A DNA stretch of 64,000 bases, from positions 3,812-67,811 of the forward strand of contig CAJAVM010000008.1 of assembly GCA_903945435.1 (NCBI GenBank). The letters are read 5' to 3'. The DNA comes from an uncultured bacterium (GTDB lineage Bacteria; Patescibacteriota; Patescibacteriia; Patescibacteriales; UBA12465). The notes below the pieces were generated by a model that searched no databases, was not told the origin of the DNA, and saw only the letters and a list, made by a program, of their open reading frames with translations. Of this stretch, positions 1 through 64,000 are shown piece by piece. The position numbers and the translations under genes were made by a program. Positions within the stretch are counted from its first letter, which is position 1. Each line of letters opens with the position of its first letter.

Positions 1-18
1 TTGAGAACGGAGGAGTTA

Positions 19-3018
19 ATGAATGACATGATAAAAAAAGACGCTTGGACATTTTTAACGTATGGTCATAAATTAGGTGGCCAGATGAGCGTTGAAGAGC
101 TTACAAATTATATTGATAAGGCTAGCGAATCATCCCCTTATGTTTTATTTAGCCAGATAAGAAAATATGCAAAAATTCCAGGGTTAGATATTGAACAATT
201 AGTAAAAAAACACTCAGTAAATTATCCATTAGGAGTTGTAGCGAGTGCTCCATTTTTAAGACGAGTAATGAGCGAACCAGATTTAATAAAAATGTTAGAG
301 GATGCGGCCCCGAAAGTTGAACCAGCTTCTTTTCTATTAGCTTTCCCAGAATGCAAGAATATTAAAAGCATTGCTTCATCGGAGATATTAAATAAAACCT
401 TACTAGATGCTGCGACTGCTATCCCAGGTAATTTTATTGGAGAGAATGTATCCGTCTTTAAAGAAATGAGTAAGATGTCTGATGCGGATATAGTTAAGAT
501 TGCAAATCAATTAGAGTCGAGCTCACCAGCTTATTATTTAGAGCAGATTCGATTTCTAAAAAATGTAAAAGGATTAGATTTAAGTAAGTCTATTAATAGT
601 ATATATAATAAAGATAAGGATACTAAGAGAAATTTTTTAATGAATGCTGGCTATTTTGTTGATATCCCAAATTTAGATTTAGCGACTAAAATAGAAGAAG
701 TTGGCCGAGGAGATAAGGGTACATTTTTAACAAAGGCTGAGACTTTTAAAAATGTCCCAGGACTTGATTTGGGGAAATTAATTACCGAATTTGCGCCTGC
801 GCAAGGAAGTAACTTCTTATATTCAGCCTCTCAATTCAAAGATATAAAAAATCTTGATTTACCTAAACTAATTACTGAAATTGCCCCTTTTTCTCAAAAT
901 GAACGCGACGTTTTTTTATCATCAGTTGACGGATTTAAAGATATTAAAAATCTTGATTTAGTTGGTTTAATTAATAAAACAGCCCCCCTCTCAGGGCAGT
1001 CTTTCATCTACAGTATTAATAATTTTAAGAATATTCCTGGACTGGATGTTAATGCTTTAATTAATCGTATTGCCCCTCAGCAAAGTAAACTTTTTCTAGA
1101 GAATATAAAAGATTTTAAAGATATTCCAAACTTAAATTTAGGTAATTTAGTGAATTTAGCTCTTCCTGAACAAGCAGGTATGCTGTTAGAAATAATGGAC
1201 GATATTAAAGATATCCCGGGGGTAAAATTTGATGTTATTATTGATAATCTATCAAAACAAAACCCAAGGTTCTTTTTAGCGAATATTAATATTTTTAATA
1301 ATATTATTCATTTTGATACTGAAAAGACATTATTAAAAATGGTTGATACCCATCCTAACTTAATCATAGAGAATGCTGAATGTCTAAAATGTATTAAGGA
1401 TAAGACAGTAAAATTAGAAACAATCGAAAGAGTTTTTTCTCTTTATCCTGAGGGCGCACGTAATAATAAAAAGTTGTTAGACATTGTAGAGAACCCTCAA
1501 CTAAAAGTGAATCAAGTTTTGAAGAAAATGCAAAATATGAACGCCATTTTATTACTTGATGACATGGTTAAAAATAATATGTCGGAAGAAGAAGCGCTTG
1601 CTATTACTGGTGATTCCAATAAGCTTTTACCGAAGTTATTGGATATTAAGGCTCGACCTGATCATTTAGCAAAAGTTGCTATTGATGAATCGTTGGCTTC
1701 TACTTGCCGCGAACTAGTCCTAGATATAAATTTTAGACATACCTTACCCGATGAGCCCCGCTTTAAATCAATCGCGAGTTTTAGCTCTAGAGAGTTGTAT
1801 ACAACTATGGTTTATGGTGAAGACGAAATTTACACATCTTCTTTTAATGGTTGTTTTGATAGGTTAGTTGGTAGACGGGGAGTTGCTGGTCGTCCGGGTA
1901 TTGTTGGAAAAATGGAAACAGAAAAAATTAATGGTCGTGATTTACTTGATCAAGTTGGTGATAATAAATTTAGAACTTTTGTTAAAGAATGTACTTGGTT
2001 TAATCGTTTAGAAGAATTTTTAGGGAAAATGGATAAAAAAGATTCTGATGCTTTATTGAAAAATGTCGTTAAAAATATTGAAACAACTGATAATAAATTA
2101 GATAACGCCTTAACTTTAGCAGAAATATTTGGCGGGACTAAAGATCCTAGCACGCTTCAATTATTACAGGAACAAGTAAAAGTTGAGGTTGAAAGATTAA
2201 GCAAGGATGAAAAAGCTGCCCCAGAAGATAAGGTGATGTATAATTTATTAGCGGGGATGTTTAAGGATAATGCCATTGTTGATAAAGAATGGTTTGCAAA
2301 AATAGCGCAAGAATATCCGATGGGTAAAGTTACAAACCTAGATTCTAAGGAGCTCTTTAATGAAAACGGTTTATGTGTACAAAAATATCATTTTTATGAA
2401 GGCGGAGATAAAGACGGGGTTACTTCTTTTCAAAATTTTATCGATACCTATAAAGCTGATACCGCTACTTGGAAGATAGACGATAGTAATACTAACTATG
2501 TAGTTATTACTGGGAAAAATGGTGCTAGAACGATTGAAATATATGCTAATAATCCGAACGCAGCCGATAGGGGTAAAGAAGGACTTAATGAAATCGATGA
2601 GTTGATTAGCGGTAAGCAGTTAACGGTAAACTTATATTCGTATCGTGGTCATAGTACTAATGTAAGTTTGGATGGTGTTACGGAAAAAACTAAGATTATT
2701 AATCTTGGGTCTTGTGGCGGATTTAATCGTGTAAACGAAATTCTTGATTTATCTCCAGAGAGTCATGTAATTTCGACTAAAGGAACCGGAACTAAATATG
2801 TTAATGATCCTATTTTTAAAGATTTAAACGATGATATTTTAGCTGGTAAGGATATAGACTGGAGGCAGTTCTGGGATAAGCAAGCTAAGAAATTATCAGG
2901 TAACCCTAATTTTGGAAGCTATGTACCGCCTCACAAAAATCAGGGGATGATGTATATGAAGGCTTTCCGTGAAAAAACTAATATAGCCTTGAATGAATCA
3001 TTAGCTGAAGAGGAATAA
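19..3018 (+). CDS. Large tandem-repeat protein (~1000 aa) with C-terminal globular domain; function unknown
   Basis: The ORF is open from nt 1. The best start is ATG at 19, preceded by GGAGG at 9-13. The N-terminal half is an array of ~30-33-aa repeats. The C-terminus carries R-G-H-S (His codon 2650-2652) and G-S-C-G-G (Cys codon 2713-2715). No signal peptide or TM segment seen. Confidence 0.75.
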   Translation: MNDMIKKDAWTFLTYGHKLGGQMSVEELTNYIDKASESSPYVLFSQIRKYAKIPGLDIEQLVKKHSVNYPLGVVASAPFLRRVMSEPDLIKMLEDAAPKVEPASFLLAFPECKNIKSIASSEILNKTLLDAATAIPGNFIGENVSVFKEMSKMSDADIVKIANQLESSSPAYYLEQIRFLKNVKGLDLSKSINSIYNKDKDTKRNFLMNAGYFVDIPNLDLATKIEEVGRGDKGTFLTKAETFKNVPGLDLGKLITEFAPAQGSNFLYSASQFKDIKNLDLPKLITEIAPFSQNERDVFLSSVDGFKDIKNLDLVGLINKTAPLSGQSFIYSINNFKNIPGLDVNALINRIAPQQSKLFLENIKDFKDIPNLNLGNLVNLALPEQAGMLLEIMDDIKDIPGVKFDVIIDNLSKQNPRFFLANINIFNNIIHFDTEKTLLKMVDTHPNLIIENAECLKCIKDKTVKLETIERVFSLYPEGARNNKKLLDIVENPQLKVNQVLKKMQNMNAILLLDDMVKNNMSEEEALAITGDSNKLLPKLLDIKARPDHLAKVAIDESLASTCRELVLDINFRHTLPDEPRFKSIASFSSRELYTTMVYGEDEIYTSSFNGCFDRLVGRRGVAGRPGIVGKMETEKINGRDLLDQVGDNKFRTFVKECTWFNRLEEFLGKMDKKDSDALLKNVVKNIETTDNKLDNALTLAEIFGGTKDPSTLQLLQEQVKVEVERLSKDEKAAPEDKVMYNLLAGMFKDNAIVDKEWFAKIAQEYPMGKVTNLDSKELFNENGLCVQKYHFYEGGDKDGVTSFQNFIDTYKADTATWKIDDSNTNYVVITGKNGARTIEIYANNPNAADRGKEGLNEIDELISGKQLTVNLYSYRGHSTNVSLDGVTEKTKIINLGSCGGFNRVNEILDLSPESHVISTKGTGTKYVNDPIFKDLNDDILAGKDIDWRQFWDKQAKKLSGNPNFGSYVPPHKNQGMMYMKAFREKTNIALNESLAEEE
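133..1455 (+). repeat. In-frame degenerate tandem repeats (~30-33 aa unit) inside the large protein
   Basis: At least 8 clear and several degenerate copies of the core [IV]-[PK]-[GN]-L-[DN]-[LIV]-x-x-L-[IV], usually preceded by F-K-[DN] and followed by x-x-[IT]-A-P. There are DNA-level echoes, e.g. gatataaaaaatcttgattta at 841 and gatattaaaaatcttgattta at 940. Confidence 0.8.
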
Positions 3019-3021
3019 TTT

Positions 3022-3639
3022 ATGATAAAAAATATTATATTTGATTGGTCGGGAGTAATTAAAGATTCTGTTGAGGATCATCTTTTTTCTGTAAATTTAA
3101 TATTTAAAGAATTTGGCGCTCAGGAGATGACTTTGGAGGAACTAAAAGAAAATTGGGTGCAACCACACATGGATTTTTATAATAAATTTTTACCGGAGGT
3201 TAGTTCTGAACAACAGGAAGTAATTTATAGAAAAGCAATTACCCAACGTGTACCAAAACCATACCCCGGAGTCGCTGACTTAATTAGAGATTTAAAATTA
3301 CATGATTTTAAAATGGTTGTAATTAGCTCTGATCTTTTAGAAACCGTAACACCGGAAGTTATTAGCTTTGGTTTAGAAAATAATTTTCTAGAAATTGCCG
3401 CTAATGTTTATGATAAAGAAAAAACAGTTGCGGAATTAATAAAAAAATATAATTTTGATAAATACGAAACCGTAATAGTTGGCGACTCAAATCATGAGTT
3501 AGAAGTTGGAAAAAACATCGGAATAAAAACTGTCGCGACGACTTGGGGATTTACTACAGAAAAAAGATTAAGCACTCTACATCCAGATTTAATCGTTCAT
3601 AATTTATATGAATTGAGAGACGCATTTTTTAAATTATAG
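3022..3639 (+). CDS. HAD-superfamily hydrolase (phosphatase-like)
   Basis: 205 aa. Motif I is I-I-F-D-W-S-G-V near the N-terminus, motif II-like is V-I-S-S-D, and motif IV-like is V-G-D-S-N-H-E. Starts 3 nt after the preceding stop. Confidence 0.75.
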   Translation: MIKNIIFDWSGVIKDSVEDHLFSVNLIFKEFGAQEMTLEELKENWVQPHMDFYNKFLPEVSSEQQEVIYRKAITQRVPKPYPGVADLIRDLKLHDFKMVVISSDLLETVTPEVISFGLENNFLEIAANVYDKEKTVAELIKKYNFDKYETVIVGDSNHELEVGKNIGIKTVATTWGFTTEKRLSTLHPDLIVHNLYELRDAFFKL

Positions 3640-3649
3640 AAATATAAAT

Positions 3650-4339
3650 ATGACAGAGAAATTTCAGCGAATTAAAGAAATTGTAGAAGATGAATTAAAT
3701 GAGGCAAAAGATTCTGCTCATGATATTGACCATATTATGCGAGTCTATAACTTAGCGATGACTCTCGTAAAGACGGAGGCGCCAGTTGATATGGATGTAG
3801 TGCGAGCGGCAGTTTTGCTTCATGATATTGGTGGTGCTAAAGAAGCGGCCGATATTAGCGGTAAGACTGATCACGCAGTTGTTGGCGCAGAAATGGCAGG
3901 ACCGATATTAAAAGATTTTGATTTTTCTGATGAACAAATTAAACACGTTCAGGCTTGTATATTATCACATCGTTATCGTACTAATAATAAACCGGAAACT
4001 CTTGAGGCGAAGATTGTTCATGATGCTGATAAGCTAGATGCTGTTGGGGCGATTGGTGTTGCGCGTTCATTTGCTTGGATTGGTAAATATAAAGCTAAAA
4101 TATATAAACCAGCTGAGAATCTTGAAGCGTATGCTAAGGAAAATCTAATTGATGGGAAAATGAATGGTCGCATAATTGATAAATCAAAACATAGTATCCA
4201 GATAAATTATGAGACTAAAGATAAATATGCTTTAGAAAATTTATATACCGATTCTGCTAAAAAACTTGGTCAAGAAAGAATGATTTATTTCCAAGAATTT
4301 TTGAAAAGGTTAGAGCGGGAAGTAAAAGGGGAGTTATAG
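3650..4339 (+). CDS. HD-domain metal-dependent phosphohydrolase
   Basis: 229 aa with H-D-I-D-H, L-L-H-D-I-G-G and H-D-A-D-K-L-D motifs typical of the HD superfamily. Confidence 0.8.
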   Translation: MTEKFQRIKEIVEDELNEAKDSAHDIDHIMRVYNLAMTLVKTEAPVDMDVVRAAVLLHDIGGAKEAADISGKTDHAVVGAEMAGPILKDFDFSDEQIKHVQACILSHRYRTNNKPETLEAKIVHDADKLDAVGAIGVARSFAWIGKYKAKIYKPAENLEAYAKENLIDGKMNGRIIDKSKHSIQINYETKDKYALENLYTDSAKKLGQERMIYFQEFLKRLEREVKGEL

Positions 4340-4377
4340 ATTTATCCCTTGCGGTATTAAGAATTAATATTACAACC

Positions 4378-4402
4378 AAACACCTGAAAAGGTGTTTTTT
4401 TG
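4378..4402 (+). terminator. Rho-independent terminator after the HD gene
   Basis: Stem aaacacc (4378-4384), loop tgaaaa, stem ggtgttt (4391-4397), followed by a T-run. Confidence 0.7.
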
Positions 4403-4496
4403 TTTATAAAATCTTTAAGAAAACTTTAAGAAAGCATAAGGTGTGTTTTGCTATTATTAAATATAGGTAATTAACTTAAATTTTAATAATAAAATT

Positions 4497-5480
4497 ATGA
4501 AAAAGCAGAACAATCAAAAAAAACAAGCGGTAATTTATCAAACTAAAACCGGAGCAATCGAGTTAAGTGGAGATGTGACTAATGAAACAATTTGGGCGAC
4601 TCAAGCCCAGATTGTTAAACTTTTTAATGTTGACCAATCTGTTATATCTCGTCATATAAATAATATCTTTAAAGACGGCGAGGTTATTTCAAAAGGCAAT
4701 ATGCAAAAAATGCATATTGCAAAGTCAGATAAGCCAGTGATGGTTTATTCTCTTGATATTATATTGAGCGTTGGTTATCGTACAAATTCTAAAATCGCAA
4801 TAGAATTCCGCAAATGGGCGACTAAAACTTTGCGCAGTTATATTACTACTGGTTTTGCTATTAATAAGAATAGAATTGTTAAAAATTATCAACAATTTTT
4901 AACGGCGGTTGAAGATGTGAAACATTTTCTGCCGGCTAATAAAAGTATAGACGCTGGAAGCGTCCTTGAGCTTATCAGCTTATTCGCCGATACCTGGTTT
5001 TCATTAAGCGCTTATGATAACGATTTTCCTGCGGTTAAAGGTGTTACTAAAAAGAAGGTAAATTTAACCGCAGATATGCTTTCTTTGAGTTTGGTGCAGT
5101 TGAAATCAGCATTAATTAAAAAACAAGAAGCTACTGAGCTTTTTGGTTTAGAAAAAAATCTAAATAGTATTTCTGGTATAGTCGGTAATATAATGCAAAC
5201 ATTTGATGGACGTGATTTATATCATAGTATTGAGGAAAAGGCGGCTCATCTTTTGTATTTTATGGTTAAAAATCATCCATTTGTTGATGGAAATAAGCGA
5301 AGCGGAGCTTACGCGTTCATTTGGTTTTTGCGACAGACAAAAGTTTTAGATGTTAATAAAATGACTCCAGTCGCGTTAACCGCCTTAACTTTGTTAGTTG
5401 CTGAAAGCAATCCCAAAGAAAAAGATAGAATTATTAGATTAATCCTAATGTTGCTAAATAAAAAAAGTGTTATAATATAA
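4497..5480 (+). CDS. RhuM-like N-terminal domain fused to a Fic/Doc domain (Doc-type motif)
   Basis: 327 aa. The N-terminus (..AQIVKLFNVDQSVISRHINNIFKDGEV..) resembles the RhuM family. The C-terminal part has H-P-F-V-D-G-N-K-R-S-G (5274-5306), a Fic core motif with the Doc-type N-K-R. Confidence 0.75.
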   Translation: MKKQNNQKKQAVIYQTKTGAIELSGDVTNETIWATQAQIVKLFNVDQSVISRHINNIFKDGEVISKGNMQKMHIAKSDKPVMVYSLDIILSVGYRTNSKIAIEFRKWATKTLRSYITTGFAINKNRIVKNYQQFLTAVEDVKHFLPANKSIDAGSVLELISLFADTWFSLSAYDNDFPAVKGVTKKKVNLTADMLSLSLVQLKSALIKKQEATELFGLEKNLNSISGIVGNIMQTFDGRDLYHSIEEKAAHLLYFMVKNHPFVDGNKRSGAYAFIWFLRQTKVLDVNKMTPVALTALTLLVAESNPKEKDRIIRLILMLLNKKSVII

Positions 5481-5568
5481 GTATATTGATACAAATATTA
5501 ATAATAATCTCAATTTAACCAAACGCTCAACCAAAATAAATTTTCGAATAATGGAAAAATAAAAATAT

Positions 5569-6144
5569 ATGAAAAAAATAATTTTAGCTTCGACCTCACC
5601 TCGACGTAAGGAGCTATTTGAAAGATTAGGTCTCCCGTTTGTAATTGAAGCGCCTGATTACGAAGAGGATATGACTTTAAAAATGCCACCCTTGAAATTG
5701 GTTAAATTTTTATCACGTGGTAAAGCGGAGTCAGTTGCTAAAAATCATAAGACGGGCGTAATAATTAGCGCTGATACTTTTGTAGTCTTTAATAATCATT
5801 TGCTTGGTAAGCCAAAGAGTAAATTAGAAGCTAGGGAGATGTTGAAAAAGTTGAGTGGTAAACGGGTTGATGTGTTAACAGGAATGACTTTAATCGATAT
5901 TGATTCTTCAAAAAAAAATAGCTCGACTGATGTTACTAAAGTATATATAAGAAGATTAAGTGAGCGAGAAATTGATAACTATATTAAATCGGGCGAGCCG
6001 ATGGATAAGGCTGGCGCTTTTGCAATTCAAGGACTGGGGGCAGTAATTATCAAAAAAATAGAAGGAGATTTTTTAGGTTCAATGGGGTTACCATTATTTA
6101 AATTAGCTCAGGAACTTAAAAAAATCGGAATTAATGTATTATAA
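5569..6144 (+). CDS. maf: Maf-like nucleoside triphosphate pyrophosphatase
   Basis: 191 aa. N-terminal I-L-A-S-T-S-P-R-R-K-E-L and G-A-F-A-I-Q-G are typical of Maf/YhdE proteins. Confidence 0.85.
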   Translation: MKKIILASTSPRRKELFERLGLPFVIEAPDYEEDMTLKMPPLKLVKFLSRGKAESVAKNHKTGVIISADTFVVFNNHLLGKPKSKLEAREMLKKLSGKRVDVLTGMTLIDIDSSKKNSSTDVTKVYIRRLSEREIDNYIKSGEPMDKAGAFAIQGLGAVIIKKIEGDFLGSMGLPLFKLAQELKKIGINVL

Positions 6145-6174
6145 GGGCGTTGTGGGGATTGGCTGATGTGGGAC

Positions 6175-6203
6175 TTGAAGCAATTTAAAAACTTTGTTAC
6201 AAT
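6175..6203 (+). promoter_or_regulatory. Putative sigma-70-type promoter for rpsD
   Basis: TTGAAG (6175-6180), a 17-nt spacer ending in TGT, then TACAAT (6198-6203). Lies ~57 nt upstream of the rpsD ATG. Confidence 0.45.
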
Positions 6204-6259
6204 ATTATTCCTAGAATTGAAAGGGTGATGTCAGCTATTAATTATTTAATTATTTAAAT

Positions 6260-6841
6260 ATGGCCAGACACACAAAAATTACCCTGAAAAAGCGCCAAAA
6301 ATTTGGGCTAGCACCCGAGAGCGCAAGTATCAGAAGAAAAAATCAAGTAAAACCAAGAAAATCAGCTTATGGCGAAAGGCTTGAACAAAAGCAAAAACTA
6401 AAGTTGATTTATGGTGTAATGGAACATCAAATGACCCGTTATGTTCGCGAGGCTTTTAGCGGCCAAGAGGATGCTCAAGCGGAGTTGATGCGTAAGTTAG
6501 AAAATCGTTTAGATAATGTCGTATATCGTTTAGGGTTTGGGAAAACTAGAGAACAGGCAAGACAACTAGTAAATCATGGCCATGTTTTGGTTGATGGTTC
6601 TAAAGTCGATATCCCGTCTTATAGTTTAAAGCAGGGACAAGTTGTTAGTTTTAAGGACAAGACTCTTAAGAAGCGCTTTTTCTCTGAACAGATTGAAGTT
6701 AATCGTAAGGCTTTAAATCCAGTTAGCTATTTGAGTTACGAGGTTGGTTCAGGACGAGTATTAAGCTCGCCACAACCGGTTGACTTTGCTCAAAATGTCG
6801 ATATTTCCAAAGTTATGGAATTCTATCGCAAGATGATTTAA
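6260..6841 (+). CDS. rpsD: 30S ribosomal protein S4
   Basis: 193 aa with the S4 N-terminal region and the S4 RNA-binding domain (R-L-D-N-V-V-Y-R-L-G-F..R..A-R-Q-L-V-N-H-G-H-V-L-V-D-G). Confidence 0.95.
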   Translation: MARHTKITLKKRQKFGLAPESASIRRKNQVKPRKSAYGERLEQKQKLKLIYGVMEHQMTRYVREAFSGQEDAQAELMRKLENRLDNVVYRLGFGKTREQARQLVNHGHVLVDGSKVDIPSYSLKQGQVVSFKDKTLKKRFFSEQIEVNRKALNPVSYLSYEVGSGRVLSSPQPVDFAQNVDISKVMEFYRKMI

Positions 6842-6860
6842 GTTACAATTTATACATAAA

Positions 6861-6890
6861 AAGACCTGATTTACTTCAGGTTTTTTTTAT
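6861..6890 (+). terminator. Rho-independent terminator after rpsD
   Basis: acctga (6864-6869) pairs with tcaggt (6876-6881). An A-run lies upstream and a T-run of ~9 downstream. Confidence 0.7.
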
Positions 6891-6920
6891 TTTTAATTTA
6901 TGGGAATTTAAGGTCATTTT

Positions 6921-6929
6921 TGCTATAAT
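6921..6929 (+). promoter_or_regulatory. Extended -10 element (TGcTATAAT)
   Basis: tgctataat sits ~30 nt upstream of the 6960 start. Confidence 0.4.
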
Positions 6930-6959
6930 ATAGATAGTTATAAATTTATAATTAATTAT

Positions 6960-7517
6960 ATGGAAATAGAAAAAGTAGAGGTAATAGACAACAAAATAAC
7001 TAGTATATTAAGTAGGACGAGATTAATAACCGCAATCCAGTTTACTGCTCTACTGGCAATCGCTGTTTTTGCGCCGATATCTAATAACCAAATAATTACT
7101 GGTTCTTTAGTTAACGCGACTTTGTTTATTGCGGCAGCAATACTAGGTTTAGAAGGGGCGATTTTGATAGCCCTATTACCTAGTTCTTTCGCTTTGTTAT
7201 TTGGAACTTTGCCGATGGCCTTAGCACCGCTGGTTCCATTTATAATCTTAAGCAATATTTTGTTAGTTTTATTTGTAGTCTCTTTTAAAAACGATAGTAA
7301 ATGGTGGGTTTTCCCAAGCGCCGCTATTATAAAATTCCTATTTTTGTTTAGTACATCTATTTGGGCAATTGAATTATTGTTTCACGGTAGTTTAGTAAAA
7401 ACTGCCTCGGTTATGTTTAGTTGGCCACAGCTTGTAACCGCTTTAATTGGAGGCGCAATCGCCCTTGTCTTAATAAAAAAATCTGCTAATATGAGGCTAT
7501 ATGACAACCGAAAATAA
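6960..7517 (+). CDS. Small polytopic membrane protein (ECF S-component-like size/topology); function unknown
   Basis: 185 aa with about 5-6 hydrophobic segments. The 3' end overlaps the gltX start by 17 nt. Confidence 0.6.
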   Translation: MEIEKVEVIDNKITSILSRTRLITAIQFTALLAIAVFAPISNNQIITGSLVNATLFIAAAILGLEGAILIALLPSSFALLFGTLPMALAPLVPFIILSNILLVLFVVSFKNDSKWWVFPSAAIIKFLFLFSTSIWAIELLFHGSLVKTASVMFSWPQLVTALIGGAIALVLIKKSANMRLYDNRK

Positions 7518-9186
7518 AGAAAACTTAAAAAAACTAGCGGCGGCTCTTTTGCCTGAGGCGACTTTATCTATTGAAGAAATAGTTGAAACATATCCTCCCC
7601 GAAAATTATCAAAAGACGCAATCGTTACTCGAATTGCACCAAGTCCAACCGGTTTTATGCATATTGGTGGAATTTATGCGGCTTTAATACCGGAGCGACT
7701 AGGCCATCAATCTGGTGGAGTTTTTTATTTAAGAATTGAAGATACTGATAAAAAGAGAGAAGTCGAAGGGGCAACTGAATTAATTGTAAATTCTTTGAAA
7801 GCGTTTAATATAAAACCTGACGAAGGCCAAATCGGCTCAAATCGTGAAATTGGCGATTATGGTCCATACAAACAAAGTGAACGTAAATTAATTTATCAGG
7901 CATTTGTAAAAAAATTGATAGAAGATGGCGATGCTTATCCAGCTTTTGAAACAATTGATGAACTTGGAAAAATAACCGAACAACAAACAGCGGAAAAAAT
8001 TGCTCCTGGATATTATGATAAGTGGGCAACTTGGCGTCATAAAACAACCGAAGACGCTTTCGCCGCTTTAGAAAAAGGCTTAACTCCCGTTATTAGATTA
8101 AAATCAACAGGAGACTTACAAAAATTTATTTTAATTGAAGATTTATTTAAAGGTAAATTACGTTTACCGGAAAATAATCAAGATATTGTAATTCTAAAAT
8201 CAGACGGCCTACCGACTTATCATTTCGCACATCTTATCGATGATCATTTCATGGGAACAACTCATGTTATTCGTGGAGATGAATGGCTCGCTTCGCTCGC
8301 CCTGCATGTTCAATTATTTAGAAAAATGAATTGGGAGCTTCCAAAATATGGTCACATCGCGCCGATTCAAAAACTCGATGGAACTTCTCGCCGTAAATTA
8401 AGTAAGCGCCATGACCCAGAAGCAAACGTTGCTTTTTATGAAGCAGCTGGATATCCGGCGGAAGTAGTAATAATGTATTTATTAAATTTAGCTAACTCTG
8501 GTTTTGAAAAATGGCTTAATGAAAATCCAAACGAAAAATTAGAAAATTATAAATTATCAATCGAAGAACTAAAGAAAGGTTCAGGTGCTCTTTTGGATTT
8601 AGTTAAAATGGATAGTTTTGGGAAAGAATATATCGGTCGTTTGTCGGCGGAGAATATGGCTGCGCTCGCACTTAGATGGGCAAAAAAATATGACGACGAA
8701 CTTGCTGGTCTAATGGAGTACGATATGAATTATACAATTCAGATTTTAAATATCGAAAGAGAAAATGTAAAAGCGCGTAAAGATATAAGTAAATGGTCCG
8801 ATGTCCGTTCTCAGATTGGTTTTTTCTTTGATAGTTTATTTACAAAGCAGGGAATCAATATGGATGAGCTCGCGGGTTGTGATTTAAAAAGTGTAAAAGA
8901 AGTAGCCGCTATGGTTGCAGAAAAATATAATCCAACTGCTGATAAAGAGGCCTGGCTACAAAATATGCGCGAAATTAGCGTTGAGCTTGGTTATGCGCCC
9001 GATGCTAAAACTTTTAAACAAGAACCAGAAAAATATAAAGGAAACTTTGGTGATATGGCGAAGATTGTTCGCGTACTGCTGGTTGGAAAAAATCAGTCAC
9101 CTGATTTATATGAAGTGATGCAAGTCTTGGGAGCTGAAAAAGTTAACCATCGGCTTACTTCTAATATATGGTCGGCAAAAAAATAA
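7501..9186 (+). CDS. gltX: Glutamyl-tRNA synthetase (long form)
   Basis: 561 aa. Class I motifs P-S-P-T-G-F-M-H-I-G-G (HIGH) and K-L-S-K-R (KMSKS). Confidence 0.9.
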   Translation: MTTENKENLKKLAAALLPEATLSIEEIVETYPPRKLSKDAIVTRIAPSPTGFMHIGGIYAALIPERLGHQSGGVFYLRIEDTDKKREVEGATELIVNSLKAFNIKPDEGQIGSNREIGDYGPYKQSERKLIYQAFVKKLIEDGDAYPAFETIDELGKITEQQTAEKIAPGYYDKWATWRHKTTEDAFAALEKGLTPVIRLKSTGDLQKFILIEDLFKGKLRLPENNQDIVILKSDGLPTYHFAHLIDDHFMGTTHVIRGDEWLASLALHVQLFRKMNWELPKYGHIAPIQKLDGTSRRKLSKRHDPEANVAFYEAAGYPAEVVIMYLLNLANSGFEKWLNENPNEKLENYKLSIEELKKGSGALLDLVKMDSFGKEYIGRLSAENMAALALRWAKKYDDELAGLMEYDMNYTIQILNIERENVKARKDISKWSDVRSQIGFFFDSLFTKQGINMDELAGCDLKSVKEVAAMVAEKYNPTADKEAWLQNMREISVELGYAPDAKTFKQEPEKYKGNFGDMAKIVRVLLVGKNQSPDLYEVMQVLGAEKVNHRLTSNIWSAKK

Positions 9187-10670
9187 CTCAAAATAATAAA
9201 TCAACTATACTCGCTAAAAAATTTCTGCTTGAAATTAAAGAGAGTGGTTATTTAACGACTCTACATAATTATTCTCTATTTATTTTTGGTTCCGGATATA
9301 ATACGGAAAAATATTATCAGTCGGTTTTTAAAAAACAACCGGCCTACTCACTACTTAACCTTCGCTTTAAGGGAAAGACAGAAAGTTTTCTACCTGAGAA
9401 CGCATGGAAAGAATATGGAGCTGAAGTTTTTAGCGCTTATTTAAACAATACAGCTTCCATAATTAAAACTCAAAAAAATTTCTATAATAATTTCCCAGCA
9501 ATAAATAGTCGCTATAATAAATATACTTACGACTTTATTGCTAATCAAGAAGAGAAAAAATTATTACCTATTTTAGGCGATACTTTTGATTTATTTTGGA
9601 CGACGAATGCCTGGTCGCATTTTTCTGTTTATTTTGATTTAGACTTATGTTATTTAGTCGCGCAAAAAGTTTATCCAAAACTTTCTCGCTCTGAATTAGA
9701 AGTTATTTGGCATGAAGCAACTGATATGGTTGCCGAATCTTTTGATAAACAACAAAAGCGAGATATTTTAGCCTACTTAATTAAAAATGGTAACGATAAA
9801 AATTTAATTGAACACTGTCAGTATTTTTTTACGACTTATAAAAGAATCTTTTCTTTAAAAGAGACAGAAAGAGAAATTAAAAAGACATATAATAAGTTTT
9901 TGAAAAATCCCGCTCTCGCAAAAATAGAAATTAAACAGATGGATGCCGAGAAATTAGTAAAAGAAAAATCTTTTAAAATTTGGCGCGCTAAATTGTCTCC
10001 AGTACAGAAAAAAATTGTTGATTTTTGTCAGATTGTGATGCACGTTCGTGACGAACGGAAGAATCATTTTGCTAAAGGGATTACTACGACCTGGAGAATT
10101 GCGGAAAAGATTTTTAAAACTGCTGGTGTTGATGAAAAATTAATTGAAAATGTTATTCCGCTAGAAGAACTTACTAAAGGTTCGGCCTATATTTCAACTA
10201 TTAAAAAAACATTAATAAAAAGAGAGAAGGGTTATGCCGTCTACGTTCCGTATAAAGGGAAAAAACAAATTGCTTATAATAATCTAGTTCAAGAATATAA
10301 AACCATCAATAAATATATTATTGAAGAAGAGGAAAAAAATACTCAAGAAATAAAAGGTCAGATTGGAAATAAGGGTATCGCTCGAGGTATTGTAAGAATT
10401 GTAAAATCACCTGTGCATTTTCATCTTTTCAAAAATAACGAAATTTTAGTAACTGGAATGACGCGTCCGGAATATGTTCCTTTGATGCGGAAAGCGAAAG
10501 CGGTTATTACCGATGAGGGTGGAATTACTTGCCACGCGGCGATTGTTTCGCGCGAGTTAAATAAGCCTTGTATTATCGGAACCAGATTTGCAACTCGTGT
10601 TTTACATGACGGTGATTTAGTCGAAGCCGATGCAAATCAGGGAATTGTTAGAATTTTAAAGTGTAAATAG
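9168..10670 (+). CDS. PEP-utilizing-enzyme mobile (swivel phosphohistidine) domain protein with uncharacterised helical N-terminal region
   Basis: 500 aa. The C-terminal ~100 aa read G-I-A-R-G-I-V-R-I-V...T-D-E-G-G-I-T-C-H-A-A-I-V-S-R-E-L-N-K-P-C-I-I-G, the swivel-domain His motif. No ATP-grasp or PEP-binding barrel motif recognised. Overlaps gltX by 19 nt. Confidence 0.7.
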   Translation: MVGKKITQNNKSTILAKKFLLEIKESGYLTTLHNYSLFIFGSGYNTEKYYQSVFKKQPAYSLLNLRFKGKTESFLPENAWKEYGAEVFSAYLNNTASIIKTQKNFYNNFPAINSRYNKYTYDFIANQEEKKLLPILGDTFDLFWTTNAWSHFSVYFDLDLCYLVAQKVYPKLSRSELEVIWHEATDMVAESFDKQQKRDILAYLIKNGNDKNLIEHCQYFFTTYKRIFSLKETEREIKKTYNKFLKNPALAKIEIKQMDAEKLVKEKSFKIWRAKLSPVQKKIVDFCQIVMHVRDERKNHFAKGITTTWRIAEKIFKTAGVDEKLIENVIPLEELTKGSAYISTIKKTLIKREKGYAVYVPYKGKKQIAYNNLVQEYKTINKYIIEEEEKNTQEIKGQIGNKGIARGIVRIVKSPVHFHLFKNNEILVTGMTRPEYVPLMRKAKAVITDEGGITCHAAIVSRELNKPCIIGTRFATRVLHDGDLVEADANQGIVRILKCK

Positions 10671-10716
10671 AAATCTTTTTATTAAATAAGCCCATCGCAA
10701 TCCTCTTAACTCGTTA

Positions 10717-10745
10717 TTGACAATTTTATAGATTCATACTAAAAT
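10717..10745 (+). promoter_or_regulatory. Near-consensus promoter upstream of the GC-rich gene
   Basis: TTGACA (10717-10722), 17-nt spacer, TAAAAT (10740-10745). Confidence 0.45.
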
Positions 10746-10768
10746 ACGAGGAAAACCTCGTATTTTTA
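10744..10768 (+). terminator. Hairpin plus T-run, probable terminator of the upstream swivel-domain gene
   Basis: atacgagg (10744-10751), loop aaaa, cctcgtat (10756-10763), then tttt. It overlaps the predicted -10/TSS of the next gene. Confidence 0.5.
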
Positions 10769-10815
10769 ACAATTAATTTTTTTAGTATTCACCAATTATA
10801 GAAAGGAAAAAAACC

Positions 10816-11973
10816 ATGCAAGGAGTTGAAAAGAGCCACTGCAATGCAGTTTTAGCCGCAATTTTGAAATCAACGTATGCCTTTTGGCAGTCAACCGTTG
10901 AAGAAGCACTTAGACCGATACTTAAGTACGGGAAAAACGATACGCTGGGCATGGATGCCATGGCGGAGATCACTATCATCGAAACTCTTCAGGAGTATGA
11001 TCACTTGAGTGCGATTATAACTGAAGAAGCCGGTGGTCGGGAAAAAATTCGTTTTTCGCATCCGGAGGATCATCACCTTTTTCGCACAGTTTTTATCAGC
11101 GATCCGACCGATAGGTCTTCGCAAATAAAAGCCGCTCTGGAATTGACAGTTGATAAAACACAATCAGTTTTAGAAACTGTCAACAATCCGGAATTCCGCA
11201 AAATGTGGGAAGAAAAATTTGGGGCCCCAATCTCTATCACGGGAGGTAGTTCGGCTATCACTTGTGTCCGTCGCGGGGTACCGATTTTTTCGGTCATCGT
11301 GAATTATATTACTCGCCAGTTATTCTTGGCCTGTAGTGCCGGCTGCTATACCTACGAACTTCCACTTGAGCAAGAAAAGATTGATTTGGAAACAATTCTT
11401 TCTGGTGGCGAAAATATTTTTTTCCACGATACTTGTCAGTCCGGTCACATGCGTTATTTTACAACGTTTATGGGTAAAAGTGGTTACAAGGATAATTTTA
11501 TCGATAGCCATTTTATGTCAGAAGTTGATATGGAAAAAAATCTGCGTTATGATTTGCCCGGTGGGCCTTCGCGCGCACTTTATCTTTCTAAATTACAACC
11601 TCTCAAAGACCAGGTTGGATTTGTGTTCGCCAATGGCGAAAAAATTACCGAGTGGATTCACTGGTTACCATTCTTGCGTTTCGCACGTAAAAAAGATGAT
11701 CAAGGCGAACCAGCATTGCGATTGTTTGAAGTTTATCAGGATAGACCCTACACCAAGGAGGGGATTCTGATGTCGACGCCACCAGCGTATTCAATTTTTC
11801 AACCAGTTAATGGTAGCGATCGTATGGTAATCAGCGTTAACAAATTCGATTCTTTTTCCAACCCGAGCAAAATTCGCTCGACATTAATTTTAACTCTCGC
11901 CGATAATCACTGGGCCACACGCGCTGTGAACCAGTACGGCTATCGACCGATTGAATTCTTCACTGAACCATAA
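10816..11973 (+). CDS. Divergent inositol-monophosphatase/FBPase-superfamily-like protein (compositionally atypical)
   Basis: 385 aa. G-M-D-A-M-A-E-I-T-I-I-E-T-L...I-I-T-E-E-A-G-G and F-I-S-D-P-T-D-R-S resemble the IMPase EE and DPxDxT/S metal-binding motifs. The C-terminal half is unrecognised. Clearly higher GC than the flanks. Confidence 0.5.
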   Translation: MQGVEKSHCNAVLAAILKSTYAFWQSTVEEALRPILKYGKNDTLGMDAMAEITIIETLQEYDHLSAIITEEAGGREKIRFSHPEDHHLFRTVFISDPTDRSSQIKAALELTVDKTQSVLETVNNPEFRKMWEEKFGAPISITGGSSAITCVRRGVPIFSVIVNYITRQLFLACSAGCYTYELPLEQEKIDLETILSGGENIFFHDTCQSGHMRYFTTFMGKSGYKDNFIDSHFMSEVDMEKNLRYDLPGGPSRALYLSKLQPLKDQVGFVFANGEKITEWIHWLPFLRFARKKDDQGEPALRLFEVYQDRPYTKEGILMSTPPAYSIFQPVNGSDRMVISVNKFDSFSNPSKIRSTLILTLADNHWATRAVNQYGYRPIEFFTEP

Positions 11974-12016
11974 TTATGCGTAAATAATTACGATTAAATA
12001 ATTATGAGACAAAAAC

Positions 12017-12046
12017 AAAAAAGGCTTCAGAAATGAAGTCTTTTTG
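12017..12046. terminator. Bidirectional terminator between convergent genes
   Basis: A-run, ggcttca (12023-12029), loop gaaa, tgaagtc (12034-12040, one G-U pair), T-run. Confidence 0.6.
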
Positions 12047-12088
12047 CTATTTAATTTGTTATTTAATTTATTGTGAGAAACTTTTGAA

Positions 12089-12499
12089 CTATTTTTTAGA
12101 TTTTTTATGTTTTAACTTAAACAATTCTTTCGATTTTCTTGTGATTACTAGAATTGTTAAAACGGCAATATACGAAGAAACGACCGCGCCTGGTAAATGG
12201 TAGATTGCTCCGAACCAGAAATCTAGAATAAATAAACTAAAAATTAAAATTGACCAAATAATTACAAATATTTCTCCGGGATGATTTTCTTCGTGTTTAT
12301 CATACCAACGTTCAAATTCTTTATTGCTAACATAGATTGCTAGAACGCTGATGTAGATAGTTGCGATGGCATTTAAAATCTCTTCATAAGCATTGGCGCC
12401 TAAAAAATCTATTATAATCATTACAAAAAAGAGAAGGGACCAGGCATTAATTAATTTTCGCCAAAAATTAAAGTCATTTTTTAGTAAGAGTCGGTTCAT
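12089..12499 (-). CDS. Small membrane protein (about 4 TM), function unknown
   Basis: 136 aa with four hydrophobic segments and a Lys-rich C-terminus. Confidence 0.6.
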   Translation of the reverse strand: MNRLLLKNDFNFWRKLINAWSLLFFVMIIIDFLGANAYEEILNAIATIYISVLAIYVSNKEFERWYDKHEENHPGEIFVIIWSILIFSLFILDFWFGAIYHLPGAVVSSYIAVLTILVITRKSKELFKLKHKKSKK

Positions 12500-12639
12500 A
12501 TTTAAAAATAATTTATATATTTATAGATTAGCATATTTTAACGCAGGAGAGCTAGCTTTAAGTGCTATTAAATTCGAAAAAGCAAAAAATTAGACTCTTG
12601 TAATTAAAGGAAATTACTGATAAAATATTTGCATCTAAG

Positions 12640-12666
12640 AAAAGAGGCCCAATTAGCCTCTTTTTG
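12640..12666 (+). terminator. Orphan terminator-like hairpin 30 nt upstream of pflA
   Basis: aaaagaggc / loop ccaatta / gcctctttt followed by further T. No annotated upstream plus-strand gene ends here. Confidence 0.4.
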
Positions 12667-12695
12667 CTGGGTTAAAATGGGTAAAATAAGTTTTT

Positions 12696-13439
12696 ATGTT
12701 GAAGGTTCACTCGATTGAAACATTCGGAACACACGAAGGGCCAGGTATCCGCCTAGTAGTTTTTCTGCAGGGCTGTAATTTTAATTGTGCTTACTGTCAT
12801 AACCCAGATACGATTTCTCTAAAAGGCGGAAAGGATATGAAATTTTCGGAGATTCTAGATTTACTTGAAGCCCAAAAGTCATATTTTACAAATGGTGATT
12901 TTGAAAACGGCGGCGGTTTAACAATTTCTGGTGGGGAACCGGGAATGCAGTTGTCCGAATTACAGAAACTCCTAAAACAAGTTAAGCGCCGAGGCTTTCA
13001 TATCGCTTTAGATACTAACGCGAGTTTTAATACTACAGCTTATAAAAAACTTTTAGATTTAAGCGACCTCGCGCTAATTGATTTAAAGCATTTTAATGAT
13101 GCACATCATCTCGGTTTAACTGGGAGAAGCAATGTTAATGTCCTTAACTCAATAGAATATCGCAATAACTCAAAAAAACCTTTTTGGATTCGTTATGTCT
13201 TAGTCCCTGGCTGGACAGACCAAGTTGAGTACTTAGAAAAAATGGGGAAGTATTTAAAAAAATTTAAATATTTAAAACGTCTTGAAATTTTACCTTATCA
13301 TACTTTAGGCGCTCATAAATATAAAGAACTGAATCTTAATTATCGCCTGCAAAACGTAAAACCGCCGACTACTGCGCAAATAAAAAAAATCAAAAATATC
13401 TTCGATAAATATTTAAAAAACGTTATCGTTAGACAATAA
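12696..13439 (+). CDS. pflA: Pyruvate formate-lyase activating enzyme (radical SAM)
   Basis: 247 aa. G-P-G-I-R-L-V-V-F-L-Q-G-C-N-F-N-C-A-Y-C-H-N-P-D-T contains the CxxxCxxC cluster motif in the glycyl-radical-activase context. Confidence 0.9.
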   Translation: MLKVHSIETFGTHEGPGIRLVVFLQGCNFNCAYCHNPDTISLKGGKDMKFSEILDLLEAQKSYFTNGDFENGGGLTISGGEPGMQLSELQKLLKQVKRRGFHIALDTNASFNTTAYKKLLDLSDLALIDLKHFNDAHHLGLTGRSNVNVLNSIEYRNNSKKPFWIRYVLVPGWTDQVEYLEKMGKYLKKFKYLKRLEILPYHTLGAHKYKELNLNYRLQNVKPPTTAQIKKIKNIFDKYLKNVIVRQ

Positions 13440-13464
13440 TCTCGACTTATTATAAATCAAATTT

Positions 13465-14289
13465 ATGTCGGAACAAATTTATTTCGCGCCTTCAGAAATG
13501 GCTTTAACCGCGAGCGAAGCCGCTTTAAAAAAATCGAAGATTCCTTTTCGTCGTCTTTTAGTGCTATCAATTTTAGCGGGCATGTATATCGGCTTCGGTG
13601 GATTATTAGTTGTTTTAGTTGGGACGGGAGCAACGGGACTAGCTTATGGTTTGGTTAAATTAATAATGGGACTTGTTTTTAGTATCGGTCTTATTTTAGT
13701 AGTTGTAGGCGGAGCGGAATTATTTACTGGAAATACGATTGTAGCCTTAGCTAAAGCCGAAGGTCATATTTCTTGGTTAAGCTTATTTAAGAATTGGACG
13801 ATGGTTTATCTAGGGAATTTTATCGGCGCAATTTTTTTAGCTTTATTAATTTTATTATCTAAACAATATACTTTTGCTGATGGTGCGATTGGCGAAGTAA
13901 TGTTCAAAATTGCTTCTGGAAAACTAAATTATTCTTTTATCTCGGCTCTAACTTTAGGATTTCTATGTAATATCTTTGTTTGTTTAGCAATTTGGCTTAG
14001 TTATTCTTCAAAAAGTACTGGTGATAAAATTTTAGCGATTATTTTTCCAATTACCGCTTTTGTTGCTCTAGGTTTTGAGCATTCAGTTGCTAACATGTAT
14101 TTATTATCAAGTGCTTGGTTAATTCAAATTTTTGATGCTAGTTTTTTAGAACTCCATAACAGTTCACAAATTACTTTAAATCAAATTTTTGTTAATAATT
14201 TATTGCCGGTTACGATTGGGAATATTTTGGGAGGATTATTTATTTGGTTCGCCTATCAATTCGCTTATAAAGTTACTTATAAAAAATAA
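13465..14289 (+). CDS. focA: Formate/nitrite transporter family channel
   Basis: 274 aa, polytopic. FNT signatures G-A-E-L-F-T-G-N and F-E-H-S-V-A-N-M. Confidence 0.85.
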   Translation: MSEQIYFAPSEMALTASEAALKKSKIPFRRLLVLSILAGMYIGFGGLLVVLVGTGATGLAYGLVKLIMGLVFSIGLILVVVGGAELFTGNTIVALAKAEGHISWLSLFKNWTMVYLGNFIGAIFLALLILLSKQYTFADGAIGEVMFKIASGKLNYSFISALTLGFLCNIFVCLAIWLSYSSKSTGDKILAIIFPITAFVALGFEHSVANMYLLSSAWLIQIFDASFLELHNSSQITLNQIFVNNLLPVTIGNILGGLFIWFAYQFAYKVTYKK

Positions 14290-14304
14290 TATATAAAAAG
14301 TTCT

Positions 14305-16404
14305 ATGCTTAACCTCGATTCTGTTTTCAAGCCGCAATCAGTTGCGATTGTTGGCGCATCTACTAAGGCAGGTAGTGTCGGCAACGACGTTGTAAAAAAT
14401 TTAGCTTCTGATTTTGTTGGTAAGATTTATCCAGTTAATCCTAAGGCTGAAGAAATAGATGGTTTAAAATGTTATCCGTCTTTAAGTTCAATTTCTGAAA
14501 AAATAGATTTGGTGATTATTATTGTTCCCGCCGCCATCACCACGGCTATTTTAGAAGAGGCTGGTTCTTTAGGAGTTAAGGGAGCAATTGTAATTTCGGC
14601 TGGATTTAAAGAAGTCGGAAATATTGATTTAGAAAACCAGTTAAAAGAAATTAGTAAAAAATACGAAATTGCGTTGATTGGTCCAAATTGTTTAGGGATT
14701 ATTAATCCGGCAATCAAACTTAATGCTTCGTTTGCGCCTTTGATGCCTGCTTCTGGCTCTGTCGCTTTTATTTCTCAAAGCGGCGCTCTTTGTACAGCGG
14801 TTTTAGATTCCGCTCGAGAAATGAACGTTGGTTTTTCAAAATTTATGAGTGTTGGTAACAAGGCGGTAATTGATGAGGCAAATATTTTAGAATATTTAGC
14901 AAACGACGTCGAAACAAAAGTAATCGCTTTGTATGCTGAGCAATTAACGGAACCCGAAGTATTAATGAAAAATATAAAAAAAATAAGTCGTGGTGAAAAT
15001 GCTAAACCAATTATTATTTTAAAGTCAGGAAGAACTTCGGCTGGCGCTGGCGCAAGCGCTTCACATACGGGCGCCTTGGCTGGTAATGATGCCGCTTATG
15101 CTGCTCTTTTTCGCCAAGCGGGAGTTATTAGAGCTGATAGCGTTGAGGAATTATTTGATTATATAAAAATATTTAGCGGTAATAAGCTTGCCCCGGCTCA
15201 TAAGATTGCGATTGTAACGAATGCGGGCGGGCCTGGTGTATTAGCGATTGATGCGGCCATTGATAATAATTTAGAAATTGCGCAGTTGTCCGAAAATACC
15301 AAAACTGCTTTAACGAATACCTTGCCCCCAGCCGCTAACGTTAATAATCCAGTTGATGTGTTAGGCGATGGTCGGGCGGATAGATATCAAATTGCCTTGG
15401 AGGCAGTTTTAAATGATGAACAAGTAGAAGCAGCGGTAGTTATTTTAACACCGCAATCAACGACGGAAGTTGAAGCGACTGCTCAAGAAATTGTTGCTTC
15501 TCGTTTAAAATATAATAAGCCGATAGCGGTTGCCTTTATGGGGGAAGCTTTAGTCGCTGGCGGTTTACAGATTCTAAAAAATAATCAAATAGCGACTTAT
15601 TCTTATCCAGAATCAGCCGTCCGGGCTTTAAGTAAATTTTCTAAATTTTACGAATTAGCTCAACAAGTCTCAGAAGAAGTAGTTAATTTTTTTGATGTTG
15701 ATAAAAATAAAGTTGCGGAAATTTTTTCAACTTCTAAAGCAAAGGGAATTCATTCTTTTCCAGAAGCTTCCGCGTTAGCAATTTTAGAAGCTTATAAATT
15801 ACCTGTCCTTGCTAGTCGGGTTGCTCGTAGTAAAGAAGAGGCAGAAAAAATCGCTCAAGAGATTGGAAAAAAATTAGTTTTAAAAATTGTTTCTCCTGAT
15901 ATTTTACATAAAAGCGATGCGGGGGGAATTATGCTTAATGTTTTTCCGGAAGAAGCGGGAGAGAAATTTGAAGAAATGATGAAACAGGTTGGGATTAATA
16001 AACCCGAAGCAAAATTAGAAGGCGTTTTATTAGTTGAGATGATAACGGATAAGGGAATTGAACTTATTTTAGGAAGTATGAAGGACGCGAGCCTAGGAAA
16101 TGCTATAATGTTAGGGTTGGGTGGAATCTATGTTGAGATTCTAAAAGATGTTGCTTTCGGTCTAAATCCATTACTTACTTCCGATGTTTATAACATGCTA
16201 AATAGTTTGAAATCTAAAAAGATTTTAGACGGTGCTCGCGGTGCTAAGCCAGCTGATAAATTAGCAATCATAGAATGTGTTTTGCGGCTAGCTCAGCTAC
16301 TTCGAGATTTTCCAGAAATAAAAGAATTAGATATTAATCCACTTTTAGTTTTAGAAGAAGGAAAAGGCGCAAAAGTTCTTGATGCGCGTATCGTAATTGA
16401 ATAA
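14305..16404 (+). CDS. ADP-forming acetyl-CoA synthetase (acetate--CoA ligase, fused alpha/beta)
   Basis: 699 aa. CoA-binding N-terminus (S-V-A-I-V-G-A-S), G-P-N-C-L-G-I, S-Q-S-G-A-L, the phosphohistidine loop A-S-H-T-G-A-L-A-G, and a C-terminal ATP-grasp-like domain. Confidence 0.85.
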
Positions 16405-16412
16405 TAAAAAAT

Positions 16413-18635
16413 ATGAAAAATAAAATTCAAACCTCAGCTTTAAATAAAATAGACGTTCGCTCTTTTGTATTTAAAAATATTACTCCTTATAAAGGTGACG
16501 CTTCTTTTTTATCCGGTCCTTCTAAAAAAACAAAAAAACTTTGGGGGGGATGTGAAAAATTATTAAAGCGCGAAATGAAAAATGGCGGCGTTTTAAAAAT
16601 AGATAATAAAATAGTTTCTTCCATCACTAGCCATAAACCAGGTTATATCGATAAATCTTTAGAAGTTATTTTCGGATTACAAACCGATGAGCCATTAAAA
16701 CGCGCCGTAAAACCATATGGTGGATTAAGGGCAATTGAGAAAGCTTGCGAGGAAAATAAAGTTAAACTTGATGAAAAAATTAGTGAAGTTTTTTCAAAAT
16801 ACCGTAAGACTCATAACGATGGTGTCTTTGATGCCTATACTGATAAAATGCGCTTATTACGTAAGACAGGCGTTCTAACTGGACTACCTGATGCTTATGC
16901 GCGCGGAAGGATAATCGGCGACTATCGTCGCGCCGCGCTTTACGGAATTGATTATTTAATAAATTTAAAAAAAGACGATAAAAATAAATTGGACCCGGAA
17001 GAAATGACTGAGGAAACAATTCGTTTGCGTGAAGAAATTAGCGAACAGATTCGTGCGCTCGAAGATATGAAAGTGATGGCTAAGAGTTATGGTTTCGATA
17101 TTAGCCAACCCGCAAAAAATGCCCGTGAAGCAATTCAATGGACTTACTTCGCTTATCTTTCAGCTTTAAAAGAACAGGACGGCGCGGCAATGAGTTTAGG
17201 AAATGTTAGTTCTTTCTTTGATATTTATTTAGAACGTGATTTGGTCGCTGGGGTTATTAATGAAGAAGGTGCACAAGAATTAGTCGATCAATTTATTATT
17301 AAATTAAGATTAGTTCGACATCTACGTCCTGATGAATATAATCAACTTTTTGCTGGCGACCCAACTTGGCTTACCGAATCAATCGGGGGAATGTTTGAAA
17401 ACGGAAAAAGCAAAGTTACTAAAACTTCTTATAGATTTTTGCAAACTCTATTTAATATTGGTCCCTCACCAGAGCCTAATTTAACAGTTTTATGGTCGGA
17501 AAAATTACCAGCTAACTTTAAAAAGTTTTGTGCTGAAGTTTCAGTGAAGACATCATCAATTCAATATGAGAATGATGATTTAATGCGCGCGACTAGCGGT
17601 TGTGATGATTATGGAATTTCTTGTTGCGTTTCTAAACTGAATATTGGTCAACAGATGCAATATTTCGGTGCGCGTTGTAATTTAGCGAAGGCTTTACTGA
17701 TTGCCCTTAACGAAGGGAATGATGAGATGAGTGGTGCTAAGATTGTTGATGGTATTTTACCGTTAAGCGGGAAGACGCTTGATTATAAAAAAGTAGTTAT
17801 TGAATTTAAAAAGAGTATTGCCTTTCTAGCTAAGGAATATATAAAGACCATGAATGCCATTCATTACATGCATGATAAATATTATTATGAGAAAGCACAG
17901 ATGGCTTTAATTGATAGTAATGTTGATAGATTAATTGCTTTCGGTTTAGCAGGATTATCAGTCGTGGCTGATTCTTTATCAGCTATCAAATATGCAAAGG
18001 TTGTTCCGATTAGAAACGAACAGGGGATTACGACTGCTTTCGAAATTAATGGCGACTATCCAAGGTATGGAAATAATGATAAACGAGTTGATGATATCGC
18101 AGTTAAATTAGTTAATGATTTTAATGCCGAATTATCGAAGCATCATATTTATCGCGGCGCAACGCCAACTCTTTCGATCTTAACAATTACTTCTAATGTT
18201 GTTTATGGTTTAAAAACTGGAGCAACGCCTGATGGCCGTGAAGCTGGAGCGCCATTTGCTCCTGGTGCAAATCCAATGCATGGACGCGATACTAGCGGGG
18301 CAATCGCTTCTTTAAATTCAGTTGCAAAATTAGATTACAGTAATGCCCGTGATGGAATCTCAAATACTTTTAGTATTACACCAACAACTTTGGGCCATGA
18401 TTTAGAAGAACAAACTAAAAATTTAGTCGCCTTGCTTTCAGGATATTTTACTAAAGGTGCCCATCACTTAAATGTAAATGTTTTTAATCGTGAAACTTTA
18501 GAAGACGCGATGAATCATCCGGAAAAATATCCGCAGTTAACGATTCGCGTTTCTGGGTATGCCGTTCACTTTGTAAGGCTATCAAGAAAGCAGCAACAAG
18601 AAGTTTTAGCTCGAACATTTTTTGAGAAGATTTAA
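16413..18635 (+). CDS. pflB: Pyruvate formate-lyase (glycyl radical enzyme)
   Basis: 740 aa. Adjacent active-site cysteines (I-S-C-C-V-S) and the glycyl-radical motif R-V-S-G-Y-A-V-H-F near the C-terminus. Confidence 0.92.
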
Positions 18636-18649
18636 CTCAGTCAATATAA

Positions 18650-18685
18650 AAAAAGACCCCAACCTAAAATTGGGGCCTTTTTTAA
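18650..18685. terminator. Bidirectional terminator between pflB and the MATE gene
   Basis: A-run, ccccaa (18657-18662), 7-nt loop, ttgggg (18670-18675), T-run. Confidence 0.7.
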
Positions 18686-18700
18686 AACGCCTACAATTAT

Positions 18701-20113
18701 TTAACTCTCTAATCCAACAATCTCATCAATTTTTACTTCTTCAGTGATTTGCGTTTGCATCTGCTCCTCCTTACTAATTAATTTTTTCTCTTTCCATTTA
18801 CCTCTCAAGAAAACGACCAAATATATAACAGACATAATTACACTAGTTGCTGGTAAAGTAATCCAAATTCCATCAAGTCCAAAATGAAAGACCTTCGATA
18901 ATAAATAAGCCATAGGAAGCTGAATAACCCATTGAGAAATTATTGTTAAGACCATTGATTGTTTAGTCGAGCCTGAAGCTTGTAGAGTGCTACCGATAAT
19001 GACTTGAATACCGAGTAGGCCAAAAGTTGGGGCGATAAAACGTAAGAAGCGTGCGCCTTCATTAATAACATTCATATCATGGGGAACAAAGAAGGCAACA
19101 AAGTATTTTCCAAAAATAAACACAATTACGCCTAAGATGCTTAAGGTTGTAAAAATTAATTTAAGACTTAATTTAGCAACTCTATCGGCGCGTTTTATAT
19201 CGCCAGCACCAAGACTTTGTCCAACTAAAGCCGCATTAGCCCCAGCAAATCCAAAGCATAGCATTAAAGCTAATTGGAAAATATTTGAGCCAACGCCGTA
19301 AGCGGCAATAGCTAGTGTTCCAAAACTCGTAATTAAGCCAGTCATAACTGTTAAGACTAAACTACGGGCTGATTGTTCTAAGGATGAGGGGAGACCTAAC
19401 CAAAATGCCTTTTTTAAAAAAACAAAATCCGGTAAAAAATCTGGCCAGTGTAATTTAATCCCATGATTTCCAGAAAATAAAGCAATCATCCCAATAATTG
19501 AAGCAATGCTTTGCGTAAATAAGGTTGCCCAGGCTGTACCGGCAACTCCAAGTGCCGGAATCGGTCCAACCCCAAACATAAATAAAGGATCAAGTGCAAA
19601 ATTTAATATTACTGTTCCGATTACAATGTAAACTGGCAACTTCGCTTTTCCAATACTGCGCATAATAGACTGAAACATGAAAAAGACAAAATTAAATATC
19701 ATGCCTAAAAAAGAAATGCGTAAGTAGGCAAGTGCGCTATCGAAAATAGTCATCTCAACTCCGAGAAATTTCAAAATATGAGCGGCAAAAAAATATCCAA
19801 GCGCGCTGGTGATTGCGGAAACCACAAAAACCATCAGCAAAGTTTGGGCTGAGCTATGACTAACCATTTTTTCATCCTTGGCCCCGAAATATTGCGCGGT
19901 TAAAGTCGCTCCGGCAATTGCAAAGCCAATACCAAGGGAAGTCATGAAGAAAATTATTGGCATACAGACCGCGACTGAAGCAATAGCACTCTCACCTAGA
20001 CGTCCAACCCAAAAGGCATCGGTTAATTGATAAGCCGCTTGAAAAAAATTGGCCAGGATTATTGGTCCGGCCAAAGCAAGTAAAGGCTTAATTAGACTTT
20101 TATTCTCATTCAT
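18701..20113 (-). CDS. MATE-family efflux transporter
   Basis: 470 aa with ~12 TM segments and typical MATE length and N-terminal pattern (..L-A-G-P-I-I-L-A-N-F-F-Q..). Confidence 0.8.
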   Translation of the reverse strand: MNENKSLIKPLLALAGPIILANFFQAAYQLTDAFWVGRLGESAIASVAVCMPIIFFMTSLGIGFAIAGATLTAQYFGAKDEKMVSHSSAQTLLMVFVVSAITSALGYFFAAHILKFLGVEMTIFDSALAYLRISFLGMIFNFVFFMFQSIMRSIGKAKLPVYIVIGTVILNFALDPLFMFGVGPIPALGVAGTAWATLFTQSIASIIGMIALFSGNHGIKLHWPDFLPDFVFLKKAFWLGLPSSLEQSARSLVLTVMTGLITSFGTLAIAAYGVGSNIFQLALMLCFGFAGANAALVGQSLGAGDIKRADRVAKLSLKLIFTTLSILGVIVFIFGKYFVAFFVPHDMNVINEGARFLRFIAPTFGLLGIQVIIGSTLQASGSTKQSMVLTIISQWVIQLPMAYLLSKVFHFGLDGIWITLPATSVIMSVIYLVVFLRGKWKEKKLISKEEQMQTQITEEVKIDEIVGLES

Positions 20114-20673
20114 AAATTTTTAATTATTTCAGCTTGAGTTTCATTAATACTCATTTCGCCGTCTATCTCTATAAGTTTACCCCTATTTCGGTAATGTTCC
20201 AAGAGAGGCTTAGATTCGCGTTCAAAGGTCGCAAAGCGATTCTTAATCGCTTCTGGGCTAACATCGTCCTTGCGCTTACCTAGCTTCGCTCTAGCGTTGA
20301 TTCTACGAAGAGCTTCTTCTGGTTTAAGACGTAAATAGTATAATTTTCCAATTTCTAACCCCATTTCGCCCGCTAATTTCTCCAACATTTCCGCCTGAGC
20401 AACAATACGCGGGAAGCCATCAAAAATAATACCCGATTCGGTTGCCTTATCACTAATATTTCTAATAACCTGAATCATTAAATTATCGGGAATTAAGGTT
20501 CCTTCATCAACAAAGGGCTTAATTTCCTTACCTAAACTAGAGCCAGATTCGATTTCTTCTCTTAATCTCTCACCCATTCCAAATTGGAAAAATCCATATT
20601 TTTCAGCTAATATTTGCGCCTGAGTAGATTTACCACAGCCAGGTTGGCCATAGAGGGTGATGATTTTTTTCAT
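20110..20673 (-). CDS. adk: Adenylate kinase
   Basis: 187 aa. P-loop G-Q-P-G-C-G-K-S-T-Q-A and G-F-P-R motif. Its TGA stop overlaps the MATE ATG (ATGA at 20110-20113). Confidence 0.9.
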   Translation of the reverse strand: MKKIITLYGQPGCGKSTQAQILAEKYGFFQFGMGERLREEIESGSSLGKEIKPFVDEGTLIPDNLMIQVIRNISDKATESGIIFDGFPRIVAQAEMLEKLAGEMGLEIGKLYYLRLKPEEALRRINARAKLGKRKDDVSPEAIKNRFATFERESKPLLEHYRNRGKLIEIDGEMSINETQAEIIKNL

Positions 20674-20707
20674 AGTTTTTAGTTGATTTTATCGTTTACT
20701 CTCTATA

Positions 20708-20716
20708 TGATATAAT
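20708..20716 (+). promoter_or_regulatory. Extended -10 element (TGaTATAAT) for the plus-strand glycan block
   Basis: tgatataat at 20708-20716 in the adk / 20781 divergent intergenic region. Confidence 0.4.
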
Positions 20717-20780
20717 ACTATCGAGTCTTAGACAAGATTTATATTAAAATTAGAGTAATAATCACTGTATTTATATACGT

Positions 20781-21653
20781 ATGGATATGAAAAAAAATCT
20801 CCTTATCGGTTTTATCGGCCAGGGTTTTATCGGAAAGAATTATGCCGATGATTTTGAAGCTCGCGGTTTTCAGGTTGTCCGTTATGCTAAAGAACCAGCT
20901 TATGAAATGAGTAAAGAAAAAATTGCCGAGTGCGATTTAGTTTTTATTGCCGTTCCAACCCCAACAACCCCAAGCGGTTTTAATTTCGATATCTTAAAAG
21001 AAGTTATCGGCTTGGTTGGTGTTGGTAAGTCGGCAATTGTAAAATCAACAATTCTCCCCGGAACTTGTGAGACTCTACAAAATTTATATCCCGATAGATT
21101 TGTTTTTCATTCTCCAGAATTCTTAACTGAGAAAACCGCTGCTTATGATGCCGCGCATCCAACGAGAAATATAGTTGGTTATCCGATTGAAAATGATGAG
21201 TATCGTACTAAGGCCCAAGAAATTTTAGATGTTCTTCCGGATTCTCCATTAAATATGATTTGTAGGGCGAAAGAGGCGGAGTTAGTTAAGTATGCGAGTA
21301 ATAGTTTTTTATTTTTGAAAATTGTTTATGCTAATATCTTGTATGATTTAGCAGTTAAGGAGGGAAGTGATTGGGAAAAAATTAGTGCGGGGATGTCGGC
21401 TGACCCAAGGATTGGCGCTTCTCATTTACAGCCAGCGCATGCTTCGGGTATAGACGGAAAAGTCGGACGCGGTGCAGGCGGACATTGTTTTGTAAAAGAT
21501 TTTGCGGCCTTACTCGAGTATGTTAGAAATAGCGGTAGTGATGTTTTGGGGGAGATGTTTCTGTGCGCCGCTGAAGCCAAAAACCTTAGCTTATTAAGAC
21601 AAAGTGGGAAAGATAAAAAAATAATTGAAGAAGTATATGGCAATGTTGATTAA
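20781..21653 (+). CDS. Short UDP-glucose/GDP-mannose dehydrogenase-family protein (N-terminal and central domains only)
   Basis: 290 aa. Rossmann G-F-I-G-Q-G-F-I-G, V-P-T-P, P-E-F-L-T-E and G-G-H-C-F-V-K-D (catalytic Cys motif). The usual C-terminal nucleotide-sugar-binding domain is missing. Confidence 0.65.
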   Translation: MDMKKNLLIGFIGQGFIGKNYADDFEARGFQVVRYAKEPAYEMSKEKIAECDLVFIAVPTPTTPSGFNFDILKEVIGLVGVGKSAIVKSTILPGTCETLQNLYPDRFVFHSPEFLTEKTAAYDAAHPTRNIVGYPIENDEYRTKAQEILDVLPDSPLNMICRAKEAELVKYASNSFLFLKIVYANILYDLAVKEGSDWEKISAGMSADPRIGASHLQPAHASGIDGKVGRGAGGHCFVKDFAALLEYVRNSGSDVLGEMFLCAAEAKNLSLLRQSGKDKKIIEEVYGNVD

Positions 21654-22227
21654 AAAAATTATTAAAAAATTAAAATTTATATTTTTACGAAATAATATTT
21701 CTGAAGATTTTAATCAGGGAGATGTAATTGAATGTTTAGCTAAAATAATAAGACCTGAAGTTTATGTTGAATTAGGGCTTTATCATTCGGATGTTCTTAA
21801 AAGAATACTTCCTTACGCAAATGAACTTATAGGTGCTGACATAAGTCTTGAATCAAAAAAATATTTCCCTAAAAATAGTAAGGCACGATTTTTTTGTTTA
21901 ACTTCGGATGCGTTGTTAGAAGTTTTAAAAAAAGAAAATAAAAAAATAGATTTTCTTTTTATAGACGCTGATCATTCGCGTCAGGCTGTTTTAAATGATT
22001 TTCATAATTATTTTCCATTAGTGTCTGATCAAGGTTTAATTTTTTTGCACGACGGGTTTCCGAAAAATGATTTTTATACCAAGCCGGGGTATTGCTCGGA
22101 TTGTTATAAGGCCATTATAGAATTAGGAGAAAAATCAAATGAATATGAATTAATGACAATACCTAAACATCCAGGACTAACCATTTGTCGAAAAAGAAAA
22201 AAACATTTGCCATGGCTTAATAATTAA
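21637..22227 (+). CDS. Class I SAM-dependent methyltransferase (sugar O-methyltransferase-like)
   Basis: The ORF runs 21625-22227. ATG at 21637 or 21643 is equally possible and overlaps the previous gene's end. Motifs V-E-L-G and F-L-F-I-D-A-D-H-S. Confidence 0.6.
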   Translation: MAMLIKKIIKKLKFIFLRNNISEDFNQGDVIECLAKIIRPEVYVELGLYHSDVLKRILPYANELIGADISLESKKYFPKNSKARFFCLTSDALLEVLKKENKKIDFLFIDADHSRQAVLNDFHNYFPLVSDQGLIFLHDGFPKNDFYTKPGYCSDCYKAIIELGEKSNEYELMTIPKHPGLTICRKRKKHLPWLNN

Positions 22228-22232
22228 TAAAG

Positions 22233-23528
22233 ATGCTTGATAAAATATTTCTAAAATTAGAACGGTTTGTTCCGGAAAAATGGCACCGGGTTTTAAGCCA
22301 CGAAGGCTTTAAGCGTTATTTCGCTAATACCGGTTGGATGTTTTTCGGTCAAATGTTTTCACTGCTGGTTTCTTTTTTCATTGGCGCCTGGATAGCTAGA
22401 TATTTAGGGCCAAAAAACTATGGGATTGTGAGCTATGTAGTTGCTTTTGTTGGCTTATTCGGATTTATTAGCACGCTGGGCGTAGATGGAATTTTAAATA
22501 GAGAATTAGTCAGCCACCCAGAAAAGAGAGATGAATTAATGGGGACGGCTTTTAGATTGAAATTATTTGGCGGTGGTTTAGCGTTTATTGTTGCTGTTGT
22601 TTGCGCTTTTATGTTTAGTGGGGCAGATGTTTTCATAAGAGCATTGATTATAATGTTTAGTTTATCTCTTTTTCTTCAAGCACCTTTTGTGATTAGTATT
22701 TTCTTTTATTCAAATGTTAAGGCTAAGGAAAATATTAAATCACAAATTTTAGCGGCAATAATTTCTTCTATCTTAAAAATCATTTTAATTTTATCGGGAG
22801 CTGGGGTTATCTGGCTTCTCTTCATTTATACAGCTGATTCATTATGGCAAGTTATTTTTCTGCTTCGTTCTTACAGGGCACAAGGTTTAAAAATTTCTGC
22901 TTGGCGTTTTAATACGGATCTTGCAAAAAATTTATGGCGGAATTCTTGGCCATTAATGTTGTCTTCAGCCGCCGCTTTTATTTATCTGCGCATAGACCAG
23001 GTTATGGTTGGAAAAATTATGGGTGAAGAGGCAGTCGGTATTTATGCGGCCGGAGTAAAAATTACAGAAATATTTTATTTTTTGCCAGGCATAATTTGTG
23101 GGTCACTTTTCCCGGCGATTATTAATGCTCGTAATACTAATAAAGAATTATATTATCGACGTCTTAATTTTTTTTATTTTTTATTAGGAGGGTTAGGATT
23201 AATAATAGCTATCCCAATTGCTTTTCTCGCTAAGCCTATTATTAGCATTATATTTGGAGCTGAATATTTAGCCGCTATTCCGGTTTTGCAAATTTATGTT
23301 TGGTCTAGTGTCGGATTGTTTCTTGCTTCTGCCGCAGGTCAACAACTAGTAGCTGAAAATAGAAGTAAGATGATATTTATAATTAGTTTTTTCGCTATGA
23401 TAATAAATATTATTTTGAATATAATTTTGATTCCGAAGATAGGTCTTATTGGCGCGGCTATAGCAACACTTATTGCTTATTTTGTTACGCCCATTTGGAT
23501 GTTGTTTTTAAAGAGAGAAAATACATAG
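22233..23528 (+). CDS. Wzx-type oligosaccharide flippase (MOP superfamily)
   Basis: 431 aa with ~12 TM segments. Polysaccharide-biosynthesis-protein topology and glycan-cluster context. Confidence 0.75.
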   Translation: MLDKIFLKLERFVPEKWHRVLSHEGFKRYFANTGWMFFGQMFSLLVSFFIGAWIARYLGPKNYGIVSYVVAFVGLFGFISTLGVDGILNRELVSHPEKRDELMGTAFRLKLFGGGLAFIVAVVCAFMFSGADVFIRALIIMFSLSLFLQAPFVISIFFYSNVKAKENIKSQILAAIISSILKIILILSGAGVIWLLFIYTADSLWQVIFLLRSYRAQGLKISAWRFNTDLAKNLWRNSWPLMLSSAAAFIYLRIDQVMVGKIMGEEAVGIYAAGVKITEIFYFLPGIICGSLFPAIINARNTNKELYYRRLNFFYFLLGGLGLIIAIPIAFLAKPIISIIFGAEYLAAIPVLQIYVWSSVGLFLASAAGQQLVAENRSKMIFIISFFAMIINIILNIILIPKIGLIGAAIATLIAYFVTPIWMLFLKRENT

Positions 23529-23532
23529 TTAT

Positions 23533-24624
23533 ATGAAAACTCTTCTCGTTATAACTAAGGCGGAAATAGGTGGAGCACAATCCTTCATTTTAACTTTGGC
23601 TAAGGGTTTAAAAAAGTATGATAATCAAGTTGCGGTTGCTGCCGGAGAGGGAACCTTTTTACCGGAAGAATTAAAAAAAGAAAATATTAATTTTTTTCGT
23701 CTTAATAATTTAAAAAGAAGTAAGAATCCTTTATCAGTAATTAGCTTTATTTTAGAATTAAAAAAATTAATAGATAAAGGGCAATTCGATGTTCTTCACC
23801 TGAATAGTACGAATACTTTACCAGGCGTTTTAGCTGTTAAATTTGCTAAACAAAAACCAAAAGTTATTTTTACGGTTCATGGCCTTTCAGTGCTCGACCC
23901 AAATTATAAAACCCTAGAAATTATTAAATTTATTTTTAAAATTTATTTTAAGTTTTTTTTACAGTTTGTCGATAAAGTAGTTTTTGTGAGCAAATATAAT
24001 TTAGTAGAGGCAACGAAACAGAAGATAATTAAAGACGGAATAGTTATATATAACGGACTCGATATAAATCAGGATTATTTTTTGAATAGAAGCCAGGCTA
24101 GGGAAGATCTTGGTGAATTAATTGGAGTTAACCTATCTGGATATTATGTAATCGGTTCTATCGGAAGGTTGGCTACTCAAAAAAATTATAATTTTATTAT
24201 TAATTCTTGGCCAGCAATAAAAAAAGTAAAAGCTAACGCAAAGTTAATAATTATTGGTGAGGGGCCAGAAAGAGAGAGATATAAAATATTAATTGAGAAA
24301 ATGAAGGCCAAGAGCGATATATTTTTACCGGGAGAAATGAATAACGCTAGTAGATTGTTAAGGGGATTAGATTTGTTTGTTTTGCCATCCGTATACGAAG
24401 GGCTATCAATTTCTTTAATAGAAGCCGGTTTTTCGGATATTTCAATTTTAGCAAGTGATGTCGGGGGCAATAGAGAAATAATAGGAGCGGAAAATTGTTT
24501 CATTCTTAATAATGAAGAAAGTTTAATAAATAAATTAAATAATAATTTAGTGACTCACATGGAGCAATCATCTTTTTCTGCTAATAGTATGGTTAAGAAA
24601 TATAAAGAAGTGTATGAAATTTAG
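23533..24624 (+). CDS. GT-B glycosyltransferase (family 4-like)
   Basis: 363 aa. The C-terminal E-G-L-S-I-S-L-I-E-A motif (E-x7-E) is typical of group-1 glycosyltransferases. Confidence 0.8.
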   Translation: MKTLLVITKAEIGGAQSFILTLAKGLKKYDNQVAVAAGEGTFLPEELKKENINFFRLNNLKRSKNPLSVISFILELKKLIDKGQFDVLHLNSTNTLPGVLAVKFAKQKPKVIFTVHGLSVLDPNYKTLEIIKFIFKIYFKFFLQFVDKVVFVSKYNLVEATKQKIIKDGIVIYNGLDINQDYFLNRSQAREDLGELIGVNLSGYYVIGSIGRLATQKNYNFIINSWPAIKKVKANAKLIIIGEGPERERYKILIEKMKAKSDIFLPGEMNNASRLLRGLDLFVLPSVYEGLSISLIEAGFSDISILASDVGGNREIIGAENCFILNNEESLINKLNNNLVTHMEQSSFSANSMVKKYKEVYEI

Positions 24625-25510
24625 TATTGTAATACCAACGTATAACAGAGAAGATGATTTAAGTAAATGCTTAGGCTCTATTTTAACGCAAGAGCTTTTG
24701 CCGGATGAAGTTATTGTAGTGGATGATGGAAGTTTACCGGAAATTTTTGTAAAAAATTGGACCGAAAAATTATTAATTAAAGCAATAAAAATAGTATATT
24801 ATAAAAAAAATCATGATATTGAAACACGAGGGTCATCTGAATCAAGAAATAAGGCCTTAGAATTTATAAGTAATGAAATATTTTTTATTTTTGATGATGA
24901 CGTTATTTTGGAATCTGATTTTTGTAGTAATATAATAAAAATTTGGAAAGACAATGGCGATAATAGCTTAATCGGTGTCGGCGGGATAATTAAAAATAGG
25001 CGTAAAAAAATAAAATTTGAAAAATATTTTTATAAGTTTTTTGGTATAAGCTCTAAATATAGTTGGGACGTTAATGACGTTGGATTTCAGATTTGGGATG
25101 AAGACATATCGGCTCCTAGTATCGGTTACTATGCTCACGGAGGAGTTTGTTCATATAGATTAAATAAAACAAAAGAACTTCGTTTTTCAACTTTTTCAGG
25201 AGGTCGAGCTGCTCTGGAGGATGTAGATTTTTGTTTAAGAGCTAAATTAAGAGATTATCATTTTATAATTCAGCCAAAAGCTCGGCTATTTCATTATCCG
25301 AGCGCTGTTAGCAGAGAGGGGCAATTCCTGACTGGACAGAAGGAAAGCCGTAATAGAAAAATAATATTTAAATCAATAGATAAAAAACCAAACCCTTTTT
25401 TGTGGGTTTGGTTTTATTGGGCTAATTTAGGTTGGATTCTGAGGCAGTTTTTCGTTGGCAATTTTAGAAAGGGTCGCGGAATGATAAATGGTCTCTTTAT
25501 TCATCTCTAA
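24614..25510 (+). CDS. Family 2 glycosyltransferase
   Basis: 298 aa. F-S-I-V-I-P-T-Y-N-R-E-D-D-L, V-V-D-D-G-S and F-D-D-D-V (DxD). Confidence 0.8.
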   Translation: MKFSIVIPTYNREDDLSKCLGSILTQELLPDEVIVVDDGSLPEIFVKNWTEKLLIKAIKIVYYKKNHDIETRGSSESRNKALEFISNEIFFIFDDDVILESDFCSNIIKIWKDNGDNSLIGVGGIIKNRRKKIKFEKYFYKFFGISSKYSWDVNDVGFQIWDEDISAPSIGYYAHGGVCSYRLNKTKELRFSTFSGGRAALEDVDFCLRAKLRDYHFIIQPKARLFHYPSAVSREGQFLTGQKESRNRKIIFKSIDKKPNPFLWVWFYWANLGWILRQFFVGNFRKGRGMINGLFIHL

Positions 25511-27200
25511 AGTCGCTATCTTCAAGTCTATATAGTTTCCAATATTTACTGGTTATAGACATATTTTTTGTTAGTGGGGTTCCTTTGTAATCTTCTAAGG
25601 TCATTGGTTCAACTTTACTTCCTCCAGCTACAGCGTAGTCATACATTGATATTTTTTTATCTCCACAAATATGAATTATTGGCTGTTGTGGCTTTTCTTT
25701 TACAATATCTCTTAACCCCTTAGCTACTCCCTGAGCGAATAAATAGGTTCCATAACGATCAGTAAAAGCTTTTGGATATTCCCAGGGCATGCTAGTGAAA
25801 TTTGTTCTTGTTATTGTGACCATCATCTCTGGGTTGTTGTATGTTTTAGCAATTTCTTCGGCAATATATTTTGTGAGCCCATAATAATGCTTTGGATAAG
25901 GAAGGCTGTCTTCGTTTTCCATAGTTTCGTCATCAGTCCCTGGAAATACGCAGGCGGTATCAAGATAAATAAAGTGTTTTATGCCATATTTTTTTGAAGC
26001 GTCTAATAAACGCCTAATACCGTTTACATTGATATCATAGGCCTGCTCTTTGTCGTTTTCGCAGTTTGGAATTCCAGTCATCGCTGCTAAATGTATAACC
26101 GTGTCTATTTTATGATTATTGAAGTAGCTATCGATACTGTCATTACTAGCCAGGCTCATTTCTTCTCTGTTCGGATACTGAGCCTTTTTAAATATTTTTT
26201 TACAGGCCCTGCCTAGTCTTCCTGATCCGCCGGTTATAAGTATTCTGCTTTCATCAATTTGATTTATTTCCATTAATTTCTTATCATCATATTTTTTTTC
26301 TTTATAATCGATGCCTCTCGAAAAATCTATTATTTCAGCGATGCCTTTTTCTATATTATATTCAAATTTGAATCCCGCATCTATTAATTTTTTACTTGAG
26401 GCAATGTAGTTTCGAGGGTCTTCGATTAGATTAGTTTTTTCAACTTTTGTTCCATATTTTGTTTCAAATGCCTCGGCAATGCCTTTTATTGTTTCATTAT
26501 CTCCAGCTAAATTGAATATCCCGCTGAGGTTATTTTTGTATGCGAATATAAAGGCCCGAGAAATATCTCTGGTGTGGGAGAAGGGGCGATATTGGTTTCC
26601 TCCGAAAACAGAGAGAGTCTCTCCATTGGCTGCTTTTGCTGAAAATAAATTTATCACTAAATCATATCTCATTCTTGGCGATAAGCCGTAGGCAGTTCCT
26701 AATCTAAATACACAATAATCATTTGCTAATTCTCTAACAAATCTTTCTTGTTGATATTTAGTCTGTCCATAGAAATCAATCGGGAAGACTGGTGATTCCT
26801 CAGTTAACGGTTTATCTGGTGAGCAGTTCTCTGATCCGTATAAGGAACAAGTGCTAGCATGAATGATTTTATATTTATGCTTATTTGCTACTTCAATCAA
26901 ATTTCTAGTTCCGACGCAGTTTACTTCCAACGCTTGTCTGGTATTAACTAAACAAGCAGGGTCGCCTACAATAGCAGCTAAATTAACAATAGTATCAGCT
27001 TCTTCTCTCTGGGTAGATAAAATGTGGTCTAATCTTTCTTTATCTAGTAAATCACAATTGATAAATTTAGCATCTTTTTCAGCTAATCCATATAAGTTAT
27101 TATCAATTACTATTGTTTCGATACCTTCTTTTTTGCATTCTTCTTGCAAAACTCTACCAATATACCCGAGTCCCCCAGTGATAATGATTTTTTTGTTCAT
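25497..27200 (-). CDS. Fusion of two extended-SDR nucleotide-sugar enzymes (epimerase/dehydratase-like plus RmlD-like reductase)
   Basis: 567 aa. Domain 1 has I-I-I-T-G-G-L-G-Y-I-G, S-T-C-S-L-Y-G and Y-G-Q-T-K. Domain 2 starts at residue 319 (codon 26246-26244) with R-I-L-I-T-G-G-S-G-R-L-G and carries Y-G-L-T-K. Confidence 0.75.
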   Translation of the reverse strand: MNKKIIITGGLGYIGRVLQEECKKEGIETIVIDNNLYGLAEKDAKFINCDLLDKERLDHILSTQREEADTIVNLAAIVGDPACLVNTRQALEVNCVGTRNLIEVANKHKYKIIHASTCSLYGSENCSPDKPLTEESPVFPIDFYGQTKYQQERFVRELANDYCVFRLGTAYGLSPRMRYDLVINLFSAKAANGETLSVFGGNQYRPFSHTRDISRAFIFAYKNNLSGIFNLAGDNETIKGIAEAFETKYGTKVEKTNLIEDPRNYIASSKKLIDAGFKFEYNIEKGIAEIIDFSRGIDYKEKKYDDKKLMEINQIDESRILITGGSGRLGRACKKIFKKAQYPNREEMSLASNDSIDSYFNNHKIDTVIHLAAMTGIPNCENDKEQAYDINVNGIRRLLDASKKYGIKHFIYLDTACVFPGTDDETMENEDSLPYPKHYYGLTKYIAEEIAKTYNNPEMMVTITRTNFTSMPWEYPKAFTDRYGTYLFAQGVAKGLRDIVKEKPQQPIIHICGDKKISMYDYAVAGGSKVEPMTLEDYKGTPLTKNMSITSKYWKLYRLEDSDFRDE

Positions 27201-27211
27201 ATTAAATTAAA

Positions 27212-27934
27212 TTAAATAATTTTTTCTATTTTTCTTTTAATAAATTTAAGCGGTTGATAAAAAAGATTAAATTGCACATCAAAGCTTAATTTGCGATGTT
27301 TTAATTTGTCTAATAAGCTAACCTTTTCTGTTAAATAGTTTTTGCTGTCTTTTGTGAGTAAATAAACAGCGATATTGGAAAATTTTTTCAGACCAATAAT
27401 TTCTCCATCACATAAATTTACAAAATTAATAAATTTTTTGTTAGACCAAAAAGTTAGATGTTTTTCGTAACTATTTTGCCAATAGTTTGAGCTATTATCA
27501 CAATCATCTTCTACGCCGGCCTCCGCATCCAGAGGTAACGAGACCAAACAATAGCGGCAATTATTTAATATTTTTTTTAAAACAGTCTCAGTGTCTTTAT
27601 CGGAGAGATGTTCTAAAATATCTCCTAGTATTACTACGTCATATTTTTTTAAAAATACAAAATCACATATGTCAGTATTGTAAACAGATTTATAATATTT
27701 ATTAAGATTAAATAACTTTACATAACGTTCGCAAACCTCCACTGCATCAAAGTTTAAGTTCTTATTAGATAATAACTTAGCGTAAGTGGCCCAACCAGGG
27801 CCAATATCAAGAACAGATTTGATACCTTTTAATTCATTAAACCATTCTATTATTTGGAGTTTGCCTGTTATTGATGATCCTGGCATATTATTATCTATTA
27901 TTAATTTTCCAAATATTTTCTCCGAGTGTGTCAA
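27212..27934 (-). CDS. Class I SAM-dependent methyltransferase
   Basis: V-L-D-I-G-P-G-W-A-T-Y (motif I). An alternative start (M-P-G-S.. at 27886) would remove the 44-nt overlap with the upstream gene. Confidence 0.65.
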   Translation of the reverse strand: MTHSEKIFGKLIIDNNMPGSSITGKLQIIEWFNELKGIKSVLDIGPGWATYAKLLSNKNLNFDAVEVCERYVKLFNLNKYYKSVYNTDICDFVFLKKYDVVILGDILEHLSDKDTETVLKKILNNCRYCLVSLPLDAEAGVEDDCDNSSNYWQNSYEKHLTFWSNKKFINFVNLCDGEIIGLKKFSNIAVYLLTKDSKNYLTEKVSLLDKLKHRKLSFDVQFNLFYQPLKFIKRKIEKII

Positions 27935-28346
27935 AAGGCAATCTTATATCGTCCTCCCTTGATTCATCAATTGTTGAGGTGGAATATGTTATAATCAAGG
28001 AATCTTCGCTTAAGGATACAAAGCCATTATAGAAGCCTGCCGGTACGAACAATATTTTTGGTACCGAGGCAAGGAGGGTGTATTCTTTCCATAAATTATC
28101 TTCCATGCCCATTATAATAAATTTAAAAGCACCTTTAGGGACATAAAATAATTTGCCTTCTTTTTTGTGACCATGAAAAGCTCTCACTACTCCAGGCTGA
28201 GTGTTAGTTATAATGTAGCTTCTTTTAAATATTTCGGAAAAAGGGATGCTAATAAAATCTCCGCGATCATCTCCGAATCTTTTTATTTCTTCAATAATTA
28301 CACCTGGCTGTTCCTCATTAAACTCAAGTTTTTTGTAATTTATCAT
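27891..28346 (-). CDS. Cupin-fold nucleotide-sugar epimerase/ketoisomerase (RmlC/FdtA/WxcM-like)
   Basis: 151 aa. F-G-D-D-R-G-D-F...R-A-F-H-G-H-K pattern and cluster context. ATGA overlap with the wecB stop at 28343-28346. Confidence 0.6.
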   Translation of the reverse strand: MINYKKLEFNEEQPGVIIEEIKRFGDDRGDFISIPFSEIFKRSYIITNTQPGVVRAFHGHKKEGKLFYVPKGAFKFIIMGMEDNLWKEYTLLASVPKILFVPAGFYNGFVSLSEDSLIITYSTSTIDESREDDIRLPFDTLGENIWKINNR

Positions 28347-29413
28347 ATTTTTCTTGCTAAAATTTTAACTATTTTTTCAGATACAATTTCTTGATATTCC
28401 GTTGGAGAATCGCCCATGCTTAATTTTTCCGCTAATTTATTTGCTTGAAGTATATCGCTTGTTTCGATTCCGCTCAGTATCATAGAATTATTTTCTAGAA
28501 GCTCAGGTCTTTCGGTTGAGGCTCTCATTAGTACAACCGGAACTTTTAATATACTACATTCTTCAGGTACAGTTCCGCTATCACTTAAAACTGTTTTCGC
28601 ATTCTTCATTAAGGCGAGAAAATCTTTAAAGCCAAAAGGTTTATTGTTTATAACATTTTTTTCTAGCTTAATGTTGAAAGCTTTTAGCATTGATTCTAGT
28701 TTTGGATGTACACTTAAAATTATTTTTGTTTTTTTAGATAGCTGGTTAAGAGCAGTAGTTATCTTTTGTAAAGATTCTTTGTTTGTTATGTTTTCTGTTC
28801 GATGCAGGGTTACTAAAATGTACCCTTTGCTTCTTACTTTATATTGCCCCAGAATCTTTTTCTCGTCAATATTACCAATATATTGAGAAATAACTTCACC
28901 GATAGGGTTTCCTATAACGATTATTTTATTTGGTTTATAACCTTCTAATAGGAGTTGTTCTCGGCTTCTTTGGGTGTAGGGAAGTAAGTATTCGCTGCAT
29001 GAATCAATCATTCTACGGTTAACCTCCTCAGGGACCATGTCGTTATAGCATCTGTTACCAGCCTCTAAATGAAGAACAGGGACGTGAAGTTGCTTAGCCA
29101 CATAAGCAGATAGGGCTGAATTCACATCTCCTAATATTAAGATTATTTGTGGTTTTTCTTTCAGTATTATTTTACTAATTTCTTGCATCATATAACCGAT
29201 AAATTCGAACCCAACAAATTTTTCTTTTAAGTTGAGTTGATAATCGGGGAGTCGCAAACTTAAGTCTTTAAAGAATTTATCCCTTAGATTTGTATCAAAA
29301 TTCTGGCCAGTGTGCACTAGTATGTGTTTATAAAATTTATCAACCTTTTTTATTATTTCTGAAAGCCTGATTATGTCTGGTCTAGTGCCCATGATAGTCA
29401 TTACTTTTTTCAT
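28343..29413 (-). CDS. wecB: UDP-N-acetylglucosamine 2-epimerase (non-hydrolysing type)
   Basis: 356 aa. M-G-T-R-P-D-I-I-R-L, H-L-E-A-G-N-R and D-S-G-T-V-P-E-E. Confidence 0.85.
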   Translation of the reverse strand: MKKVMTIMGTRPDIIRLSEIIKKVDKFYKHILVHTGQNFDTNLRDKFFKDLSLRLPDYQLNLKEKFVGFEFIGYMMQEISKIILKEKPQIILILGDVNSALSAYVAKQLHVPVLHLEAGNRCYNDMVPEEVNRRMIDSCSEYLLPYTQRSREQLLLEGYKPNKIIVIGNPIGEVISQYIGNIDEKKILGQYKVRSKGYILVTLHRTENITNKESLQKITTALNQLSKKTKIILSVHPKLESMLKAFNIKLEKNVINNKPFGFKDFLALMKNAKTVLSDSGTVPEECSILKVPVVLMRASTERPELLENNSMILSGIETSDILQANKLAEKLSMGDSPTEYQEIVSEKIVKILARKI

Positions 29414-29417
29414 AGCT

Positions 29418-30554
29418 TTATAAATTATTGATTATATTTTGTAGTTTTATTGAATTATCTAAAGCGTTATGGTTTTTGTAGAAAGTTTTTTTAGCGTTAA
29501 CGACCAATTTTGTGGAATATTCTTCATTACTAGTCAATTTTTTAATAGCCGATAGTAATAGCTCTTGATCCTCCGCATCAACCACTTCGGCAAAATTATA
29601 TTCTTTTCCATATTTAGCTATAAAGGAATATTCAGGTGCATGTATTAAGATTGGTCTGCCGGAGATTAAATAATCGGTTAATTTACCAGGGCTAGCAGTT
29701 TTTATTATATCAGGAGCCTCAGTATTCCAAGAAAGAGGAAGAAATAAAATATCTGCCTCACTTTGAATTTTTGGCATTGTATCTGGTTCAGAATACAGAA
29801 AACGTATTTTTTTGCTATTTTCAGATGCTGTAATTATTTCATCTGGTACTTTAGGACAATATATATCTAAATTAATGTTTGTATTACTCGGTGATTTTAT
29901 TAGGTTCATTAAATTAATTATACTATTTTTTTGTGGCCAATAGATGTTTCCAGTAAAAACTATTTTAATATTTTTATTGTTAATTTTTTTTTCTTCTATT
30001 TTTGCATAGTTATCTGAAAAAACGGAATTGTAAATTATTTCAAACTTATCCAATCTCCTGTACAGTTTTTGATAATAATCTTTTGTTGCCTCATTAGTAA
30101 TTATTATTTTTTTTGCACCTTTAAAAAATATTGGCTCAAAGAAGTTTATAGCTTTATTTTTAATAGCAAAAATATTTCCTCTCCATAGATCAAATAAAAA
30201 AATACAATATGATTTTTGGGTTATTTTCGCAAGTATAAATGTTATAAAGAAAGAAAATCCACCATCAGAAATAGCAATAATATTGTCTATATTGTCGTTT
30301 TTTATTATTTTTAATCCAAGTTTAATTGCCTGGTATATTTTTTGTAATTTATTTTTATTATTTTTTAAAAAATAATATTTACACCCTAAATTTTTTCCGC
30401 CGCGGTTTTTGTCGTTTAAGTTATTTTTATTTGTTAGTATACAATACTCATCACTATTAATATTAATAAATAGATTATATAAGTTTTGCGCGCCACCAAC
30501 TTGCGGAGGAGCCCAAGATGAGATAATTAAAATTTTTTTATTTAGATTGAGCAT
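29418..30554 (-). CDS. GT-B glycosyltransferase (group 1-like)
   Basis: 378 aa with a very AT-rich gene. The C-terminal half has a GT-B-like pattern (..L-F-L-P-L-S..P-G-K-L-T-D-Y-L-I-S-G-R-P-I-L-I). Confidence 0.6.
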   Translation of the reverse strand: MLNLNKKILIISSWAPPQVGGAQNLYNLFININSDEYCILTNKNNLNDKNRGGKNLGCKYYFLKNNKNKLQKIYQAIKLGLKIIKNDNIDNIIAISDGGFSFFITFILAKITQKSYCIFLFDLWRGNIFAIKNKAINFFEPIFFKGAKKIIITNEATKDYYQKLYRRLDKFEIIYNSVFSDNYAKIEEKKINNKNIKIVFTGNIYWPQKNSIINLMNLIKSPSNTNINLDIYCPKVPDEIITASENSKKIRFLYSEPDTMPKIQSEADILFLPLSWNTEAPDIIKTASPGKLTDYLISGRPILIHAPEYSFIAKYGKEYNFAEVVDAEDQELLLSAIKKLTSNEEYSTKLVVNAKKTFYKNHNALDNSIKLQNIINNL

Positions 30555-33216
30555 GTCTGATTAGTTTGTAGACTTTTTTAGTTATTTCGAATAAGCCTAG
30601 TTTCTTTAAGATAATAATAATTAGTCTTTTTGTATAGATACTAACATTTTCAGCAATTATCCTATTTATAATGATATCATGTATTATAAATATAATTTTG
30701 TTGTTAATTTTCTTATCAGACTCAACTTTCTTAGTGTCAAATTTTTTTGAATCTATTTCCAGGCTTACCTTTTGAAGCAGGCGCTTCCATTTATCCATAG
30801 ACGCCTCAACGGTTACTCCATATTTTATTAATGTTTCCCTGGGATAAAATATTTTTTCTGAAATTTCTTTGATGCCAATTTCTAAATCATCTCCGAAGTA
30901 GCCAATTTTATTTAATTCATCTTCAGATATATCACCGAATATTCCAGTTTTATGCATTACGATTGGTATATTGCACAGGCCAGCTTCTATTGCGGCTAGG
31001 CATTGAGTTTCGATTGGCGATCCTAATATAAAGAAGTCAGCACAATTTAAAAGTTCGGACAGTAGTAGCTGGTTTATTTGATTAAAAACAATAACGTCAT
31101 TTCTCTCATATTTTTCTTGTTTTTTTGTTACTAAAATCCAGAATATTTCTTTATGGCATTCTATTATTTTTTTTATTTCGCTCCACCCCTTAACTTCCGA
31201 AAAATCTCCAACAAAAATGCCAATCTTTTTATTTGTCTTTAATAAATTTTTTTCTTTTAAATATTCTTTATTTTTTTGAGGATAAAACAAGTTACTATCT
31301 ACTCCAACAGGAATAATTTCGCAATCGTATTCGCTATAGGATGCAGCTGTATTGATGGAGTTAGTAACAATTTTATCTGAATTCTTGAGGTTAATTTCTT
31401 GTTGTATGCTTTTTTTCCCCATGGCTCTTAAATCATCTTGCAAAAAAGCAATTGTGTATATTTCATCTGAAATTTTTTCTATAAAACTCGCATTTTGTAT
31501 AATTATTTTAGTATTCTTTTCTTTAAGGATATTTTGACAATCCTTTTTAAATTTCTTCTGTCTAGAGTGCAGCGCTTTAAAGTCGAGCGGATATGAGCCA
31601 AGTATATTTTCCAGTATAAAATTCCAGAAAACTTTTTCGCCCATTATTCCTCCCGTTAAATCATTTATAACGGCGATGCTGGTGCTATCTTCTTTTTTAT
31701 TTTCATTTTTACTATCCATTTCTCCGCACTGAAAATGATATACAACAGACTGAAAAGAAGTTTTATGTTTTATTCCTCTTAAGGCTAATTTATCCATTAG
31801 TATTTTATCCCCAGATATTTGTGGCTCCCCTAATCTTGCTATTTTTGGGCTGTGTATATTGCTGCCAATCTTAGCATTCCCCTCTGGATATCCTCCCACA
31901 CCGATGAAATCCTTCTTTTTTATTAGTAATGGCATAAATAATCCGCCTTCATTTATAGCATCTCTTTTAATTTTATTTTGATATAACTGGAAATCTTGTT
32001 CTTTATAATTATCAATTTCTGTGCCAAAATTTTTTTTAATTCCATATTTTCCTGGAGTTAATTTTCCAGATTCTACCAATCTGGAAGCTATACAATTTTT
32101 GCCATCGTATTTATCTATTAGATTTTCAGACCAATTATTACTAAAGGCCATGTCTGAGTTAATAAATATAATAAAATCTCCCTTAGCTTGTTCGGCGGCA
32201 TAATTCCATGCTCTGTAAACGTTATTGATGTACCATTCTTTTTTATGTTCCTCTGTATTATTAAAAATATAATGCGGAAGATGATTTTCTGTTAAATATT
32301 TTATAACTTCATCGTTAGCATCGTTTGCTACAAAATAAAATTCCTTGTCAGATAGGTCTGTGTATTTTAGTACTTGCTCATACACAAATTTTAGCCAGTC
32401 AACGCTTTTATAAATTAAACAAGCTATCGAATATTTAGGCCTGGTAATTTTTTCTCTGTAATTATAAATATAATGAATGGAATCAGCTAGTGCTAGTTTA
32501 TTTGGTTTTTTTTCGTCATTTATGTATAGCTCGTTTGGTATATATTCTTTATCAACCTTTTCTGTTTCAAGTCTATCTTCGCTTATAATTCTGTCTAGCA
32601 TAACATAGCCTCGTTGCCCATGTTTTTTGTAAGTTAAATATTTATAAGCTATATTTTTTTCATCGTAGAAACCATAGTGGATAATTGACACTTTTTCTGT
32701 TTTTAGCACTTCATCTATGCCATTAGGGGCAAGAGATTGATGGAGGCCTGGTTTGTTTTTATAAGATAAATCTTTTTTTACTTTCCAAATTTTTGTAAAC
32801 CAACCTTCGTCGTAAAGGCTGTCTGTTCGTTTCCATGTAGAGCTTCTCCACAAATTTATTTCTTTCATGCTTACACCATCGTATTTATTTTTGGCACATT
32901 CCTCGCATAATGCTATTAGTTGATCTTTTGTGCAACTCAACAATTCGTCAGCATCTATACATACTATAAAATCAGCTTTTTCTTCTAGAGCAGCACTTAA
33001 TAGTAAGGATTTATGTTTAACTTCCTCTGAGAAATTATTATTACCGCCCCTTATTACTTTATCTGCGTTATTTAGAGAATATTCATAGCTACCATCAGTA
33101 CTGCAATCATCATAAATAATAATTTTATCTACCAACGGTTTTATATATTTAAAAAAGCGTTCAATATTTCCTTTTTCCATCTCATTATATATTTGGCATA
33201 TTCCAATTATTTTCAT
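30538..33216 (-). CDS. Three-domain glycosyltransferase (GT2 + GT2-like + GT-B)
   Basis: The ORF extends to 33291, but M-K-I-I-G-I-C.. at 33216 forms an ATGA overlap with the upstream stop, giving ~892 aa. Domain 1 has Y-D-D-C-S-T-D-G-S and I-D-A-D-E. Domain 2 has Y-S-I-A-C-L-I-Y-K..F-I-N-S-D-M. Domain 3 has E-T-Q-C-L-A-A-I-E-A-G (E-x7-E). Confidence 0.7.
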   Translation of the reverse strand: MKIIGICQIYNEMEKGNIERFFKYIKPLVDKIIIYDDCSTDGSYEYSLNNADKVIRGGNNNFSEEVKHKSLLLSAALEEKADFIVCIDADELLSCTKDQLIALCEECAKNKYDGVSMKEINLWRSSTWKRTDSLYDEGWFTKIWKVKKDLSYKNKPGLHQSLAPNGIDEVLKTEKVSIIHYGFYDEKNIAYKYLTYKKHGQRGYVMLDRIISEDRLETEKVDKEYIPNELYINDEKKPNKLALADSIHYIYNYREKITRPKYSIACLIYKSVDWLKFVYEQVLKYTDLSDKEFYFVANDANDEVIKYLTENHLPHYIFNNTEEHKKEWYINNVYRAWNYAAEQAKGDFIIFINSDMAFSNNWSENLIDKYDGKNCIASRLVESGKLTPGKYGIKKNFGTEIDNYKEQDFQLYQNKIKRDAINEGGLFMPLLIKKKDFIGVGGYPEGNAKIGSNIHSPKIARLGEPQISGDKILMDKLALRGIKHKTSFQSVVYHFQCGEMDSKNENKKEDSTSIAVINDLTGGIMGEKVFWNFILENILGSYPLDFKALHSRQKKFKKDCQNILKEKNTKIIIQNASFIEKISDEIYTIAFLQDDLRAMGKKSIQQEINLKNSDKIVTNSINTAASYSEYDCEIIPVGVDSNLFYPQKNKEYLKEKNLLKTNKKIGIFVGDFSEVKGWSEIKKIIECHKEIFWILVTKKQEKYERNDVIVFNQINQLLLSELLNCADFFILGSPIETQCLAAIEAGLCNIPIVMHKTGIFGDISEDELNKIGYFGDDLEIGIKEISEKIFYPRETLIKYGVTVEASMDKWKRLLQKVSLEIDSKKFDTKKVESDKKINNKIIFIIHDIIINRIIAENVSIYTKRLIIIILKKLGLFEITKKVYKLIRHAQSK

Positions 33217-34010
33217 ATTTTTAAACCTTTTAAAGTTTTTATTGAATATCTTAATACTTTTATTATTACCTTCGTGATTAGTCCGTACCACTTCCCAAAA
33301 TAATAATCCTGGGCTTCGTAATAATATTTTTTTCTTTCACTATTTAAACTAAGACTTTTCCCGCCAAGATGGGTTATGTTTGTTTTTAAATTGACGACGG
33401 TCTCATATCTCTCCTCCTTAACTCGCTTACAAATATCAACGTCTTCAAAGTAGAGAAAGAAATGGTCATCCCAGCCACCAACTTTTTTAAATAATTCTCT
33501 TCTTATCATTAACGCGCAACCACTTACCCAATCGGTTTTTAATATCTCTGCTTCAGTAGGGATTTTTTGTTCTTTTTTAGTTACCTGAGTTATGAGTCTC
33601 CAGAAAGTAGGGAATCGACCAAAGGCATTTTTTTGATATTCGTTATTTTCTAGTTTTAGACGTGGAGATATTATTCCTATCTTCTCATTCTGTTTAAATA
33701 AACTCAAGCATTCTGATAGAAAATCCTCGGTAGCTATCGTATCGCTATTTAGGAATAATAAATAATCTCCGGTTGCAAGAGCGGCTCCTTGATTATTAGC
33801 CCCCGCAAATCCTAGATTTTTCTTGTTAACGATAATCTGAATTTTATCACCAAACTCGCCCCTTAGCATCTCAACGCTTCCATCTTCCGAATGATTATCT
33901 ATAACGATTATCTCCCGTTCCTCCGGTCTTGGCAAGGTAAAAAGGCTCTTTAAGCAGGCGATAGTAAGCTCTGGGGTTTTGTAGTTAATGATTATTGCCG
34001 AAAATGTCAT
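33213..34010 (-). CDS. Family 2 glycosyltransferase
   Basis: 265 aa. F-S-A-I-I-I-N-Y-K-T, V-I-D-N-H-S-E-D-G-S and L-N-S-D-T. Confidence 0.8.
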   Translation of the reverse strand: MTFSAIIINYKTPELTIACLKSLFTLPRPEEREIIVIDNHSEDGSVEMLRGEFGDKIQIIVNKKNLGFAGANNQGAALATGDYLLFLNSDTIATEDFLSECLSLFKQNEKIGIISPRLKLENNEYQKNAFGRFPTFWRLITQVTKKEQKIPTEAEILKTDWVSGCALMIRRELFKKVGGWDDHFFLYFEDVDICKRVKEERYETVVNLKTNITHLGGKSLSLNSERKKYYYEAQDYYFGKWYGLITKVIIKVLRYSIKTLKGLKI

Positions 34011-34021
34011 TTTATTACGTT

Positions 34022-34903
34022 TTATTTTTTAAAATAAAGTAAGATAATTTTCACTAGCTCCTTATACCGAACAATATTTTTAATCTTTACCTGAAAACTA
34101 AAATTTTTAGGAAGAAAGGCGCGGTTATGAATAATGATTTTCTGGTAATAATCTTTCCAAAGGTTATCGCGATAGAAAAAATGTTTTATTTTATTTTTTC
34201 GTCCCCATGATTCATTCTCGCCTCGATTTAAAACTATTTCTTCGGCTATGACTCCGGCACTAAATTCCATATTAGTATAAAAGAAAAGAGACGGAAAGGG
34301 AAACATATCTAATTTATCATTAAATTTCTCAAAGATATAAAAATTTTTATCAAAAATCTCTTTTTTTATAATCCAATTAGAACAAAGAGTTGTATAATAG
34401 TCGATGCTCCCTGGAAACTTTTGATTTAAAATTTGAAAAAAATCTTTTTTATTAGTTGCGACTACATTCTCTTTAACTTTCAATAGATTTTTATATTGTA
34501 TAGGACTGTTATCGCTAAAGCCAATTAAATTACATAGCACTAAATCAGTTTTATGTTTTTTTATAAAGTCTATTACGACTTCTAAAGAATTATTAGCTTG
34601 AATATCATCATCAGAAAATACCCAAATATACTCACCATCGGCCAGCGAGGCAACTTTTATGATTCCTGGTATCAATCCTCGTTTTTCACTATCACAAATA
34701 TATTTTACATTACTAAATCTACTGGTAAATGTTTGAGCAATCTCTTCTGTATTATCGGCGCTTTGGTTATCTAGTATAGTAATGTTAACGCTATTTTTTA
34801 TTTCTAAATTTGAAAATTGCGCAGTTAGACTCGCTAAACATTCTTTTAAAAAACGCGCACGGTTAAAAGTTGGTATACAAATGCTAATTAGAGGTCTATC
34901 CAT
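34022..34903 (-). CDS. Family 2 glycosyltransferase
   Basis: 293 aa. I-S-I-C-I-P-T-F-N-R-A-R-F-L, L-D-N-Q-S-A-D-N-T and F-S-D-D-D. Confidence 0.8.
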   Translation of the reverse strand: MDRPLISICIPTFNRARFLKECLASLTAQFSNLEIKNSVNITILDNQSADNTEEIAQTFTSRFSNVKYICDSEKRGLIPGIIKVASLADGEYIWVFSDDDIQANNSLEVVIDFIKKHKTDLVLCNLIGFSDNSPIQYKNLLKVKENVVATNKKDFFQILNQKFPGSIDYYTTLCSNWIIKKEIFDKNFYIFEKFNDKLDMFPFPSLFFYTNMEFSAGVIAEEIVLNRGENESWGRKNKIKHFFYRDNLWKDYYQKIIIHNRAFLPKNFSFQVKIKNIVRYKELVKIILLYFKK

Positions 34904-34909
34904 AGCTTT

Positions 34910-35821
34910 CTAATCAAGATTATTTATAATTTTTTTTATCATCTGAGAAAAATTTACGCTAGCTTTCCATCCTGTTATCGCCTTTAATTTTTTCGCATCG
35001 CCTAGAAGTACGGCCTTTCTCTCGTTTATAATTTTTTTATTTTCTTTAATGTATTTTTTATAATTAAGTCCTAAAGTTTTAAACGTTATTTTGATAAAAT
35101 CTAAAACAGTATGTAATTTTCCGGTAGCGATTATAAAATCGTCAGCCTGTTTATTATTTAGTATCAACTGCATTGCCTTAACGTAATCAGGCGCATATCC
35201 CCAATCAACTTTCGCGCTCAAATCGCCAACTATCAACTTATCTTGCTTGCCGCTTTTAATATTAATTGCTCCTTTAATAATTTTCATCGAAATGAAATTA
35301 TCGGCGCGGTATTTGGACTCGTGATTATATAAAATTCCTACTGAAGCAAAGATATTATATTTTTCTCGGTATAATTTACAAAGTAAGGCACCATTCATTT
35401 TTGTTATCCCGTAAGCGCTATTGGGATTATAGGGAGTATTTTCATTTTGAATTTTTGTTTTTGAGTTTCCGAAAATTAACGAAGAACTCGCATAAAATAT
35501 TTTCGTTTTTGGAGAAAAAAGACGAATGCCTTCAAGAAAATTTAGTAAAGCTAAAACATTAATTTGATAACTTTGATATAAATCATTGTAAGCATTATCT
35601 TGTTTATCCTGAGAAGAAAAGTGAAAGGCTGCTAAATAATAAATTTCTTCTGGCTTATTCTTTTTGATTAATGTAAAGACAGCTTGTCTGTCTTGAATGT
35701 CTATTCCGTTTTTATCTACACCAATAACTTTATAGTTTAAACCAGTGAGCAATTGTGTTAACAATTTCCCGTCCTGTCCTTGAGAACCAATAATTAAAGC
35801 AGTTTTATTTTTAGCCTTCAT
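34910..35821 (-). CDS. Gmd-paralogous short SDR, probable GDP-4-keto-6-deoxyhexose 4-reductase (Rmd-like)
   Basis: 303 aa, colinear with the gmd product two genes upstream ([25 protein letters not shown]). It has A-S-S-S-L-I-F-G where Gmd has A-S-T-S-E-L-F-G, so the catalytic Glu is absent. Confidence 0.55.
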   Translation of the reverse strand: MKAKNKTALIIGSQGQDGKLLTQLLTGLNYKVIGVDKNGIDIQDRQAVFTLIKKNKPEEIYYLAAFHFSSQDKQDNAYNDLYQSYQINVLALLNFLEGIRLFSPKTKIFYASSSLIFGNSKTKIQNENTPYNPNSAYGITKMNGALLCKLYREKYNIFASVGILYNHESKYRADNFISMKIIKGAINIKSGKQDKLIVGDLSAKVDWGYAPDYVKAMQLILNNKQADDFIIATGKLHTVLDFIKITFKTLGLNYKKYIKENKKIINERKAVLLGDAKKLKAITGWKASVNFSQMIKKIINNLD

Positions 35822-35836
35822 ATCCCATATATTATA

Positions 35837-37096
35837 TTAGATAATTTCTATTTTAGGTAAAGGAAAAATTAATTTTCCTCCTCCTGCTAAAAAATTTTGT
35901 TCTCGCTTGATAATTCCATCTTTAAAATGCCAAGGTAATACTAAAAAATAATCGGGATTCATTTTTTTTGCTTCATCTTCGGAAATAATAGAAATAGCAG
36001 TTCCAGGAGTACAATGACCAAATTTATCTTCGTTAACGTCAGCAATGTAAGGAATATCTTTAGCGGTTAGGCCGCAGTATTGTAAAATTACATTACCCTT
36101 AGTCGAAGCACCGTAACCAAATATTTTTTTATTTTCTTGTTGAGAATGTTTAACAAATTCTAATAATTCGTTGCGATGTTTTTCGGTATCTTTTTTAAAT
36201 ATTTCGTATATTTCTAAACCGTCAAATCCATCATCACGCTCTGACTTTAAAATACTTTCAATTTTTTCGGTTGCTTCTTCAAAATGAGAATTTTTCTTGG
36301 CAAAAGTTAAGGCTAAACTTGCCCCATTAGTTTTATTAAGTTCGATATCGATTATTTTTAAATTTGCTCTATCAGCCATCCATTTAAATTGTTTGAGGGC
36401 ATAAAATTCTGAATGTTCATGACAGATTGTGTCGTATGAAGTATTGCTTATCATATCCGGCATGTAGCTTTGTTCGGTAATCCAGATTCCTTCATTATCC
36501 ATAACGCTCTCAATTTCCTGCATAATAAAAAGCGGATGCGGTAAATCATAAAACATGGCGATGGAAGTAATAACTTTCGCTTTTTTATCGCCACGTATTT
36601 CTTTAACGATATTTTTAGAAAAGAAATTCGGCGCGCTTTCTATGTATGCTGGATAATATTTGTTGAATTTTTTTGAAGTCGGGTCTATTCCTAGTAAATC
36701 AAGTTCATGATTTTTATAGCTCGATAAAAGAGTTCCGTCGTTGCTAGCAATATCAATAACTAGATCTCCGTTTACTAAGTCTATTCTATTTTCTATTTTT
36801 TTAACTACTTCACCTAAATGATTAATCATTGATTGATTTAAGCCTGACCTGTATCCATAATTATCGCCGTATAATTTTTCCATTTCATAATTATGTCGCA
36901 ACTGAACTAGTCCGCAGGCTTCATCTGGATTTTCACTATTTTTACTAAAACACTTTACCATTTCCAAGGGCCCCGATTCGACGGTTTCATTTATTTTAGG
37001 GAAAATACCAGTTAAAGCTTGGTCGCCTAAATTTAAAATAGAAACCAGATTTTTGTTACCACAAATTCGACACTCTTTTATTTCTTCGTATAACAT
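35837..37096 (-). CDS. NDP-hexose C-methyltransferase (TylCIII-like, zinc-ribbon N-terminus)
   Basis: 419 aa. N-terminal C-R-I-C-G-N-K-N-L zinc-ribbon motif, a central SAM-MT core (V-I-D-I-A-S-N-D-G) and a C-terminal C-methyltransferase-type domain. Confidence 0.7.
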   Translation of the reverse strand: MLYEEIKECRICGNKNLVSILNLGDQALTGIFPKINETVESGPLEMVKCFSKNSENPDEACGLVQLRHNYEMEKLYGDNYGYRSGLNQSMINHLGEVVKKIENRIDLVNGDLVIDIASNDGTLLSSYKNHELDLLGIDPTSKKFNKYYPAYIESAPNFFSKNIVKEIRGDKKAKVITSIAMFYDLPHPLFIMQEIESVMDNEGIWITEQSYMPDMISNTSYDTICHEHSEFYALKQFKWMADRANLKIIDIELNKTNGASLALTFAKKNSHFEEATEKIESILKSERDDGFDGLEIYEIFKKDTEKHRNELLEFVKHSQQENKKIFGYGASTKGNVILQYCGLTAKDIPYIADVNEDKFGHCTPGTAISIISEDEAKKMNPDYFLVLPWHFKDGIIKREQNFLAGGGKLIFPLPKIEII

Positions 37097-37099
37097 ATT

Positions 37100-38122
37100 T
37101 TAATTTAGATCTTCTTTTAAATCGTGTTCCATCATTATTTTAATTAGTTCTTTGAAGCCAACTTTTGGTTTCCAGTTTAGTTTGTTGTGAGCTTTAGAGC
37201 TATCGCCGATTAGTAAATCAACTTCGGTCGGTCTAAAATATTTTGGGTCGATTTCGATTACAATCTTTCCAGTTTTTTTATCGATTCCTTTTTCTTCTAA
37301 ATCTTTACCTTCCCAAATTATTTCATATCCAGCAAGCCTAAATGCTTCTTCGCAAAATTCTCTAATACTGTGAGTTTTTCCAGTTGCAATAACATAATCA
37401 TCAGGCTTATCTTGTTGGAGCATGAGCCACATCGCCTCAACATAATCAGGTGCATAGCCCCAATCACGTTTAGCGTCTAGATTTCCTAGCGTAATTTTCT
37501 CTTGCTTGCCATTTTTAATATTAACAATGCCTTTGGTAATTTTTCTGGTTACAAAAATTTGGCCTCGTCTTTCCGATTCGTGATTAAAGAGTATTCCGTT
37601 ACAGGCAAACAGACTATAGGCTTCGCGATAATTTTTTACTGTCCAAAAAGAAAATAATTTGGCAATGCCATATGGAGATCTGGGATAGAAAGGCGTATTT
37701 TCTGTTTGTGGGGTTTCTTGGACCTTACCAAATAATTCGGAAGTAGAAGCTTGATAAAATTTAGTTTTAATTCCCGTGCTTTTAATGGCGTCTAATAATC
37801 TTAAAGTTCCCAGTCCGTCAACTTCGGCCGTATATTCTGGAAGTTGAAAAGAAATATGAACATGAGACTGTGCGCCTAAATTATATATTTCATCCGGTTG
37901 AATTTGTTCAAGTAGTCTGTTCAAGTTACTCGAATCTATTAAATCACCGTAATGAAGATGAAAATTTAAATTTTTGTTGTTTATTAAATGATCTATGCGT
38001 TCAGTATTAAAAAGAGAAGCGGCTCTTCTTAGTCCGTGAACTTCATAGCCCTTACTTAAAAGTAGCTCTGCTAAATATGAACCATCCTGTCCCGTTATTC
38101 CAGTGATTAGTGCTTTTTTCAT
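37100..38122 (-). CDS. gmd: GDP-mannose 4,6-dehydratase
   Basis: 340 aa. [27 protein letters not shown] and N-H-E-S-E-R-R-G. Confidence 0.9.
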
Positions 38123-38161
38123 ATTAGATATTTTTTATTAACTTGGCCGGCATCCCGGTTT

Positions 38162-39481
38162 TTATCTCCCCCCACGACTTAAAATAGTCGCGATAGTTTT
38201 TAGAATAATAGTCGCGTCTAAAAATAGGGAACGGTTCTTAATATAAAATAAATCGTTTTGTAATTTCTTTAAAGTATCTTCTTGAGTTGGAGAATGATAT
38301 TCTCCGGAAACTTGGTCCCAACCGGAAATCCCTGGCTTTACAATTAACCTCGTATTATAAAAAGGAATCGCGTTCTCTAATTCTTTTGCAAATTCTGGTC
38401 TTTCCGGACGAGGTCCGATAAAACTCATCTCACCTTTAATAATATTTATCATTTGTGGAATTTCATCAATTCTGGTTTTTCTTAAAAAATTTCCGAACCT
38501 TGTAATGCGCTTATCGTTCTCTAAAGTAATCCCCCTATCATTTCCTTCCTCTTTCATTGTTCTGAATTTGATGATAGTGAATGTTTTCCCTTGATGGCCG
38601 AGACGAGCCTGTTTAATAAAGACTGGCCCTTTACTTTCTAATTTAATTATTATCGCAACCAAGGGCCAAAAAATTATTGAAATAGCTAAAGTAGCTAAAG
38701 CGCCAACAACATCACAAACCCTTTTAAAGAAATTAAAAGAATTTTTTTGATTCTCGCGTAAATTTTCTAAAAACCAAGTTGCGCTGATTGCTTCAACCGG
38801 AATCTTGCCTTTCAAGAGTTCATAGAAATCTGGATAACTGAAAACGCTAATTCTATTTTGTAATAAGCTCAAAAGATTATTAGCTGAGCCCGAAGAAGAG
38901 AAGTCGTCGCAAACAACAATCACTTTTATTTTTCCGTTTTCTACCTGAGTTTTTAAATCTGAAAATTCCGCCTCACTATTAATTATTAATTCAGTTTGAT
39001 AACCAGCTCCGGGATTTTTCTTTATTTCTTCAGCAATAGTTAAGCCTTTTTGGTTGGAACCAATAATCGCTAGTCCAGTTTTAGGAACGGCATGGCTAAT
39101 TGTTTGGTGAAGATAGCGCCAGGCATAAAAAATAACGACAAAAAAAGCGATAAAGAGCGCGAGATTGGTTCTCGGGGTTACACTTGAGGTTATATTAATA
39201 TAGAAGTAGATAATTGAGAGCAAACTTGCCATCACGGTCGTGCTCATTACTCCTCGAAAAAAACGACGGCCCTTAACGCGAAGATTTAAATCGTATAAGC
39301 CGCTAACATAGATAGTTATTAGCCAGATTACAAAAATAAAAGAAAAGGGGCCGATATGGCTTAAAAGTTGGCTATTGAACTCTATTTTTGGATATCTAAC
39401 CGAAAGGACCATCGATAAGGCTAAAAACAGAGATGTGAAATCTCCTATAAAAAGGATAACTTTTTTGAGGCGGCTATTCAT
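38162..39481 (-). CDS. Polyprenyl-phosphate glycosyl-1-phosphate transferase (WbaP/bacterial sugar transferase family), initiating enzyme
   Basis: 439 aa with N-terminal TM segments and a C-terminal sugar-transferase domain (K-R-V-C-D-V-V..F-R-T-M..D-E-I-P-Q..G-P-R-P-E-R-P-E-F). Confidence 0.85.
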   Translation of the reverse strand: MNSRLKKVILFIGDFTSLFLALSMVLSVRYPKIEFNSQLLSHIGPFSFIFVIWLITIYVSGLYDLNLRVKGRRFFRGVMSTTVMASLLSIIYFYINITSSVTPRTNLALFIAFFVVIFYAWRYLHQTISHAVPKTGLAIIGSNQKGLTIAEEIKKNPGAGYQTELIINSEAEFSDLKTQVENGKIKVIVVCDDFSSSGSANNLLSLLQNRISVFSYPDFYELLKGKIPVEAISATWFLENLRENQKNSFNFFKRVCDVVGALATLAISIIFWPLVAIIIKLESKGPVFIKQARLGHQGKTFTIIKFRTMKEEGNDRGITLENDKRITRFGNFLRKTRIDEIPQMINIIKGEMSFIGPRPERPEFAKELENAIPFYNTRLIVKPGISGWDQVSGEYHSPTQEDTLKKLQNDLFYIKNRSLFLDATIILKTIATILSRGGR

Positions 39482-39546
39482 ATAGGGCTAATATATCAGT
39501 TTCAACTTGAAAAATCAATTGTTTTTGTGCTATCCTAATTTAGACA

Positions 39547-39555
39547 TGGTATACT
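39547..39555 (+). promoter_or_regulatory. Extended -10 element (TGgTATACT) upstream of tyrS
   Basis: tggtatact sits 20 nt upstream of the tyrS ATG. Confidence 0.4.
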
Positions 39556-39574
39556 ATTAATAAATAGAAATTAT

Positions 39575-40759
39575 ATGGAAATTGATCAAAAAACTAGGTT
39601 AAAGATAAAAGAATTACTAACTCGGGGTGTTGACGAGGTAATTGACTATAAAGAACTTGAAACTAAGCTTTTAAGCGGTAAAAAACTAAGAATTAAGCTC
39701 GGAATTGACCCAACTAGCCCTAATATTCATCTTGGCCGCTCAATTCCACTCCTAAAATTACGTGATTTTGAGGCTCTAGGTCATCAAATCGTCTTTATTA
39801 TTGGCGATTTTACTGGAACTATTGGTGATACTTCTGATAAAAATGCGGAAAGACCGATGTTAGACGAATCGGTTGTTAAAGAAAATATTAAACGTTATAT
39901 AGAACAGGCGGGAAAAGTGATTAATATTGAGAAATGTGAGGTTTATTATAATAGCGAATGGCTCGCTAAGTTAGAATACCGTGAAATTTGTCGTCAGGCT
40001 GACGTCTTTTCTATTAATGAGTTTATTTCCCGCGATAATATTCGTCGTCGTCTTGATGGCGGTTTGCGCGTATCTCTTCGAGAAGTTTTATATCCAATGA
40101 TGCAGGGTTACGATTCGGTAATGATAAAAGCGGATGTTGAAATTGGCGGGACTGACCAGCGTTTTAATTTACTTGCTGGTCGAGAATTACAAAGAGCTTA
40201 TAAACAAGAACCACAAAATATAATTACCAATCCTTTAATTGAAGGTCTTGATGGAAGGAAGATGAGCTCTAGCTGGGGGAATACGGTTAATTTATTAGAT
40301 ACACCTTCAGAAATGTTTGGAAAAATTATGTCGCTTCAAGATGAATCGATTATTAAATATTTTACCTTGTTAACGAGAATGGCTGAAGATAAGATTAAGG
40401 AATATGAGCTCGCTCTCAAAAATGGCGCAAATCCTCGTGATTATAAAATTCTACTTGCTAAAGAAATTGTTACCTTTTATCACAGCGAAAAAGATGCACT
40501 TGAACAAGAAGAGAATTTTATTAAAGTTTTTTCTAAAAAGGAGATGCCTGATGAAATTGAAGAGCTAAAACCGGAGTCCTATAATATTGTGGCAATTTTA
40601 ATAGAAGCCGGACTGGCAACATCAAAAACCGATGCGAAGCGAGTAATTGAACAGGGCGGAGTTAAGGTTGATAAAGAAGTTATTAAGGATGCTGACGTAA
40701 TAATAAAAGCAGGTTCAATTATTCAAAAAGGAAAAATAAAATTTTTGAAGATAGTTTAG
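39575..40759 (+). CDS. tyrS: Tyrosyl-tRNA synthetase
   Basis: 394 aa. G-I-D-P-T-S-P-N-I-H-L-G-R (HIGH-like), K-M-S-S-S (KMSKS-like) and a C-terminal S4-like domain. Confidence 0.9.
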   Translation: MEIDQKTRLKIKELLTRGVDEVIDYKELETKLLSGKKLRIKLGIDPTSPNIHLGRSIPLLKLRDFEALGHQIVFIIGDFTGTIGDTSDKNAERPMLDESVVKENIKRYIEQAGKVINIEKCEVYYNSEWLAKLEYREICRQADVFSINEFISRDNIRRRLDGGLRVSLREVLYPMMQGYDSVMIKADVEIGGTDQRFNLLAGRELQRAYKQEPQNIITNPLIEGLDGRKMSSSWGNTVNLLDTPSEMFGKIMSLQDESIIKYFTLLTRMAEDKIKEYELALKNGANPRDYKILLAKEIVTFYHSEKDALEQEENFIKVFSKKEMPDEIEELKPESYNIVAILIEAGLATSKTDAKRVIEQGGVKVDKEVIKDADVIIKAGSIIQKGKIKFLKIV

Positions 40760-40768
40760 CCTTTATTT

Positions 40769-41776
40769 ATGGATAATCCTGAATTTAATTGGCCAAAGAT
40801 AGGAAATGAAAAAGCGGTAGAATTTTTAAGCTTGGCAATTTCTGGCGGGCGCGTTGCGCAAACCTATATTTTTATTGGCTCAGATGATTTAGGAAAATCA
40901 ACCGTTGCTCTCGCTTTCGCCCGTAATTTAATGGGCGAAGCTTTAGAATCTCATCCTGGTTTTAATAGTGACTTACATATTTTAAAGCCAGAAGAAGGGA
41001 AAAAATCGATTTCAATTGAACAAATTCGTAATTTTATTAAAGATTTAAGTTTAAGTTCTTTTCTTGATTCCTATAAGATTGGTATTATTAAAGAAGCTGA
41101 TAGTTTAACGACCGAAGCACAAAACGCAATTCTTAAAACCTTAGAAGAACCGAGAGATAAGGTGATTGTAATTTTACTTACTCAAGCCGAAGAAAAACTT
41201 TTACCAACAATTTTATCTCGTGGTCAAAAATTATATTTTAATCCTGTTAAAGCGGAAATAATTTACGATTATTTATTGGCGGAACATAAGACAAGCCGTT
41301 CTTTGGCAAAAGACTTAGCAAATATTGCTTTAGGACGACCGTTAAAGGCAGTAAGATTTTTAGAAAATCCTGAGATGTATGCGGCTTACTTAGAAAAAGC
41401 CGGTTTATTTCTTAAATTTTTTAGTTTAGATATTAATGGCCGTTTGAGTAGTTTAGATAGTTTGTTTACTGATAAGACTTATAGCGTCGCCGCGGTTGCG
41501 GGCGCTGAAGAAATTCTCATGATGGCTGAAGGATTAATGCGTGATTTATTTTTACTCCATTTCAATCAGCCAGAAAAAATCCAACACTCGGCTTTAGCAG
41601 CTGAACTTGATATCGCCCTTAAAGAAATTGAAATTATGAGTAGTTCTGGTCCTGGTAATGATAATTTTTCCGCCTTTCTCCTAAACCGCTTTAAATTATC
41701 GGCTTTAGCTCATGAATATTTAAGCGCTAATGTTAACCCGCGCTTGGTCTTAGAACAATTCGCAATTAATTTATAA
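40769..41776 (+). CDS. holB: DNA polymerase III delta-prime subunit
   Basis: 335 aa with an AAA+-like clamp-loader pattern (Y-I-F-I-G-S-D-D-L-G-K-S-T, L-K-T-L-E-E-P, I-L-S-R). Confidence 0.8.
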   Translation: MDNPEFNWPKIGNEKAVEFLSLAISGGRVAQTYIFIGSDDLGKSTVALAFARNLMGEALESHPGFNSDLHILKPEEGKKSISIEQIRNFIKDLSLSSFLDSYKIGIIKEADSLTTEAQNAILKTLEEPRDKVIVILLTQAEEKLLPTILSRGQKLYFNPVKAEIIYDYLLAEHKTSRSLAKDLANIALGRPLKAVRFLENPEMYAAYLEKAGLFLKFFSLDINGRLSSLDSLFTDKTYSVAAVAGAEEILMMAEGLMRDLFLLHFNQPEKIQHSALAAELDIALKEIEIMSSSGPGNDNFSAFLLNRFKLSALAHEYLSANVNPRLVLEQFAINL

Positions 41777-41783
41777 TAAAAAT

Positions 41784-42896
41784 ATGAAGTCTAAAAAAAT
41801 CGCTTTAATTTTCAGCCTTGCTATCTTACCTCTAACTTTATCTGCTTGTTCGATTTCTACTAATTCTCAAAAAACTACAACTGGCTCTGATACTAGTGTT
41901 TTCTTGTCGATTAATAGTGGTGATTCTTGGCGGGAAGTAGTTAATATGGCTAGTCCTGGTCAAGCTCAAAATATCCGTGGCTTAAATGTTAATGTGATGA
42001 CTTTTGACCCTCAAGATAGCTTAGCAGTTTATTTAGCGAGCTTTGACCGTGGTTTGTATTATACTTATAATGTAGTAAATGACGGCTGGATAAAAGTTAA
42101 GGGCTTACCAGAAGCAACAGTTAACGACGTAAAAGTTGACCCAAAAAATAAATGCATAATTTATGCGGCGGTTGCTAATAGATTATATCGTTCTAATGAC
42201 TGTTCTCGTACTTGGGGCCAGGTTTATTTCGATAATAATACCGGGATTAACATTAGCTCAGTTGTGGTTGACCATTATAATTCCAATAATATTTATATTG
42301 GAACTTCAAGAGGTGAGATTATTAAAAGTATTGATGGTGGAAATTCTTGGCGAACAATTAAACGTTTAGAGGAGGGAGTTTCTAAATTAATTATTTCTCC
42401 TCTTGAAAGTCGTTTAGTCTTTGTAGCGACTGTAAAAAATAATATTTATAGCTTTACTTCCGATAGCGCGACTAACCCCGCTAATCCAGCGGATATCGAA
42501 AGAAATTTCGCGATTGATAATTGGAATGATTTAAATACTGTTTTAAAAGATTTTAATTTAGGAACTAGTTTTAAGGATTTCGTTGTTTGTTCCGCTGATG
42601 GAAAAATGTTTATTGCAACGAATCAAACAATTTTACGTTCACCAGATAATGGAATAACTTGGGAACAAATAAAATTAATCCAACCTGATAAAGAAACCTC
42701 GGTGAACGCGCTCGCAGTTAATCCAAAAAATTCTAACGAATTATATTATGTAACTAATACAACTTTCTTTAGTTCAGTTGATGGCGGCACAACTTGGACA
42801 ACTAAAAAATTACCGACTACGCGTTCTGGCCGCGAACTGATAATTGACTTTAATGATCCAAAAAATATTTATTTAGGAACCATCAAATTAAAATAA
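41784..42896 (+). CDS. Lipoprotein with BNR/Asp-box beta-propeller repeats (Ycf48/sortilin-like)
   Basis: Signal peptide with lipobox L-T-L-S-A-C. Repeated S-x-D-x-G-x-[ST]-W motifs (S-G-D-S-W, D-G-G-N-S-W, D-N-G-I-T-W, D-G-G-T-T-W). Confidence 0.7.
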   Translation: MKSKKIALIFSLAILPLTLSACSISTNSQKTTTGSDTSVFLSINSGDSWREVVNMASPGQAQNIRGLNVNVMTFDPQDSLAVYLASFDRGLYYTYNVVNDGWIKVKGLPEATVNDVKVDPKNKCIIYAAVANRLYRSNDCSRTWGQVYFDNNTGINISSVVVDHYNSNNIYIGTSRGEIIKSIDGGNSWRTIKRLEEGVSKLIISPLESRLVFVATVKNNIYSFTSDSATNPANPADIERNFAIDNWNDLNTVLKDFNLGTSFKDFVVCSADGKMFIATNQTILRSPDNGITWEQIKLIQPDKETSVNALAVNPKNSNELYYVTNTTFFSSVDGGTTWTTKKLPTTRSGRELIIDFNDPKNIYLGTIKLK

Positions 42897-42917
42897 TAAA
42901 AAAATAATAAAAAATAT

Positions 42918-43472
42918 ATGAACCAATACGTAGAAAGCAAACAAAATGATTTTATGCACGCTCTTGATTTCTTTAAGAAAGAAATCGCTTCTTTGAGAAC
43001 TGGTCAAGCAAATCCAGCAATTTTAGATACCGTTCAGGTTGAAGCTTATGGGGTAATGAACCCGCTTAACACGGTCGCTAATATTGCGGTTTCTGATTCT
43101 AGAAATATCTTGTTAGTTGCTTGGGACAAGGGGGTTATGAAGAGTATTGAAAAGGCAATCGTTGAAGCAGATTTAGGACTTGGAGTTGTAAATGAGGGTG
43201 ATAAGATTCGTTTAACCGTTCCTGCTTTAACTGAAGAAAATCGTAAAGAGTTGGTTAAGAAGTTAAATGAGAAGATGGAAAAAACTAGAATCATTTTACG
43301 TCAGGCGCGTGAAGGAACTAAGAATGTTATTGAAACCGCCTTTGAAGAAAAGGAAATTAGTGAAGATGATAAATTTAGATTTATTAAAGAGCTTGATGAG
43401 TTTTCCGCTCGTAAAAATGAAGAGTTAAAAGATATCCGCGATAGAAAAGAAAAAAATATCATGGAGATATAG
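42918..43472 (+). CDS. frr: Ribosome recycling factor
   Basis: 184 aa with typical RRF sequence (L-R-T-G-Q-A-N-P-A-I-L-D-T-V-Q-V-E-A-Y-G). Confidence 0.93.
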   Translation: MNQYVESKQNDFMHALDFFKKEIASLRTGQANPAILDTVQVEAYGVMNPLNTVANIAVSDSRNILLVAWDKGVMKSIEKAIVEADLGLGVVNEGDKIRLTVPALTEENRKELVKKLNEKMEKTRIILRQAREGTKNVIETAFEEKEISEDDKFRFIKELDEFSARKNEELKDIRDRKEKNIMEI

Positions 43473-43529
43473 TTCTAGAAAAGTTTATTAGTCGGAGTTT
43501 TATTTTTAGTCGATTTTAATTTAAATTTC

Positions 43530-44699
43530 ATGTTTGTAACAATTATTATATTTGTTTTAGTTTTATCAGTTCTTGTTTTCGGACATGAACTCGGTCATTT
43601 TATTACTGCCAGAAAGTTAGGGGTAAGAGCGGATGAATTTGGTTTTGGGTTTCCTCCACGCGCGATTGGTTTTTATCAAAATAAACACGGGAAATGGCGC
43701 AAGGTTATCGGTACTCAAACTTATGAGAGTCTAGAAGAAAGTAAGGACGAAAAAAATATTCCTAAAGTTGGTTCAACAATTTATTCTTTAAATTGGTTGC
43801 CGATTGGTGGTTTTGTAAAAATTAAAGGTGAGAATGGTGACGGAGAAAATGATAAGGATAGTTTTGCGGCAAAATCAATTTGGAAGAGAATGTTGATTCT
43901 ATCGGCCGGTGTAATTATGAATGTTGTTTTAGCTTGGTTTTTATTTTCGGTTGGTTATATGTTGGGGATGCCGCAATCAACTACTGAATTAGGAAAGAAT
44001 GCACATGTTAGTGAATCAAGAGTCGCAATTGTTGAGATTATGCCAGGTTCACCAGCGGAAAAAGCGGGTTTAAAATCTGGTGATTCAATTTTAAAAATTG
44101 ATAATCAAACCGTCTCTTTAGAACAGGACGTTCAAGGTATTGTTGGTACTAAAGCCGGCCAAGAAGTTGAGGTTATGGTTAGAGGAGAAAGTGGCGAAAG
44201 AATAGTAAAAGTTATTCCTGTTTCTAATCCTGAGTTAGCAGCTGACCGCGCAACTATTGGAGTTAGTATTATGGCCGCCGGAACAGTTAGTTACCCATTT
44301 TTTAATGCTTTAATTGAAGGCGCAAAAACAACGGGCTGGATGTTAAAAGAAATTGTGTTTGCGTTTGGTGGTTTAATCGGAAGTCTTTTTCAGGGTGAAT
44401 CAGTCGGTGAAAATTTTGCTGGTCCAGTTGGAATTGCGAATATCACCGGTCAAGCGGCTCGCTTAGGCCTCGCCTATCTATTACAGTTTACCGCTTTATT
44501 ATCTTTGAATTTAGCAGTCATTAATATTCTGCCTTTTCCAGCACTTGATGGCGGGCGAATTTTATTTCTCTTGATTGAAAAAATAAAAGGGAAGCCAATA
44601 AGACGCGATGTCGAGGCAATTATTCATAATATTGGATTTATGTTGCTGATGGCCTTAATCGTCTTTATTACTTATAAAGATATAATTAAATTATTTTAA
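43530..44699 (+). CDS. rseP: RIP site-2 metalloprotease (RseP/M50 family) with PDZ domain
   Basis: 389 aa. H-E-L-G-H in TM1, a central PDZ (P-G-S-P-A-E-K-A-G-L-K-S-G-D) and N-I-L-P-F-P-A-L-D-G-G-R. Confidence 0.88.
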   Translation: MFVTIIIFVLVLSVLVFGHELGHFITARKLGVRADEFGFGFPPRAIGFYQNKHGKWRKVIGTQTYESLEESKDEKNIPKVGSTIYSLNWLPIGGFVKIKGENGDGENDKDSFAAKSIWKRMLILSAGVIMNVVLAWFLFSVGYMLGMPQSTTELGKNAHVSESRVAIVEIMPGSPAEKAGLKSGDSILKIDNQTVSLEQDVQGIVGTKAGQEVEVMVRGESGERIVKVIPVSNPELAADRATIGVSIMAAGTVSYPFFNALIEGAKTTGWMLKEIVFAFGGLIGSLFQGESVGENFAGPVGIANITGQAARLGLAYLLQFTALLSLNLAVINILPFPALDGGRILFLLIEKIKGKPIRRDVEAIIHNIGFMLLMALIVFITYKDIIKLF

Positions 44700-44704
44700 A
44701 ATAT

Positions 44705-45031
44705 ATGAATATCAACATTAAAGCGTCTCATTTAGAAATGACTGCCGCGATTAAAAGCTATATTGAAGTTAAGATGAGTTCGATTGAAAAATATTTAGGT
44801 AAAAGCGTTCAGGTAATTAATTTTGATTTTGAAATTGATAAGTCTGTTGGTGGCCAACATAAGGGTGATATTTTTCGAGCCGAAGCAAACCTACAAGTTC
44901 CTAATGAAATTTTGCGTGTTGAAAAAACTGAGCCTGATTTATACAAGGCGATTGATAAGGTAAAAGACCATCTCGAGCTGGTAATTAAAAAATATAAAGA
45001 GAAGCTGATTGATAAAAAGCGTGGTAAATAA
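44705..45031 (+). CDS. hpf: Ribosome hibernation promoting factor (short HPF/RaiA type)
   Basis: 108 aa, sigma-54-modulation/S30EA-family pattern (M-N-I-N-I-K-A-S-H-L-E-M-T-A-A-I-K-S-Y-I). Confidence 0.85.
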   Translation: MNINIKASHLEMTAAIKSYIEVKMSSIEKYLGKSVQVINFDFEIDKSVGGQHKGDIFRAEANLQVPNEILRVEKTEPDLYKAIDKVKDHLELVIKKYKEKLIDKKRGK

Positions 45032-45049
45032 TTTATTGATTATTATTGT

Positions 45050-45541
45050 ATGGATAAGGATATAGATTATAAAAAAATATTTTTGAATATGATTAACGGG
45101 TTTGCCCTTCATCAAATTATTTGTGATGAAAGCGGAAAGCCGGTTGATTATAAGTTTGTTGAAGTTAATGCTATCTTTGAAAAAATGACAGGCTTAAAGA
45201 GGGATAATATTATTGGAAGACTTGTTACTGAAGTCCTACCCGGTACTGAGAATGACCCAGTTCATTGGATAGAAAAATATGGTGAAGTTGCCTTATTGGG
45301 AAAATCTTTAGAATTTGAAAATTATTCCGAAGCTCTAAATAAATGGTTTCATATTGCCGCTTACTGCCCGGAAACTGGCTTCTTTATTACTATCTTTGAT
45401 GATATTACTACTCGCAAACACGCGGAAGAGGAATTAAAAGAAAAAAACGCCGAACAGGAAAAACTTTTAAGTAGCATGGTCGGTCGTGAATTAAAAATGG
45501 TTGAAATGAAAGAAGAGCTAAAAAAGATGAAAGAGGAGTAA
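45050..45541 (+). CDS. Stand-alone PAS-domain protein with C-terminal coiled coil
   Basis: 163 aa with a PAS-fold pattern (..F-V-E-V-N-A-I-F-E-K-M-T-G-L-K-R-D-N-I-I-G-R..) and I-T-T-R-K-H-A-E-E-E-L-K. No output domain. Confidence 0.65.
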   Translation: MDKDIDYKKIFLNMINGFALHQIICDESGKPVDYKFVEVNAIFEKMTGLKRDNIIGRLVTEVLPGTENDPVHWIEKYGEVALLGKSLEFENYSEALNKWFHIAAYCPETGFFITIFDDITTRKHAEEELKEKNAEQEKLLSSMVGRELKMVEMKEELKKMKEE

Positions 45542-45566
45542 TGTTTTAGTTTTCAGCTAAAAATAT

Positions 45567-45597
45567 AAAAACCCCATCTGAGTAGATGGGTTTTTTA
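45567..45597 (+). terminator. Rho-independent terminator after the PAS gene
   Basis: cccatct (45573-45579), loop gagt, agatggg (45584-45590), T-run 45591-45596. Confidence 0.75.
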
Positions 45598-45681
45598 TTT
45601 AAAGCGAAATTAGAAGAAAATTTAATTTTTTACGTATTAATTATTAGGAACAGTTTGTTCAAATTTAAAATAAATAAAATT

Positions 45682-46326
45682 ATGAAAAAACACCTTACTT
45701 TTTCGGCTTTTTTGCTATTATCCCTGTTTTTATTAACTGGTTGCGGTAATAGCCAATCGAACACAAATCAATCGACTAGCAGCTCTTCAGACGTGAATAA
45801 GGCTGAGGCTAATGTCCCCGGAAGAAACAATAGACCAGATTATGGCCAGCCAGATAGAGAGGCTGATGTTCGAGGAATTGTAAAAACTATTGTTGGTAAT
45901 GAAGTTGATGTTTTAAAAATAGATAGACCAATGGGTGGACGTGCTAGTTCTACTAATCCTAACGTTGGAGATAATACAAACGATAGACCGGCTATTTCTT
46001 TAGCTGGAGGTACTCCGGGCGCAGGAGGACCTGGTGGCGGCGGTTTCCGTGGTCCTGGTGGTGCGGGCATGGCTGGTGGCCCTGGTGGTGCTCCGGATGA
46101 AAATAGTCGGACCGCTATGCTAGCTACTTTAAAAGAAATGAGTACCGGCGAAGAAAAAGTTATTATTCCGGTTGGAATTAAAATGCTTAAATCAAGCACA
46201 GATGGAAAGAGTAGGGAAATGATTGAGGCTAATTTGAGTGATGTAATAAATGATAAGATGATAACAATTTGGTTAAATCAGAGTGTAACGGATAAAAAAG
46301 TTGCCGAATTTGTTTTGATTAATTAA
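45682..46326 (+). CDS. Lipoprotein with Gly/Pro-rich low-complexity segment
   Basis: The tracked ORF starts at 45586 inside the terminator. The plausible start is ATG 45682 (M-K-K-H-L-T..L-L-T-G-C lipobox). Central G-G-T-P-G-A-G-G-P-G-G-G-G-F-R-G-P-G-G-A-G-M-A-G-G-P-G-G-A-P. Confidence 0.65.
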   Translation: MKKHLTFSAFLLLSLFLLTGCGNSQSNTNQSTSSSSDVNKAEANVPGRNNRPDYGQPDREADVRGIVKTIVGNEVDVLKIDRPMGGRASSTNPNVGDNTNDRPAISLAGGTPGAGGPGGGGFRGPGGAGMAGGPGGAPDENSRTAMLATLKEMSTGEEKVIIPVGIKMLKSSTDGKSREMIEANLSDVINDKMITIWLNQSVTDKKVAEFVLIN

Positions 46327-46334
46327 TTAAATTT

Positions 46335-48203
46335 ATGGCCCAGTCAATTTTGGAGGAAAGTAGAAAAGCAAAAAGAAGTTTTTGGAGATTTTTTTTAAAA
46401 AAGAAGTTTTTAATTATTACCGTTATTGTTTTAGCGGCTGCTGGTATTGGCTATTATGTTTATAGTAAGAATAACGCCGCTAAAGTTGTTACTGCTCAAC
46501 CAAAAAAATATACCGTTAATAAAGAAGATTTAAGAATTGCTGTTTCTGCGAGCGGAAAAGTAGTTGCTAAAGATGGCGTTGAATTATCTTTTCCGGTGAG
46601 CGGAAATTTAGAGGTGGATAATGTTTTAGTAAAAGAAGGAGATAAAGTTAAGAAGGGCGATAAAATTGCTTCCGTAAAAACTGAGACATTAGATTTCGAA
46701 TTAAGAAATGCTTACGCTAGTTATCAGTCAGCTTTAGCAAGTTTTAATACTAAACGCGAACCGGCAACAGCGAGCGATATTGCTAAAGGAAAAACAACTA
46801 TTGATCAGGCTCAAGTTTCTCTTGATCAAGCAAAGATAAGTTTAGAACAAACAAAAATAAATTCTGCTCAAAATATTTTAAACGCTCAAATTAATTTAGA
46901 AACGGCCAATGATAATTTACAGTTAAATAAAGATACTAGCGATAGCGAATTAGTACGTAGCACTTATTCGGACTTAGTTAGCTCTATAAAATCTATTAAT
47001 ATTTCTTTGCAAAAAATGTTACGAGATTCTGATAGTATTTTAGGAATAGATGAACAAGCTATTAATGATGAATTTGAATTAGGTCTCGGTGCTAAAAATA
47101 CTGCAGCTTTGTCTGAGGCGAGAAATAGTTATTTACGCGCTAAATCGCTACGAGAAAAATTTGATAGAGAAACTGTTACTTTAAATAGTAATAATGCTAG
47201 CAGTGTTGATAGTGTAGTGATTGATGCTAAAACTACCCTCGCCGCTTTTCAGGATCATTTTTATGATATGCAAACAATGCTCGATGCCAGCATTACTTTT
47301 GTTGGTCTTTCTCAAAGTAAGCTTGATAGTTTTAAATCAACAATTAGCTCTGATAGGTCGTCAGTAAATTCTTCTATTGCTAGCCTTGATAATTCGGTTC
47401 AAGCTATTACTGATTCGAAAAGTAGTTTAAAGAAATTTCAAACTGTTTATGATAAGGCGGTTCAAGATTTAGCAACAGTTAAAAGTCAGTCACAACAAAA
47501 TATTAGCAACTCAGAAATTTCAGTTAAGTCCCGCGAGATTTCTTTGACTCAGGCTAAGAATGATTACCAGGATTTGATTGCTCCAGTTAAGGAGTCTGAG
47601 TTAGCTTCTGCACGGTCTCAACTCACCTCCGCTTCAATTAACGTTGATAAAGCCAAATATAATTATAACCAAGCAACTTTAGTTTCCCCGATTGATGGCG
47701 TGATTGCGGCTTTGAATTATAAGAAAGGAGATATTATTATGGGCGATAGTACCGCTAAAGCGATGACTTCAATTATTAATAATAATACTTTATACATAGA
47801 GGCTAATATTGAAGAGGCTGATATTAGTAAATTAAAAGTTGGGGATAAAGCACGGGTTACTTTTGATGCAATGGATGGAGTTAATTTAGTCGGTGAAATA
47901 AGTTTTATTTCACTAACCTCAGAAACTAGTTCTAATGGGATAGTAACTTACCTGGTTAGAGTTTTATTATCTGATTTAGGAGGTAACCAAGTTAGAGAAG
48001 GGATGACCGCAACAATTGATTTTATTACCGCTGAAGCGAATGGCGTTCTCGCTGTTCCTGTTGCCGCCGTAAGAAATGTCGGCGGGAATCCTTCAGTCGA
48101 AATGTTAGATGGAAGTTTTGTAACCGTTGTAACTGGATTTACTGATGGCAAAAAAGCTGAAATTATTAATGGCCTAAAACAAGGAGACGTAATTCTTTAT
48201 TAG
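46335..48203 (+). CDS. HlyD/MacA-type periplasmic adaptor (membrane fusion protein) with long coiled coil
   Basis: 622 aa. N-terminal TM anchor, a lipoyl-like motif (K-E-G-D-K-V-K-K-G-D-K-I-A), an extended Q/S/L-rich coiled coil and C-terminal beta-barrel motifs. Confidence 0.8.
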   Translation: MAQSILEESRKAKRSFWRFFLKKKFLIITVIVLAAAGIGYYVYSKNNAAKVVTAQPKKYTVNKEDLRIAVSASGKVVAKDGVELSFPVSGNLEVDNVLVKEGDKVKKGDKIASVKTETLDFELRNAYASYQSALASFNTKREPATASDIAKGKTTIDQAQVSLDQAKISLEQTKINSAQNILNAQINLETANDNLQLNKDTSDSELVRSTYSDLVSSIKSINISLQKMLRDSDSILGIDEQAINDEFELGLGAKNTAALSEARNSYLRAKSLREKFDRETVTLNSNNASSVDSVVIDAKTTLAAFQDHFYDMQTMLDASITFVGLSQSKLDSFKSTISSDRSSVNSSIASLDNSVQAITDSKSSLKKFQTVYDKAVQDLATVKSQSQQNISNSEISVKSREISLTQAKNDYQDLIAPVKESELASARSQLTSASINVDKAKYNYNQATLVSPIDGVIAALNYKKGDIIMGDSTAKAMTSIINNNTLYIEANIEEADISKLKVGDKARVTFDAMDGVNLVGEISFISLTSETSSNGIVTYLVRVLLSDLGGNQVREGMTATIDFITAEANGVLAVPVAAVRNVGGNPSVEMLDGSFVTVVTGFTDGKKAEIINGLKQGDVILY

Positions 48204-48204
48204 T

Positions 48205-48912
48205 ATGAATAATTTTGCTATTAGAATGGAAGATGTTTATAAGTCCTACTATCTTTCTAATGGTGAGGAAATTCCAGTATTGAAGGGAATTAACTTAGAA
48301 ATTAAGAAGGGTGAATTTGTTGCGATTATGGGGGAGTCTGGCGGCGGGAAAACGACTTTGCTTAATGTGATTGGTTGTTTACATCCACTTAGCGCCGGAA
48401 AATATTTTTTAGATGATGAAGATATTGGTGAAGTAAGAGATGATTTTACGCTAGCCTATATTAGAAATAAAAAGATGGGTTTTATTTTTCAGCAGTTTAA
48501 TCTTTTTGCTCGTTTCTCGGCTTTAAAAAATGTTATCTTGCCGGCGATTTATGCAAAGACCCCGGCTTTAGAAAGAGAAGAAAAAGCGAGGACCTTGCTT
48601 GAATCAGTGGGTATGGAAGAACGAGTGAATCATAAACCAACTGAATTATCCGGCGGCCAACAACAGCGCGTCGCGATTTGTCGTGCTTTAATAAATAATC
48701 CAGAAATTATTTTAGCGGATGAACCAACGGGTGCACTGGATTCTAAATCGGGAATCGAGGTAATGGATATTTTTACAAAATTTAAAAATCAGGGGAAAAC
48801 TGTGATTATGGTTACTCATACTGCCGAGGTTGCTAAATATGCCGATAGAATTATTTATCTACGCGATGGCCAGGTTTTAGATAATAACTATAAACTTAAA
48901 AGTACTTATTAG
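48205..48912 (+). CDS. ABC transporter ATP-binding protein (MacB/LolD type)
   Basis: Walker [11 protein letters not shown], signature L-S-G-G-Q-Q-Q-R, Walker B I-I-L-A-D-E-P. Confidence 0.9.
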
Positions 48913-48923
48913 GATAGAAATCT

Positions 48924-50120
48924 ATGAATCTAGAGATAGTAAAAATGGCATTTGAGTCATTAACCGCTAAAAAAACTAGAACATTCTTATCAATGCTTGG
49001 TATTATTATTGGTGTTGCTACCGTGATTGCTGTTTTTGCGGTTGGTAAAGGGGCTCAAGATTCAGTTAGTTCTCAGTTTAGTAATTTAAGTGCCAATTCT
49101 ATTATTGTGATGCCAAATCGTGGTCGTAGTTTTACGAGTAGTTCTAAATTAACTACGGCTGATGCTGCAAAATTAATCGCCGCAGAACATATTGCTTCTT
49201 CGGCTGGAGCGATTCAGGGTAATTCAAGTGTGTCCTATGGTTCTGTAAGTAAAAATTATAGCGTTGTTGGCGCTGACCAAAATTTTGTAAGTATTTCTAA
49301 TCTTGTTGTTCAAAGTGGTCGTGGGATTGAAGAAGATGATATTTCCAGTAAGAGTGCGGTAGCATTAGTTGGGAGCACAGTAGTCGCTGATTTATTTGTT
49401 GGCGGCGAAAGTCCGATTGGTAACTCAATTACCATTAACGGTAAAAAACTCGAGGTAGTTGGTGTTTTAAAAAAATTAGGCTCAAGAGTCGGCATGATTT
49501 CAATTGATGAGTCGGTTATTATCCCTAGTAGCACCGCTGAAAAAAGTGTTTTAGGTGATAGGGGGCAGGTTATAATTATGACAACGGTTGATAATGTAAG
49601 TAATACGAATGCCGCTACAACTAGTATCACGGCAATTTTAAGAGCTGAACATAAATTAAAAGTTAGCCAAGAAGATGATTTTAGAATTATGGATGCGGGA
49701 AGTATGATTTCGGCCGCTCAAGAATCAGCTCAAACATTAACCGCCTTATTAACAGCGATTGCTGCAATTACTCTTTTAGTTTCCGGGATTGGAATTATGA
49801 ATGTTATGTTCGTTACTGTTGCTGAGAGAACTAAGGAAATTGGTATTGCGAAAGCAATCGGTGGAAAGCGAGCGGATATTTTAAGTCAGTTTTTATTAGA
49901 ATCAATTATTTTATCTATGGCCGGCGGTATAATTGGGATGATAATTGGCCAAGGGGCCATTCCAATTATTACTTATTTTAATTTAATTTCGATGACTAGT
50001 TCGGCAACGGGACCGATTCTTGGTTTTACCTTTTCGGTTCTGGTCGGTGTATTTTTTGGCTTTTATCCAGCCTATAAAGCTAGCCGCTTAGACCCAGTTG
50101 ATGCTTTGCGTAGTGAATAG
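48924..50120 (+). CDS. ABC transporter permease (MacB/FtsX-like)
   Basis: 398 aa with one N-terminal TM, a large extracytoplasmic domain and a C-terminal FtsX-type 3-TM bundle. Confidence 0.85.
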   Translation: MNLEIVKMAFESLTAKKTRTFLSMLGIIIGVATVIAVFAVGKGAQDSVSSQFSNLSANSIIVMPNRGRSFTSSSKLTTADAAKLIAAEHIASSAGAIQGNSSVSYGSVSKNYSVVGADQNFVSISNLVVQSGRGIEEDDISSKSAVALVGSTVVADLFVGGESPIGNSITINGKKLEVVGVLKKLGSRVGMISIDESVIIPSSTAEKSVLGDRGQVIIMTTVDNVSNTNAATTSITAILRAEHKLKVSQEDDFRIMDAGSMISAAQESAQTLTALLTAIAAITLLVSGIGIMNVMFVTVAERTKEIGIAKAIGGKRADILSQFLLESIILSMAGGIIGMIIGQGAIPIITYFNLISMTSSATGPILGFTFSVLVGVFFGFYPAYKASRLDPVDALRSE

Positions 50121-50130
50121 GGCATAATAA

Positions 50131-50139
50131 TGGTATAAT
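50131..50139 (+). promoter_or_regulatory. Extended -10 element (TGgTATAAT)
   Basis: tggtataat sits 30 nt upstream of the 50169 start. Confidence 0.45.
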
Positions 50140-50168
50140 TTAGGTCTAAATATCCTTATTTAATATAT

Positions 50169-51191
50169 ATGCCAAATAAACTTAAAGTCGCATTTTTCGA
50201 ATTAGAAAAATGGGAGGAAAAATATATTCTTAATCATTTGGGTAGCGATAAATCTTTATCATTAAAGTTTCATAATACTCCGGTTAAGAAAAACTCTAAG
50301 AGTTTAAATGAGGTTGATATTTTATCAGCCTTTATTTATTCCCCGATTGATAAAGAGGCGTTAGTAAAACTACCGAAATTAAAAATGATTGCGACGATGT
50401 CGACCGGCTTTGATCATATTGATTTAGAGGCTTGTGAAAAAAGAAATATAAAAGTGAGTAATGTTCCGTTTTACGGAGAGGACACGGTTGCAGAACACAC
50501 CCTAGCCTTGCTACTAGCTTTATCGCGTAAATTAATTCCTTCGATTGGGAGAGCTCGAGTTGGAAACTTTTCTTTAGATGGTTTGCGTGGGTTTGATTTA
50601 AAAGATAAAACTATTGGCTTAGTTGGTTTAGGTCATATCGGCGCAAAATTTGCTGGTTTAGTTTCAAGTTTAGGAATGAAGATATTAGTTCATGATTTAA
50701 AGCCGAATAAAATTTTAGAAAAATCGCTTGGACTTAAGTATGTTCCCTTAAATTATTTGCTAGCTAATTCTGATATTATCAGTCTGCACGTTCCTTATAA
50801 TAAGGGGACACACCATTTAATAAATCATGATAATATTAAATTAATAAAGAAGGGTGCTTACTTAATCAATACTTCTCGTGGTGGTTTAGTAGAGTCTTCG
50901 GCTTTATTAAAAGCACTTAATAAGGGAATTTTGGCTGGCGCGGGCTTGGACGTACTGGAAGAGGAGGGTTTTATTAAAGAAGAAAAAGAACTTTTATCAA
51001 AAACGTTTAATAGCAAAATTGATTTAACAACGGTTTTGCGCAATCATCTTTTATTGCAAAATCCTAAAGTTATTATTACTCCGCATAATGCTTTCAACTC
51101 ACAAGAAGCTTTAATGAGAATTCTTGATACGACTATCGAAAATATTTTAGCTTACAAGAAAAATAAGCCGATTAATCTAGTTTCTAAATAG
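50169..51191 (+). CDS. D-isomer-specific 2-hydroxyacid dehydrogenase (D-lactate dehydrogenase-like)
   Basis: 340 aa. NAD-binding G-L-V-G-L-G-H-I-G, a catalytic-domain pattern (N-T-S-R-G-G-L-V; G-L-D-V-L-E-E-E) and T-P-H-N-A-F. Confidence 0.8.
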   Translation: MPNKLKVAFFELEKWEEKYILNHLGSDKSLSLKFHNTPVKKNSKSLNEVDILSAFIYSPIDKEALVKLPKLKMIATMSTGFDHIDLEACEKRNIKVSNVPFYGEDTVAEHTLALLLALSRKLIPSIGRARVGNFSLDGLRGFDLKDKTIGLVGLGHIGAKFAGLVSSLGMKILVHDLKPNKILEKSLGLKYVPLNYLLANSDIISLHVPYNKGTHHLINHDNIKLIKKGAYLINTSRGGLVESSALLKALNKGILAGAGLDVLEEEGFIKEEKELLSKTFNSKIDLTTVLRNHLLLQNPKVIITPHNAFNSQEALMRILDTTIENILAYKKNKPINLVSK

Positions 51192-51285
51192 ATAGAAGGC
51201 GATGATTTTGGTTTTGAAGCTGATATTGAAAAAATATTGTTTTTATATTAATATGACTTCATTAGTTTAATAAGTAATCAAATAT

Positions 51286-52680
51286 ATGGCTTATACAGAC
51301 ATTAAGTCCCTACATCGAGAAACTGCGAAATACCTAGGAAAGGAAGTTAAAGTTGGCGCTTGGGTAAGAACAGTTAGAAGTTCTAAGGATTTTGGCTTCA
51401 TCGAAGTTAATGATGGGACCTTTTTTAAAGGTTTACAAGTCGTTTTTGATAATACTTTGGAAAATTTTGCGGAAATTGAAAAACTAACAATCGGCTCCGC
51501 CTTAGAAGTAAATGGTATTTTATCCGAATCTCCAGCCGCCGGTCAGGCTTTTGAGCTTAAAGCGAGTAAAATTGAAATTATTAATTTAGCCGCCGCTGAT
51601 TATCCTCTCCAAAAAAAGAGTCATAGTTTTGAGTTCTTAAGAACAATCGCTCATTTACGCGGACGCAGTAATACTTTCTCAGCTGTTTTTCGTTTACGTT
51701 CGGCTTTAAGTTTTGCAATTCATAAATTTTTTCAAGAAGAAGGCTTTTCTTATATTCATACTCCAATAATTTCCGGAAGTGATTGTGAGGGCGCAGGAGA
51801 GATGTTTAACATCACGACTTTTGATATAAAAAAAGGAGCACCAAAATTAGAGAACGGCGAAGTTGATTATACTCAAGATTTCTTCGGAAAAAAAGTTGGC
51901 CTAACAGTTAGCGGCCAGCTTGAAGCCGAGGCGCTAGTTATGGGTTTAAATCGTGTTTATACTTTTGGCCCTACTTTTAGAGCAGAAAATTCTAATACTA
52001 CTCGTCATGCTTGTGAATTCTGGATGATGGAACCAGAAATGGCTTTTGCTGATTTAAATGACGATATGGATTTAGCTGAGAAGATGATTAAATATTTAAT
52101 TAGTTATATCTTGAAAGAATTACCAGAAGAAATGGAATTCTTTAACAAGTTTATTGATACTGGTTTAATGGAAAAATTAAATAATATTTTAAATTCAGAT
52201 TTTGTTCGTCTTCCTTATACAGAAGCAATTGATTTATTAATTAAGAGTGGTGAAAAATTTGCTTATCCAGTTGCTTGGGGAATTGATTTGCAGACCGAAC
52301 ACGAACGTTATATTACCGAGAAAATTTTTGGTAAACCAGTTTTCTTAACTGATTATCCTAAGGATATCAAGGCTTTTTATATGCGTCAGAACGATGATGG
52401 AAAAACTGTGGCCGCAATGGATTTACTTGTTCCAGGAATCGGAGAAATTATTGGTGGTAGCCAGAGAGAAGAACGCCTTGAGGTTTTAGAAAACAGAATT
52501 AAGGAATTAAACATGAATCCTGAAGATTATAATTGGTATCTAGATACTAGAAAATATGGCGCTATGAAACACGCCGGTTTTGGGTTAGGATTTGAAAGGG
52601 CAATTATGTATTTTTCCGGGATGGCTAATATCCGCGACGTAATTCCTTTCCCAAGAACACCAAAAAATGCAGAATTTTAA
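51286..52680 (+). CDS. asnS: Asparaginyl-tRNA synthetase
   Basis: 464 aa. Class IIb motifs including [24 protein letters not shown] and G-F-G-L-G-F-E-R. Confidence 0.9.
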
Positions 52681-52720
52681 ATTTATATATTGTTGAACTT
52701 TAACAGAAGGAGGATTAATC

Positions 52721-53050
52721 ATGGGTGAGATAATCACGTATTGGTTTGTGGAGCCGGAAGATGCTCACACAAACGAAGTTATTGCTAAGAGCTTATTAGC
52801 CCTTTCGCAGCTGGATGAAAATGTGTCTTTAGAAGATAATGAAGGTAATCGACATTCGGTTTTCCGGGTAGAGAGTTATGCTTTTGTTACTCGCCTATAT
52901 AAAGATACAACTAAATTTCATTTGAAATTTAAAGTTTTTTCTCAGCAAGGGAAGAATGCTAAGCTGCGCCTTTGGACTCTGGGGACTAAAAAGCTAGTTC
53001 TGAAACTTAAAGAAAAAGTAACTTTGGAAACGAAGTTAGCCGTTAAGTAG
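52721..53050 (+). CDS. Small hypothetical protein (109 aa)
   Basis: Preceded by a perfect AGGAGG 8 nt upstream of the ATG and followed by a terminator. No motif recognised. Confidence 0.6.
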   Translation: MGEIITYWFVEPEDAHTNEVIAKSLLALSQLDENVSLEDNEGNRHSVFRVESYAFVTRLYKDTTKFHLKFKVFSQQGKNAKLRLWTLGTKKLVLKLKEKVTLETKLAVK

Positions 53051-53078
53051 AAATTTAATGGAGTTGTAATCATTGAAC

Positions 53079-53106
53079 CAAGAGGTCTAATCGGACCTCT
53101 TTTTTG
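53079..53106 (+). terminator. Rho-independent terminator
   Basis: agaggtc (53081-53087), 6-nt loop, gacctct (53094-53100), T-run. Confidence 0.7.
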
Positions 53107-53169
53107 TTTTTATAGCTATTTTCTGTTAAAATTTTAATATATTAAGCATCCCCTAATATTATTAATTAT

Positions 53170-54048
53170 ATGGAAGCCAAGGTTATTAAAATTGTTACCC
53201 CTAAAAACATTGCGCTGCACGGATTTATTTTTGGGCCCAAGCGTGCAAAAACTATTTATATTTTTTTTCATGGCCTAAGCGGAAATCTTTTCTCACGTAT
53301 TAAGTTAGTAGAAAAGATGGCGGTTGATGGTGCAGCAGCGATGGTTTTTGATAATCGCGGCCATGGTTTGATAAATAAATTTCGCAAAATTAATCCTAAA
53401 AATCCTGAAGAATATGAAACGGTAGTTATAGGTCAAGTTCATGAAGTTTTTGAAGATTGTGTTGATGATATTGATGGTACAATTAAGGTTGCTCTAGAGC
53501 AAGGATATAAAAAAATTATTTTAGTTGGGCATTCGACTGGTTGTAATAAAATTTCTTATTACTTATCTAAAAAATCTCCAGCAGCTGTTGAGGGTGCTGT
53601 TCTACTTGCGCCGATGAGTGATTATGCTGATACGAAAAAATTTACTGACCCGAAAGTTTTAGCAAAGGCAACGCTAGCGGCGCGTAATTTAGTAAAAGCC
53701 GGTAAGCCACATGAATTATTACCTAAAAATCTTTGGCCAAATTTAGTTGATGCCCAACGATTTTTGAGTTTGTTTACTCCAGAAAGCAAAGAAGAAATTT
53801 TCAGTTATGCGGTTCCCACTAAGAAACCGAGCGTAATGTTAAAAATTCAAAAACCATTATTAGTTATTTTAGCCGGCGAAGATCAATTTACAGATAGACC
53901 GATGATAGAAATTTTTACTTGGTTTAAAAAAGTTTTAGCTAACCAAGCGGCTGAGGTTTTGATGATAAAAAAATCGCTTCATAGTTTTTCAGGCCACGAA
54001 ACGAAGATGAAGAAAATTATTTTTGATTGGATGAAGAGTTTGCGCTAA
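53170..54048 (+). CDS. Alpha/beta-fold hydrolase
   Basis: 292 aa. F-F-H-G-L-S-G-N (oxyanion region) and the nucleophile elbow V-G-H-S-T-G. Confidence 0.7.
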   Translation: MEAKVIKIVTPKNIALHGFIFGPKRAKTIYIFFHGLSGNLFSRIKLVEKMAVDGAAAMVFDNRGHGLINKFRKINPKNPEEYETVVIGQVHEVFEDCVDDIDGTIKVALEQGYKKIILVGHSTGCNKISYYLSKKSPAAVEGAVLLAPMSDYADTKKFTDPKVLAKATLAARNLVKAGKPHELLPKNLWPNLVDAQRFLSLFTPESKEEIFSYAVPTKKPSVMLKIQKPLLVILAGEDQFTDRPMIEIFTWFKKVLANQAAEVLMIKKSLHSFSGHETKMKKIIFDWMKSLR

Positions 54049-54049
54049 T

Positions 54050-54556
54050 CTATTCTATTTCCAAAATTTTATAATAAACCTCCTTGTTAGCGAGGTTTAT
54101 TTTTATAGTTTCATTTTTTTGACGCGATAATAGAGCGGAGCCTAGCGGCGAAGAATGTGAAATAGTCCCATTTCCAGGATTAGTTTCCGTTGAACCTAAA
54201 ATTTGATAAGTTTTTATTTTTCCGTTTTCTTGATTTTCAATAGTTACCTTACTTCCTAGTTGTACGGTATTGCTATTTTTAATTGGTCGAATAATTTCCG
54301 CTTTTCCAAGTAAATCTTCCATTTCTAAAATACGCTGATTTAATCCGCGTAAACGTCCTTTAGCAATTTGATAGCCGGTATTTTCCGAAAAGTCGCCCAT
54401 AAGTGCTAAACGTTTTACCTCTTCTGCTTCCCGAGGACGTTTCACTTCTTTCATGAACTTAACTTTTTTTTGTAATTCGTAGTATTTTTCTTCGGTCATC
54501 GCCGGGTCTACTTTAGTAAACATCCGTGCATCACCTTTTCTGATTGGTACTTGCAT
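54050..54556 (-). CDS. greA: Transcription elongation factor GreA
   Basis: 168 aa. G-D-F-S-E-N-T-G-Y-Q-I-A-K in the coiled-coil tip region, plus a C-terminal FKBP-like domain. AGGAG lies 9-10 nt upstream of the start. Confidence 0.88.
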   Translation of the reverse strand: MQVPIRKGDARMFTKVDPAMTEEKYYELQKKVKFMKEVKRPREAEEVKRLALMGDFSENTGYQIAKGRLRGLNQRILEMEDLLGKAEIIRPIKNSNTVQLGSKVTIENQENGKIKTYQILGSTETNPGNGTISHSSPLGSALLSRQKNETIKINLANKEVYYKILEIE

Positions 54557-54638
54557 ATAATTCTTCTCCTATCATAGTAAAAAAAGAGCCTTTTAGCAAG
54601 AAAAAAAGCCCGGTTTTTAGGCGGACCTTTTCTAAAAG

Positions 54639-55658
54639 TTAAGTAGTATTTGTTTTTGCTGAAAAATTTAATACCTCTTTTTCTAAAATTTTTAGAAGTA
54701 ATTCGGTATTACCTGCGAGCTCCTTGTAGGATTCTTTATATTTCTCAAGAATCTTAACGATAGGAATTTTTTTGGAATCGGCATTAATCATTTTATTGCC
54801 ATTTACAACGTAAGAGATTACTGCTAACCATGGAAATTTTTTCTTTCCATAGTCCAAAATATCATCCAAGCTTATAAAAGGATTGATTTCTCCTAAATCA
54901 AGATAACCAATCGGACGGCCAGCAGATTTAGCATTCAAGAAAGAAGCGTGATTATCAATAAAGCATTTTTTCACCCTATCTTCATACTCGAATGCTTCGT
55001 CGACTTCATAAAGAATGTTATCGAGTTCGGGATAATTTTCACCGTAGATTAACTCTTTGACAGAGAGTTGAAAATCTTGGAGATAATAATTCGTCCAGTT
55101 CAGATTATTTTCATCCTGGGTAGTTCCGGCTGATAGGATAGTTAAGTATCGGTTCGCAAGCTTGTTAGTAAAATCAACTTTATCGACAGCACGAGCCGCT
55201 TCTATCCATTCATTTGAAACTTCGCACCCGAGTTCTTGTAGGATATCCAAATATTCTCGATTAGGAAATACCTTAATTTTTTTTGGGTATTCGCTAATGT
55301 AGTGCAGGATTCCTTTGTTCCATTCGTGGTTATCAAACCATAATTTGATTCTGTTTTTGTGTGTTTCAAAAAACTTAACCAAATTTACACAGTCCTCTTT
55401 ATTTTCGGGGTAGATTCCAAAAAGATAAATTTTTTCTTCTTGAAATAGTAGTATCGGGTCATCTAACAAACCTTCTTCGGCTCGGGCATCTAAGATTTTC
55501 TCTTTTTGCTGGTTCATAAATTCTTCAAGTTGATATTCATTGATTTCATCGGGAGTTACCGGATTCATAATTATCAACTCATTAGATCTACTTTTTAAAA
55601 CAGCGGCAATGGAGAAGATTAAATCCCATTGATTTGGATTGAAAAAAATTTTAATCAT
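54639..55658 (-). CDS. Hypothetical protein (339 aa), no confident family
   Basis: Long uninterrupted ORF with acidic, soluble-looking composition. The N-terminal I-K-I-F-F-N-P-N-Q-W-D and later F-D-N-H-E-W only weakly recall degenerate DHH motifs. Confidence 0.55.
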   Translation of the reverse strand: MIKIFFNPNQWDLIFSIAAVLKSRSNELIIMNPVTPDEINEYQLEEFMNQQKEKILDARAEEGLLDDPILLFQEEKIYLFGIYPENKEDCVNLVKFFETHKNRIKLWFDNHEWNKGILHYISEYPKKIKVFPNREYLDILQELGCEVSNEWIEAARAVDKVDFTNKLANRYLTILSAGTTQDENNLNWTNYYLQDFQLSVKELIYGENYPELDNILYEVDEAFEYEDRVKKCFIDNHASFLNAKSAGRPIGYLDLGEINPFISLDDILDYGKKKFPWLAVISYVVNGNKMINADSKKIPIVKILEKYKESYKELAGNTELLLKILEKEVLNFSAKTNTT

Positions 55659-55857
55659 GATTATGGATTTAAGTGGTGAATTTTTAAAGTTCTTTTATTT
55701 TTGAGCCATTTTTGTCCAGGCTTAAGCTAAATTTACAATTTTTATGGCTAAAAGTCAAATTTTCTGCTATATTAACAGCATTCCCACTATTATTTTAGAT
55801 AAATGAAGAAAAATCGTTTATTATCGTATTAAAAAATAACGGCCTTGTGTTTTGTTT

Positions 55858-56439
55858 ATGATAACTAACTTAGACTTAGAAGAAAAAACCGACGAAGAAT
55901 TAGTAATTATCATTCTGGAAAATCAGAATGCTTTTTCTCTTGTTGTTGATAGGTATAAAGATAAGCTTTTGCGTTATATACGTCGTATTTCTAGCGTTAG
56001 TGTAGAGGAGTCTGAAGATATGCTACAAAATATTTTTATTAAAGTTTATCTTAATCTTAATGAATTTGATGATAGTTTAAAATTTTCTTCTTGGGTATAT
56101 CGTATTGCTCATAACGAAGTAATCGATAATTATCGTAAGCGTAAATCTCGTCCGCAGTTAATGGATGTAGATATTAAAGATAGTTACGTGAAAGAGCTCG
56201 CGGGCGATACTAATATTCTTGAAGAATTATCACGTGAAGAATTGAAGTGTGAAATTTCTGAGGCGATAAATAAGTTAGATTTAAAATTCCAAGAAATTAT
56301 AATTTTAAAATATATTGAAGAAAAAGATTATCAGGAAATATCTGATATTATTAAGAAGCCGCTCGGTACGGTTGCCTCAAGAATGAATAAGGCAAAAGCG
56401 GAATTAAAAAAAGTTTTAGTTCACAAAAATTTTAGTTAA
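55858..56439 (+). CDS. ECF-type RNA polymerase sigma-70 family factor
   Basis: Region 2 (F-S-S-W-V-Y-R-I-A-H-N-E-V-I-D-N-Y-R-K-R) and region 4 (Y-Q-E-I-S-D-I-I-K-K-P-L-G-T-V-A-S-R-M-N-K-A-K). The ORF track starts at TTG 55852; ATG 55858 is preferred. Confidence 0.85.
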   Translation: MITNLDLEEKTDEELVIIILENQNAFSLVVDRYKDKLLRYIRRISSVSVEESEDMLQNIFIKVYLNLNEFDDSLKFSSWVYRIAHNEVIDNYRKRKSRPQLMDVDIKDSYVKELAGDTNILEELSREELKCEISEAINKLDLKFQEIIILKYIEEKDYQEISDIIKKPLGTVASRMNKAKAELKKVLVHKNFS

Positions 56440-56443
56440 AAAT

Positions 56444-57199
56444 ATGGAAACTAAAAATCTCGGTGAGAAAATCTTGCAAACAATACAAGAGCAAAAAATT
56501 AAGCCCAAGGGGCGTTGGTATTTTTTGTTGAAAAATTATTTTATCTGGGCAATTGGTGGTCTAGCTTTGTTAGCAGCGGGCGCCGCCTTATCGGTAATGA
56601 TTTATTTCTTCCGTTACAATGATTTTGGAATGAGAGGAGAAATTAATAAAAGTTTTGCAGAAATGCTTATTTTAACCATGCCATATCTTTGGATAGTTTG
56701 TTTAGGAATTTTTGTTTTCGTTGTTTATTATAATTTAAAACATACTAAAACAGGGTATCGTTATCCTATTTGGATTATTATTACAGTTGCTATTGTAACT
56801 AGTTTAATTTTAGGCGGCTTGTTTACTATCGCTGGTTGGGGAGAGAGGCTAGATGAAGTTTTAGAAAAACGTACGCCGATGTATGGTGAAATGATGAATC
56901 CTCATATAAATTTTTGGTCTAATCCTGGAGAGGGAAGATTAGTTGGTATAGTTTCAGGCATAGCTACAAAAGAAGAATTTAATTTAGTTGATAAGGATGA
57001 TAAAGAATGGGTAATTTATATTTCTGAGAGAGAGTTAAAATTTCCGCTTGAAATTGGCCAGCCGATTCGTCTTTTGGGAGAAAAAAAATCTGAGGTCGAA
57101 TTTGAGGTAAACAGGATAATGCCCATGACTCCAGGTAGGGGATTTTTTAAACATATGGGCCCCGGTGATCATCCGCCGATAATGAAGAAAAATTTTTAG
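56444..57199 (+). CDS. Four-TM membrane protein downstream of the ECF sigma (candidate anti-sigma/partner)
   Basis: 251 aa. Starts 4 nt after the sigma-factor stop. Four hydrophobic segments followed by a ~120-aa soluble C-terminal domain. No zf-HC2 motif seen. Confidence 0.5.
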   Translation: METKNLGEKILQTIQEQKIKPKGRWYFLLKNYFIWAIGGLALLAAGAALSVMIYFFRYNDFGMRGEINKSFAEMLILTMPYLWIVCLGIFVFVVYYNLKHTKTGYRYPIWIIITVAIVTSLILGGLFTIAGWGERLDEVLEKRTPMYGEMMNPHINFWSNPGEGRLVGIVSGIATKEEFNLVDKDDKEWVIYISERELKFPLEIGQPIRLLGEKKSEVEFEVNRIMPMTPGRGFFKHMGPGDHPPIMKKNF

Positions 57200-57275
57200 A
57201 GTGCGTATTAAATAGCAGACGAACAAGTTAAGATCTTAATAGTCAAAGCTAATTAATAATCTAAAAATAAATAAT

Positions 57276-57737
57276 ATGAAAAAAGATACTTTGTTAAAAG
57301 GTGCGGCCGTAATAGGAGCAATTGCCTTGATGGCTGGAGGAATGGTTGCGGTTGATGCTGCTGTTAATGATGCGACTGTTAAAAATTTAAATACTAATAG
57401 TGGAGTTCAGGGTCAAAGATTAGGATCCGGCAAAAATCTAAATGAAGCTGATAGAGCCGCCTACCAAGCTGATAGAGAAGCAAGACGAACTGCAGTAACC
57501 GCTGCTTTGAATGCTAATGATTATGCTGCCTGGGTAAAGGCTGAAGGTGCAACAAGCCCAATGGCTACTAAAGTTACCGAAGCTAATTTTGCTAAATTTG
57601 TTGAAGCTCATAAACTAATGGATCAAGCAAGAACTATCTTTACTGATTTAGGCTTAGAAAATGGTGAAGGTAAAGGGATGGGAATGGGCCATGGTTTAGG
57701 TATTGGTGCTGGTACCGGAAGAATGATGAATAAATAA
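57276..57737 (+). CDS. Secreted or membrane-anchored Ala-rich protein with Gly/Met/His-rich C-terminal tail
   Basis: 153 aa. N-terminal hydrophobic signal/anchor, and the tail G-E-G-K-G-M-G-M-G-H-G-L-G-I-G-A-G-T-G-R-M-M. Confidence 0.6.
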   Translation: MKKDTLLKGAAVIGAIALMAGGMVAVDAAVNDATVKNLNTNSGVQGQRLGSGKNLNEADRAAYQADREARRTAVTAALNANDYAAWVKAEGATSPMATKVTEANFAKFVEAHKLMDQARTIFTDLGLENGEGKGMGMGHGLGIGAGTGRMMNK

Positions 57738-57754
57738 TACTGAAATAATATTAG

Positions 57755-57787
57755 ACGACCCCTTAAATTTAGGGGTCGTTTTTTTAT
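57755..57787 (+). terminator. Strong rho-independent terminator
   Basis: 9-bp stem acgacccct (57755-57763) / aggggtcgt (57771-57779), 7-nt loop, T-run. Confidence 0.8.
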
Positions 57788-57820
57788 TTCTAAAAAAGCC
57801 TCGCATATGTTAAACTTTAA

Positions 57821-60475
57821 GTGAAACTAATGCTTAAGTTTATTATTATGGATAAAATTATTTTCTATCAATTAGCCGCTGATGCAACATTTAAAAAGTT
57901 GCAATCTTCTGTTTCCGGTTTAAATTCCGCAGAGGCTGCTAAACGTTTAGCGGAAAACGGTTTAAATAAATTACCCAAGGAGAGAGCCCTTAATGGTTTG
58001 CGTTTATTTTTTAATCAGTTCAAAAACCCTCTGGTTTTTATTTTAATTGCTGCTTTGATAATCAGTTTCTTCGCCGGGCATAGTTCTGATTCTTGGATTA
58101 TTTTAGTTGTTGTTTTAGTTACCAACACGATTGGGTTCTTGCAGGAGTGGAAAGCGAACAATGCTTTAGAAAAACTAAATAATACCGTTACTTATAAAGT
58201 AAGGACTTGGCGTAATGGAGAGTTAACAATTTGTGAACGGGAAGATTTAGTTATTGGTGATGTGATTGAATTAGCTGCGGGAGATGTTGTTCCGGCTGAT
58301 GCTCGTATATTTATTGCTAAAAATTTAAAAATAAACGAAGCACCTTTAACTGGTGAATCTTTACCGGTTGAGAAAAATATTATTGAAATAAAAAAATCAG
58401 TTCCACTTGCTGAAAGAATTAATATCGCTCATCAGGGGACTGTAGTTGCTGATGGTTTTGGGCGGGCAGTGATTATTGCTGTTGGTCAGGACACGGAGAT
58501 TGGACAGGTTGCTAAGTTAATTAAAGAAACTAGTGATGAATTAACTCCTCTGCAAAAACAAATTAATAAATTTGGTATTCGCCTTGGTATTTTTTTAGTT
58601 GCCGCTAATGTGGTCATCTTTTTTATAGGAGTTTTGTTGGGTCGTGATATTTTTGAAATGTTTATGGTTTCGGTTGTGATAGTTGTTTCAGCAGTTCCTG
58701 AAGGCTTAATTCCGGCGATGACAATTATTTTAGCAATTGGAATGCAACGCTTAGCTAAGAAGCAAGGTTTAGTTAGACGAGCAGTCGCCGCTGAGACCTT
58801 AGGTTCGGTTTCGGTAATCTGTGCAGATAAAACTGGAACCTTAACTCAGGGAGAAATGTTAGTTGATAAACTTATTACTTCTGGAAAAGTTGTTAGCGGC
58901 GGGAATCATTCCTTAGCCCTTAAAATTAGCGTTATATGTAATGACGGCTTAATAGAAAATCCTGGTGATAAATCGGGAGCTTTAAAAGTATCGGGAAATC
59001 CGACGGATAAAGCTTTACTGCTTTCAGGCGCGGCCATTGGTTTATTTCGTAAGGAATTAGAAATATTAGAACCACGATTAGATGAGATTGCCTTTTCTTC
59101 CGATTTAAAAATGATGGCGACTTTAAATGAAGCGGAAGCTGGTGGAGAAATAATTTATGTTAAGGGTGCTCCAGAAAAAATATTAGAATTATCAACAATG
59201 ATGGAAGTTGATGGGTATGAGAAAAAAATTCTTAAAAAAGATAGAGAGGAATTTATTAATCAAATCAACAAATTTACTAAAACTGGAGAGAGGGTAATTG
59301 CTTTAGCTTATAAAACAAGGCCTGGCTCTAAAAGTAAAAATTTAAAACCGTCTGATTTAGAGGGTCTGACGTTATCCGGCTTTTTTTCACTTCGCGATCA
59401 GATACGAACCGATGTTAAGCAAGCGATTCAATCCTGTCGTGAGGCGGGAATTAGGGTGGTTATTATTACTGGCGACCATGCGCAGACGGCGATTTCTATT
59501 GTTAAAGAACTAGGGTTAGAAATAAATAATCATAATGTGATTGATGGCGAGGAATTGGACGAACTTAGTGATCAGGAGCTTAAATATCGTATTAATGATA
59601 TTAGACTTTACGCACGTGTTAGTCCTCATCACAAGTTAAGGATTGTTAATGCTTTTCAAGAAATGGGGCGAGTAGTGGCTATGACTGGCGACGGGATTAA
59701 CGATTCTCCAGCTTTAAAGAAAGCGGATATTGGAGTCGCAGTTGGAAATGGAACTGATGTTGCTAAAGAAACAGCCGATTTAGTTTTACTTGATAATAAC
59801 TTCTTAACGATTGTTGAGGCAGTTAAACAGGGAAGAATAACTTTTAATAATATTCAAAAAGTTATTTTATATTTATTTACTGATTGTTTTCAAGAAATGA
59901 TTATTATTGGGACATCGGTATTTATGGGTTGGCCCTTACCGATTTTACCAGTTCAGGTTTTATGGATTAAATTAATTGAAGATCCTTTACCAGCCGCTAG
60001 TTTAGCATTTGATGTTTCTGATGATGATGTTATGAAAGATAAGCCCAGGGGCAAAGACCAACCATTTTTAACGGTTCAGTTACAAAAAATAATTGCTTTT
60101 TACGCAATTATTATGGATGTGATTGCTCTGGCTATTTTTTACTATTATTTTAAAATAGTTGGTAATATTGAGTTAGCGCGAACGATAATGTTTACAACTT
60201 TGGGCTTTAGTACGATGTTCTATATTTATGCAGTTCGAAGTTTGAAGCGTTCTATTTTTAAAACGAATCCTTTTTCTAATAAGTTTTTGGTTTACGCAAC
60301 TTTATTAGGAGGTGGGCTTATCTTCGCTTCGGTTTATGTGCCGTTTTTAAATCGCCTGTTAAGTACGGTCCCATTATCCGCTTTCGACTGGATTCCCGTT
60401 CTTAGTTACGGTTTATTAGGAGTAATGATTTTTGAAATCGGTAAAAATCTTTTTAGATTAAATCGGAAGAGGTAA
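57821..60475 (+). CDS. P2-type cation-transporting P-type ATPase (Ca2+/Mg2+-like)
   Basis: D-K-T-G-T-L-T, T-G-D-G-I-N-D-S-P-A-L, P-E-G-L in TM4 and a cation-ATPase-N-like start. No CPC motif. The true start may be ATG 57830 or 57848 rather than GTG 57821. Confidence 0.88.
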   Translation: MKLMLKFIIMDKIIFYQLAADATFKKLQSSVSGLNSAEAAKRLAENGLNKLPKERALNGLRLFFNQFKNPLVFILIAALIISFFAGHSSDSWIILVVVLVTNTIGFLQEWKANNALEKLNNTVTYKVRTWRNGELTICEREDLVIGDVIELAAGDVVPADARIFIAKNLKINEAPLTGESLPVEKNIIEIKKSVPLAERINIAHQGTVVADGFGRAVIIAVGQDTEIGQVAKLIKETSDELTPLQKQINKFGIRLGIFLVAANVVIFFIGVLLGRDIFEMFMVSVVIVVSAVPEGLIPAMTIILAIGMQRLAKKQGLVRRAVAAETLGSVSVICADKTGTLTQGEMLVDKLITSGKVVSGGNHSLALKISVICNDGLIENPGDKSGALKVSGNPTDKALLLSGAAIGLFRKELEILEPRLDEIAFSSDLKMMATLNEAEAGGEIIYVKGAPEKILELSTMMEVDGYEKKILKKDREEFINQINKFTKTGERVIALAYKTRPGSKSKNLKPSDLEGLTLSGFFSLRDQIRTDVKQAIQSCREAGIRVVIITGDHAQTAISIVKELGLEINNHNVIDGEELDELSDQELKYRINDIRLYARVSPHHKLRIVNAFQEMGRVVAMTGDGINDSPALKKADIGVAVGNGTDVAKETADLVLLDNNFLTIVEAVKQGRITFNNIQKVILYLFTDCFQEMIIIGTSVFMGWPLPILPVQVLWIKLIEDPLPAASLAFDVSDDDVMKDKPRGKDQPFLTVQLQKIIAFYAIIMDVIALAIFYYYFKIVGNIELARTIMFTTLGFSTMFYIYAVRSLKRSIFKTNPFSNKFLVYATLLGGGLIFASVYVPFLNRLLSTVPLSAFDWIPVLSYGLLGVMIFEIGKNLFRLNRKR

Positions 60476-61849
60476 TTAACGCAATTCATCCTCACTTTCA
60501 ACGACTAAAAATTTACCAGTATACATTCCCATTGAGCAGGAGAAACTAATTTCTCCTGTTTTATTTGGAGTAAATTCAATAATATTTTCTCCTGGTTTTA
60601 GTTGAGTTTGAATTTTTAAACTAGGAACAACAATGGCGCTTGCGCAAGAGTATGGTGCTTCAGCATCAATTATCCATTTAACCGGCTGGTCTTTAAGAAT
60701 GATAAATGAGTTAGGAACATAACCGCGGTTAGTTTCTTTCATGCGGATTATTCTTGAGCCATCTTCTGTTTCTATATTTGAATTTGTACCAGTCGTGTTT
60801 TTAGCACTATCTTTTTCAATTATACTTGAGTTTCCATTAAAAAAAGTCGGCGCTGAAATTTTAAATAAGCGATAGCCGTTAACTAAATTAAATAAACCAA
60901 AGGCAACAACAATTACTCCAGCGGCGATAAAGAAATTTTTTGATTTCTTTTTACCAAGCAAAGCGCTTGCCCCGCCTATTCCTAATAAGCCTGGAGCAGT
61001 TCCTAGGGCGAAGAGCGCCATAATTAATCCGCCGCCCATAAAAGTTCCAGTTCCTAGAGCATAAATTTGCATCGCCTGAGTAAAACCACAGGGAAGAAAA
61101 AAGGTTAAAGCGCCAAGAAGTAAGGGGCTATCAATTTTTACAACGTTTCCAAATTTTTTAGGAAGAGAAAAATCTAACTTATTTAAAGAAGGAGAAATAT
61201 CTAAGAGTTTTAATCCTAGTACTAAAATAACGCCGCCGATAATTAGGGTAATCACTGAATTTAAAATAGAGGACATTTTAAAAGCGGAACCGACTAGACC
61301 TAAAATTCCTCCAAGAATAAAAAAACCAACTACTCGTCCTAGATTAAATAATAAGTGAGGAATAAACTTTTGTTTACTATTTGCTTCGGGATGATTTTTA
61401 GCATAAGTAGCGGCTAAGCTGAAAACTAATCCGCCCACTAAAGCTAAACAAGTAGAGACGCCAGCGACTAGTCCGACCAAAATTGCTAGCGGCCAAGAAA
61501 ATTCTCCTTTAATTAATCCGCCAAAATCAAGAATATTAGTTTGATTTAGGAGCCAATAAAATATTAAAATAGCGGCCGTAACCGAAATAAAATAACTTAA
61601 GTCTTTTTTTCCTCCAGAATCTGAATCGGTTTTTCCTAAACCATAACCAGCAGCTTTTAAATTAGCGGCAATTTCTTCTAATTTAGGTTCATCACCCTCA
61701 TAGGTTATTTCTGCTAAGCCGGTTCGATGATTTACTTCGGCTTTTTTAACATTCTTAATTTCTTTAAGGCTATCTTCGGTTAATATTTCACAGGCTTTAC
61801 AATGCAAACCCGCAATGGGAACGACGAGTTTATTTGCCATATATTTCAA
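60476..61849 (-). CDS. Fusion membrane protein: HMA metal-binding domain + TauE/DsbD_2-like polytopic core + C-terminal cupredoxin-like domain
   Basis: 457 aa. N-terminal G-L-H-C-K-A-C (HMA CxxC), ~7 TM segments including F-F-L-P-C-G-F, and C-terminal ..P-Y-S-C-A-S..F-S-C-S-M-G-M-Y-T-G-K-F-L-V-V-E. Confidence 0.7.
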   Translation of the reverse strand: MKYMANKLVVPIAGLHCKACEILTEDSLKEIKNVKKAEVNHRTGLAEITYEGDEPKLEEIAANLKAAGYGLGKTDSDSGGKKDLSYFISVTAAILIFYWLLNQTNILDFGGLIKGEFSWPLAILVGLVAGVSTCLALVGGLVFSLAATYAKNHPEANSKQKFIPHLLFNLGRVVGFFILGGILGLVGSAFKMSSILNSVITLIIGGVILVLGLKLLDISPSLNKLDFSLPKKFGNVVKIDSPLLLGALTFFLPCGFTQAMQIYALGTGTFMGGGLIMALFALGTAPGLLGIGGASALLGKKKSKNFFIAAGVIVVAFGLFNLVNGYRLFKISAPTFFNGNSSIIEKDSAKNTTGTNSNIETEDGSRIIRMKETNRGYVPNSFIILKDQPVKWIIDAEAPYSCASAIVVPSLKIQTQLKPGENIIEFTPNKTGEISFSCSMGMYTGKFLVVESEDELR

Positions 61850-61876
61850 TCTAGTTATTTTTATTTTTAGGTCTAA

Positions 61877-62149
61877 TTATTTAGAAGCTAATTTATTTAC
61901 TTTAAGAATTTCATCTAGCATCTTAGTTTTTAATTTTTCATTTTTCGACGCCATTGCATTTTTAAAGCAAGTATTTAGATGGCGACTGAGGAGCATTTGA
62001 TGAGCTGACTTAAGTAGGCCAATGGCGGCTAGGTTTTGTTGCATAATATCAACACAGTACTCTCCCTCCTCAGTCATAGTGAGTAATTTATCAGTTAGGC
62101 TTCTCGCTTTTTTGAAATTAATTAAAATTTCTTTGGTATCATTTATCAT
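61877..62149 (-). CDS. csoR: CsoR-family metal-sensing transcriptional repressor (Cu-type C-H-C fingerprint)
   Basis: 90 aa counted from M-I-N-D-T-K-E (ATG 62149-62147). Y-C-V-D-I-M-Q-Q and R-H-L-N-T-C give the Cys...His-x3-Cys ligand spacing. The tracked 153-aa ORF is an upstream extension. Confidence 0.7.
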   Translation of the reverse strand: MINDTKEILINFKKARSLTDKLLTMTEEGEYCVDIMQQNLAAIGLLKSAHQMLLSRHLNTCFKNAMASKNEKLKTKMLDEILKVNKLASK

Positions 62150-62168
62150 ATTTTTATAGTTAATCTCA

Positions 62169-62181
62169 ACACCTGGGGTGT
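62169..62181. promoter_or_regulatory. Candidate CsoR operator: inverted repeat ACACC-N3-GGTGT
   Basis: acacctggggtgt is the only GC-rich element in the csoR/rarA intergenic region. It lies 10 nt downstream of the predicted minus-strand -10 box. Confidence 0.4.
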
Positions 62182-62191
62182 AGGTATTAAA

Positions 62192-62220
62192 ATTATACTC
62201 TATTGCTTTTATGACGTCAA
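62192..62220 (-). promoter_or_regulatory. Near-consensus promoter for the csoR operon
   Basis: The minus strand reads TTGACG (62220-62215), 17-nt spacer, TATAAT (62197-62192). Confidence 0.5.
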
Positions 62221-62236
62221 ATGATATATTTAAATT

Positions 62237-63454
62237 ATGATAGATAATACTCCCTTGGCTGCTTATTTCCGCCCTAAAAATCTGGTGGAATTTATTGGTC
62301 AAGAAAAAGCGATTGGAAAAGATACTTGGCTTCTGCAAGCGATAAAAGAAGATCGAGTTCCATCCTTAATTTTTTGGGGGCCGCCTGGAAGCGGTAAGAC
62401 GACCCTCGCTTTTATAATAGCCAAAGAGACTAAAGCAGAGTTTGTTGAATTTAGTGCGACCTCCAGTGGGGTTAAGGATTTAAAAGTTGTCGTTGAAAGG
62501 GCTAAAGAAGGAAAAAGACTGGGTCAGAAAACAATTTTATTTATTGATGAAATTCATCGTTGGAATAAGGCTCAACAAGACGCCCTTTTACCTCAAGTAG
62601 AAAATGGGACGATTACCTTAATTGGGGCAACAACTGAAAATCCTAGTTTTGCTGTTAATGGCGCTTTGCTTTCTCGCGTGAAACTGATTGTCTTAGAGGC
62701 TTTACTAAAAGAAGATTTAGAGAAAATTGTAAAAGGTGCGGCTAAACGTTTAAATATAAAATTAACTAAAGAATTGAGCGGCTTGATTGCTCAAGTTGCA
62801 AACGGAGACGCGCGTAAGGCCTTGAGTATTTTAGAGAGTGCGCATGAACATAAAGGTGAAATTACTACTCAACTCATTAAAGATATAATTAATAAGCCAG
62901 GCTTACTATATGATAAGAATGGCGAAGAACATTATAATTTAATTTCTGCTTTGCATAAATCAATGCGCGGGAATAATCCCGATGCGACGGTTTATTATCT
63001 TACAAGAATGATAAGCGCGGGCGAAGACCCTTTATATATTGCGCGTCGTTTAATTAGATTTGCCTCTGAGGATATTGGACTAGCTAATAATAGTGCCCTA
63101 ATGTTAGCGACCGCGACGTATGACGCCTGTCAGCGTATTGGGGTTCCTGAGTGTGGCGTTAATTTAGCTCATTGTGCGATCTATTTAGCAAAATCACCTA
63201 AAAGCATTGCTGTTTATGATGCTTATACTAACGCTCAGCTAGAAATAGAAAAAAGTGGAAATCTTCCAGTTCCTTTGTATTTAAGAAATGCACCGACGAA
63301 AATGATGAAGGATTTAGATTATGGTAAAAATTATAAATATACTCCTTTGCAGGACGATTCTAATCAAGAATATTTACCAGAGAAAATAAAAGGAAAAAAA
63401 TTTTTTAAGTCGAGCACCTCCTCTTCAATACCGCCTCATCTTAAAACAGCTTAG
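62237..63454 (+). CDS. rarA: Replication-associated recombination protein A (AAA+ ATPase RarA/MgsA)
   Basis: 405 aa. G-P-P-G-S-G-K-T-T-L-A, F-I-D-E-I-H-R-W-N-K and the MgsA C-terminal domain (Y-D-K-N-G-E-E-H-Y-N-L-I-S-A-L-H-K-S-M-R-G). Confidence 0.9.
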   Translation: MIDNTPLAAYFRPKNLVEFIGQEKAIGKDTWLLQAIKEDRVPSLIFWGPPGSGKTTLAFIIAKETKAEFVEFSATSSGVKDLKVVVERAKEGKRLGQKTILFIDEIHRWNKAQQDALLPQVENGTITLIGATTENPSFAVNGALLSRVKLIVLEALLKEDLEKIVKGAAKRLNIKLTKELSGLIAQVANGDARKALSILESAHEHKGEITTQLIKDIINKPGLLYDKNGEEHYNLISALHKSMRGNNPDATVYYLTRMISAGEDPLYIARRLIRFASEDIGLANNSALMLATATYDACQRIGVPECGVNLAHCAIYLAKSPKSIAVYDAYTNAQLEIEKSGNLPVPLYLRNAPTKMMKDLDYGKNYKYTPLQDDSNQEYLPEKIKGKKFFKSSTSSSIPPHLKTA

Positions 63455-63465
63455 CTTAAAAACAT

Positions 63466-64000
63466 TTAGCGCGTCTTCCTGAGCGCGAGCTTATAGCCAC
63501 GGCCCGAAAAAGTATGAATTAAATCCTTTTTGTTATTTTGATTAAGTTTCCGTCTTAAACTATTAATGTGAGTTTCAATAGAATTAGAAAATGGGTCAGC
63601 ATTATAGTCCCAAACATTTTCTAAAATTTCTCCTCGAGAGACAACCTCGTTTTGACGACGCAATAAATATTCAAGTAAACAATATTCGCGTCTAGTTAAA
63701 TATAATTCTACTCCCCCGCGTCTAAAACATTTAGCGGTAACGTTAAAAGTTAAGTCTCCAAGGCGAGTAATGATTTCTTTGATTTTTTGCGGGCGCTTTA
63801 AGAGAGCTTTTATTCTTAGTAAAAGTTCGTCAAATAAAAACGGCTTAGTTATATAATCATCGACTCCTAAGTTAAAAGCTTTTTGTTTATCTTCAATTTC
63901 TGATTTAACAGTGAGCATAATTACCGGGATATGATTTTTTTCTTTTCGTATTTCTTCTAAAACTTCTACTCCAGACATTTTAGGAAGAGCATAATCAAGC
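63466..64000 (-). CDS. OmpR-family response regulator (5' end beyond the window)
   Basis: C-terminal winged-helix domain (L-T-R-R-E-Y-C-L-L-E-Y-L-L-R..H-T-F-S-G-R-G-Y-K-L). The reading frame stays open past M at 63978 to the window edge (..L-D-Y-A-L-P-K-M-S-G..), so the receiver domain is truncated by the window. Confidence 0.85.
   Translation of the reverse strand, partial: LDYALPKMSGVEVLEEIRKEKNHIPVIMLTVKSEIEDKQKAFNLGVDDYITKPFLFDELLLRIKALLKRPQKIKEIITRLGDLTFNVTAKCFRRGGVELYLTRREYCLLEYLLRRQNEVVSRGEILENVWDYNADPFSNSIETHINSLRRKLNQNNKKDLIHTFSGRGYKLALRKTR

Follow-up and report, generated by a model that had tools for sequence, protein, structure and literature searches.

The 3' part of a long gene at the window edge

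The window, a stretch of DNA of 64,000 nucleotides, begins inside a large gene, of which an initial annotation had seen an open reading frame of ~1000 residues starting at base 19. The frame is in fact open back to base 1, and there is no start at base 19. Metagenome DNA scans for the source contig gave no match, but a neighbouring HAD gene led to a longer contig with the same gene in full (L012:1098-4997); the overlapping 3018 bases (in L008) are identical. Because the gene on the longer contig has 1299 codons, the ATG at base 19 encodes internal Met301. The window holds the last 77% of the 1299-residue protein (residues 295-1299), and the 5' 882 nt of the gene lie outside it. The original account was right about the reading frame itself and about its two motifs, YSYRGHS with the His codon at 2650-2652 and GSCGG with the Cys codon at 2713-2715. 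Residues are numbered below from the Met at base 19 unless the full protein is named, so that Cys899 and His878 correspond to Cys1199 and H1178 of the full protein. There is no rRNA or tRNA in the window, and outside this gene it has no paralogue of either the repeat or the module described below. The main parts of the gene are as follows.

1..3018, + strand: part of the gene in the window, codons 295-1299 plus stop of the 1299-codon gene
1..531, + strand: degenerate repeat units, weak repeat-HMM matches, e.g. IPGLDIEQLV at residues 53-62
532..1269, + strand: the eight clear repeats in tandem, each of 30 or 33 residues, x-F-L-x5-F-K-D-I-P-G-L-D-L-x-x-L-I-x-x-x-A-P
1531..2328, + strand: helical domain of the module, all-helical in the AlphaFold model, pLDDT >90
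2341..2973, + strand: alpha/beta domain of the module, seven strands flanked by helices, pLDDT 93.6 when modelled alone

The tandem array of at least eight clear copies of 30-33 residues that had been proposed is confirmed. The eight units share the core F-K-[DN]-I-[PK]-[GN]-L-D-L-x-x-L-I, and their mean pairwise identity of 0.318 is far above that of 2000 shuffles (0.067 +/- 0.009, maximum 0.102). Weaker copies flank the 532-1269 region on both sides, and the window edge splits one unit between FLENYGNLKNIPDL and RTEELMNDMIKKD, with a repeat-HMM match spanning the window start. The same repeat is present in 25 of 246 family members, all of them close CPR relatives; it is the repeat stalk alone that is confined to one small clade of CPR. 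Searched against 5.8 billion proteins, the repeat region returned no homologue at E<=1e-3, and the 30-residue unit has no profile match to HEAT, ARM, TPR, LRR or Sel1. The units would form a helix-turn-helix stalk, which (for the stalk only) we take to resemble HEAT-like or PBS-lyase-type helical repeats of ~30 residues in its period and in the hydrophobic positions around a Pro/Gly turn; it differs from these in that Pfam at E<=1 gave just two sub-threshold unrelated matches on the protein and no repeat family.

A conserved two-domain module of ~470 residues

The rest of the protein had been described as ~350 residues with no motif, followed by a possible catalytic unit in the last ~200 residues. 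Both belong to one conserved C-terminal module of ~470 residues, in which the supposedly featureless stretch is the conserved helical half and the unit carrying the His and Cys is one of two domains. An exhaustive HMM search finds this module in 958 cluster representatives at E<=1e-3 (590 at E<=1e-30), in proteins of 310-7391 residues from CPR lineages, Bacteroidota, Omnitrophica and Margulisbacteria; the named members are all annotated as 'hypothetical'. The module is joined to many unrelated N-terminal regions and sits mid-protein in the giant members, seven of which, when scanned with Pfam, carry scattered unrelated domains (SpoIIE, TPR, Glu dehydrogenase, GNAT). There is no consistent Pfam or NCBIfam match among module-bearing proteins, and the window protein and 64 relatives have none to any peptidase family even at E<=5. 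Likewise, a PDB sequence search with the protein and its relatives yielded nothing meaningful, a scan of viral contigs no relative, and a literature search on the motifs nothing relevant. Module genes sit among housekeeping genes, with no conserved partner in the gene neighbourhoods of six lineages. These neighbours, together with the wide spread of the module in Bacteroidota, on contigs of up to 3.56 Mb, lend no specific support to the earlier suggestion of a host-interaction factor of a reduced genome.

AlphaFold models the whole module very confidently as a helical plus an alpha/beta domain (pLDDT 95.1, pTM 0.92). In this model the His and Cys follow the consecutive strands 5 and 6, and the Cys lies between a strand (394-397, model numbering) and a helix (402-412). 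Foldseek found no match below E 1e-3 for the whole module against PDB and BFVD, or for the alpha/beta domain alone against PDB; with no significant Foldseek or Pfam match, there is also no confident match to a non-catalytic fold. The following residues are conserved.

Helical domain, kept among 151 representatives: N571, R581-F582, Y594, E603-x-x-T-S-S-F-N-G611, R652-x-F654, Y741
2407..2418, + strand: D797-K-D799-G800, loop after strand 1; D797 245/247, D799 246/247, G800 244/247
2548..2550, + strand: N844, final residue of strand 4 (IEIYAN-x-P); 244/247
2644..2655, + strand: R876-G-H878-S879; R 241, G 245, H 245 and S 239 of 247
2707..2721, + strand: G897-S-C899-G-G901, after strand 6; C 246/247, G900 246/247
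2779..2805, + strand: K921-G-T-G924-x4-N929, after strand 7; K 226, G924 245 and N929 237 of 246
2920..2940, + strand: Y968-V-P-P971-H-K-N974, C-terminal segment; Y 246/246, P971 246/246, N974 242/246, H972 191/246

Homologues thus retain the His and the Cys almost without exception, and another nine polar positions are conserved in 90% or more of the sequences. Cys899 is the only Cys conserved across the family and is therefore not a disulfide partner. H916, D930 and H972 were considered as triad partners, being invariant in the first three sequences, yet they vary across the family (142/246, 168/246 and 191/246, respectively) and were rejected for that reason.

A candidate surface thiol enzyme and alternative readings

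The almost invariant His and Cys, combined with the lack of any detectable relative in known families or solved structures, make the module most likely an uncharacterised thiol enzyme, and the original idea of a repeat region fused to a possible thiol-enzyme domain is supported to that extent. The protein would consist of ~108 acidic residues, a single hydrophobic anchor, a spacer, the stalk of ~30-residue repeats and the C-terminal 470-residue module, spanning the membrane once with the N-terminus inside and the remainder outside. Within the module, the helical domain is predicted to pack on the alpha/beta domain. Cys899, at a helix N-terminus in the Gly-Ser-Cys-Gly-Gly strand-turn-helix elbow, is the candidate nucleophile, and His878, directly after strand 5 and hence at the end of the preceding strand, is the candidate general base. 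Asp797/Asp799, Asn844, Arg876, Lys921 and Asn929, which probably come together on neighbouring strand-end loops, would shape the oxyanion hole and the substrate pocket. The chemistry would most likely be cleavage or transfer of peptide or amide bonds at the cell surface, the closest analogy being a clan-CD (C11/C80-type) His-Cys peptidase. For the complete picture, a single-pass membrane protein ending in a clan-CD-like Cys/His enzyme that cleaves or transfers such bonds, we consider the arguments on either side to be about evenly balanced.

Asp, His and Cys are also a common set of metal ligands. D797, D799, H878 and C899, none of them lost from more than two of 247 sequences and all placed on neighbouring strand-end loops, could bind Zn, Fe or Cu, in which case the module would be a metalloenzyme or a metal/redox sensor. 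We regard this as unlikely, given that no known metal-site motif, metalloenzyme family or fold is matched, that the Cys occupies a Gly-rich strand-turn-helix elbow typical of nucleophiles, and that the conserved Arg, Lys, Asn, Ser and Tyr would suit substrate or oxyanion binding better than metal.

A second alternative concerns the location of the protein. The first-pass annotation saw no signal peptide or transmembrane segment. The missing segment is an artefact of truncation, because the sole hydrophobic stretch (LGKIILGLGFTSVATGEVGA, residues ~110-131 of the full protein) lies upstream of the window. An N-terminal hydrophobic segment is also present in the relatives P0001, P0002, P0018 and P0242, the Bacteroidota members P0212, P0177 and P0160 have classic signal peptides, and a hydrophobic 15-mer precedes the module in 114 of 237 Met-started members, as counted with a crude hydropathy threshold. 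The anchor here and in relatives, together with the Bacteroidota signal peptides, suggests that the 1299-residue protein is probably membrane-anchored and surface-located, and with an extracytoplasmic protein the absence of an export signal from the window ceases to be an issue. While the hydrophobicity of the segment is only moderate (mean Kyte-Doolittle 1.32 over 19 residues) and no obvious signal peptide was seen in the Giovannonibacteria and Omnitrophica ORFs, both of which would suit a cytoplasmic protein whose hydrophobic stretch is not a membrane anchor, the recurrence of the segment at an equivalent position in relatives and the canonical signal peptides in Bacteroidota make such a location unlikely.

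A globular head held away from its anchor by a stalk of repeats is reminiscent of adhesins, and no enzyme family is matched. The module might then be a non-catalytic binding or adhesion domain with structural or ligand-contacting conserved residues, and the protein a surface adhesin that binds a partner through repeats and module. This seems very unlikely to us: the near-invariance of ~12 polar residues over ~1000 clusters from CPR to Bacteroidota is far stronger than binding domains usually show, a structural role would hardly account for one invariant Cys that is unpaired and lies outside the cytoplasm, and many unrelated N-terminal regions are attached to the module. Finally, the G-H-S comes after a hydrophobic strand, much as in the G-H-S-x-G elbow of lipases, and Ser879 is kept in 239 of 247 sequences; that this Ser serves as nucleophile in a serine esterase or lipase resembling the alpha/beta hydrolases, with Cys899 as an accessory, is nevertheless extremely improbable, since the elbow's second small residue is absent (GHS-Y/T-H/N), 16 residues of coil rather than a helix follow in the model, H916, H972 and D930 provide no family-wide downstream acid or His, and neither Foldseek nor Pfam gives alpha/beta-hydrolase matches.

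Returning to the thiol enzyme, the module occurs in ~1000 sequence clusters that represent five or more bacterial lineages, and it is covered by no domain database or solved structure. If it is indeed a surface thiol enzyme, it would add a widespread activity to the Bacteroidota cell envelope and be among the few surface proteins of CPR bacteria in which a catalytic function can be recognised; little is understood of the envelopes of these bacteria or of how they interact with partners. Tentatively, the ~470-residue module might even be the first of a new family, or perhaps clan, of cysteine-dependent enzymes acting outside the cytoplasm as peptidase, transpeptidase or amidase, with an alpha/beta fold without solved relative, a required helical partner, a distribution over CPR, Bacteroidota, Omnitrophica and others, and possible self-processing in the giants. 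With its invariant residues and confident model, the module lends itself to direct testing.

Comparison with known enzymes

The doubts that had been expressed about YkuD and GATase-1 were justified: neither family fits, and membership of the alpha/beta hydrolases is likewise rejected. YkuD L,D-transpeptidases are extracytoplasmic, as the module probably is, and share with it a His ~20 residues ahead of a Gly-Cys. They are, however, beta-sandwiches with the motif H-x(15-18)-[ST]-x-G-C-[IV]-R, whereas the module is modelled as alpha/beta, continues after the Cys with G-G-[YF]-N and no Arg, and has no Pfam match. Dienelactone-hydrolase-type Cys hydrolases and class I glutamine amidotransferases (GATase-1)/DJ-1 share the Gly-x-Cys-x-Gly elbow leading from a strand to a helix N-terminus, but the module has its conserved His upstream of the Cys and neither a conserved His nor an acid downstream. 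In GATase-1/DJ-1 a conserved His (and Glu) comes after the elbow Cys; in the module the downstream His candidates H916 and H972 are variable, and there is no fold or Pfam match. Alpha/beta hydrolases carry nucleophile, acid and His in this order on a canonical eight-strand sheet; the module has the elbow motif without any conserved acid or His behind it, and no such hydrolase is in the top 50 Foldseek matches.

By analogy, the extracytoplasmic Cys/His enzyme is possibly a distant clan-CD-like peptidase. Sequence and profile comparisons of the window protein and 64 relatives (Pfam/NCBIfam) gave no match to C11, C13, C14, C25, C50, C80 or CHAT, hhalign against human caspase-3 (P 0.18) and legumain was not significant, and caspase, legumain, gingipain and CPD structures are absent from the top 50 Foldseek matches. 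With the alpha/beta domain alone, three structures share the top Foldseek probability, among them iotapain, a C11 peptidase (6nag_B; 0.92, 193 columns); the iotapain match is weak (E 7.7e-3, TM 0.33, rmsd 7.5) and ranks 12th, behind small GTPases and uridine phosphorylase. The module also departs from the clan in its motif (G-H-S rather than H-G), in a secondary-structure string that shows no antiparallel terminal strand, and in its obligatory N-terminal helical domain of ~270 residues with invariant residues of its own. His and Cys are 21-23 residues apart in the module, with no helix between them, versus about 33-50 in clan-CD enzymes other than PmC11. In PmC11 the spacing is 46 residues with a helix in between, and strands b5 and b6 of a sheet ordered 4-3-2-1-5-6 terminate in His133 and Cys179, respectively (PMC4850288, PMC4357240). 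The caspase/haemoglobinase fold is built around a sheet with its strands ordered 2-1-3-4(-5-6) and flanked by helices (PMC4357240). Dyads with the His before the Cys are known in peptidase clans CD, CL, CP and CQ, and clan CD members often have no sequence similarity to each other (PMC12445089). As in clan CD, the His of the module precedes the Cys, and in the model each lies where one of two consecutive strands of the sheet ends C-terminally; both are conserved in 245 or more of 247 sequences. The elements follow one another as b1-a1-b2-b3-b4-a2-b5(His)-b6(Cys), which is compatible with the PmC11 sheet, and the module would share the alpha/beta/alpha sandwich of C11 enzymes (PmC11, iotapain 6nag) and of the self-cleaving C80 toxin domains. 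Acidic residues occupy the loop after strand 1, the place of P1 specificity in the clan. Many C11 and C25 enzymes are secreted, and the C80 domain of MARTX toxins sits mid-protein, just as the module does in its giant members.

Extent of the gene

Features at the locus (window coordinates)
1-3018 (+): gene for the repeat and His/Cys protein, with its stop codon at 3016-3018
532-1269: eight repeat units, spaced 30 or 33 residues apart
2641-2643: codon for position 875
2650-2652: codon for His878
2713-2715: codon for Cys899
3022-3636: adjacent HAD gene
4497-5480 (+): Fic-domain gene

The ORF listing shows the reading frame of the gene to be open from window base 1. The first-pass annotation had started the ORF at the ATG at base 19, which resembled a start because it is preceded by GGAGGAG. 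This start is not borne out, since the frame is open to base 1 and the complete gene has 1299 codons on contig L012. L012 (110 kb) and a further contig of 153 kb were reached in public assemblies via the HAD gene directly downstream. The public contig L008 covers all 3018 bases with 0 mismatches, and the C-terminal end of the L012 product is the same as the window translation; the window thus carries residues 295-1299, and the Met at base 19 is Met301. Residue numbers here count from that Met (full-length number = +300). The part of the protein outside the window comprises, in the L012 product, an acidic tail of ~108 residues and then LGKIILGLGFTSVATGEVGA, the most hydrophobic 19-mer in the entire protein (mean Kyte-Doolittle 1.32).

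A C-terminal module and its N-terminal attachments

A word-indexed search gave only two full-length relatives, P0001 and P0002 (34-35% identity), both with an N-terminal hydrophobic segment. In a scan of species-representative genomes, five MAGs proved to encode the C-terminal half; they are labelled Saccharibacteria, Giovannonibacteria, Omnitrophica, 'Planctomycetales' and one unclassified bacterium, and the N-terminal regions of these homologues differ. With the last 560 residues as query, an exhaustive HMMER search retrieved 958 cluster representatives (E<=1e-3), of which 590 passed E<=1e-30. The region matched in them, ~470 residues long and mostly C-terminal in host proteins of 310-7391 aa, is termed the module here and consists of a helical domain and an alpha/beta domain carrying His878 and Cys899. 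In a 90%-identity collection, a profile search returned 198 proteins, from organisms including Pacebacteria/Paceibacterota, Margulisbacteria and many Bacteroidota; every source-given name is 'hypothetical protein', and none of the 198 has a precomputed Pfam domain over the module. Bacteroidota members (690-757 aa) have a classic signal peptide at the N-terminus, whereas CPR members have a signal-anchor; of 237 Met-started members, 114 show such an N-terminal hydrophobic segment in a crude hydropathy screen. A mid-chain position of the module is seen in some giant proteins (P0097, 7391 aa, residues 3233-3687; P0124, P0140, P0130 and P0039), an arrangement that might recall the internal self-cleaving domains of large toxins; in the giants scanned with Pfam, a set that excludes P0097, few further domains turned up.

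The tandem repeats reported in the first-pass annotation are real, the eight units having a mean pairwise identity of 0.318 versus 0.067 +/- 0.009 in 2000 shuffles. Weaker copies flank the array on both sides, one of them cut by the window edge, and Tandem Repeats Finder did not detect the array in the DNA, where it is too diverged. The FKDIPGLDL repeat is found in only 25 of 246 family members, all close CPR relatives, and a homologue search with the repeat region alone gave no match at E<=1e-3. The Omnitrophica homologue (L005 346-2685) carries an N-terminal repeat of another kind (~33 aa, KDYSWAEDFLKKAFEGAL) and a ~150-residue extension C-terminal to the module. The module has thus become attached to repeats of unrelated types on more than one occasion.

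Genomic surroundings

The gene has different neighbours in each lineage compared. In the window's genome these are Fic, HAD, HD and RhuM-Fic; a Saccharibacteria MAG has SecF, LemA and HtpX; Bacteroidota have MutS and SpoU, or a rimM-trmD-rplS cluster; and other CPR members have MreBC plus sugar-metabolism genes, or an rpsP-trmD cluster. Nothing in these lineages suggests an operon partner, defence island or mobile element; no module relatives were found in viral contigs, and the 64-kb window holds no paralogue. Fic-domain genes flank the locus on both sides (window 4497-5480 (+); L012 1-904), with a 302-aa Fic protein encoded immediately before the complete gene and a RhuM+Fic protein three genes after it. 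The module gene lies closely 3' of trmD in two distant lineages (L009 4343-9274; L019 4309-6980), the order being rimM-trmD-rplS-glyA-module gene in Bacteroidota P0212 and rpsP-KH-trmD-module gene in Pacebacteria P0018. This shared neighbourhood may be due to chance, as four other contexts differ.

Other genes in the window
14290-18632 (+): ADP-forming acetyl-CoA synthetase-like gene, then pyruvate formate-lyase (PFL) with a glycyl-radical domain
30541-33336 (-): 932-aa ORF with three fused glycosyltransferase domains (two GT2-type, one GT1-type)
57821-61876: P-type cation ATPase adjoining a convergent gene, a fusion of HMA with a DsbD_2 membrane region and a cupredoxin-like domain

Matching contigs carry, ~1-2 kb upstream of the first of these, a radical-SAM gene, which may encode the PFL activase, along with a formate/nitrite transporter; together these genes suggest a fermentative core metabolism. 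The ATPase and the fusion gene are a possible metal-handling pair. No tRNA, rRNA or other Rfam family reached threshold across window 1-64000.

A candidate active site and its relation to known folds

The reading with the best support is an extracytoplasmic, membrane-anchored protein in which a candidate Cys/His enzyme sits on a clade-specific repeat stalk. Conservation was counted over 247 aligned module sequences (246 for positions G924-N974).

Sequences keeping each conserved residue
246/246: Y968, P971
246/247: D799, C899, G900
245/246: G924
245/247: D797, G877, H878
244/247: G800, S803, N844
242/246: N974
241/247: R876
239/247: S879
237/246: N929

The first-pass annotation had placed the His and Cys codons correctly and had looked to homologues without these residues as evidence against its proposal; both are instead kept almost throughout. 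The helical half also has near-invariant residues (N571, R581, F582, Y594, E603, T606, S607, G611, R652, F654 and Y741). H916, D930 and H972 appeared invariant in the first three sequences and are variable family-wide. His and Cys are 23 residues apart in 235 sequences; in the window protein's subclade the distance is 21, and position 875 is Tyr (Y-R-G-H-S) there, against His in 232/247 (H-R-G-H-S).

An AlphaFold2 model of residues 500-999, built from a 64-sequence alignment (pLDDT 95.1, pTM 0.92), packs the helical domain (model residues 1-270) on the alpha/beta domain, which scored pLDDT 93.6 when predicted separately. The latter is ordered b1-a1-b2-b3-b4-a2-b5-(16-residue loop)-b6-a3-b7-a4, then C-terminal helices. 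DxDG (b1-a1 loop), N844 (end of b4), RGHS (after b5), GSCGG (between b6 and the N-terminus of a3) and KGxG...N (after b7) are all modelled at C-terminal strand ends, where we infer that they would form one pocket. Catalysis is argued for by the near-invariance of ~12 polar residues across a very wide phylogenetic span, by a single unpaired invariant Cys with nucleophile-elbow geometry in the model, and by the predicted location of all these residues on the active-site edge of the alpha/beta sheet. A thiol enzyme in general has about an even chance of being correct. The main rival, in which Asp, His and Cys make up a metal site, is unlikely, and a non-catalytic binding head is more improbable still. 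For a thiol enzyme, the His-before-Cys order on consecutive strands leads to the most specific hypothesis, a distant clan-CD-like peptidase or transpeptidase, which is possible but doubtful.

Neither Pfam (E<=5, 64 members) nor NCBIfam gave a recurrent family for the module, and Foldseek against PDB and BFVD returned nothing at E<1e-3 for the whole module or the alpha/beta domain. The family is unnamed, with no structural relatives detected. Membership of YkuD, GATase-1/DJ-1 and alpha/beta-hydrolases was rejected, the module lacking a defining feature of each. Tentatively, the family may form a clan of its own among cysteine enzymes; thiol enzymes that are secreted and carried on repeat stalks are already a familiar type of protein. 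Foldseek listed mostly small GTPases, uridine and MTA phosphorylases and peptidyl-tRNA hydrolase, all of them three-layer folds of a generic kind, with TM-scores of 0.2-0.4. Structures of caspases, legumain, gingipains or CPD were not among the hits, the sole clan-CD enzyme listed being the secreted C11 peptidase iotapain (6nag_B), a weak match (rank 12, E 7.7e-3, probability 0.92, 193 aligned columns, TM 0.33). With hhalign, the Cys strand alone aligned to caspase-3, not significantly (P 0.18). In clan CD the His-Cys dyad ends consecutive strands of a 2-1-3-4-5-6 sheet, and in PmC11, with its 4-3-2-1-5-6-7-8-9 sheet, b5 ends in His133 and b6 in Cys179 (PMC4357240, PMC4850288). The modelled order of the module's elements along the chain is compatible with the N-terminal sheet arrangement of PmC11. 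Clan-CD membership is argued against by the module's short, helix-free loop from the His strand to the Cys strand, by its G-H-S rather than H-G motif, and by the results above from the Foldseek, hhalign, Pfam and NCBIfam searches.

Follow-up and report, generated by a model that had tools for sequence, protein, structure and literature searches.

The operon of gmd, a sugar C-methyltransferase gene (C-MT) and a gmd paralogue that we describe here, from an uncultured small-genome bacterium, most likely makes a methyl-branched 6-deoxy sugar of a rare kind, destined for the cell surface. The explanation as a whole, which we consider probable, is that the operon turns GDP-mannose into a GDP-linked 3-C-methyl-6-deoxyhexose that is added to a lipid-linked surface glycan; for the product, the likeliest candidate is GDP-3-C-methyl-D-rhamnose (D-evalose) or its 4-epimer. 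The analysis is computational throughout, using profile, PDB, Foldseek, AF2, bootstrap and gene-neighbourhood comparisons of a 64-kb stretch of DNA (the window) and its relatives. A previous interpretation, the sequence-only reading, had placed three adjacent minus-strand genes here, and three such open reading frames lie exactly where it put them (38122-34910; Table 1).

Table 1. The three-gene module and the glycan operon around it.
Feature	Coordinates	Strand	Basis and remarks
gmd	37100-38122	minus	340 aa; GDP-mannose 4,6-dehydratase; TIGR01472, PF16363, motifs
C-MT, TylC3/TcaB9-type NDP-4-keto-hexose C-methyltransferase	35837-37096	minus	419 aa; PF08421, PF13489, PF08484
Paralogue, Gmd-derived SDR without catalytic Glu or RR loop	34910-35821	minus	303 aa; predicted 4-ketoreductase of the C-methylated intermediate
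GT2 glycosyltransferase	34022-34903	minus	PF00535 1.7e-26; candidate transferase of the branched sugar in this lineage
Second GT2 glycosyltransferase	33213-34010	minus	PF00535 2.7e-26; same conserved block
Polyprenyl-phosphate glycosyl-phosphotransferase	38162-39481	minus	PF02397 4.7e-60; opens the minus-strand glycan operon
Rest of the same-strand glycan operon (context)	25497-33291	minus	profile matches

Only 3 bp separate gmd from the C-MT gene, and 15 bp separate the latter from the paralogue; the family matches of all three proteins far exceed chance. Upstream of gmd, at a distance of 39 bp, is the gene for the glycosyl-phosphotransferase, which reaches 337.6 bits with TIGR03025 (cutoff 295.55) and has an orthologue of 68% identity in a Falkowbacteria locus, L007. 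Downstream, the first GT2 gene follows the paralogue after 6 bp, and its orthologues (50-72% identity) likewise come right after the module in loci of Patescibacteria and relatives (L001, L007-L009); orthologues of the second GT2 (52-60% identity) follow in L001, L007, L008 and L010. The remainder of the operon encodes a 917-aa GT2+GT2+GT1 protein, a GT1, WecB, an RmlC/FdtA-like cupin, a methyltransferase and a 567-aa double SDR, and an RmlD-like domain is encoded in the same operon as the module. We found no ManC or ManB, no RmlA or RmlB, and no 4,6-dehydratase other than Gmd, the only clear one, in the 64-kb window; the lack of ManC and ManB counts against the proposed explanation.

The first gene encodes a canonical GDP-mannose 4,6-dehydratase, as had been read from its STSELFG, YGIAK and NHES motifs: all three are present, along with an RR loop (GLRRAAS), and the protein scores 563.7 bits with TIGR01472, above the equivalog cutoff of 415, and 3.3e-152 with PF16363. 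It has the catalytic Thr/Ser, Glu, Tyr and Lys and the GxxRR RR loop listed for this family (PMC3584063); in published work the loop has been proposed to reach over the interface of the Gmd tetramer and touch the cofactor. The first step is strongly supported: Gmd would oxidise C4 and dehydrate C5/C6 to give GDP-4-keto-6-deoxy-D-mannose.

The second protein was described as TylCIII-like with a CRICG zinc ribbon. The ribbon is present, and the N-terminal four-cysteine zinc domain, class I SAM domain and C-terminal C-methyltransferase domain all score above curated cutoffs (PF08421, 43.8 bits against 31.3; PF13489, 34 bits; PF08484, 172.1 bits, 1e-50). With this full architecture, it matches C-methyltransferases only, and not the O- or N-methyltransferases whose company had been named as a possible refutation. 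All 10 of its PDB matches are sugar 3-C-methyltransferases, the best being MtmC (4rv9, 8.9e-51), and it aligns over its full length with MtmC, the 5t64 enzyme (presumably KijD1) and TcaB9. It thus shares with the actinomycete dTDP C-3 methyltransferases (TylC3/EryBIII, MtmC 4rv9, TcaB9 3ndi, 5t64) its three domains, four zinc cysteines and Glu-His pair. C9, C12, C49, C61 and E227-H228 are invariant among 40 relatives, and the Glu-His pair aligns with the D-E-H of TcaB9, in which we take the equivalent pair to be catalytic. Family membership and context suggest a second step in which this pair would take the C3 proton beside the keto group and the resulting enolate would attack the methyl group of SAM.

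Both C3 and C5 flank the 4-keto group, and NovU-type enzymes of the C-MT family methylate C5, acting after a 3,5-epimerase. The same pathway could in principle yield a 5-C-methyl (gem-dimethyl) 6-deoxyhexose, and the reference sequences compared with C-MT covered C3 enzymes only. We nevertheless think C5 methylation quite improbable: every solved relative of C-MT is a C3 enzyme, no epimerase of the kind used by the NovU-type route belongs to the conserved module, and 3-C-methyl-rhamnose is the only branched surface-glycan sugar known from a genus that carries C-MT.

The nucleotide is a separate question. GDP is suggested by context, whereas the C-MT sequence gives no nucleotide specificity, because relatives 45-48% identical to it sit in clear dTDP contexts: one in Pseudonocardia adjoins rfbA, rfbB and a 2,3-dehydratase, and one in Streptomyces adjoins rfbC, an oxidoreductase and a PKS. 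These relatives favour a reading in which C-MT and the paralogue act on a dTDP- or other NDP-sugar while gmd feeds a different sugar, for example of the D-rhamnose or fucose type, into the same glycan. The RmlC-like cupin and RmlD-like domain of the operon point the same way, as do Rml genes near the paralogue at 3 of 45 paralogue loci and the absence from the paralogue of Arg219 and R-P-x-E, features common to GDP-sugar SDRs. We still find this unlikely. The window C-MT differs from the dTDP pathways in adjoining Gmd and a Gmd-derived SDR within a glycan operon, with no RmlA, RmlB, 2,3-dehydratase or PKS; within the window only Gmd would supply a 4-keto-6-deoxy sugar, and it is the immediate neighbour of C-MT; and the paralogue itself descends from Gmd. 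Across loci, the nucleotidyltransferase adjoining C-MT in surface-glycan clusters is, where one occurs, ManC, and GDP markers are found in 25 of 80 loci against 4 of 80 for dTDP markers. On the preferred GDP route, the sugar would, again unlike those of the dTDP pathways, retain its 2-OH and 3-OH.

The third protein is 35.9% identical to Gmd. It had been called colinear with Gmd, which is true overall (SSSLIFG for STSELFG, then YGITK and NHES) but not of the RR-loop segment, where about 25 aa are missing, leaving GVDKNG, nor of the C-terminal loop, which is shorter. Proper alignment bears out that it lacks the dehydration Glu and keeps YxxxK. Among 163 family members this position holds Leu in 92 (as in the window), His in 62, Met in 4 and Glu in none, while GxxGQDG is present in 100%, Ser113/114, Y137 and K141 in 98-100%, NHES is conserved, and the RR loop is missing throughout the family. 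Without the catalytic Glu and the RR loop, and at 202.9 bits with TIGR01472, below the cutoff of 415 (PF16363, 1e-68), it is not a true Gmd. These losses could also be taken as marks of a functionless, decaying gmd duplicate, a reading to which we give almost no credence and which conservation effectively refutes: more than 160 full-length homologues from many phyla agree without exception at 38 positions, those of the cofactor and catalytic motifs among them, the gene keeps a fixed place beside C-MT and is found fused to it in frame, and the predicted fold is of high confidence (AF2 model, pLDDT 94).

Where we part from the sequence-only reading is in its description of the paralogue as Rmd-type. 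The paralogue clade is monophyletic in 100 of 100 bootstraps and groups with Gmd in 100 of 100 and with Rmd in 0 of 100; the best score of the window paralogue is 189.7 bits to Gmd, compared with 62.8 and 46.8 bits to the classical Rmds of Aneurinibacillus (2pk3) and Pseudomonas aeruginosa (6x3b), and Foldseek ranks 1-31 for the predicted model are all Gmd (TM 0.87-0.91). It reads NHES, not the NHIGPGQ of Rmd, and we therefore rejected it as a classical Rmd. Nor is loss of the Glu an Rmd signature, because classical Rmds can keep it (GSSEEYG in 2pk3). The two do share the extended SDR fold, Ser-Tyr-Lys and the lack of an RR loop, and the window pathway resembles Gmd plus classical Rmd in its class of substrate, GDP-4-keto-6-deoxy-D-mannose, and in the 4-ketoreduction proposed for it; it differs from the GDP-D-rhamnose pathway in that C-methylation would be inserted ahead of reduction. 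Arg219 and R-P-x-E are kept by Gmd, classical Rmd and a third SDR type but not by the paralogue, whose nucleotide recognition may therefore differ from that of Gmd and Rmd. An end-to-end alignment of the paralogue's N-terminal half with RmlD 4-ketoreductases shows a common Rossmann half and short beta-2/beta-3 link, and the RmlD_sub_bind match is above threshold (53.9 bits against 27); unlike RmlD, the paralogue has its top sequence and fold matches in Gmd, and TIGR01214 stays below its cutoff (48.7 bits against 224). In all, the clade appears to be a widespread, unrecognised offshoot of Gmd that databases label "GDP-mannose 4,6-dehydratase."

We infer from the gap in the pathway, from its catalytic residues and from its replacement by Rmd in Azospirillum that the paralogue is an NAD(P)H-dependent 4-ketoreductase of a GDP-4-keto-6-deoxy sugar, which as the third step would reduce the 4-keto group of the methylated intermediate. 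Azospirillum oryzae has ManC, C-MT and a classical Rmd (163 bits to 2pk3), followed by glycosyltransferases; Rmd here takes the paralogue's place, which supports a 4-ketoreductase role for the paralogue. Rmd-type SDRs accompany C-MT also in L041 and L078. The C-MT/paralogue system is not rare: close C-MT relatives occur in at least 599 species genomes, and in 45 of 80 species genomes the paralogue is directly downstream of C-MT. Besides the window, 13 other genomes have gmd directly upstream in the same operon, and the arrangement gmd, C-MT, paralogue is seen again in Falkowbacteria, Moranbacteria, Omnitrophota, Gammaproteobacteria and Oligoflexia. Nine distinct C-MT-paralogue fusion proteins (732-733 aa, with a linker of about 7 aa) were found on contigs of up to 626 kb, and overlapping genes also occur in relatives; because of these fusions and overlaps, we suggest that the labile methylated keto-sugar would be handed directly from C-MT to the reductase. 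The downstream GT2 enzymes would then transfer the branched sugar to the lipid-linked surface glycan. A point against this scheme is that the RmlC-like cupin and other SDR domains of the operon could intervene along the way. Gene order in several phyla, the fusions and the Rmd displacement thus give comparative support to the route put forward earlier, from GDP-mannose through GDP-4-keto-6-deoxy-mannose and C-methylation to 4-reduction.

Is the paralogue a simple reductase? One alternative is that it takes C4 of GDP-mannose to the ketone with no dehydration, keeps the NAD(P)H while the attached C-MT methylates C3, and afterwards restores the hydroxyl, so that a non-deoxy 3-C-methyl-mannose would result; another is that it serves as the non-catalytic partner of a bifunctional, reducing Gmd. 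Some Gmds are reported to reduce their own 4-keto product, no separate reductase lies within 45 kb of C-MT and Gmd in Phyllobacterium zundukense, at 32 of the 45 paralogue loci no Gmd is encoded within about 6 kb, C-MT-paralogue fusions occur, and the Helicobacter pylori O-antigen contains 3-C-methyl-D-mannose, which is not 6-deoxy. We judge these readings improbable all the same, since gmd stands directly upstream in the window and in the 13 other genomes, a classical Rmd occupies the paralogue's place in Azospirillum, and the missing RR loop and the RmlD-like N-terminal half would together fit a reductase with an exchangeable cofactor better than an enzyme that holds NAD(P)+ tightly; a non-catalytic role is further opposed by the strictly conserved catalytic triad. 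A more speculative idea, to which we assign a slim chance, is that the paralogue is half of a self-contained oxidise-methylate-reduce machine on GDP-mannose, in which C4 would be oxidised without dehydration, C3 methylated by the attached C-MT, and the retained hydride given back to C4, or that it has a changed nucleotide-binding mode dependent on docking with C-MT. The machine would explain the many loci that lack Gmd and the non-deoxy sugar of H. pylori; the changed binding mode may be marked by the missing Arg and Glu residues that GDP-sugar SDRs have in common.

The proposed pathway as a whole also fits what is known of surface sugars. Chemical work has shown 3-C-methyl-D-rhamnose in the O-antigens of Azorhizobium caulinodans and Phyllobacterium trifolii, and 3-C-methyl-rhamnose, with no absolute configuration given, in that of Burkholderia andropogonis. 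The evalose-type product proposed earlier gains from this, as Phyllobacterium is a genus with C-MT beside gmd, manC and manB: in P. zundukense, a C-MT of 49% identity is part of an O-antigen cluster that also contains a true gmd along with manC and manB. In this polysaccharide cluster and in that of A. oryzae, C-MTs from the clade of the window protein (47-49% identity) adjoin gmd, manC and manB in the first case and manC and rmd in the second, and these alphaproteobacterial loci use a classical Rmd or Gmd only, whereas the window uses the paralogue without Glu. The link from genes to sugar in these bacteria is correlative, the two coming from different species or strains, and our literature search found no genetics or enzymology linking C-MT to 3-C-methyl-D-rhamnose.

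The closest proposed precedent is virenose (6-deoxy-3-C-methyl-gulose) of Coxiella burnetii, for which a GDP route was proposed in silico in 2012 with Gmd CBU0689, the TylCIII-like CBU0691 and an Fcl-like epimerase/reductase, CBU0688 (PMC3539893); a 2026 review on Coxiella still gives no methyltransferase data for virenose. Both proposed routes would run from GDP-mannose through Gmd, a TylCIII-like C3-methyltransferase (CBU0691 being compared by description) and SDR reduction to a surface polysaccharide. They differ in the last enzyme, which is a GDP-fucose-synthase-type epimerase/reductase in Coxiella and the Gmd-derived SDR without Glu in the window; a Coxiella-type, Fcl-like (GMER) last enzyme was rejected, the only trace of an Fcl homologue in the 64-kb window being a weak match of 38.5 bits within the double SDR. 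A GDP-linked C-methylation had been expected to be unusual, and relative to the biochemical literature it is; the genes themselves are common, and the Coxiella proposal came first.

Methyl-branched deoxysugars are, to our knowledge, known almost entirely from the dTDP pathways of actinomycete antibiotics, and we know of no demonstrated biosynthesis for the 3-C-methyl-D-rhamnose of O-antigens or for the virenose of the Q-fever agent. This locus and its relatives offer a concrete, testable three-enzyme route to such sugars, and the cultured carriers Azospirillum oryzae KACC 14407 and Phyllobacterium zundukense Tri-48 put experiments within reach. A large multi-phylum clade labelled as GDP-mannose 4,6-dehydratase without the dehydration residue is an annotation error worth fixing, and it provides a clear case of a dehydratase turned probable reductase. 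The cell-surface chemistry of Patescibacteria is, as far as we know, essentially unknown, and the locus offers an initial look at a specialised surface sugar of this group.

The three adjacent minus-strand genes lie exactly where the sequence-only reading had placed them, with 3 bp between gmd and the C-methyltransferase gene and 15 bp between the latter and the gene of the Gmd paralogue. Judging from its sequence, the first product is a bona fide Gmd, the 4,6-dehydratase of GDP-mannose. A Pfam profile search matched it to PF16363 (3.3e-152), its 563.7 bits for the NCBIfam equivalog TIGR01472 exceed the cutoff of 415, and the expected STSELFG, YGIAK and NHES motifs are all found, along with an unbroken RR loop (GLRRAAS). 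The second had been described as a TylCIII-like NDP-hexose C-methyltransferase (C-MT) with a zinc domain, and the searches agree: a zinc domain (PF08421), a SAM domain of class I and a C-terminal domain (PF08484) each exceed their curated cutoffs, and residues C9, C12, C49, C61 and the E227-H228 pair are invariant across 40 relatives. In a PDB search it aligned end to end with the sole solved members, MtmC, the 5t64 enzyme and TcaB9; the best match is the D-mycarose 3-C-methyltransferase MtmC (4rv9, 8.9e-51), and 5t64 is also a sugar 3-C-methyltransferase. No O- or N-methyltransferases were seen among these PDB matches, and on that ground we reject such a function for the second gene. The third product belongs to PF16363 (1e-68), is 35.9% identical to the adjoining Gmd, scores 202.9 bits with TIGR01472, which is under the cutoff, and reads SSSLIFG at the STSELFG site.

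Coordinates of the gmd, C-MT and paralogue module, of other genes in the window, and of related features in other loci that carry a C-MT (L-numbers)
Feature	Position	Strand	Length	Remark
Gmd, ORF 1	37100-38122	-	340 aa	
C-MT, ORF 2	35837-37096	-	419 aa	
Paralogue, ORF 3	34910-35821	-	303 aa	
GT2+GT2+GT1 protein	30538-33291	-	917 aa	one polypeptide
RmlC/FdtA-like cupin	27891-28346	-	151 aa	
Class I methyltransferase	27212-27934	-	240 aa	overlaps cupin gene
Double SDR	25497-27200	-	567 aa	
Nucleotide-sugar dehydrogenase homologue	20781-21653	+	290 aa	profile of ~413 positions
Arg219 and R-P-x-E	window Gmd 219, 297-300			window paralogue V205, N266-K269
Dehalococcoidia SDRs	L028:1526-2746; L064:7316-8560			not Gmd, Rmd or paralogue
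Second Glu-less Gmd-like group	L026:4926-5933; L069:3704-4705; L046:11396-12382			near C-MT

The paralogue is not a one-off degenerate copy or pseudogene, since a protein search found thousands of relatives (the best 120 at 48-69% identity) with conserved motifs. We aligned 163 members of its family with 24 true Gmds, taking residue roles from PMC3584063 and from direct alignment. The position of the Glu that acts as C5 acid/base in dehydratases (PMC3584063) is occupied by Leu in 92 members, His in 62 and Met in 4, and by Glu in none of the 163, which extends to these family members the reading of this protein as a Gmd paralogue that lost the Glu and kept YxxxK. The catalytic Ser, YxxxK, GxxGQDG and NHES are kept in 98-100% of members. 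Of the 117 positions with a conservation of 90% or more in Gmd, the paralogue family retains 53. The segment forming the Gmd RR loop (GxxRR), which in the tetramer is proposed to touch the adjoining monomer and the cofactor bound there (PMC3584063), is deleted in the aligned family.

Both fold and descent place the paralogue with Gmd. An AlphaFold model built from 55 homologues (mean pLDDT 94.4, pTM 0.91) was compared with the PDB by Foldseek, where ranks 1-31 are all Gmds (TM 0.87-0.91), and the Rmds, which reduce GDP-4-keto-6-deoxy-mannose, appear at rank 32 (Aneurinibacillus, 2pk3) and rank 37 (Pseudomonas, 6x3b). By sequence, Gmd 1rpn scores 189.7 bits, and the two Rmds reach 62.8 and 46.8 bits. 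In a neighbour-joining tree with capped distance correction (66 sequences and 308 columns, with 100 bootstraps), the paralogues form one monophyletic clade that is sister to a second Glu-less Gmd-like group and joins true Gmd together with that group, each in 100/100 replicates, whereas it groups with classical Rmd in 0/100. Classical Rmds read GSSEEYG or VGSSEVYG and so can retain the Glu; at the NHES site of Gmd and the paralogue they carry FNHIGPGQ. The tree and this motif contrast argue that the paralogue is a neofunctionalised Gmd, and the earlier label "Rmd-type" is not borne out. The second Glu-less group, from Lachnospiraceae/Eubacterium MAGs, reads TAGSCLMFE/D, keeps NHES and has an insert of RR-loop length. 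When the N-terminal 102 aa of the paralogue were queried alone against the PDB, this half aligned end to end with RmlD 4-ketoreductases, with which it has a short beta-2/beta-3 link in common, and the paralogue passes the Pfam RmlD_sub_bind threshold; strand beta-2 ends in Asp in 63% of the family, followed by Lys or Arg. Membership tests rejected the paralogue as a member of either RmlD or Rmd.

In a scan that took a single genome for each species, close relatives of the C-MT turned up in at least 599 genomes, and coupling of the paralogue to METHYLTRANSFERASE was counted in the best 80 of these at least 599 loci (C-MT identity 48-71%). The paralogue lies directly downstream of C-MT in 45 of the 80, often with overlapping stop and start codons; the enzymes at L047 and L075 are true Gmds and were left out of this count. 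A true Gmd is directly upstream of C-MT in 13/80 loci and within about 6 kb in 21/80, and the complete order gmd, C-MT, paralogue occurs in Falkowbacteria, Moranbacteria, Omnitrophota, one Gammaproteobacterium and Oligoflexia. In nine distinct proteins of 732-733 aa, on contigs of up to 626 kb, C-MT (residues 1-416) is fused in frame through a linker of about 7 residues to a full paralogue with SSSLIFG, YGLTK and NHES, which implies that the two enzymes catalyze consecutive steps. One fusion locus continues with a GT2 (glycosyltransferase) gene pair like that of the window. This pair accompanies the module in close relatives only, so we reject it as a universal companion and regard it as a lineage-specific candidate transferase. 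Among the 93 nearest neighbours of the module in 33 paralogue loci without a nearby Gmd (within L012-L084), class I methyltransferases (about 15) and FkbM-type ones (5) recur, a hint that the branched sugar or the glycan is O-methylated further.

The C-MT product would be a 4-keto sugar, and the pathway would then need a 4-ketoreductase. We predict that the paralogue reduces the methylated intermediate, because the conserved module holds no other candidate and because the protein keeps SDR-reductase features, having lost just two that are specific to dehydratases. The same role is suggested by a plasmid of Azospirillum oryzae KACC 14407, where ManC, a C-MT (47% identity to that of the window), a 317-aa SDR and glycosyltransferases follow in order; this SDR, which scores 162.8 bits against 2pk3 and 156.9 against 6x3b, is a classical Rmd in the position of the paralogue, as expected of non-orthologous displacement. 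Rmd-type SDRs also stand beside C-MT in two Betaproteobacteria loci (L041, L078), and two Dehalococcoidia MAG loci have a third SDR type directly beside it (~410 aa, SSEEYG, NHEGAGRG). Gene order, fusions and the Azospirillum Rmd thus support the route originally proposed, from GDP-mannose through the 4-keto sugar and C-methylation to 4-reduction, the last two steps of which we infer.

The weakest link of this pathway is the identity of the nucleotide. The 64-kb window has one clear 4,6-dehydratase only, the Gmd that lies 3 bp from C-MT, and contains no RmlA, RmlB, ManC or ManB. GDP markers (Gmd, Rmd, ManC, Fcl) are present in 25 of the 80 loci versus dTDP markers in 4, one of them Streptomyces. 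ManC is among the immediate neighbours of C-MT, no RmlA or RmlC family is among the 25 most frequent neighbour families, and in the cultured Alphaproteobacteria manC, manB and gmd accompany C-MT. On the dTDP side, a Pseudonocardia relative neighbours rfbA, rfbB and an NDP-hexose 2,3-dehydratase gene, and one in Streptomyces angustmyceticus neighbours rfbC and an oxidoreductase gene, beside a PKS. The C-MTs in these actinomycete contexts are 45-48% identical to that of the window, so sequence similarity is no guide to the nucleotide, and we reject the idea that the C-MT clade is GDP-specific by sequence. Arg219 and an R-P-x-E motif do not vary in Gmd, and classical Rmd and the Dehalococcoidia SDR type have them too; that proven GDP-sugar enzymes retain them suggests a nucleotide-binding role. 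The paralogue and its sister group have lost both, a point against GDP that may concern nucleotide binding; in the paralogue clade Val or Ile replaces Arg219, and a variable basic patch replaces R-P-x-E.

The D-rhamno configuration speaks for a GDP-linked route, and the evalose-type 6-deoxy-3-C-methyl-mannose first suggested as the product remains the sugar that we infer, given its occurrence in O-antigens and the gmd, manC and manB genes beside C-MT in Phyllobacterium. 3-C-methyl-D-rhamnose (D-evalose, 6-deoxy-3-C-methyl-D-mannose) occurs in the Azorhizobium caulinodans HAMBI 216 O-polysaccharide and is a component of that of Phyllobacterium trifolii, according to the passages of PMC7203242 and PMC5644692 that cite the primary sources (Carbohydr Res 2012 and 2015). 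The Burkholderia andropogonis O-antigen is built of 3-C-methyl-rhamnose whose methyl is axial and whose 3-OH is equatorial, given as relative configuration only (PMC7203242), and the non-deoxy 3-C-methyl-D-mannose is found in Helicobacter pylori (PMC12961483). Methylation at C5 instead of C3 is a minor rival. An equatorial 4-OH, and hence D-evalose, is favoured because the active-site framework of Gmd persists in the paralogue and D-rhamnose is what bifunctional Gmds make when they reduce the 4-keto sugar, as known from the literature; the 4-epimer, 6-deoxy-3-C-methyl-talose, is a possible product.

The C-MT of Phyllobacterium zundukense Tri-48 (49% identity) lies inside an O-antigen cluster of the ABC-transporter type, which also contains manC, manB, a "rhamnan synthesis F" gene and a true Gmd (SSSEMYG, RR loop), and the gene-sugar correlation in Phyllobacterium holds at the genus level only. 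In this locus (L093, NZ_CP017941.1, region 9971-13313), an IS110 transposase directly follows C-MT, and the table of genes shows none in stretches 7339-8730 and 11318-13313; this strain may have a disrupted cluster, or the PLSDB table may lack some genes.

The three genes belong to a roughly 19-kb glycan island (~20.8-39.5 kb) in an uncultured bacterium of ~33% G+C, and the closest relatives of the module among the matches listed are from Falkowbacteria and Parcubacteria (66-72% identity). The minus-strand operon opens with a polyprenyl-phosphate glycosyl-phosphotransferase, followed by the trio, two GT2 genes, a triple glycosyltransferase, GT1, WecB, an RmlC/FdtA-like cupin, a methyltransferase and a double SDR, and a Wzx-type flippase is encoded on the opposite strand. 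Read from its GTG start, the triple glycosyltransferase gene shares 79 bp with the upstream GT2 gene, and its true start may therefore lie further downstream. The nucleotide-sugar dehydrogenase homologue scores under its family cutoff and may be truncated or a pseudogene. Residues 1-300 of the double SDR best match 6vo6 in the PDB (129 bits), deposited as a putative sugar-nucleotide epimerase/dehydratase, which we take to be the GDP-heptose C4-dehydrogenase Cj1427 of Campylobacter jejuni; an RmlD-like part covers residues 317-465. The cupin weakly matches dTDP-4-dehydrorhamnose 3,5-epimerases and a 3,4-ketoisomerase. The double SDR and cupin look like a fused oxidise/epimerise/reduce branch for a second modified sugar. 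The Gmd product or the C-methylated intermediate could also be a substrate of the cupin or the class I methyltransferase, and the final stereochemistry would then be different.

The module resembles dTDP C-3-methyl pathways, which likewise use a 4,6-dehydratase, a C-MT and then a 4-ketoreductase, and the Gmd/Rmd pathway works in the same way. The closest published idea is a GDP route proposed in silico for the virenose of Coxiella burnetii (Gmd CBU0689, TylCIII-like CBU0691, Fcl-like CBU0688; PMC3539893), which follows the same logic but differs in the last enzyme, Fcl-like there and the paralogue here. A 2026 review gives no methyltransferase data on the Coxiella route, and our full-text literature search found no characterised GDP-sugar C-methyltransferase. 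The paralogue is predicted to be a reductase so far undescribed. In public records (NCBI, JGI), both the paralogue and the 733-aa fusion are named "GDP-mannose 4,6-dehydratase" (homologous proteins P0001, P0003, P0070, P0116, P0241), a label that is very probably wrong because the Glu is absent and the score falls under the TIGR01472 cutoff; C-MT itself is mostly listed as "hypothetical protein" or "class I SAM-dependent methyltransferase." The chemistry is as expected; the novelty lies in the clade of predicted reductases, in their fusions and in the systematic error of their annotation, and cultured carriers allow a direct test of the pathway.

Follow-up and report, generated by a model that had tools for sequence, protein, structure and literature searches.

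A three-domain membrane protein that joins an HMA domain, a DsbD_2 membrane core and a CupA-like cupredoxin domain is, as judged from its sequence and genomic context, a conserved accessory of the copper ATPase CopA and not a substitute for it. Its gene lies in a stretch of 64 kb (hereafter the window) of a draft metagenome-type assembly of 979 kb in 27 contigs. We consider it likely that the organism is a small-genome bacterium of the Patescibacteria type, and that the locus in the window represents the regulator-proximal half of a copper-export (cop) operon that has been split. This degree of confidence applies to the best explanation as a whole, namely CsoR regulation of both units, a fusion protein serving as accessory of CopA, and the handling of Cu(I) proposed below. 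The features of the locus are compiled in Table 1.

Table 1. Predicted features of the csoR-fusion locus (positions in the window)
Feature	Position	Strand	Details
HMA-DsbD_2-cupredoxin fusion	60476-61840	-	454 aa; alternative TTG start 61849 (457 aa)
C-terminal CupA-like cupredoxin domain	60503-60763	-	Residues 360-446 (Cupredoxin_1); C399, C435-x-M437-x-M439
DsbD_2 membrane core	60893-61486	-	Residues 119-316; PF13386, E 1.8e-32
N-terminal HMA domain	61643-61822	-	Residues 7-66; G-L-H-C-K-A-C; PF00403, E 2.3e-10
csoR	61877-62149	-	90-aa CsoR-family repressor; Y31-C32, H57, C61 (x-C-H-C type)
Candidate CsoR operator ATACCTACACCCCAGGTGTTGAGAT	62163-62187	-	Begins 4 nt downstream of the -10 box
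Sigma-70-type promoter of the csoR operon	62192-62220	-	TTGACG-17-TATAAT; 11/12 consensus matches

In a Pfam profile scan the csoR product matched PF02583 (DUF156) with an E value of 2.9e-13 and a score of 50.4 bits (cut-off, 22.8). Its best solved relative was CsoR of M. tuberculosis (2HH7, E 6.4e-8), with YCVD and HLxTC in register, and C32, H57 and C61 aligned with the YC...HLxxC residues of this protein. The C...H-x3-C triad was kept in 17 of the 17 CsoR homologues adjoining the fusion. An earlier note on this DNA had identified the 90-aa ORF as a CsoR-type protein with the Cys/His/Cys fingerprint of Cu(I)-CsoRs and had singled out the conservation of these ligands in orthologues as a point to check; the profile match, the alignment and the homologues upheld both. 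No His was present among the N-terminal 30 residues, hence none at the N-terminal 'W' position. A second-shell Tyr and Glu are a feature of the allosteric network of Cu-CsoRs. Tyr31 directly preceded Cys32, and a D79-E80 pair ('EEIL' in relatives) was located 2-3 residues off the expected Glu register. A 153-aa version of csoR starting at a TTG codon (61877-62338) was rejected, as homologues were 90-99 aa long and started at the equivalent Met.

The predicted promoter was the best promoter-like site between positions 60300 and 62400, in agreement with the earlier proposal. The candidate operator was made of nested inverted repeats, one of the 6-7-6 type (AyACCT-N7-AGGTrT) and one of the 10-3-10 type. 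Its core is ACACC-N3-GGTGT (62169-62181), previously described as a CsoR-type repeat overlapping the start region, and this description was borne out. Of the 11 loci with a close CsoR (own locus not counted), 10 had a related operator upstream of csoR; in the eleventh, only 16 nt of upstream sequence were present. A matrix built from the csoR-upstream sites of these 10 relatives, own genome excluded, was applied to both strands of the 979 kb. The csoR site of the window came first (29.0 bits) and a site at the copA promoter of contig C16 came second (24.8 bits), the next one reaching 18.2 bits; conservation of the operator and its presence at copA were thus computed directly. Both sites were located just downstream of TTGACG-17-TATAAT/TATATT promoters, the copA promoter having the same TTGACG -35 box and its operator site beginning 8 nt downstream of the -10 box.

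The motif ACACC-N1-12-GGTGT occurred six times in the genome, versus a mean of 1.4 in 20 shuffles. Three copies had C/G spacers and were all found at promoters (csoR, copA and a second CsoR-family gene). The three others were discarded: they had A/T-rich spacers and were not listed by the operator matrix, and two of them were followed by a T run. The earlier note had also placed the -35 region in the 8-bp palindrome TGACGTCA. This sequence was indeed present at 62219-62212, but neither relatives nor copA had it in their -35 regions, so that a role as second regulatory palindrome was rejected and its occurrence at -35 is probably incidental. The second CsoR-family protein, encoded on contig C10, displayed a Cys...Cys pattern with no His. 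Its operator-like site, ACACCCC-N3-GGGGTGT, resembled the operator of the window, and cross-talk is possible for this reason.

The regulatory half of the system is ordinary, being another CsoR operon with a well-conserved operator. The proposed system shares with the CsoR copZA/cso operons of M. tuberculosis (2HH7), B. subtilis and S. aureus (copAZ and copXL) a DUF156/PF02583 repressor with C-H-C ligands, autoregulation, a regulon that includes copA and a pseudo-palindromic operator with C/G tracts next to the promoter. The operator in the window has the ATACC...GGTAT frame of the S. aureus site given in PMC10233261. The locus differs from these operons by its nested 6-7-6/10-3-10 operator, by its first structural gene, which is HMA-DsbD_2-cupredoxin and not copZ, and by the position of copA on a separate locus with its own operator copy.

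From sequence we infer that CsoR binds this DNA and responds to Cu(I), and that the operon is expressed. CsoR would repress its own bicistronic operon (csoR and the fusion gene) via the C/G-tract nested inverted repeat. The two genes were separated by 36 nt with no terminator-like site on the minus strand, and are predicted to be co-transcribed. Cu(I) would derepress both units, csoR-fusion and the copA of C16, since the same operator type sits at the csoR and copA promoters. The previous suggestion of copper-derepressed expression of an uncharacterised membrane protein stays the best reading, because the Cu(I)-CsoR ligands are conserved and the operator overlaps the start region, but its second part, a non-ATPase replacement of CopA, did not hold.

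According to that second part, the fusion would be the copper exporter or detoxifier of the organism in place of a P1B ATPase. A CPC-motif ATPase was indeed absent from the 64-kb window, where the neighbour gene (57821-60475), convergent to the fusion gene, encodes a P2-type, Ca-ATPase-like protein. However, the whole-genome search for copA that had been called for revealed a complete CopA at G000:C16:12470-15205(-), scoring 573.5 bits with TIGR01511 (cut-off, 397), with an HMA domain at residues 16-71, the motifs 'MHCSSC' and 'ACPCALG' (CPC motif) in its translation, and an operator of the matching type. Contig C16 was assigned to the same cell by binning, similar G+C content and the shared operator variant. 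The distribution of the fusion among relatives also argues against replacement. Of the 151 sampled genomes of the order, 84 carried the fusion (152 of 401 in the sample of the phylum). In 76 of these 84, the fusion and a TIGR01511 match were located on the same strand and within 4 kb of each other, with copA downstream of the fusion in 67 cases and upstream of it in 9. Only four of the 84 (G016, G069, G109 and G126) were without a listed strong CopA match, and three of these four were fragmentary, with 77-90% completeness. Replacement of CopA by the fusion is therefore scarcely credible. It is this synteny, computed directly, together with the matching operator of the C16 copA, that argues for an accessory role. 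CopA does not seem to need the fusion, since 11 genomes had a strong CopA match and no fusion match.

The usual gene order in relatives was csoR-fusion-(copZ)-copA, which is split in the source genome; no stand-alone HMA gene was found in the latter. In G113, a genome of the same genus, csoR, the fusion gene and copA were contiguous, and its CopA was 74% identical over 901 aa to the C16 protein. The operator of G113 was of a different type, TACCCTC-N5-GAGGGTA, and the copA of C16 carried the type matching the resident CsoR, not that of G113. The split operon may thus be seen as a small natural test of regulon logic, its copA resembling one operon type and bearing the operator type of the resident CsoR. 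Another split form was found in G123, with the order csoR-DUF305-copA-HMA_DsbD_2 followed by a separate gene for a TM-anchored Cupredoxin_1 protein, whose N-terminal anchor consisted of 'MNKKN' and a hydrophobic segment. It is worth mentioning that the C-terminal extension of CopA had a best atlas match score of 0.83, to be taken as a lead only.

The ATG at 61840 is a likelier start of the fusion than the TTG at 61849 because relatives start at the equivalent Met. The composition given in the earlier note (HMA, a DsbD_2-like core of about seven TM helices, cupredoxin) was confirmed by the Pfam domains and by the AlphaFold2 model, which had a mean pLDDT of 82.1 and seven helices; an extra helix (residues 81-100) preceding the DsbD_2 core accounts for the total of seven. 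Databases name homologues of the fusion 'sulfite exporter TauE/SafE family protein'. No TauE/SafE family match was obtained in the Pfam scan at E <= 0.01, which listed only DsbD_2, HMA, Cupredoxin_1 and DUF1129.

Domain identities and ligand conservation were computed directly. In the HMA domain, residues H13, C14 and C17 were invariant in 121 of 121 sequences, and its structural Z values to CopZ and ATPase HMA domains were 10-11.7. In the core, C131 (S-T-C), C251 (L-P-C-G-F) and M274 were invariant and M257 was found in 91%, the two Cys being distributed one in each of two TM helices. The C-terminal domain can be assigned as a homologue of pneumococcal CupA. Comparison with 2MRY/4F2E gave an E value of 5.9e-13 at about 30-32% identity, and the two Cys as well as the CxMxM motif were in register; Foldseek gave a TM score of 0.87 (rmsd 1.4) to CupA, and VIA-align a Z of 14.8 to 4F2E (rmsd 2.1 for 95 residues). 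The four Cu(I) ligands of this domain were all kept in 120 of 121 sequences; those of CupA itself are given as C74, C111, M113 and M115 (PMC5646241).

Loops rich in K/R (4, 5 and 4 K+R) alternated with poor ones (1 and 0) along the fusion, and the model is consistent with a cytoplasmic HMA domain and an extracytoplasmic cupredoxin domain, as is the N-terminal anchor of the separate cupredoxin in G123. With this predicted topology, the HMA domain would capture Cu(I) in the manner of a tethered CopZ, the 7-TM core would provide a Cys131/Cys251/Met274 site (plus Met257) inside the membrane, and the outward CupA-like domain would bind Cu(I) by a Cys2Met2 site. The fusion would in this way pass or hold Cu(I) at the membrane and its outer face and limit the re-entry of copper exported by CopA. 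As far as the direction and nature of copper handling can be inferred, relaying or holding Cu(I) at the membrane alongside CopA is the most likely function. A more far-reaching version is possible, if doubtful: the fusion might be a self-contained, ATP-independent trans-membrane relay, with Cu(I) moving by ligand exchange from the cytoplasmic CxxC to an intramembrane Cys2Met2 site and on to the outward Cys2Met2 cupredoxin. It would then represent a new class of copper conduit, widespread in Patescibacteria and parallel to CopA, and the pneumococcal CupA chaperone might have evolved from it.

The membrane core allows a different interpretation based on redox maintenance. Like CcdA, DsbD and ScsB, it would take electrons from the cytoplasm and pass them through Cys131 and Cys251, keeping Cys399 and Cys435 reduced, so that the outward domain would serve outside the cell as a sponge or guard for Cu(I), comparable to CopL, with no copper passing through the fusion. 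The strong Pfam DsbD_2 match is consistent with this scheme, and so are the two invariant Cys, which stand in separate TM helices as they do in CcdA. The top Foldseek match of the TM-only model was also CcdA (5VKV); however, this match was weak (E 0.29, prob 0.90, TM 0.42-0.46), with none at E <= 0.001. VIA-align against 48,161 chains returned only matches of the helical-hairpin type (Z <= 8.3), among which 5VKV was not listed, a profile search of the core against PDB sequences gave 0 matches, and a fold search with the full fusion model found matches to the two soluble domains only. Moreover, the invariant Met274 and the frequent Met257 suggest that the core ligates a metal through thioethers and does more than exchange disulfides, it is not obvious what a cytoplasmic HMA domain would contribute to electron input, and a weak match of the core to ArsG (E 1.3e-5), an efflux permease family by its NCBIfam name, shows that relatives can be permeases. 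On the other side, the cysteines of CupA are described as oxidisable when reducing Cu(II), with an unknown source of electrons for re-reduction (PMC5646241), and CopL is an example of an extracellular, CsoR-regulated copper binder (PMC10233261). Taken together, redox maintenance appears rather unlikely as the function of the fusion.

The weak ArsG match, with those of the HMA domain to MerP, MerTP and ZntA models, could also point to a system of the MerT/MerP or ArsG kind, handling thiophilic species other than copper (Hg, Ag, Cd or organoarsenicals). All these matches were far below cut-offs, whereas the regulator has the C-H-C ligand set of the Cu(I) type, the nearest relative of the C-terminal domain is the Cu(I) chaperone CupA, whose ligands it retains, the fusion is constantly accompanied by an ATPase of the copper type (TIGR01511), and no mer or ars genes were found in the loci examined. 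Such a specificity is very unlikely.

Several known systems share parts of this architecture. ScsB has reportedly been linked to copper tolerance. The fusion has in common with CcdA, DsbD and ScsB the Pfam superfamily DsbD_2 and two TM helices with one conserved Cys each, but differs from them by the lack of a thioredoxin-fold partner domain, by its conserved core Met, by the extra N-terminal helix that is predicted to put the HMA domain in the cytoplasm, and by the weakness of the structural match. The superfamily to which the core belongs is one of electron (thiol-disulfide) transporters, for which metal transport is not the default function. Membrane proteins of the COG2836 type also combine HMA and DsbD_2, with predicted CsoR control and occasional linkage to copA, and were placed by purely computational evidence in the CsoR meta-regulon of human-gut Firmicutes; they carry DUF2318, and a cupredoxin is not mentioned in the available part of that report (PMC4938975). 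This report apart, our literature search found no study of the HMA-DsbD_2-cupredoxin architecture. CopL of S. aureus (copXL/copBL) is another membrane-tethered, outward copper binder that is CsoR co-regulated with a P1B ATPase, and a role in preventing (re)uptake of copper has been proposed for it (PMC10233261). Unlike the fusion, it is a lipoprotein of unrelated fold, with neither TM core nor cytoplasmic HMA domain.

The value of these observations lies in the fusion: it is widespread, almost always found beside copA and invariant in every candidate copper ligand, and it is labelled as a sulfite exporter. It suggests that small-genome bacteria lacking an outer membrane supplement export by CopA with an outward-facing stage of Cu(I) binding. 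It also brings together two lines so far treated apart, the cupredoxin chaperones of the CupA type and the DsbD-like membrane cores that have been tied to copper tolerance.

The cupredoxin fold, its sequence and the Cys...Cys-x-Met-x-Met ligands are shared with the copY-cupA-copA operon of S. pneumoniae (CupA, 4F2E/2MRY; N-terminal cupredoxin of CopA, 4F2F), as is the cop-operon setting beside copA, and the split form of G123 has a single-TM anchor. In contrast, the regulator is CsoR instead of CopY, the cupredoxin follows an HMA domain and a 7-TM DsbD_2 core instead of a single N-terminal anchor, and CopA (C16) starts with an HMA domain, with no Cupredoxin_1 match. According to the 2013 structure paper, CupA is said to serve CopA from the cytoplasmic side. 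CupA has likewise been described as a donor of Cu(I) to CopA on the inner side of the cell (PMC5646241), whereas the cupredoxin of the fusion is predicted to lie outside.

A search of the whole assembly for the HMA family gave two matches: the HMA-DsbD_2-cupredoxin protein encoded downstream of csoR (hereafter the fusion) and a 911-aa ORF on contig C16. Against the copper-ATPase model TIGR01511 (cut-off 397), the latter reached 573.5 bits. Its upstream region contained, in order, a terminator-like hairpin, the promoter TTGACG-17-TATATT and, starting 8 nt past the -10 box, an operator in the form of a 19-bp perfect 6-7-6 repeat, ACACCT-N7-AGGTGT. A canonical copA thus lies elsewhere in the genome under the same operator type, and by the earlier note's own reasoning this refutes its claim that CsoR controls the fusion instead of a CopA ATPase; the sensor, the operator and the copper control of that interpretation were retained. 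The genome-wide search that it had proposed for copA and copZ yielded this copA and no stand-alone HMA (CopZ-like) gene in the assembly (PF00403, E <= 0.001).

Features of the csoR-fusion locus (window coordinates) and of copA on contig C16
Feature	Location	Strand	Basis or remark
csoR promoter, TTGACG-17-TATAAT	62220-62192	-	best sigma-70-like site in region, 11/12 matches
Inverted repeat ACACC-N3-GGTGT	62181-62169
Operator site found by matrix	62187-62163
csoR, 90 aa	61877-62149	-	PF02583 metal-sensitive repressor family, E 2.9e-13
Fusion, 454 aa (457 aa from TTG)	from ATG 61840 (TTG 61849), 36 nt downstream of csoR	-	Pfam domains
HMA domain of fusion	residues 7-66		Pfam
DsbD_2 membrane core of fusion	residues 119-316		Pfam, E 1.8e-32
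Cupredoxin_1 domain of fusion	residues 360-446		Pfam
P2-type, Ca-ATPase-like pump	57821-60475		convergent to fusion; family match
MgsA/RarA-type AAA+ ATPase	62237-63454	+	divergent from csoR; Pfam scan
CopA, 911 aa	C16:12470-15205	-	HMA (M-H-C-S-S-C), E1-E2 and HAD domains, C-P-C membrane motif

Among solved structures, the one closest to the 90-aa repressor was M. tuberculosis CsoR (2HH7, E 6.4e-8), with which its Y-C-V-D and H-L-x-T-C motifs were in register; this identifies C32, H57 and C61 as the Cu(I) ligand triad and, with the PF02583 match, bears out the CsoR-type assignment proposed earlier. Conservation was evaluated on 30 fusion-bearing loci within the order to which the window's genome belongs. 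A CsoR homologue was encoded on the same strand at most 1.5 kb upstream of the fusion in 17 of them (own locus counted), and none was found within the flank at the other 13; Y-C...H-x3-C was kept in 17/17. Twelve of the 17 were close relatives (E < 1e-25), namely the own locus and eleven others.

Promoter and inverted repeat were both present as first described. Judged from sequence conservation, the csoR operator is real, and longer than the ACACC-N3-GGTGT of the earlier note. At ten of the eleven other close-CsoR loci, a clearly related site follows the -10 box and precedes the start codon; the eleventh (L029) has just 16 nt of upstream sequence. Their consensus, ATACCyAyACCCCAGGTAT(AGGTAT), consists of nested 6-7-6 and 10-3-10 inverted repeats. 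A position weight matrix was built from the ten relatives' sites, leaving out the own genome and five loci with a distant-clade CsoR. In a scan of both strands of the whole genome, the window site ranked first (29.0 bits) and the repeat at the copA promoter second (24.8 bits); the third-ranked site reached 18.2 bits. ACACC-N1-12-GGTGT occurred six times in the 979-kb genome, where 20 shuffles gave 1.4 on average, and the three copies with C/G-rich spacers were at the promoters of csoR, copA and a second CsoR-family gene. The S. aureus CsoR site, as quoted in the available text of PMC10233261, has the same ATACC...GGTAT frame; the regulatory unit described here is an unremarkable representative of the CsoR class. 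Very probably, then, csoR-fusion and copA are both derepressed through Cu(I)-CsoR. At the -35 box, the palindrome TGACGTCA was also present, but it was conserved neither in the relatives nor in the -35 region of copA and was judged incidental.

Within the order, 84/151 sampled genomes encoded the fusion, as did 67/114 when only those of high quality are counted; across the phylum it was present in 152/401 sampled genomes. Comparison of its coordinates with TIGR01511 matches in the 84 genomes showed a same-strand CopA-type match within 4 kb in 76, downstream of the fusion in 67 and upstream in nine. The eight exceptions (G000, the window's own genome, and G013, G016, G032, G069, G091, G109 and G126) include several fragmentary genomes. 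Eleven genomes had a strong CopA match and no fusion match. In relatives, the fusion is thus an operon partner of copA: the order is csoR-fusion-copA in G132, G124 (gaps of 1-4 nt in both) and G113, and fusion-copZ-copA in G081. A variant cop operon in G123 (locus L039, G123:C1:606000-613000) comprises genes for a csoR-like protein (95 aa), a DUF305 membrane protein, CopA, an HMA_DsbD_2 protein (338 aa) and a separate 141-aa cupredoxin, anchored at its N-terminus and carrying a Cupredoxin_1 domain; here the fusion is naturally divided. In longer relatives the cupredoxin is present as two or three repeats, and some matches across the phylum lack the HMA domain or the cupredoxin. Such forms indicate a modular architecture with functionally linked parts.

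The cop operon of the window's genome is split and mosaic. Its CsoR and fusion were nearest to those of G132 (E 1.7e-40 and 56% identity), G113 being more distant (E 4.1e-12 and 49%), whereas the relation was reversed for CopA, with 74% identity over 901 aa to the operonic CopA of G113 versus 40% to that of G132. The G113 operator is of a different type, TACCCTC-N5-GAGGGTA; despite its G113-like product, copA on C16 bears the operator type that matches the resident CsoR, which argues that this site is functional and that C16 belongs to the window's genome. HMA+DsbD_2 membrane proteins (COG2836) are predicted members of the CsoR meta-regulon of gut Firmicutes in the available text of PMC4938975, a computational precedent for CsoR control of such proteins. 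Searches of the literature outside subscription journals found no study of the cupredoxin-bearing DsbD_2 form. The system can be described as a cop operon whose accessory is widespread but unstudied; in this genome the operon is divided in two.

All three Pfam domains expected from the first reading were confirmed in the fusion. Its C-terminal domain is homologous to CupA, the Cu(I) chaperone of pneumococci: it matched 2MRY/4F2E with E 5.9e-13, versus 5.3e-6 for the CopA metal-binding domain 4F2F, and superposed on CupA with a TM of 0.87 and an rmsd of 1.4 Å over 93 columns (Foldseek) and a Z of 14.8 (VIA-align). C399 and C435-x-M437-x-M439 aligned with the CupA ligands, given as C74, C111, M113 and M115 in the available part of PMC5646241. 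Conservation was assessed with the 120 homologues listed (43-86% identical) and again on 60 sequences. Among the fusion and these listed homologues (121 sequences), the HMA residues H13, C14 and C17 and the core residues C131 (S-T-C), C251 (L-P-C-G-F-T-Q-A-M-Q) and M274 were invariant, M257 was kept in 91% and the four cupredoxin ligands in 120/121. The AlphaFold2 model (mean pLDDT 82.1, pTM 0.64) has seven membrane helices, K/R-rich loops (4, 5 and 4 K+R) alternate with K/R-poor ones (1 and 0), no signal sequence was found at the N-terminus and the separate cupredoxin of G123 begins with a basic, hydrophobic anchor; together these features point to an HMA domain inside the cell and a CupA-like domain outside.

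Cu(I) could be handed on through exchange of ligands, moving from the HMA domain on the cytoplasmic side via the intramembrane Cys/Met residues to the external CupA-like site; alternatively, the fusion could retain Cu(I) on the outer face after export, curbing its re-entry. We propose such roles tentatively. The main and less probable rival, a CcdA-like electron conduit keeping the external cysteines reduced, is favoured by the DsbD_2 assignment of the core and by the reductant for the CupA cysteines being noted as unknown in the available part of PMC5646241; metal relay is favoured by the methionine conservation and by the HMA domain on the cytoplasmic side. Modelled alone (pLDDT 80.4), the core had CcdA 5VKV as best Foldseek match, a weak one (E 0.29, prob 0.90); neither VIA-align nor a profile search of PDB sequences yielded a useful match, and the NCBIfam match to the ArsG permease family was weak (E 1.3e-5, far under cut-off). 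Homologues are named "sulfite exporter TauE/SafE" in databases, a name that no TauE family match in the Pfam scan supports.

In the C16 CopA, residues 757-775 form an additional hydrophobic helix, followed by a ~135-aa C-terminal extension common to the 1023-aa CopA of G113; C16:12470-13000 (locus L035 474-1001) is the region concerned. The extension had no Pfam match and a weak lead only (0.83) to MacB periplasmic-core-like domains in an Atlas look-up; it may lie outside the cell.

The second CsoR-family gene (G000:C10:30400-31020, locus L036; 80 aa, PF02583 E 8.5e-16) encodes a Cys...Cys protein without His at the ligand position, resembling the CstR-like x-C-x-C class. The repeat ACACCCC-N3-GGGGTGT, perfect and of 7-3-7 form, overlaps the promoter of this gene, and a thioredoxin gene (E 1.9e-31) followed by a Glu/Leu/Phe/Val dehydrogenase gene lies downstream. 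The protein may sense thiol or persulfide stress, with an operator that would be a sister of the csoR site.

A MgsA/RarA-type AAA+ gene also occurs near the csoR operon of G132 (locus L037 6833-7003), indicating that the upstream flank is syntenic and the copA side rearranged. In G132, of the same genus, copA occupies the slot downstream of the fusion, where the window has the P2-type ATPase. The P2-type ATPase and fusion genes abut at 60475/60476 with adjacent stop codons and zero intergenic space, and no terminator-like site was found between them. Between this ATPase gene and those of an ECF-type sigma factor and a membrane protein (55852-57199), a 153-aa protein without Pfam match is encoded at 57276-57737 (+); its N-terminus resembles a signal peptide and its tail, GMGMGHGLGIGAGTGRMM, is rich in Gly, Met and His, of which Met and His could bind metal.
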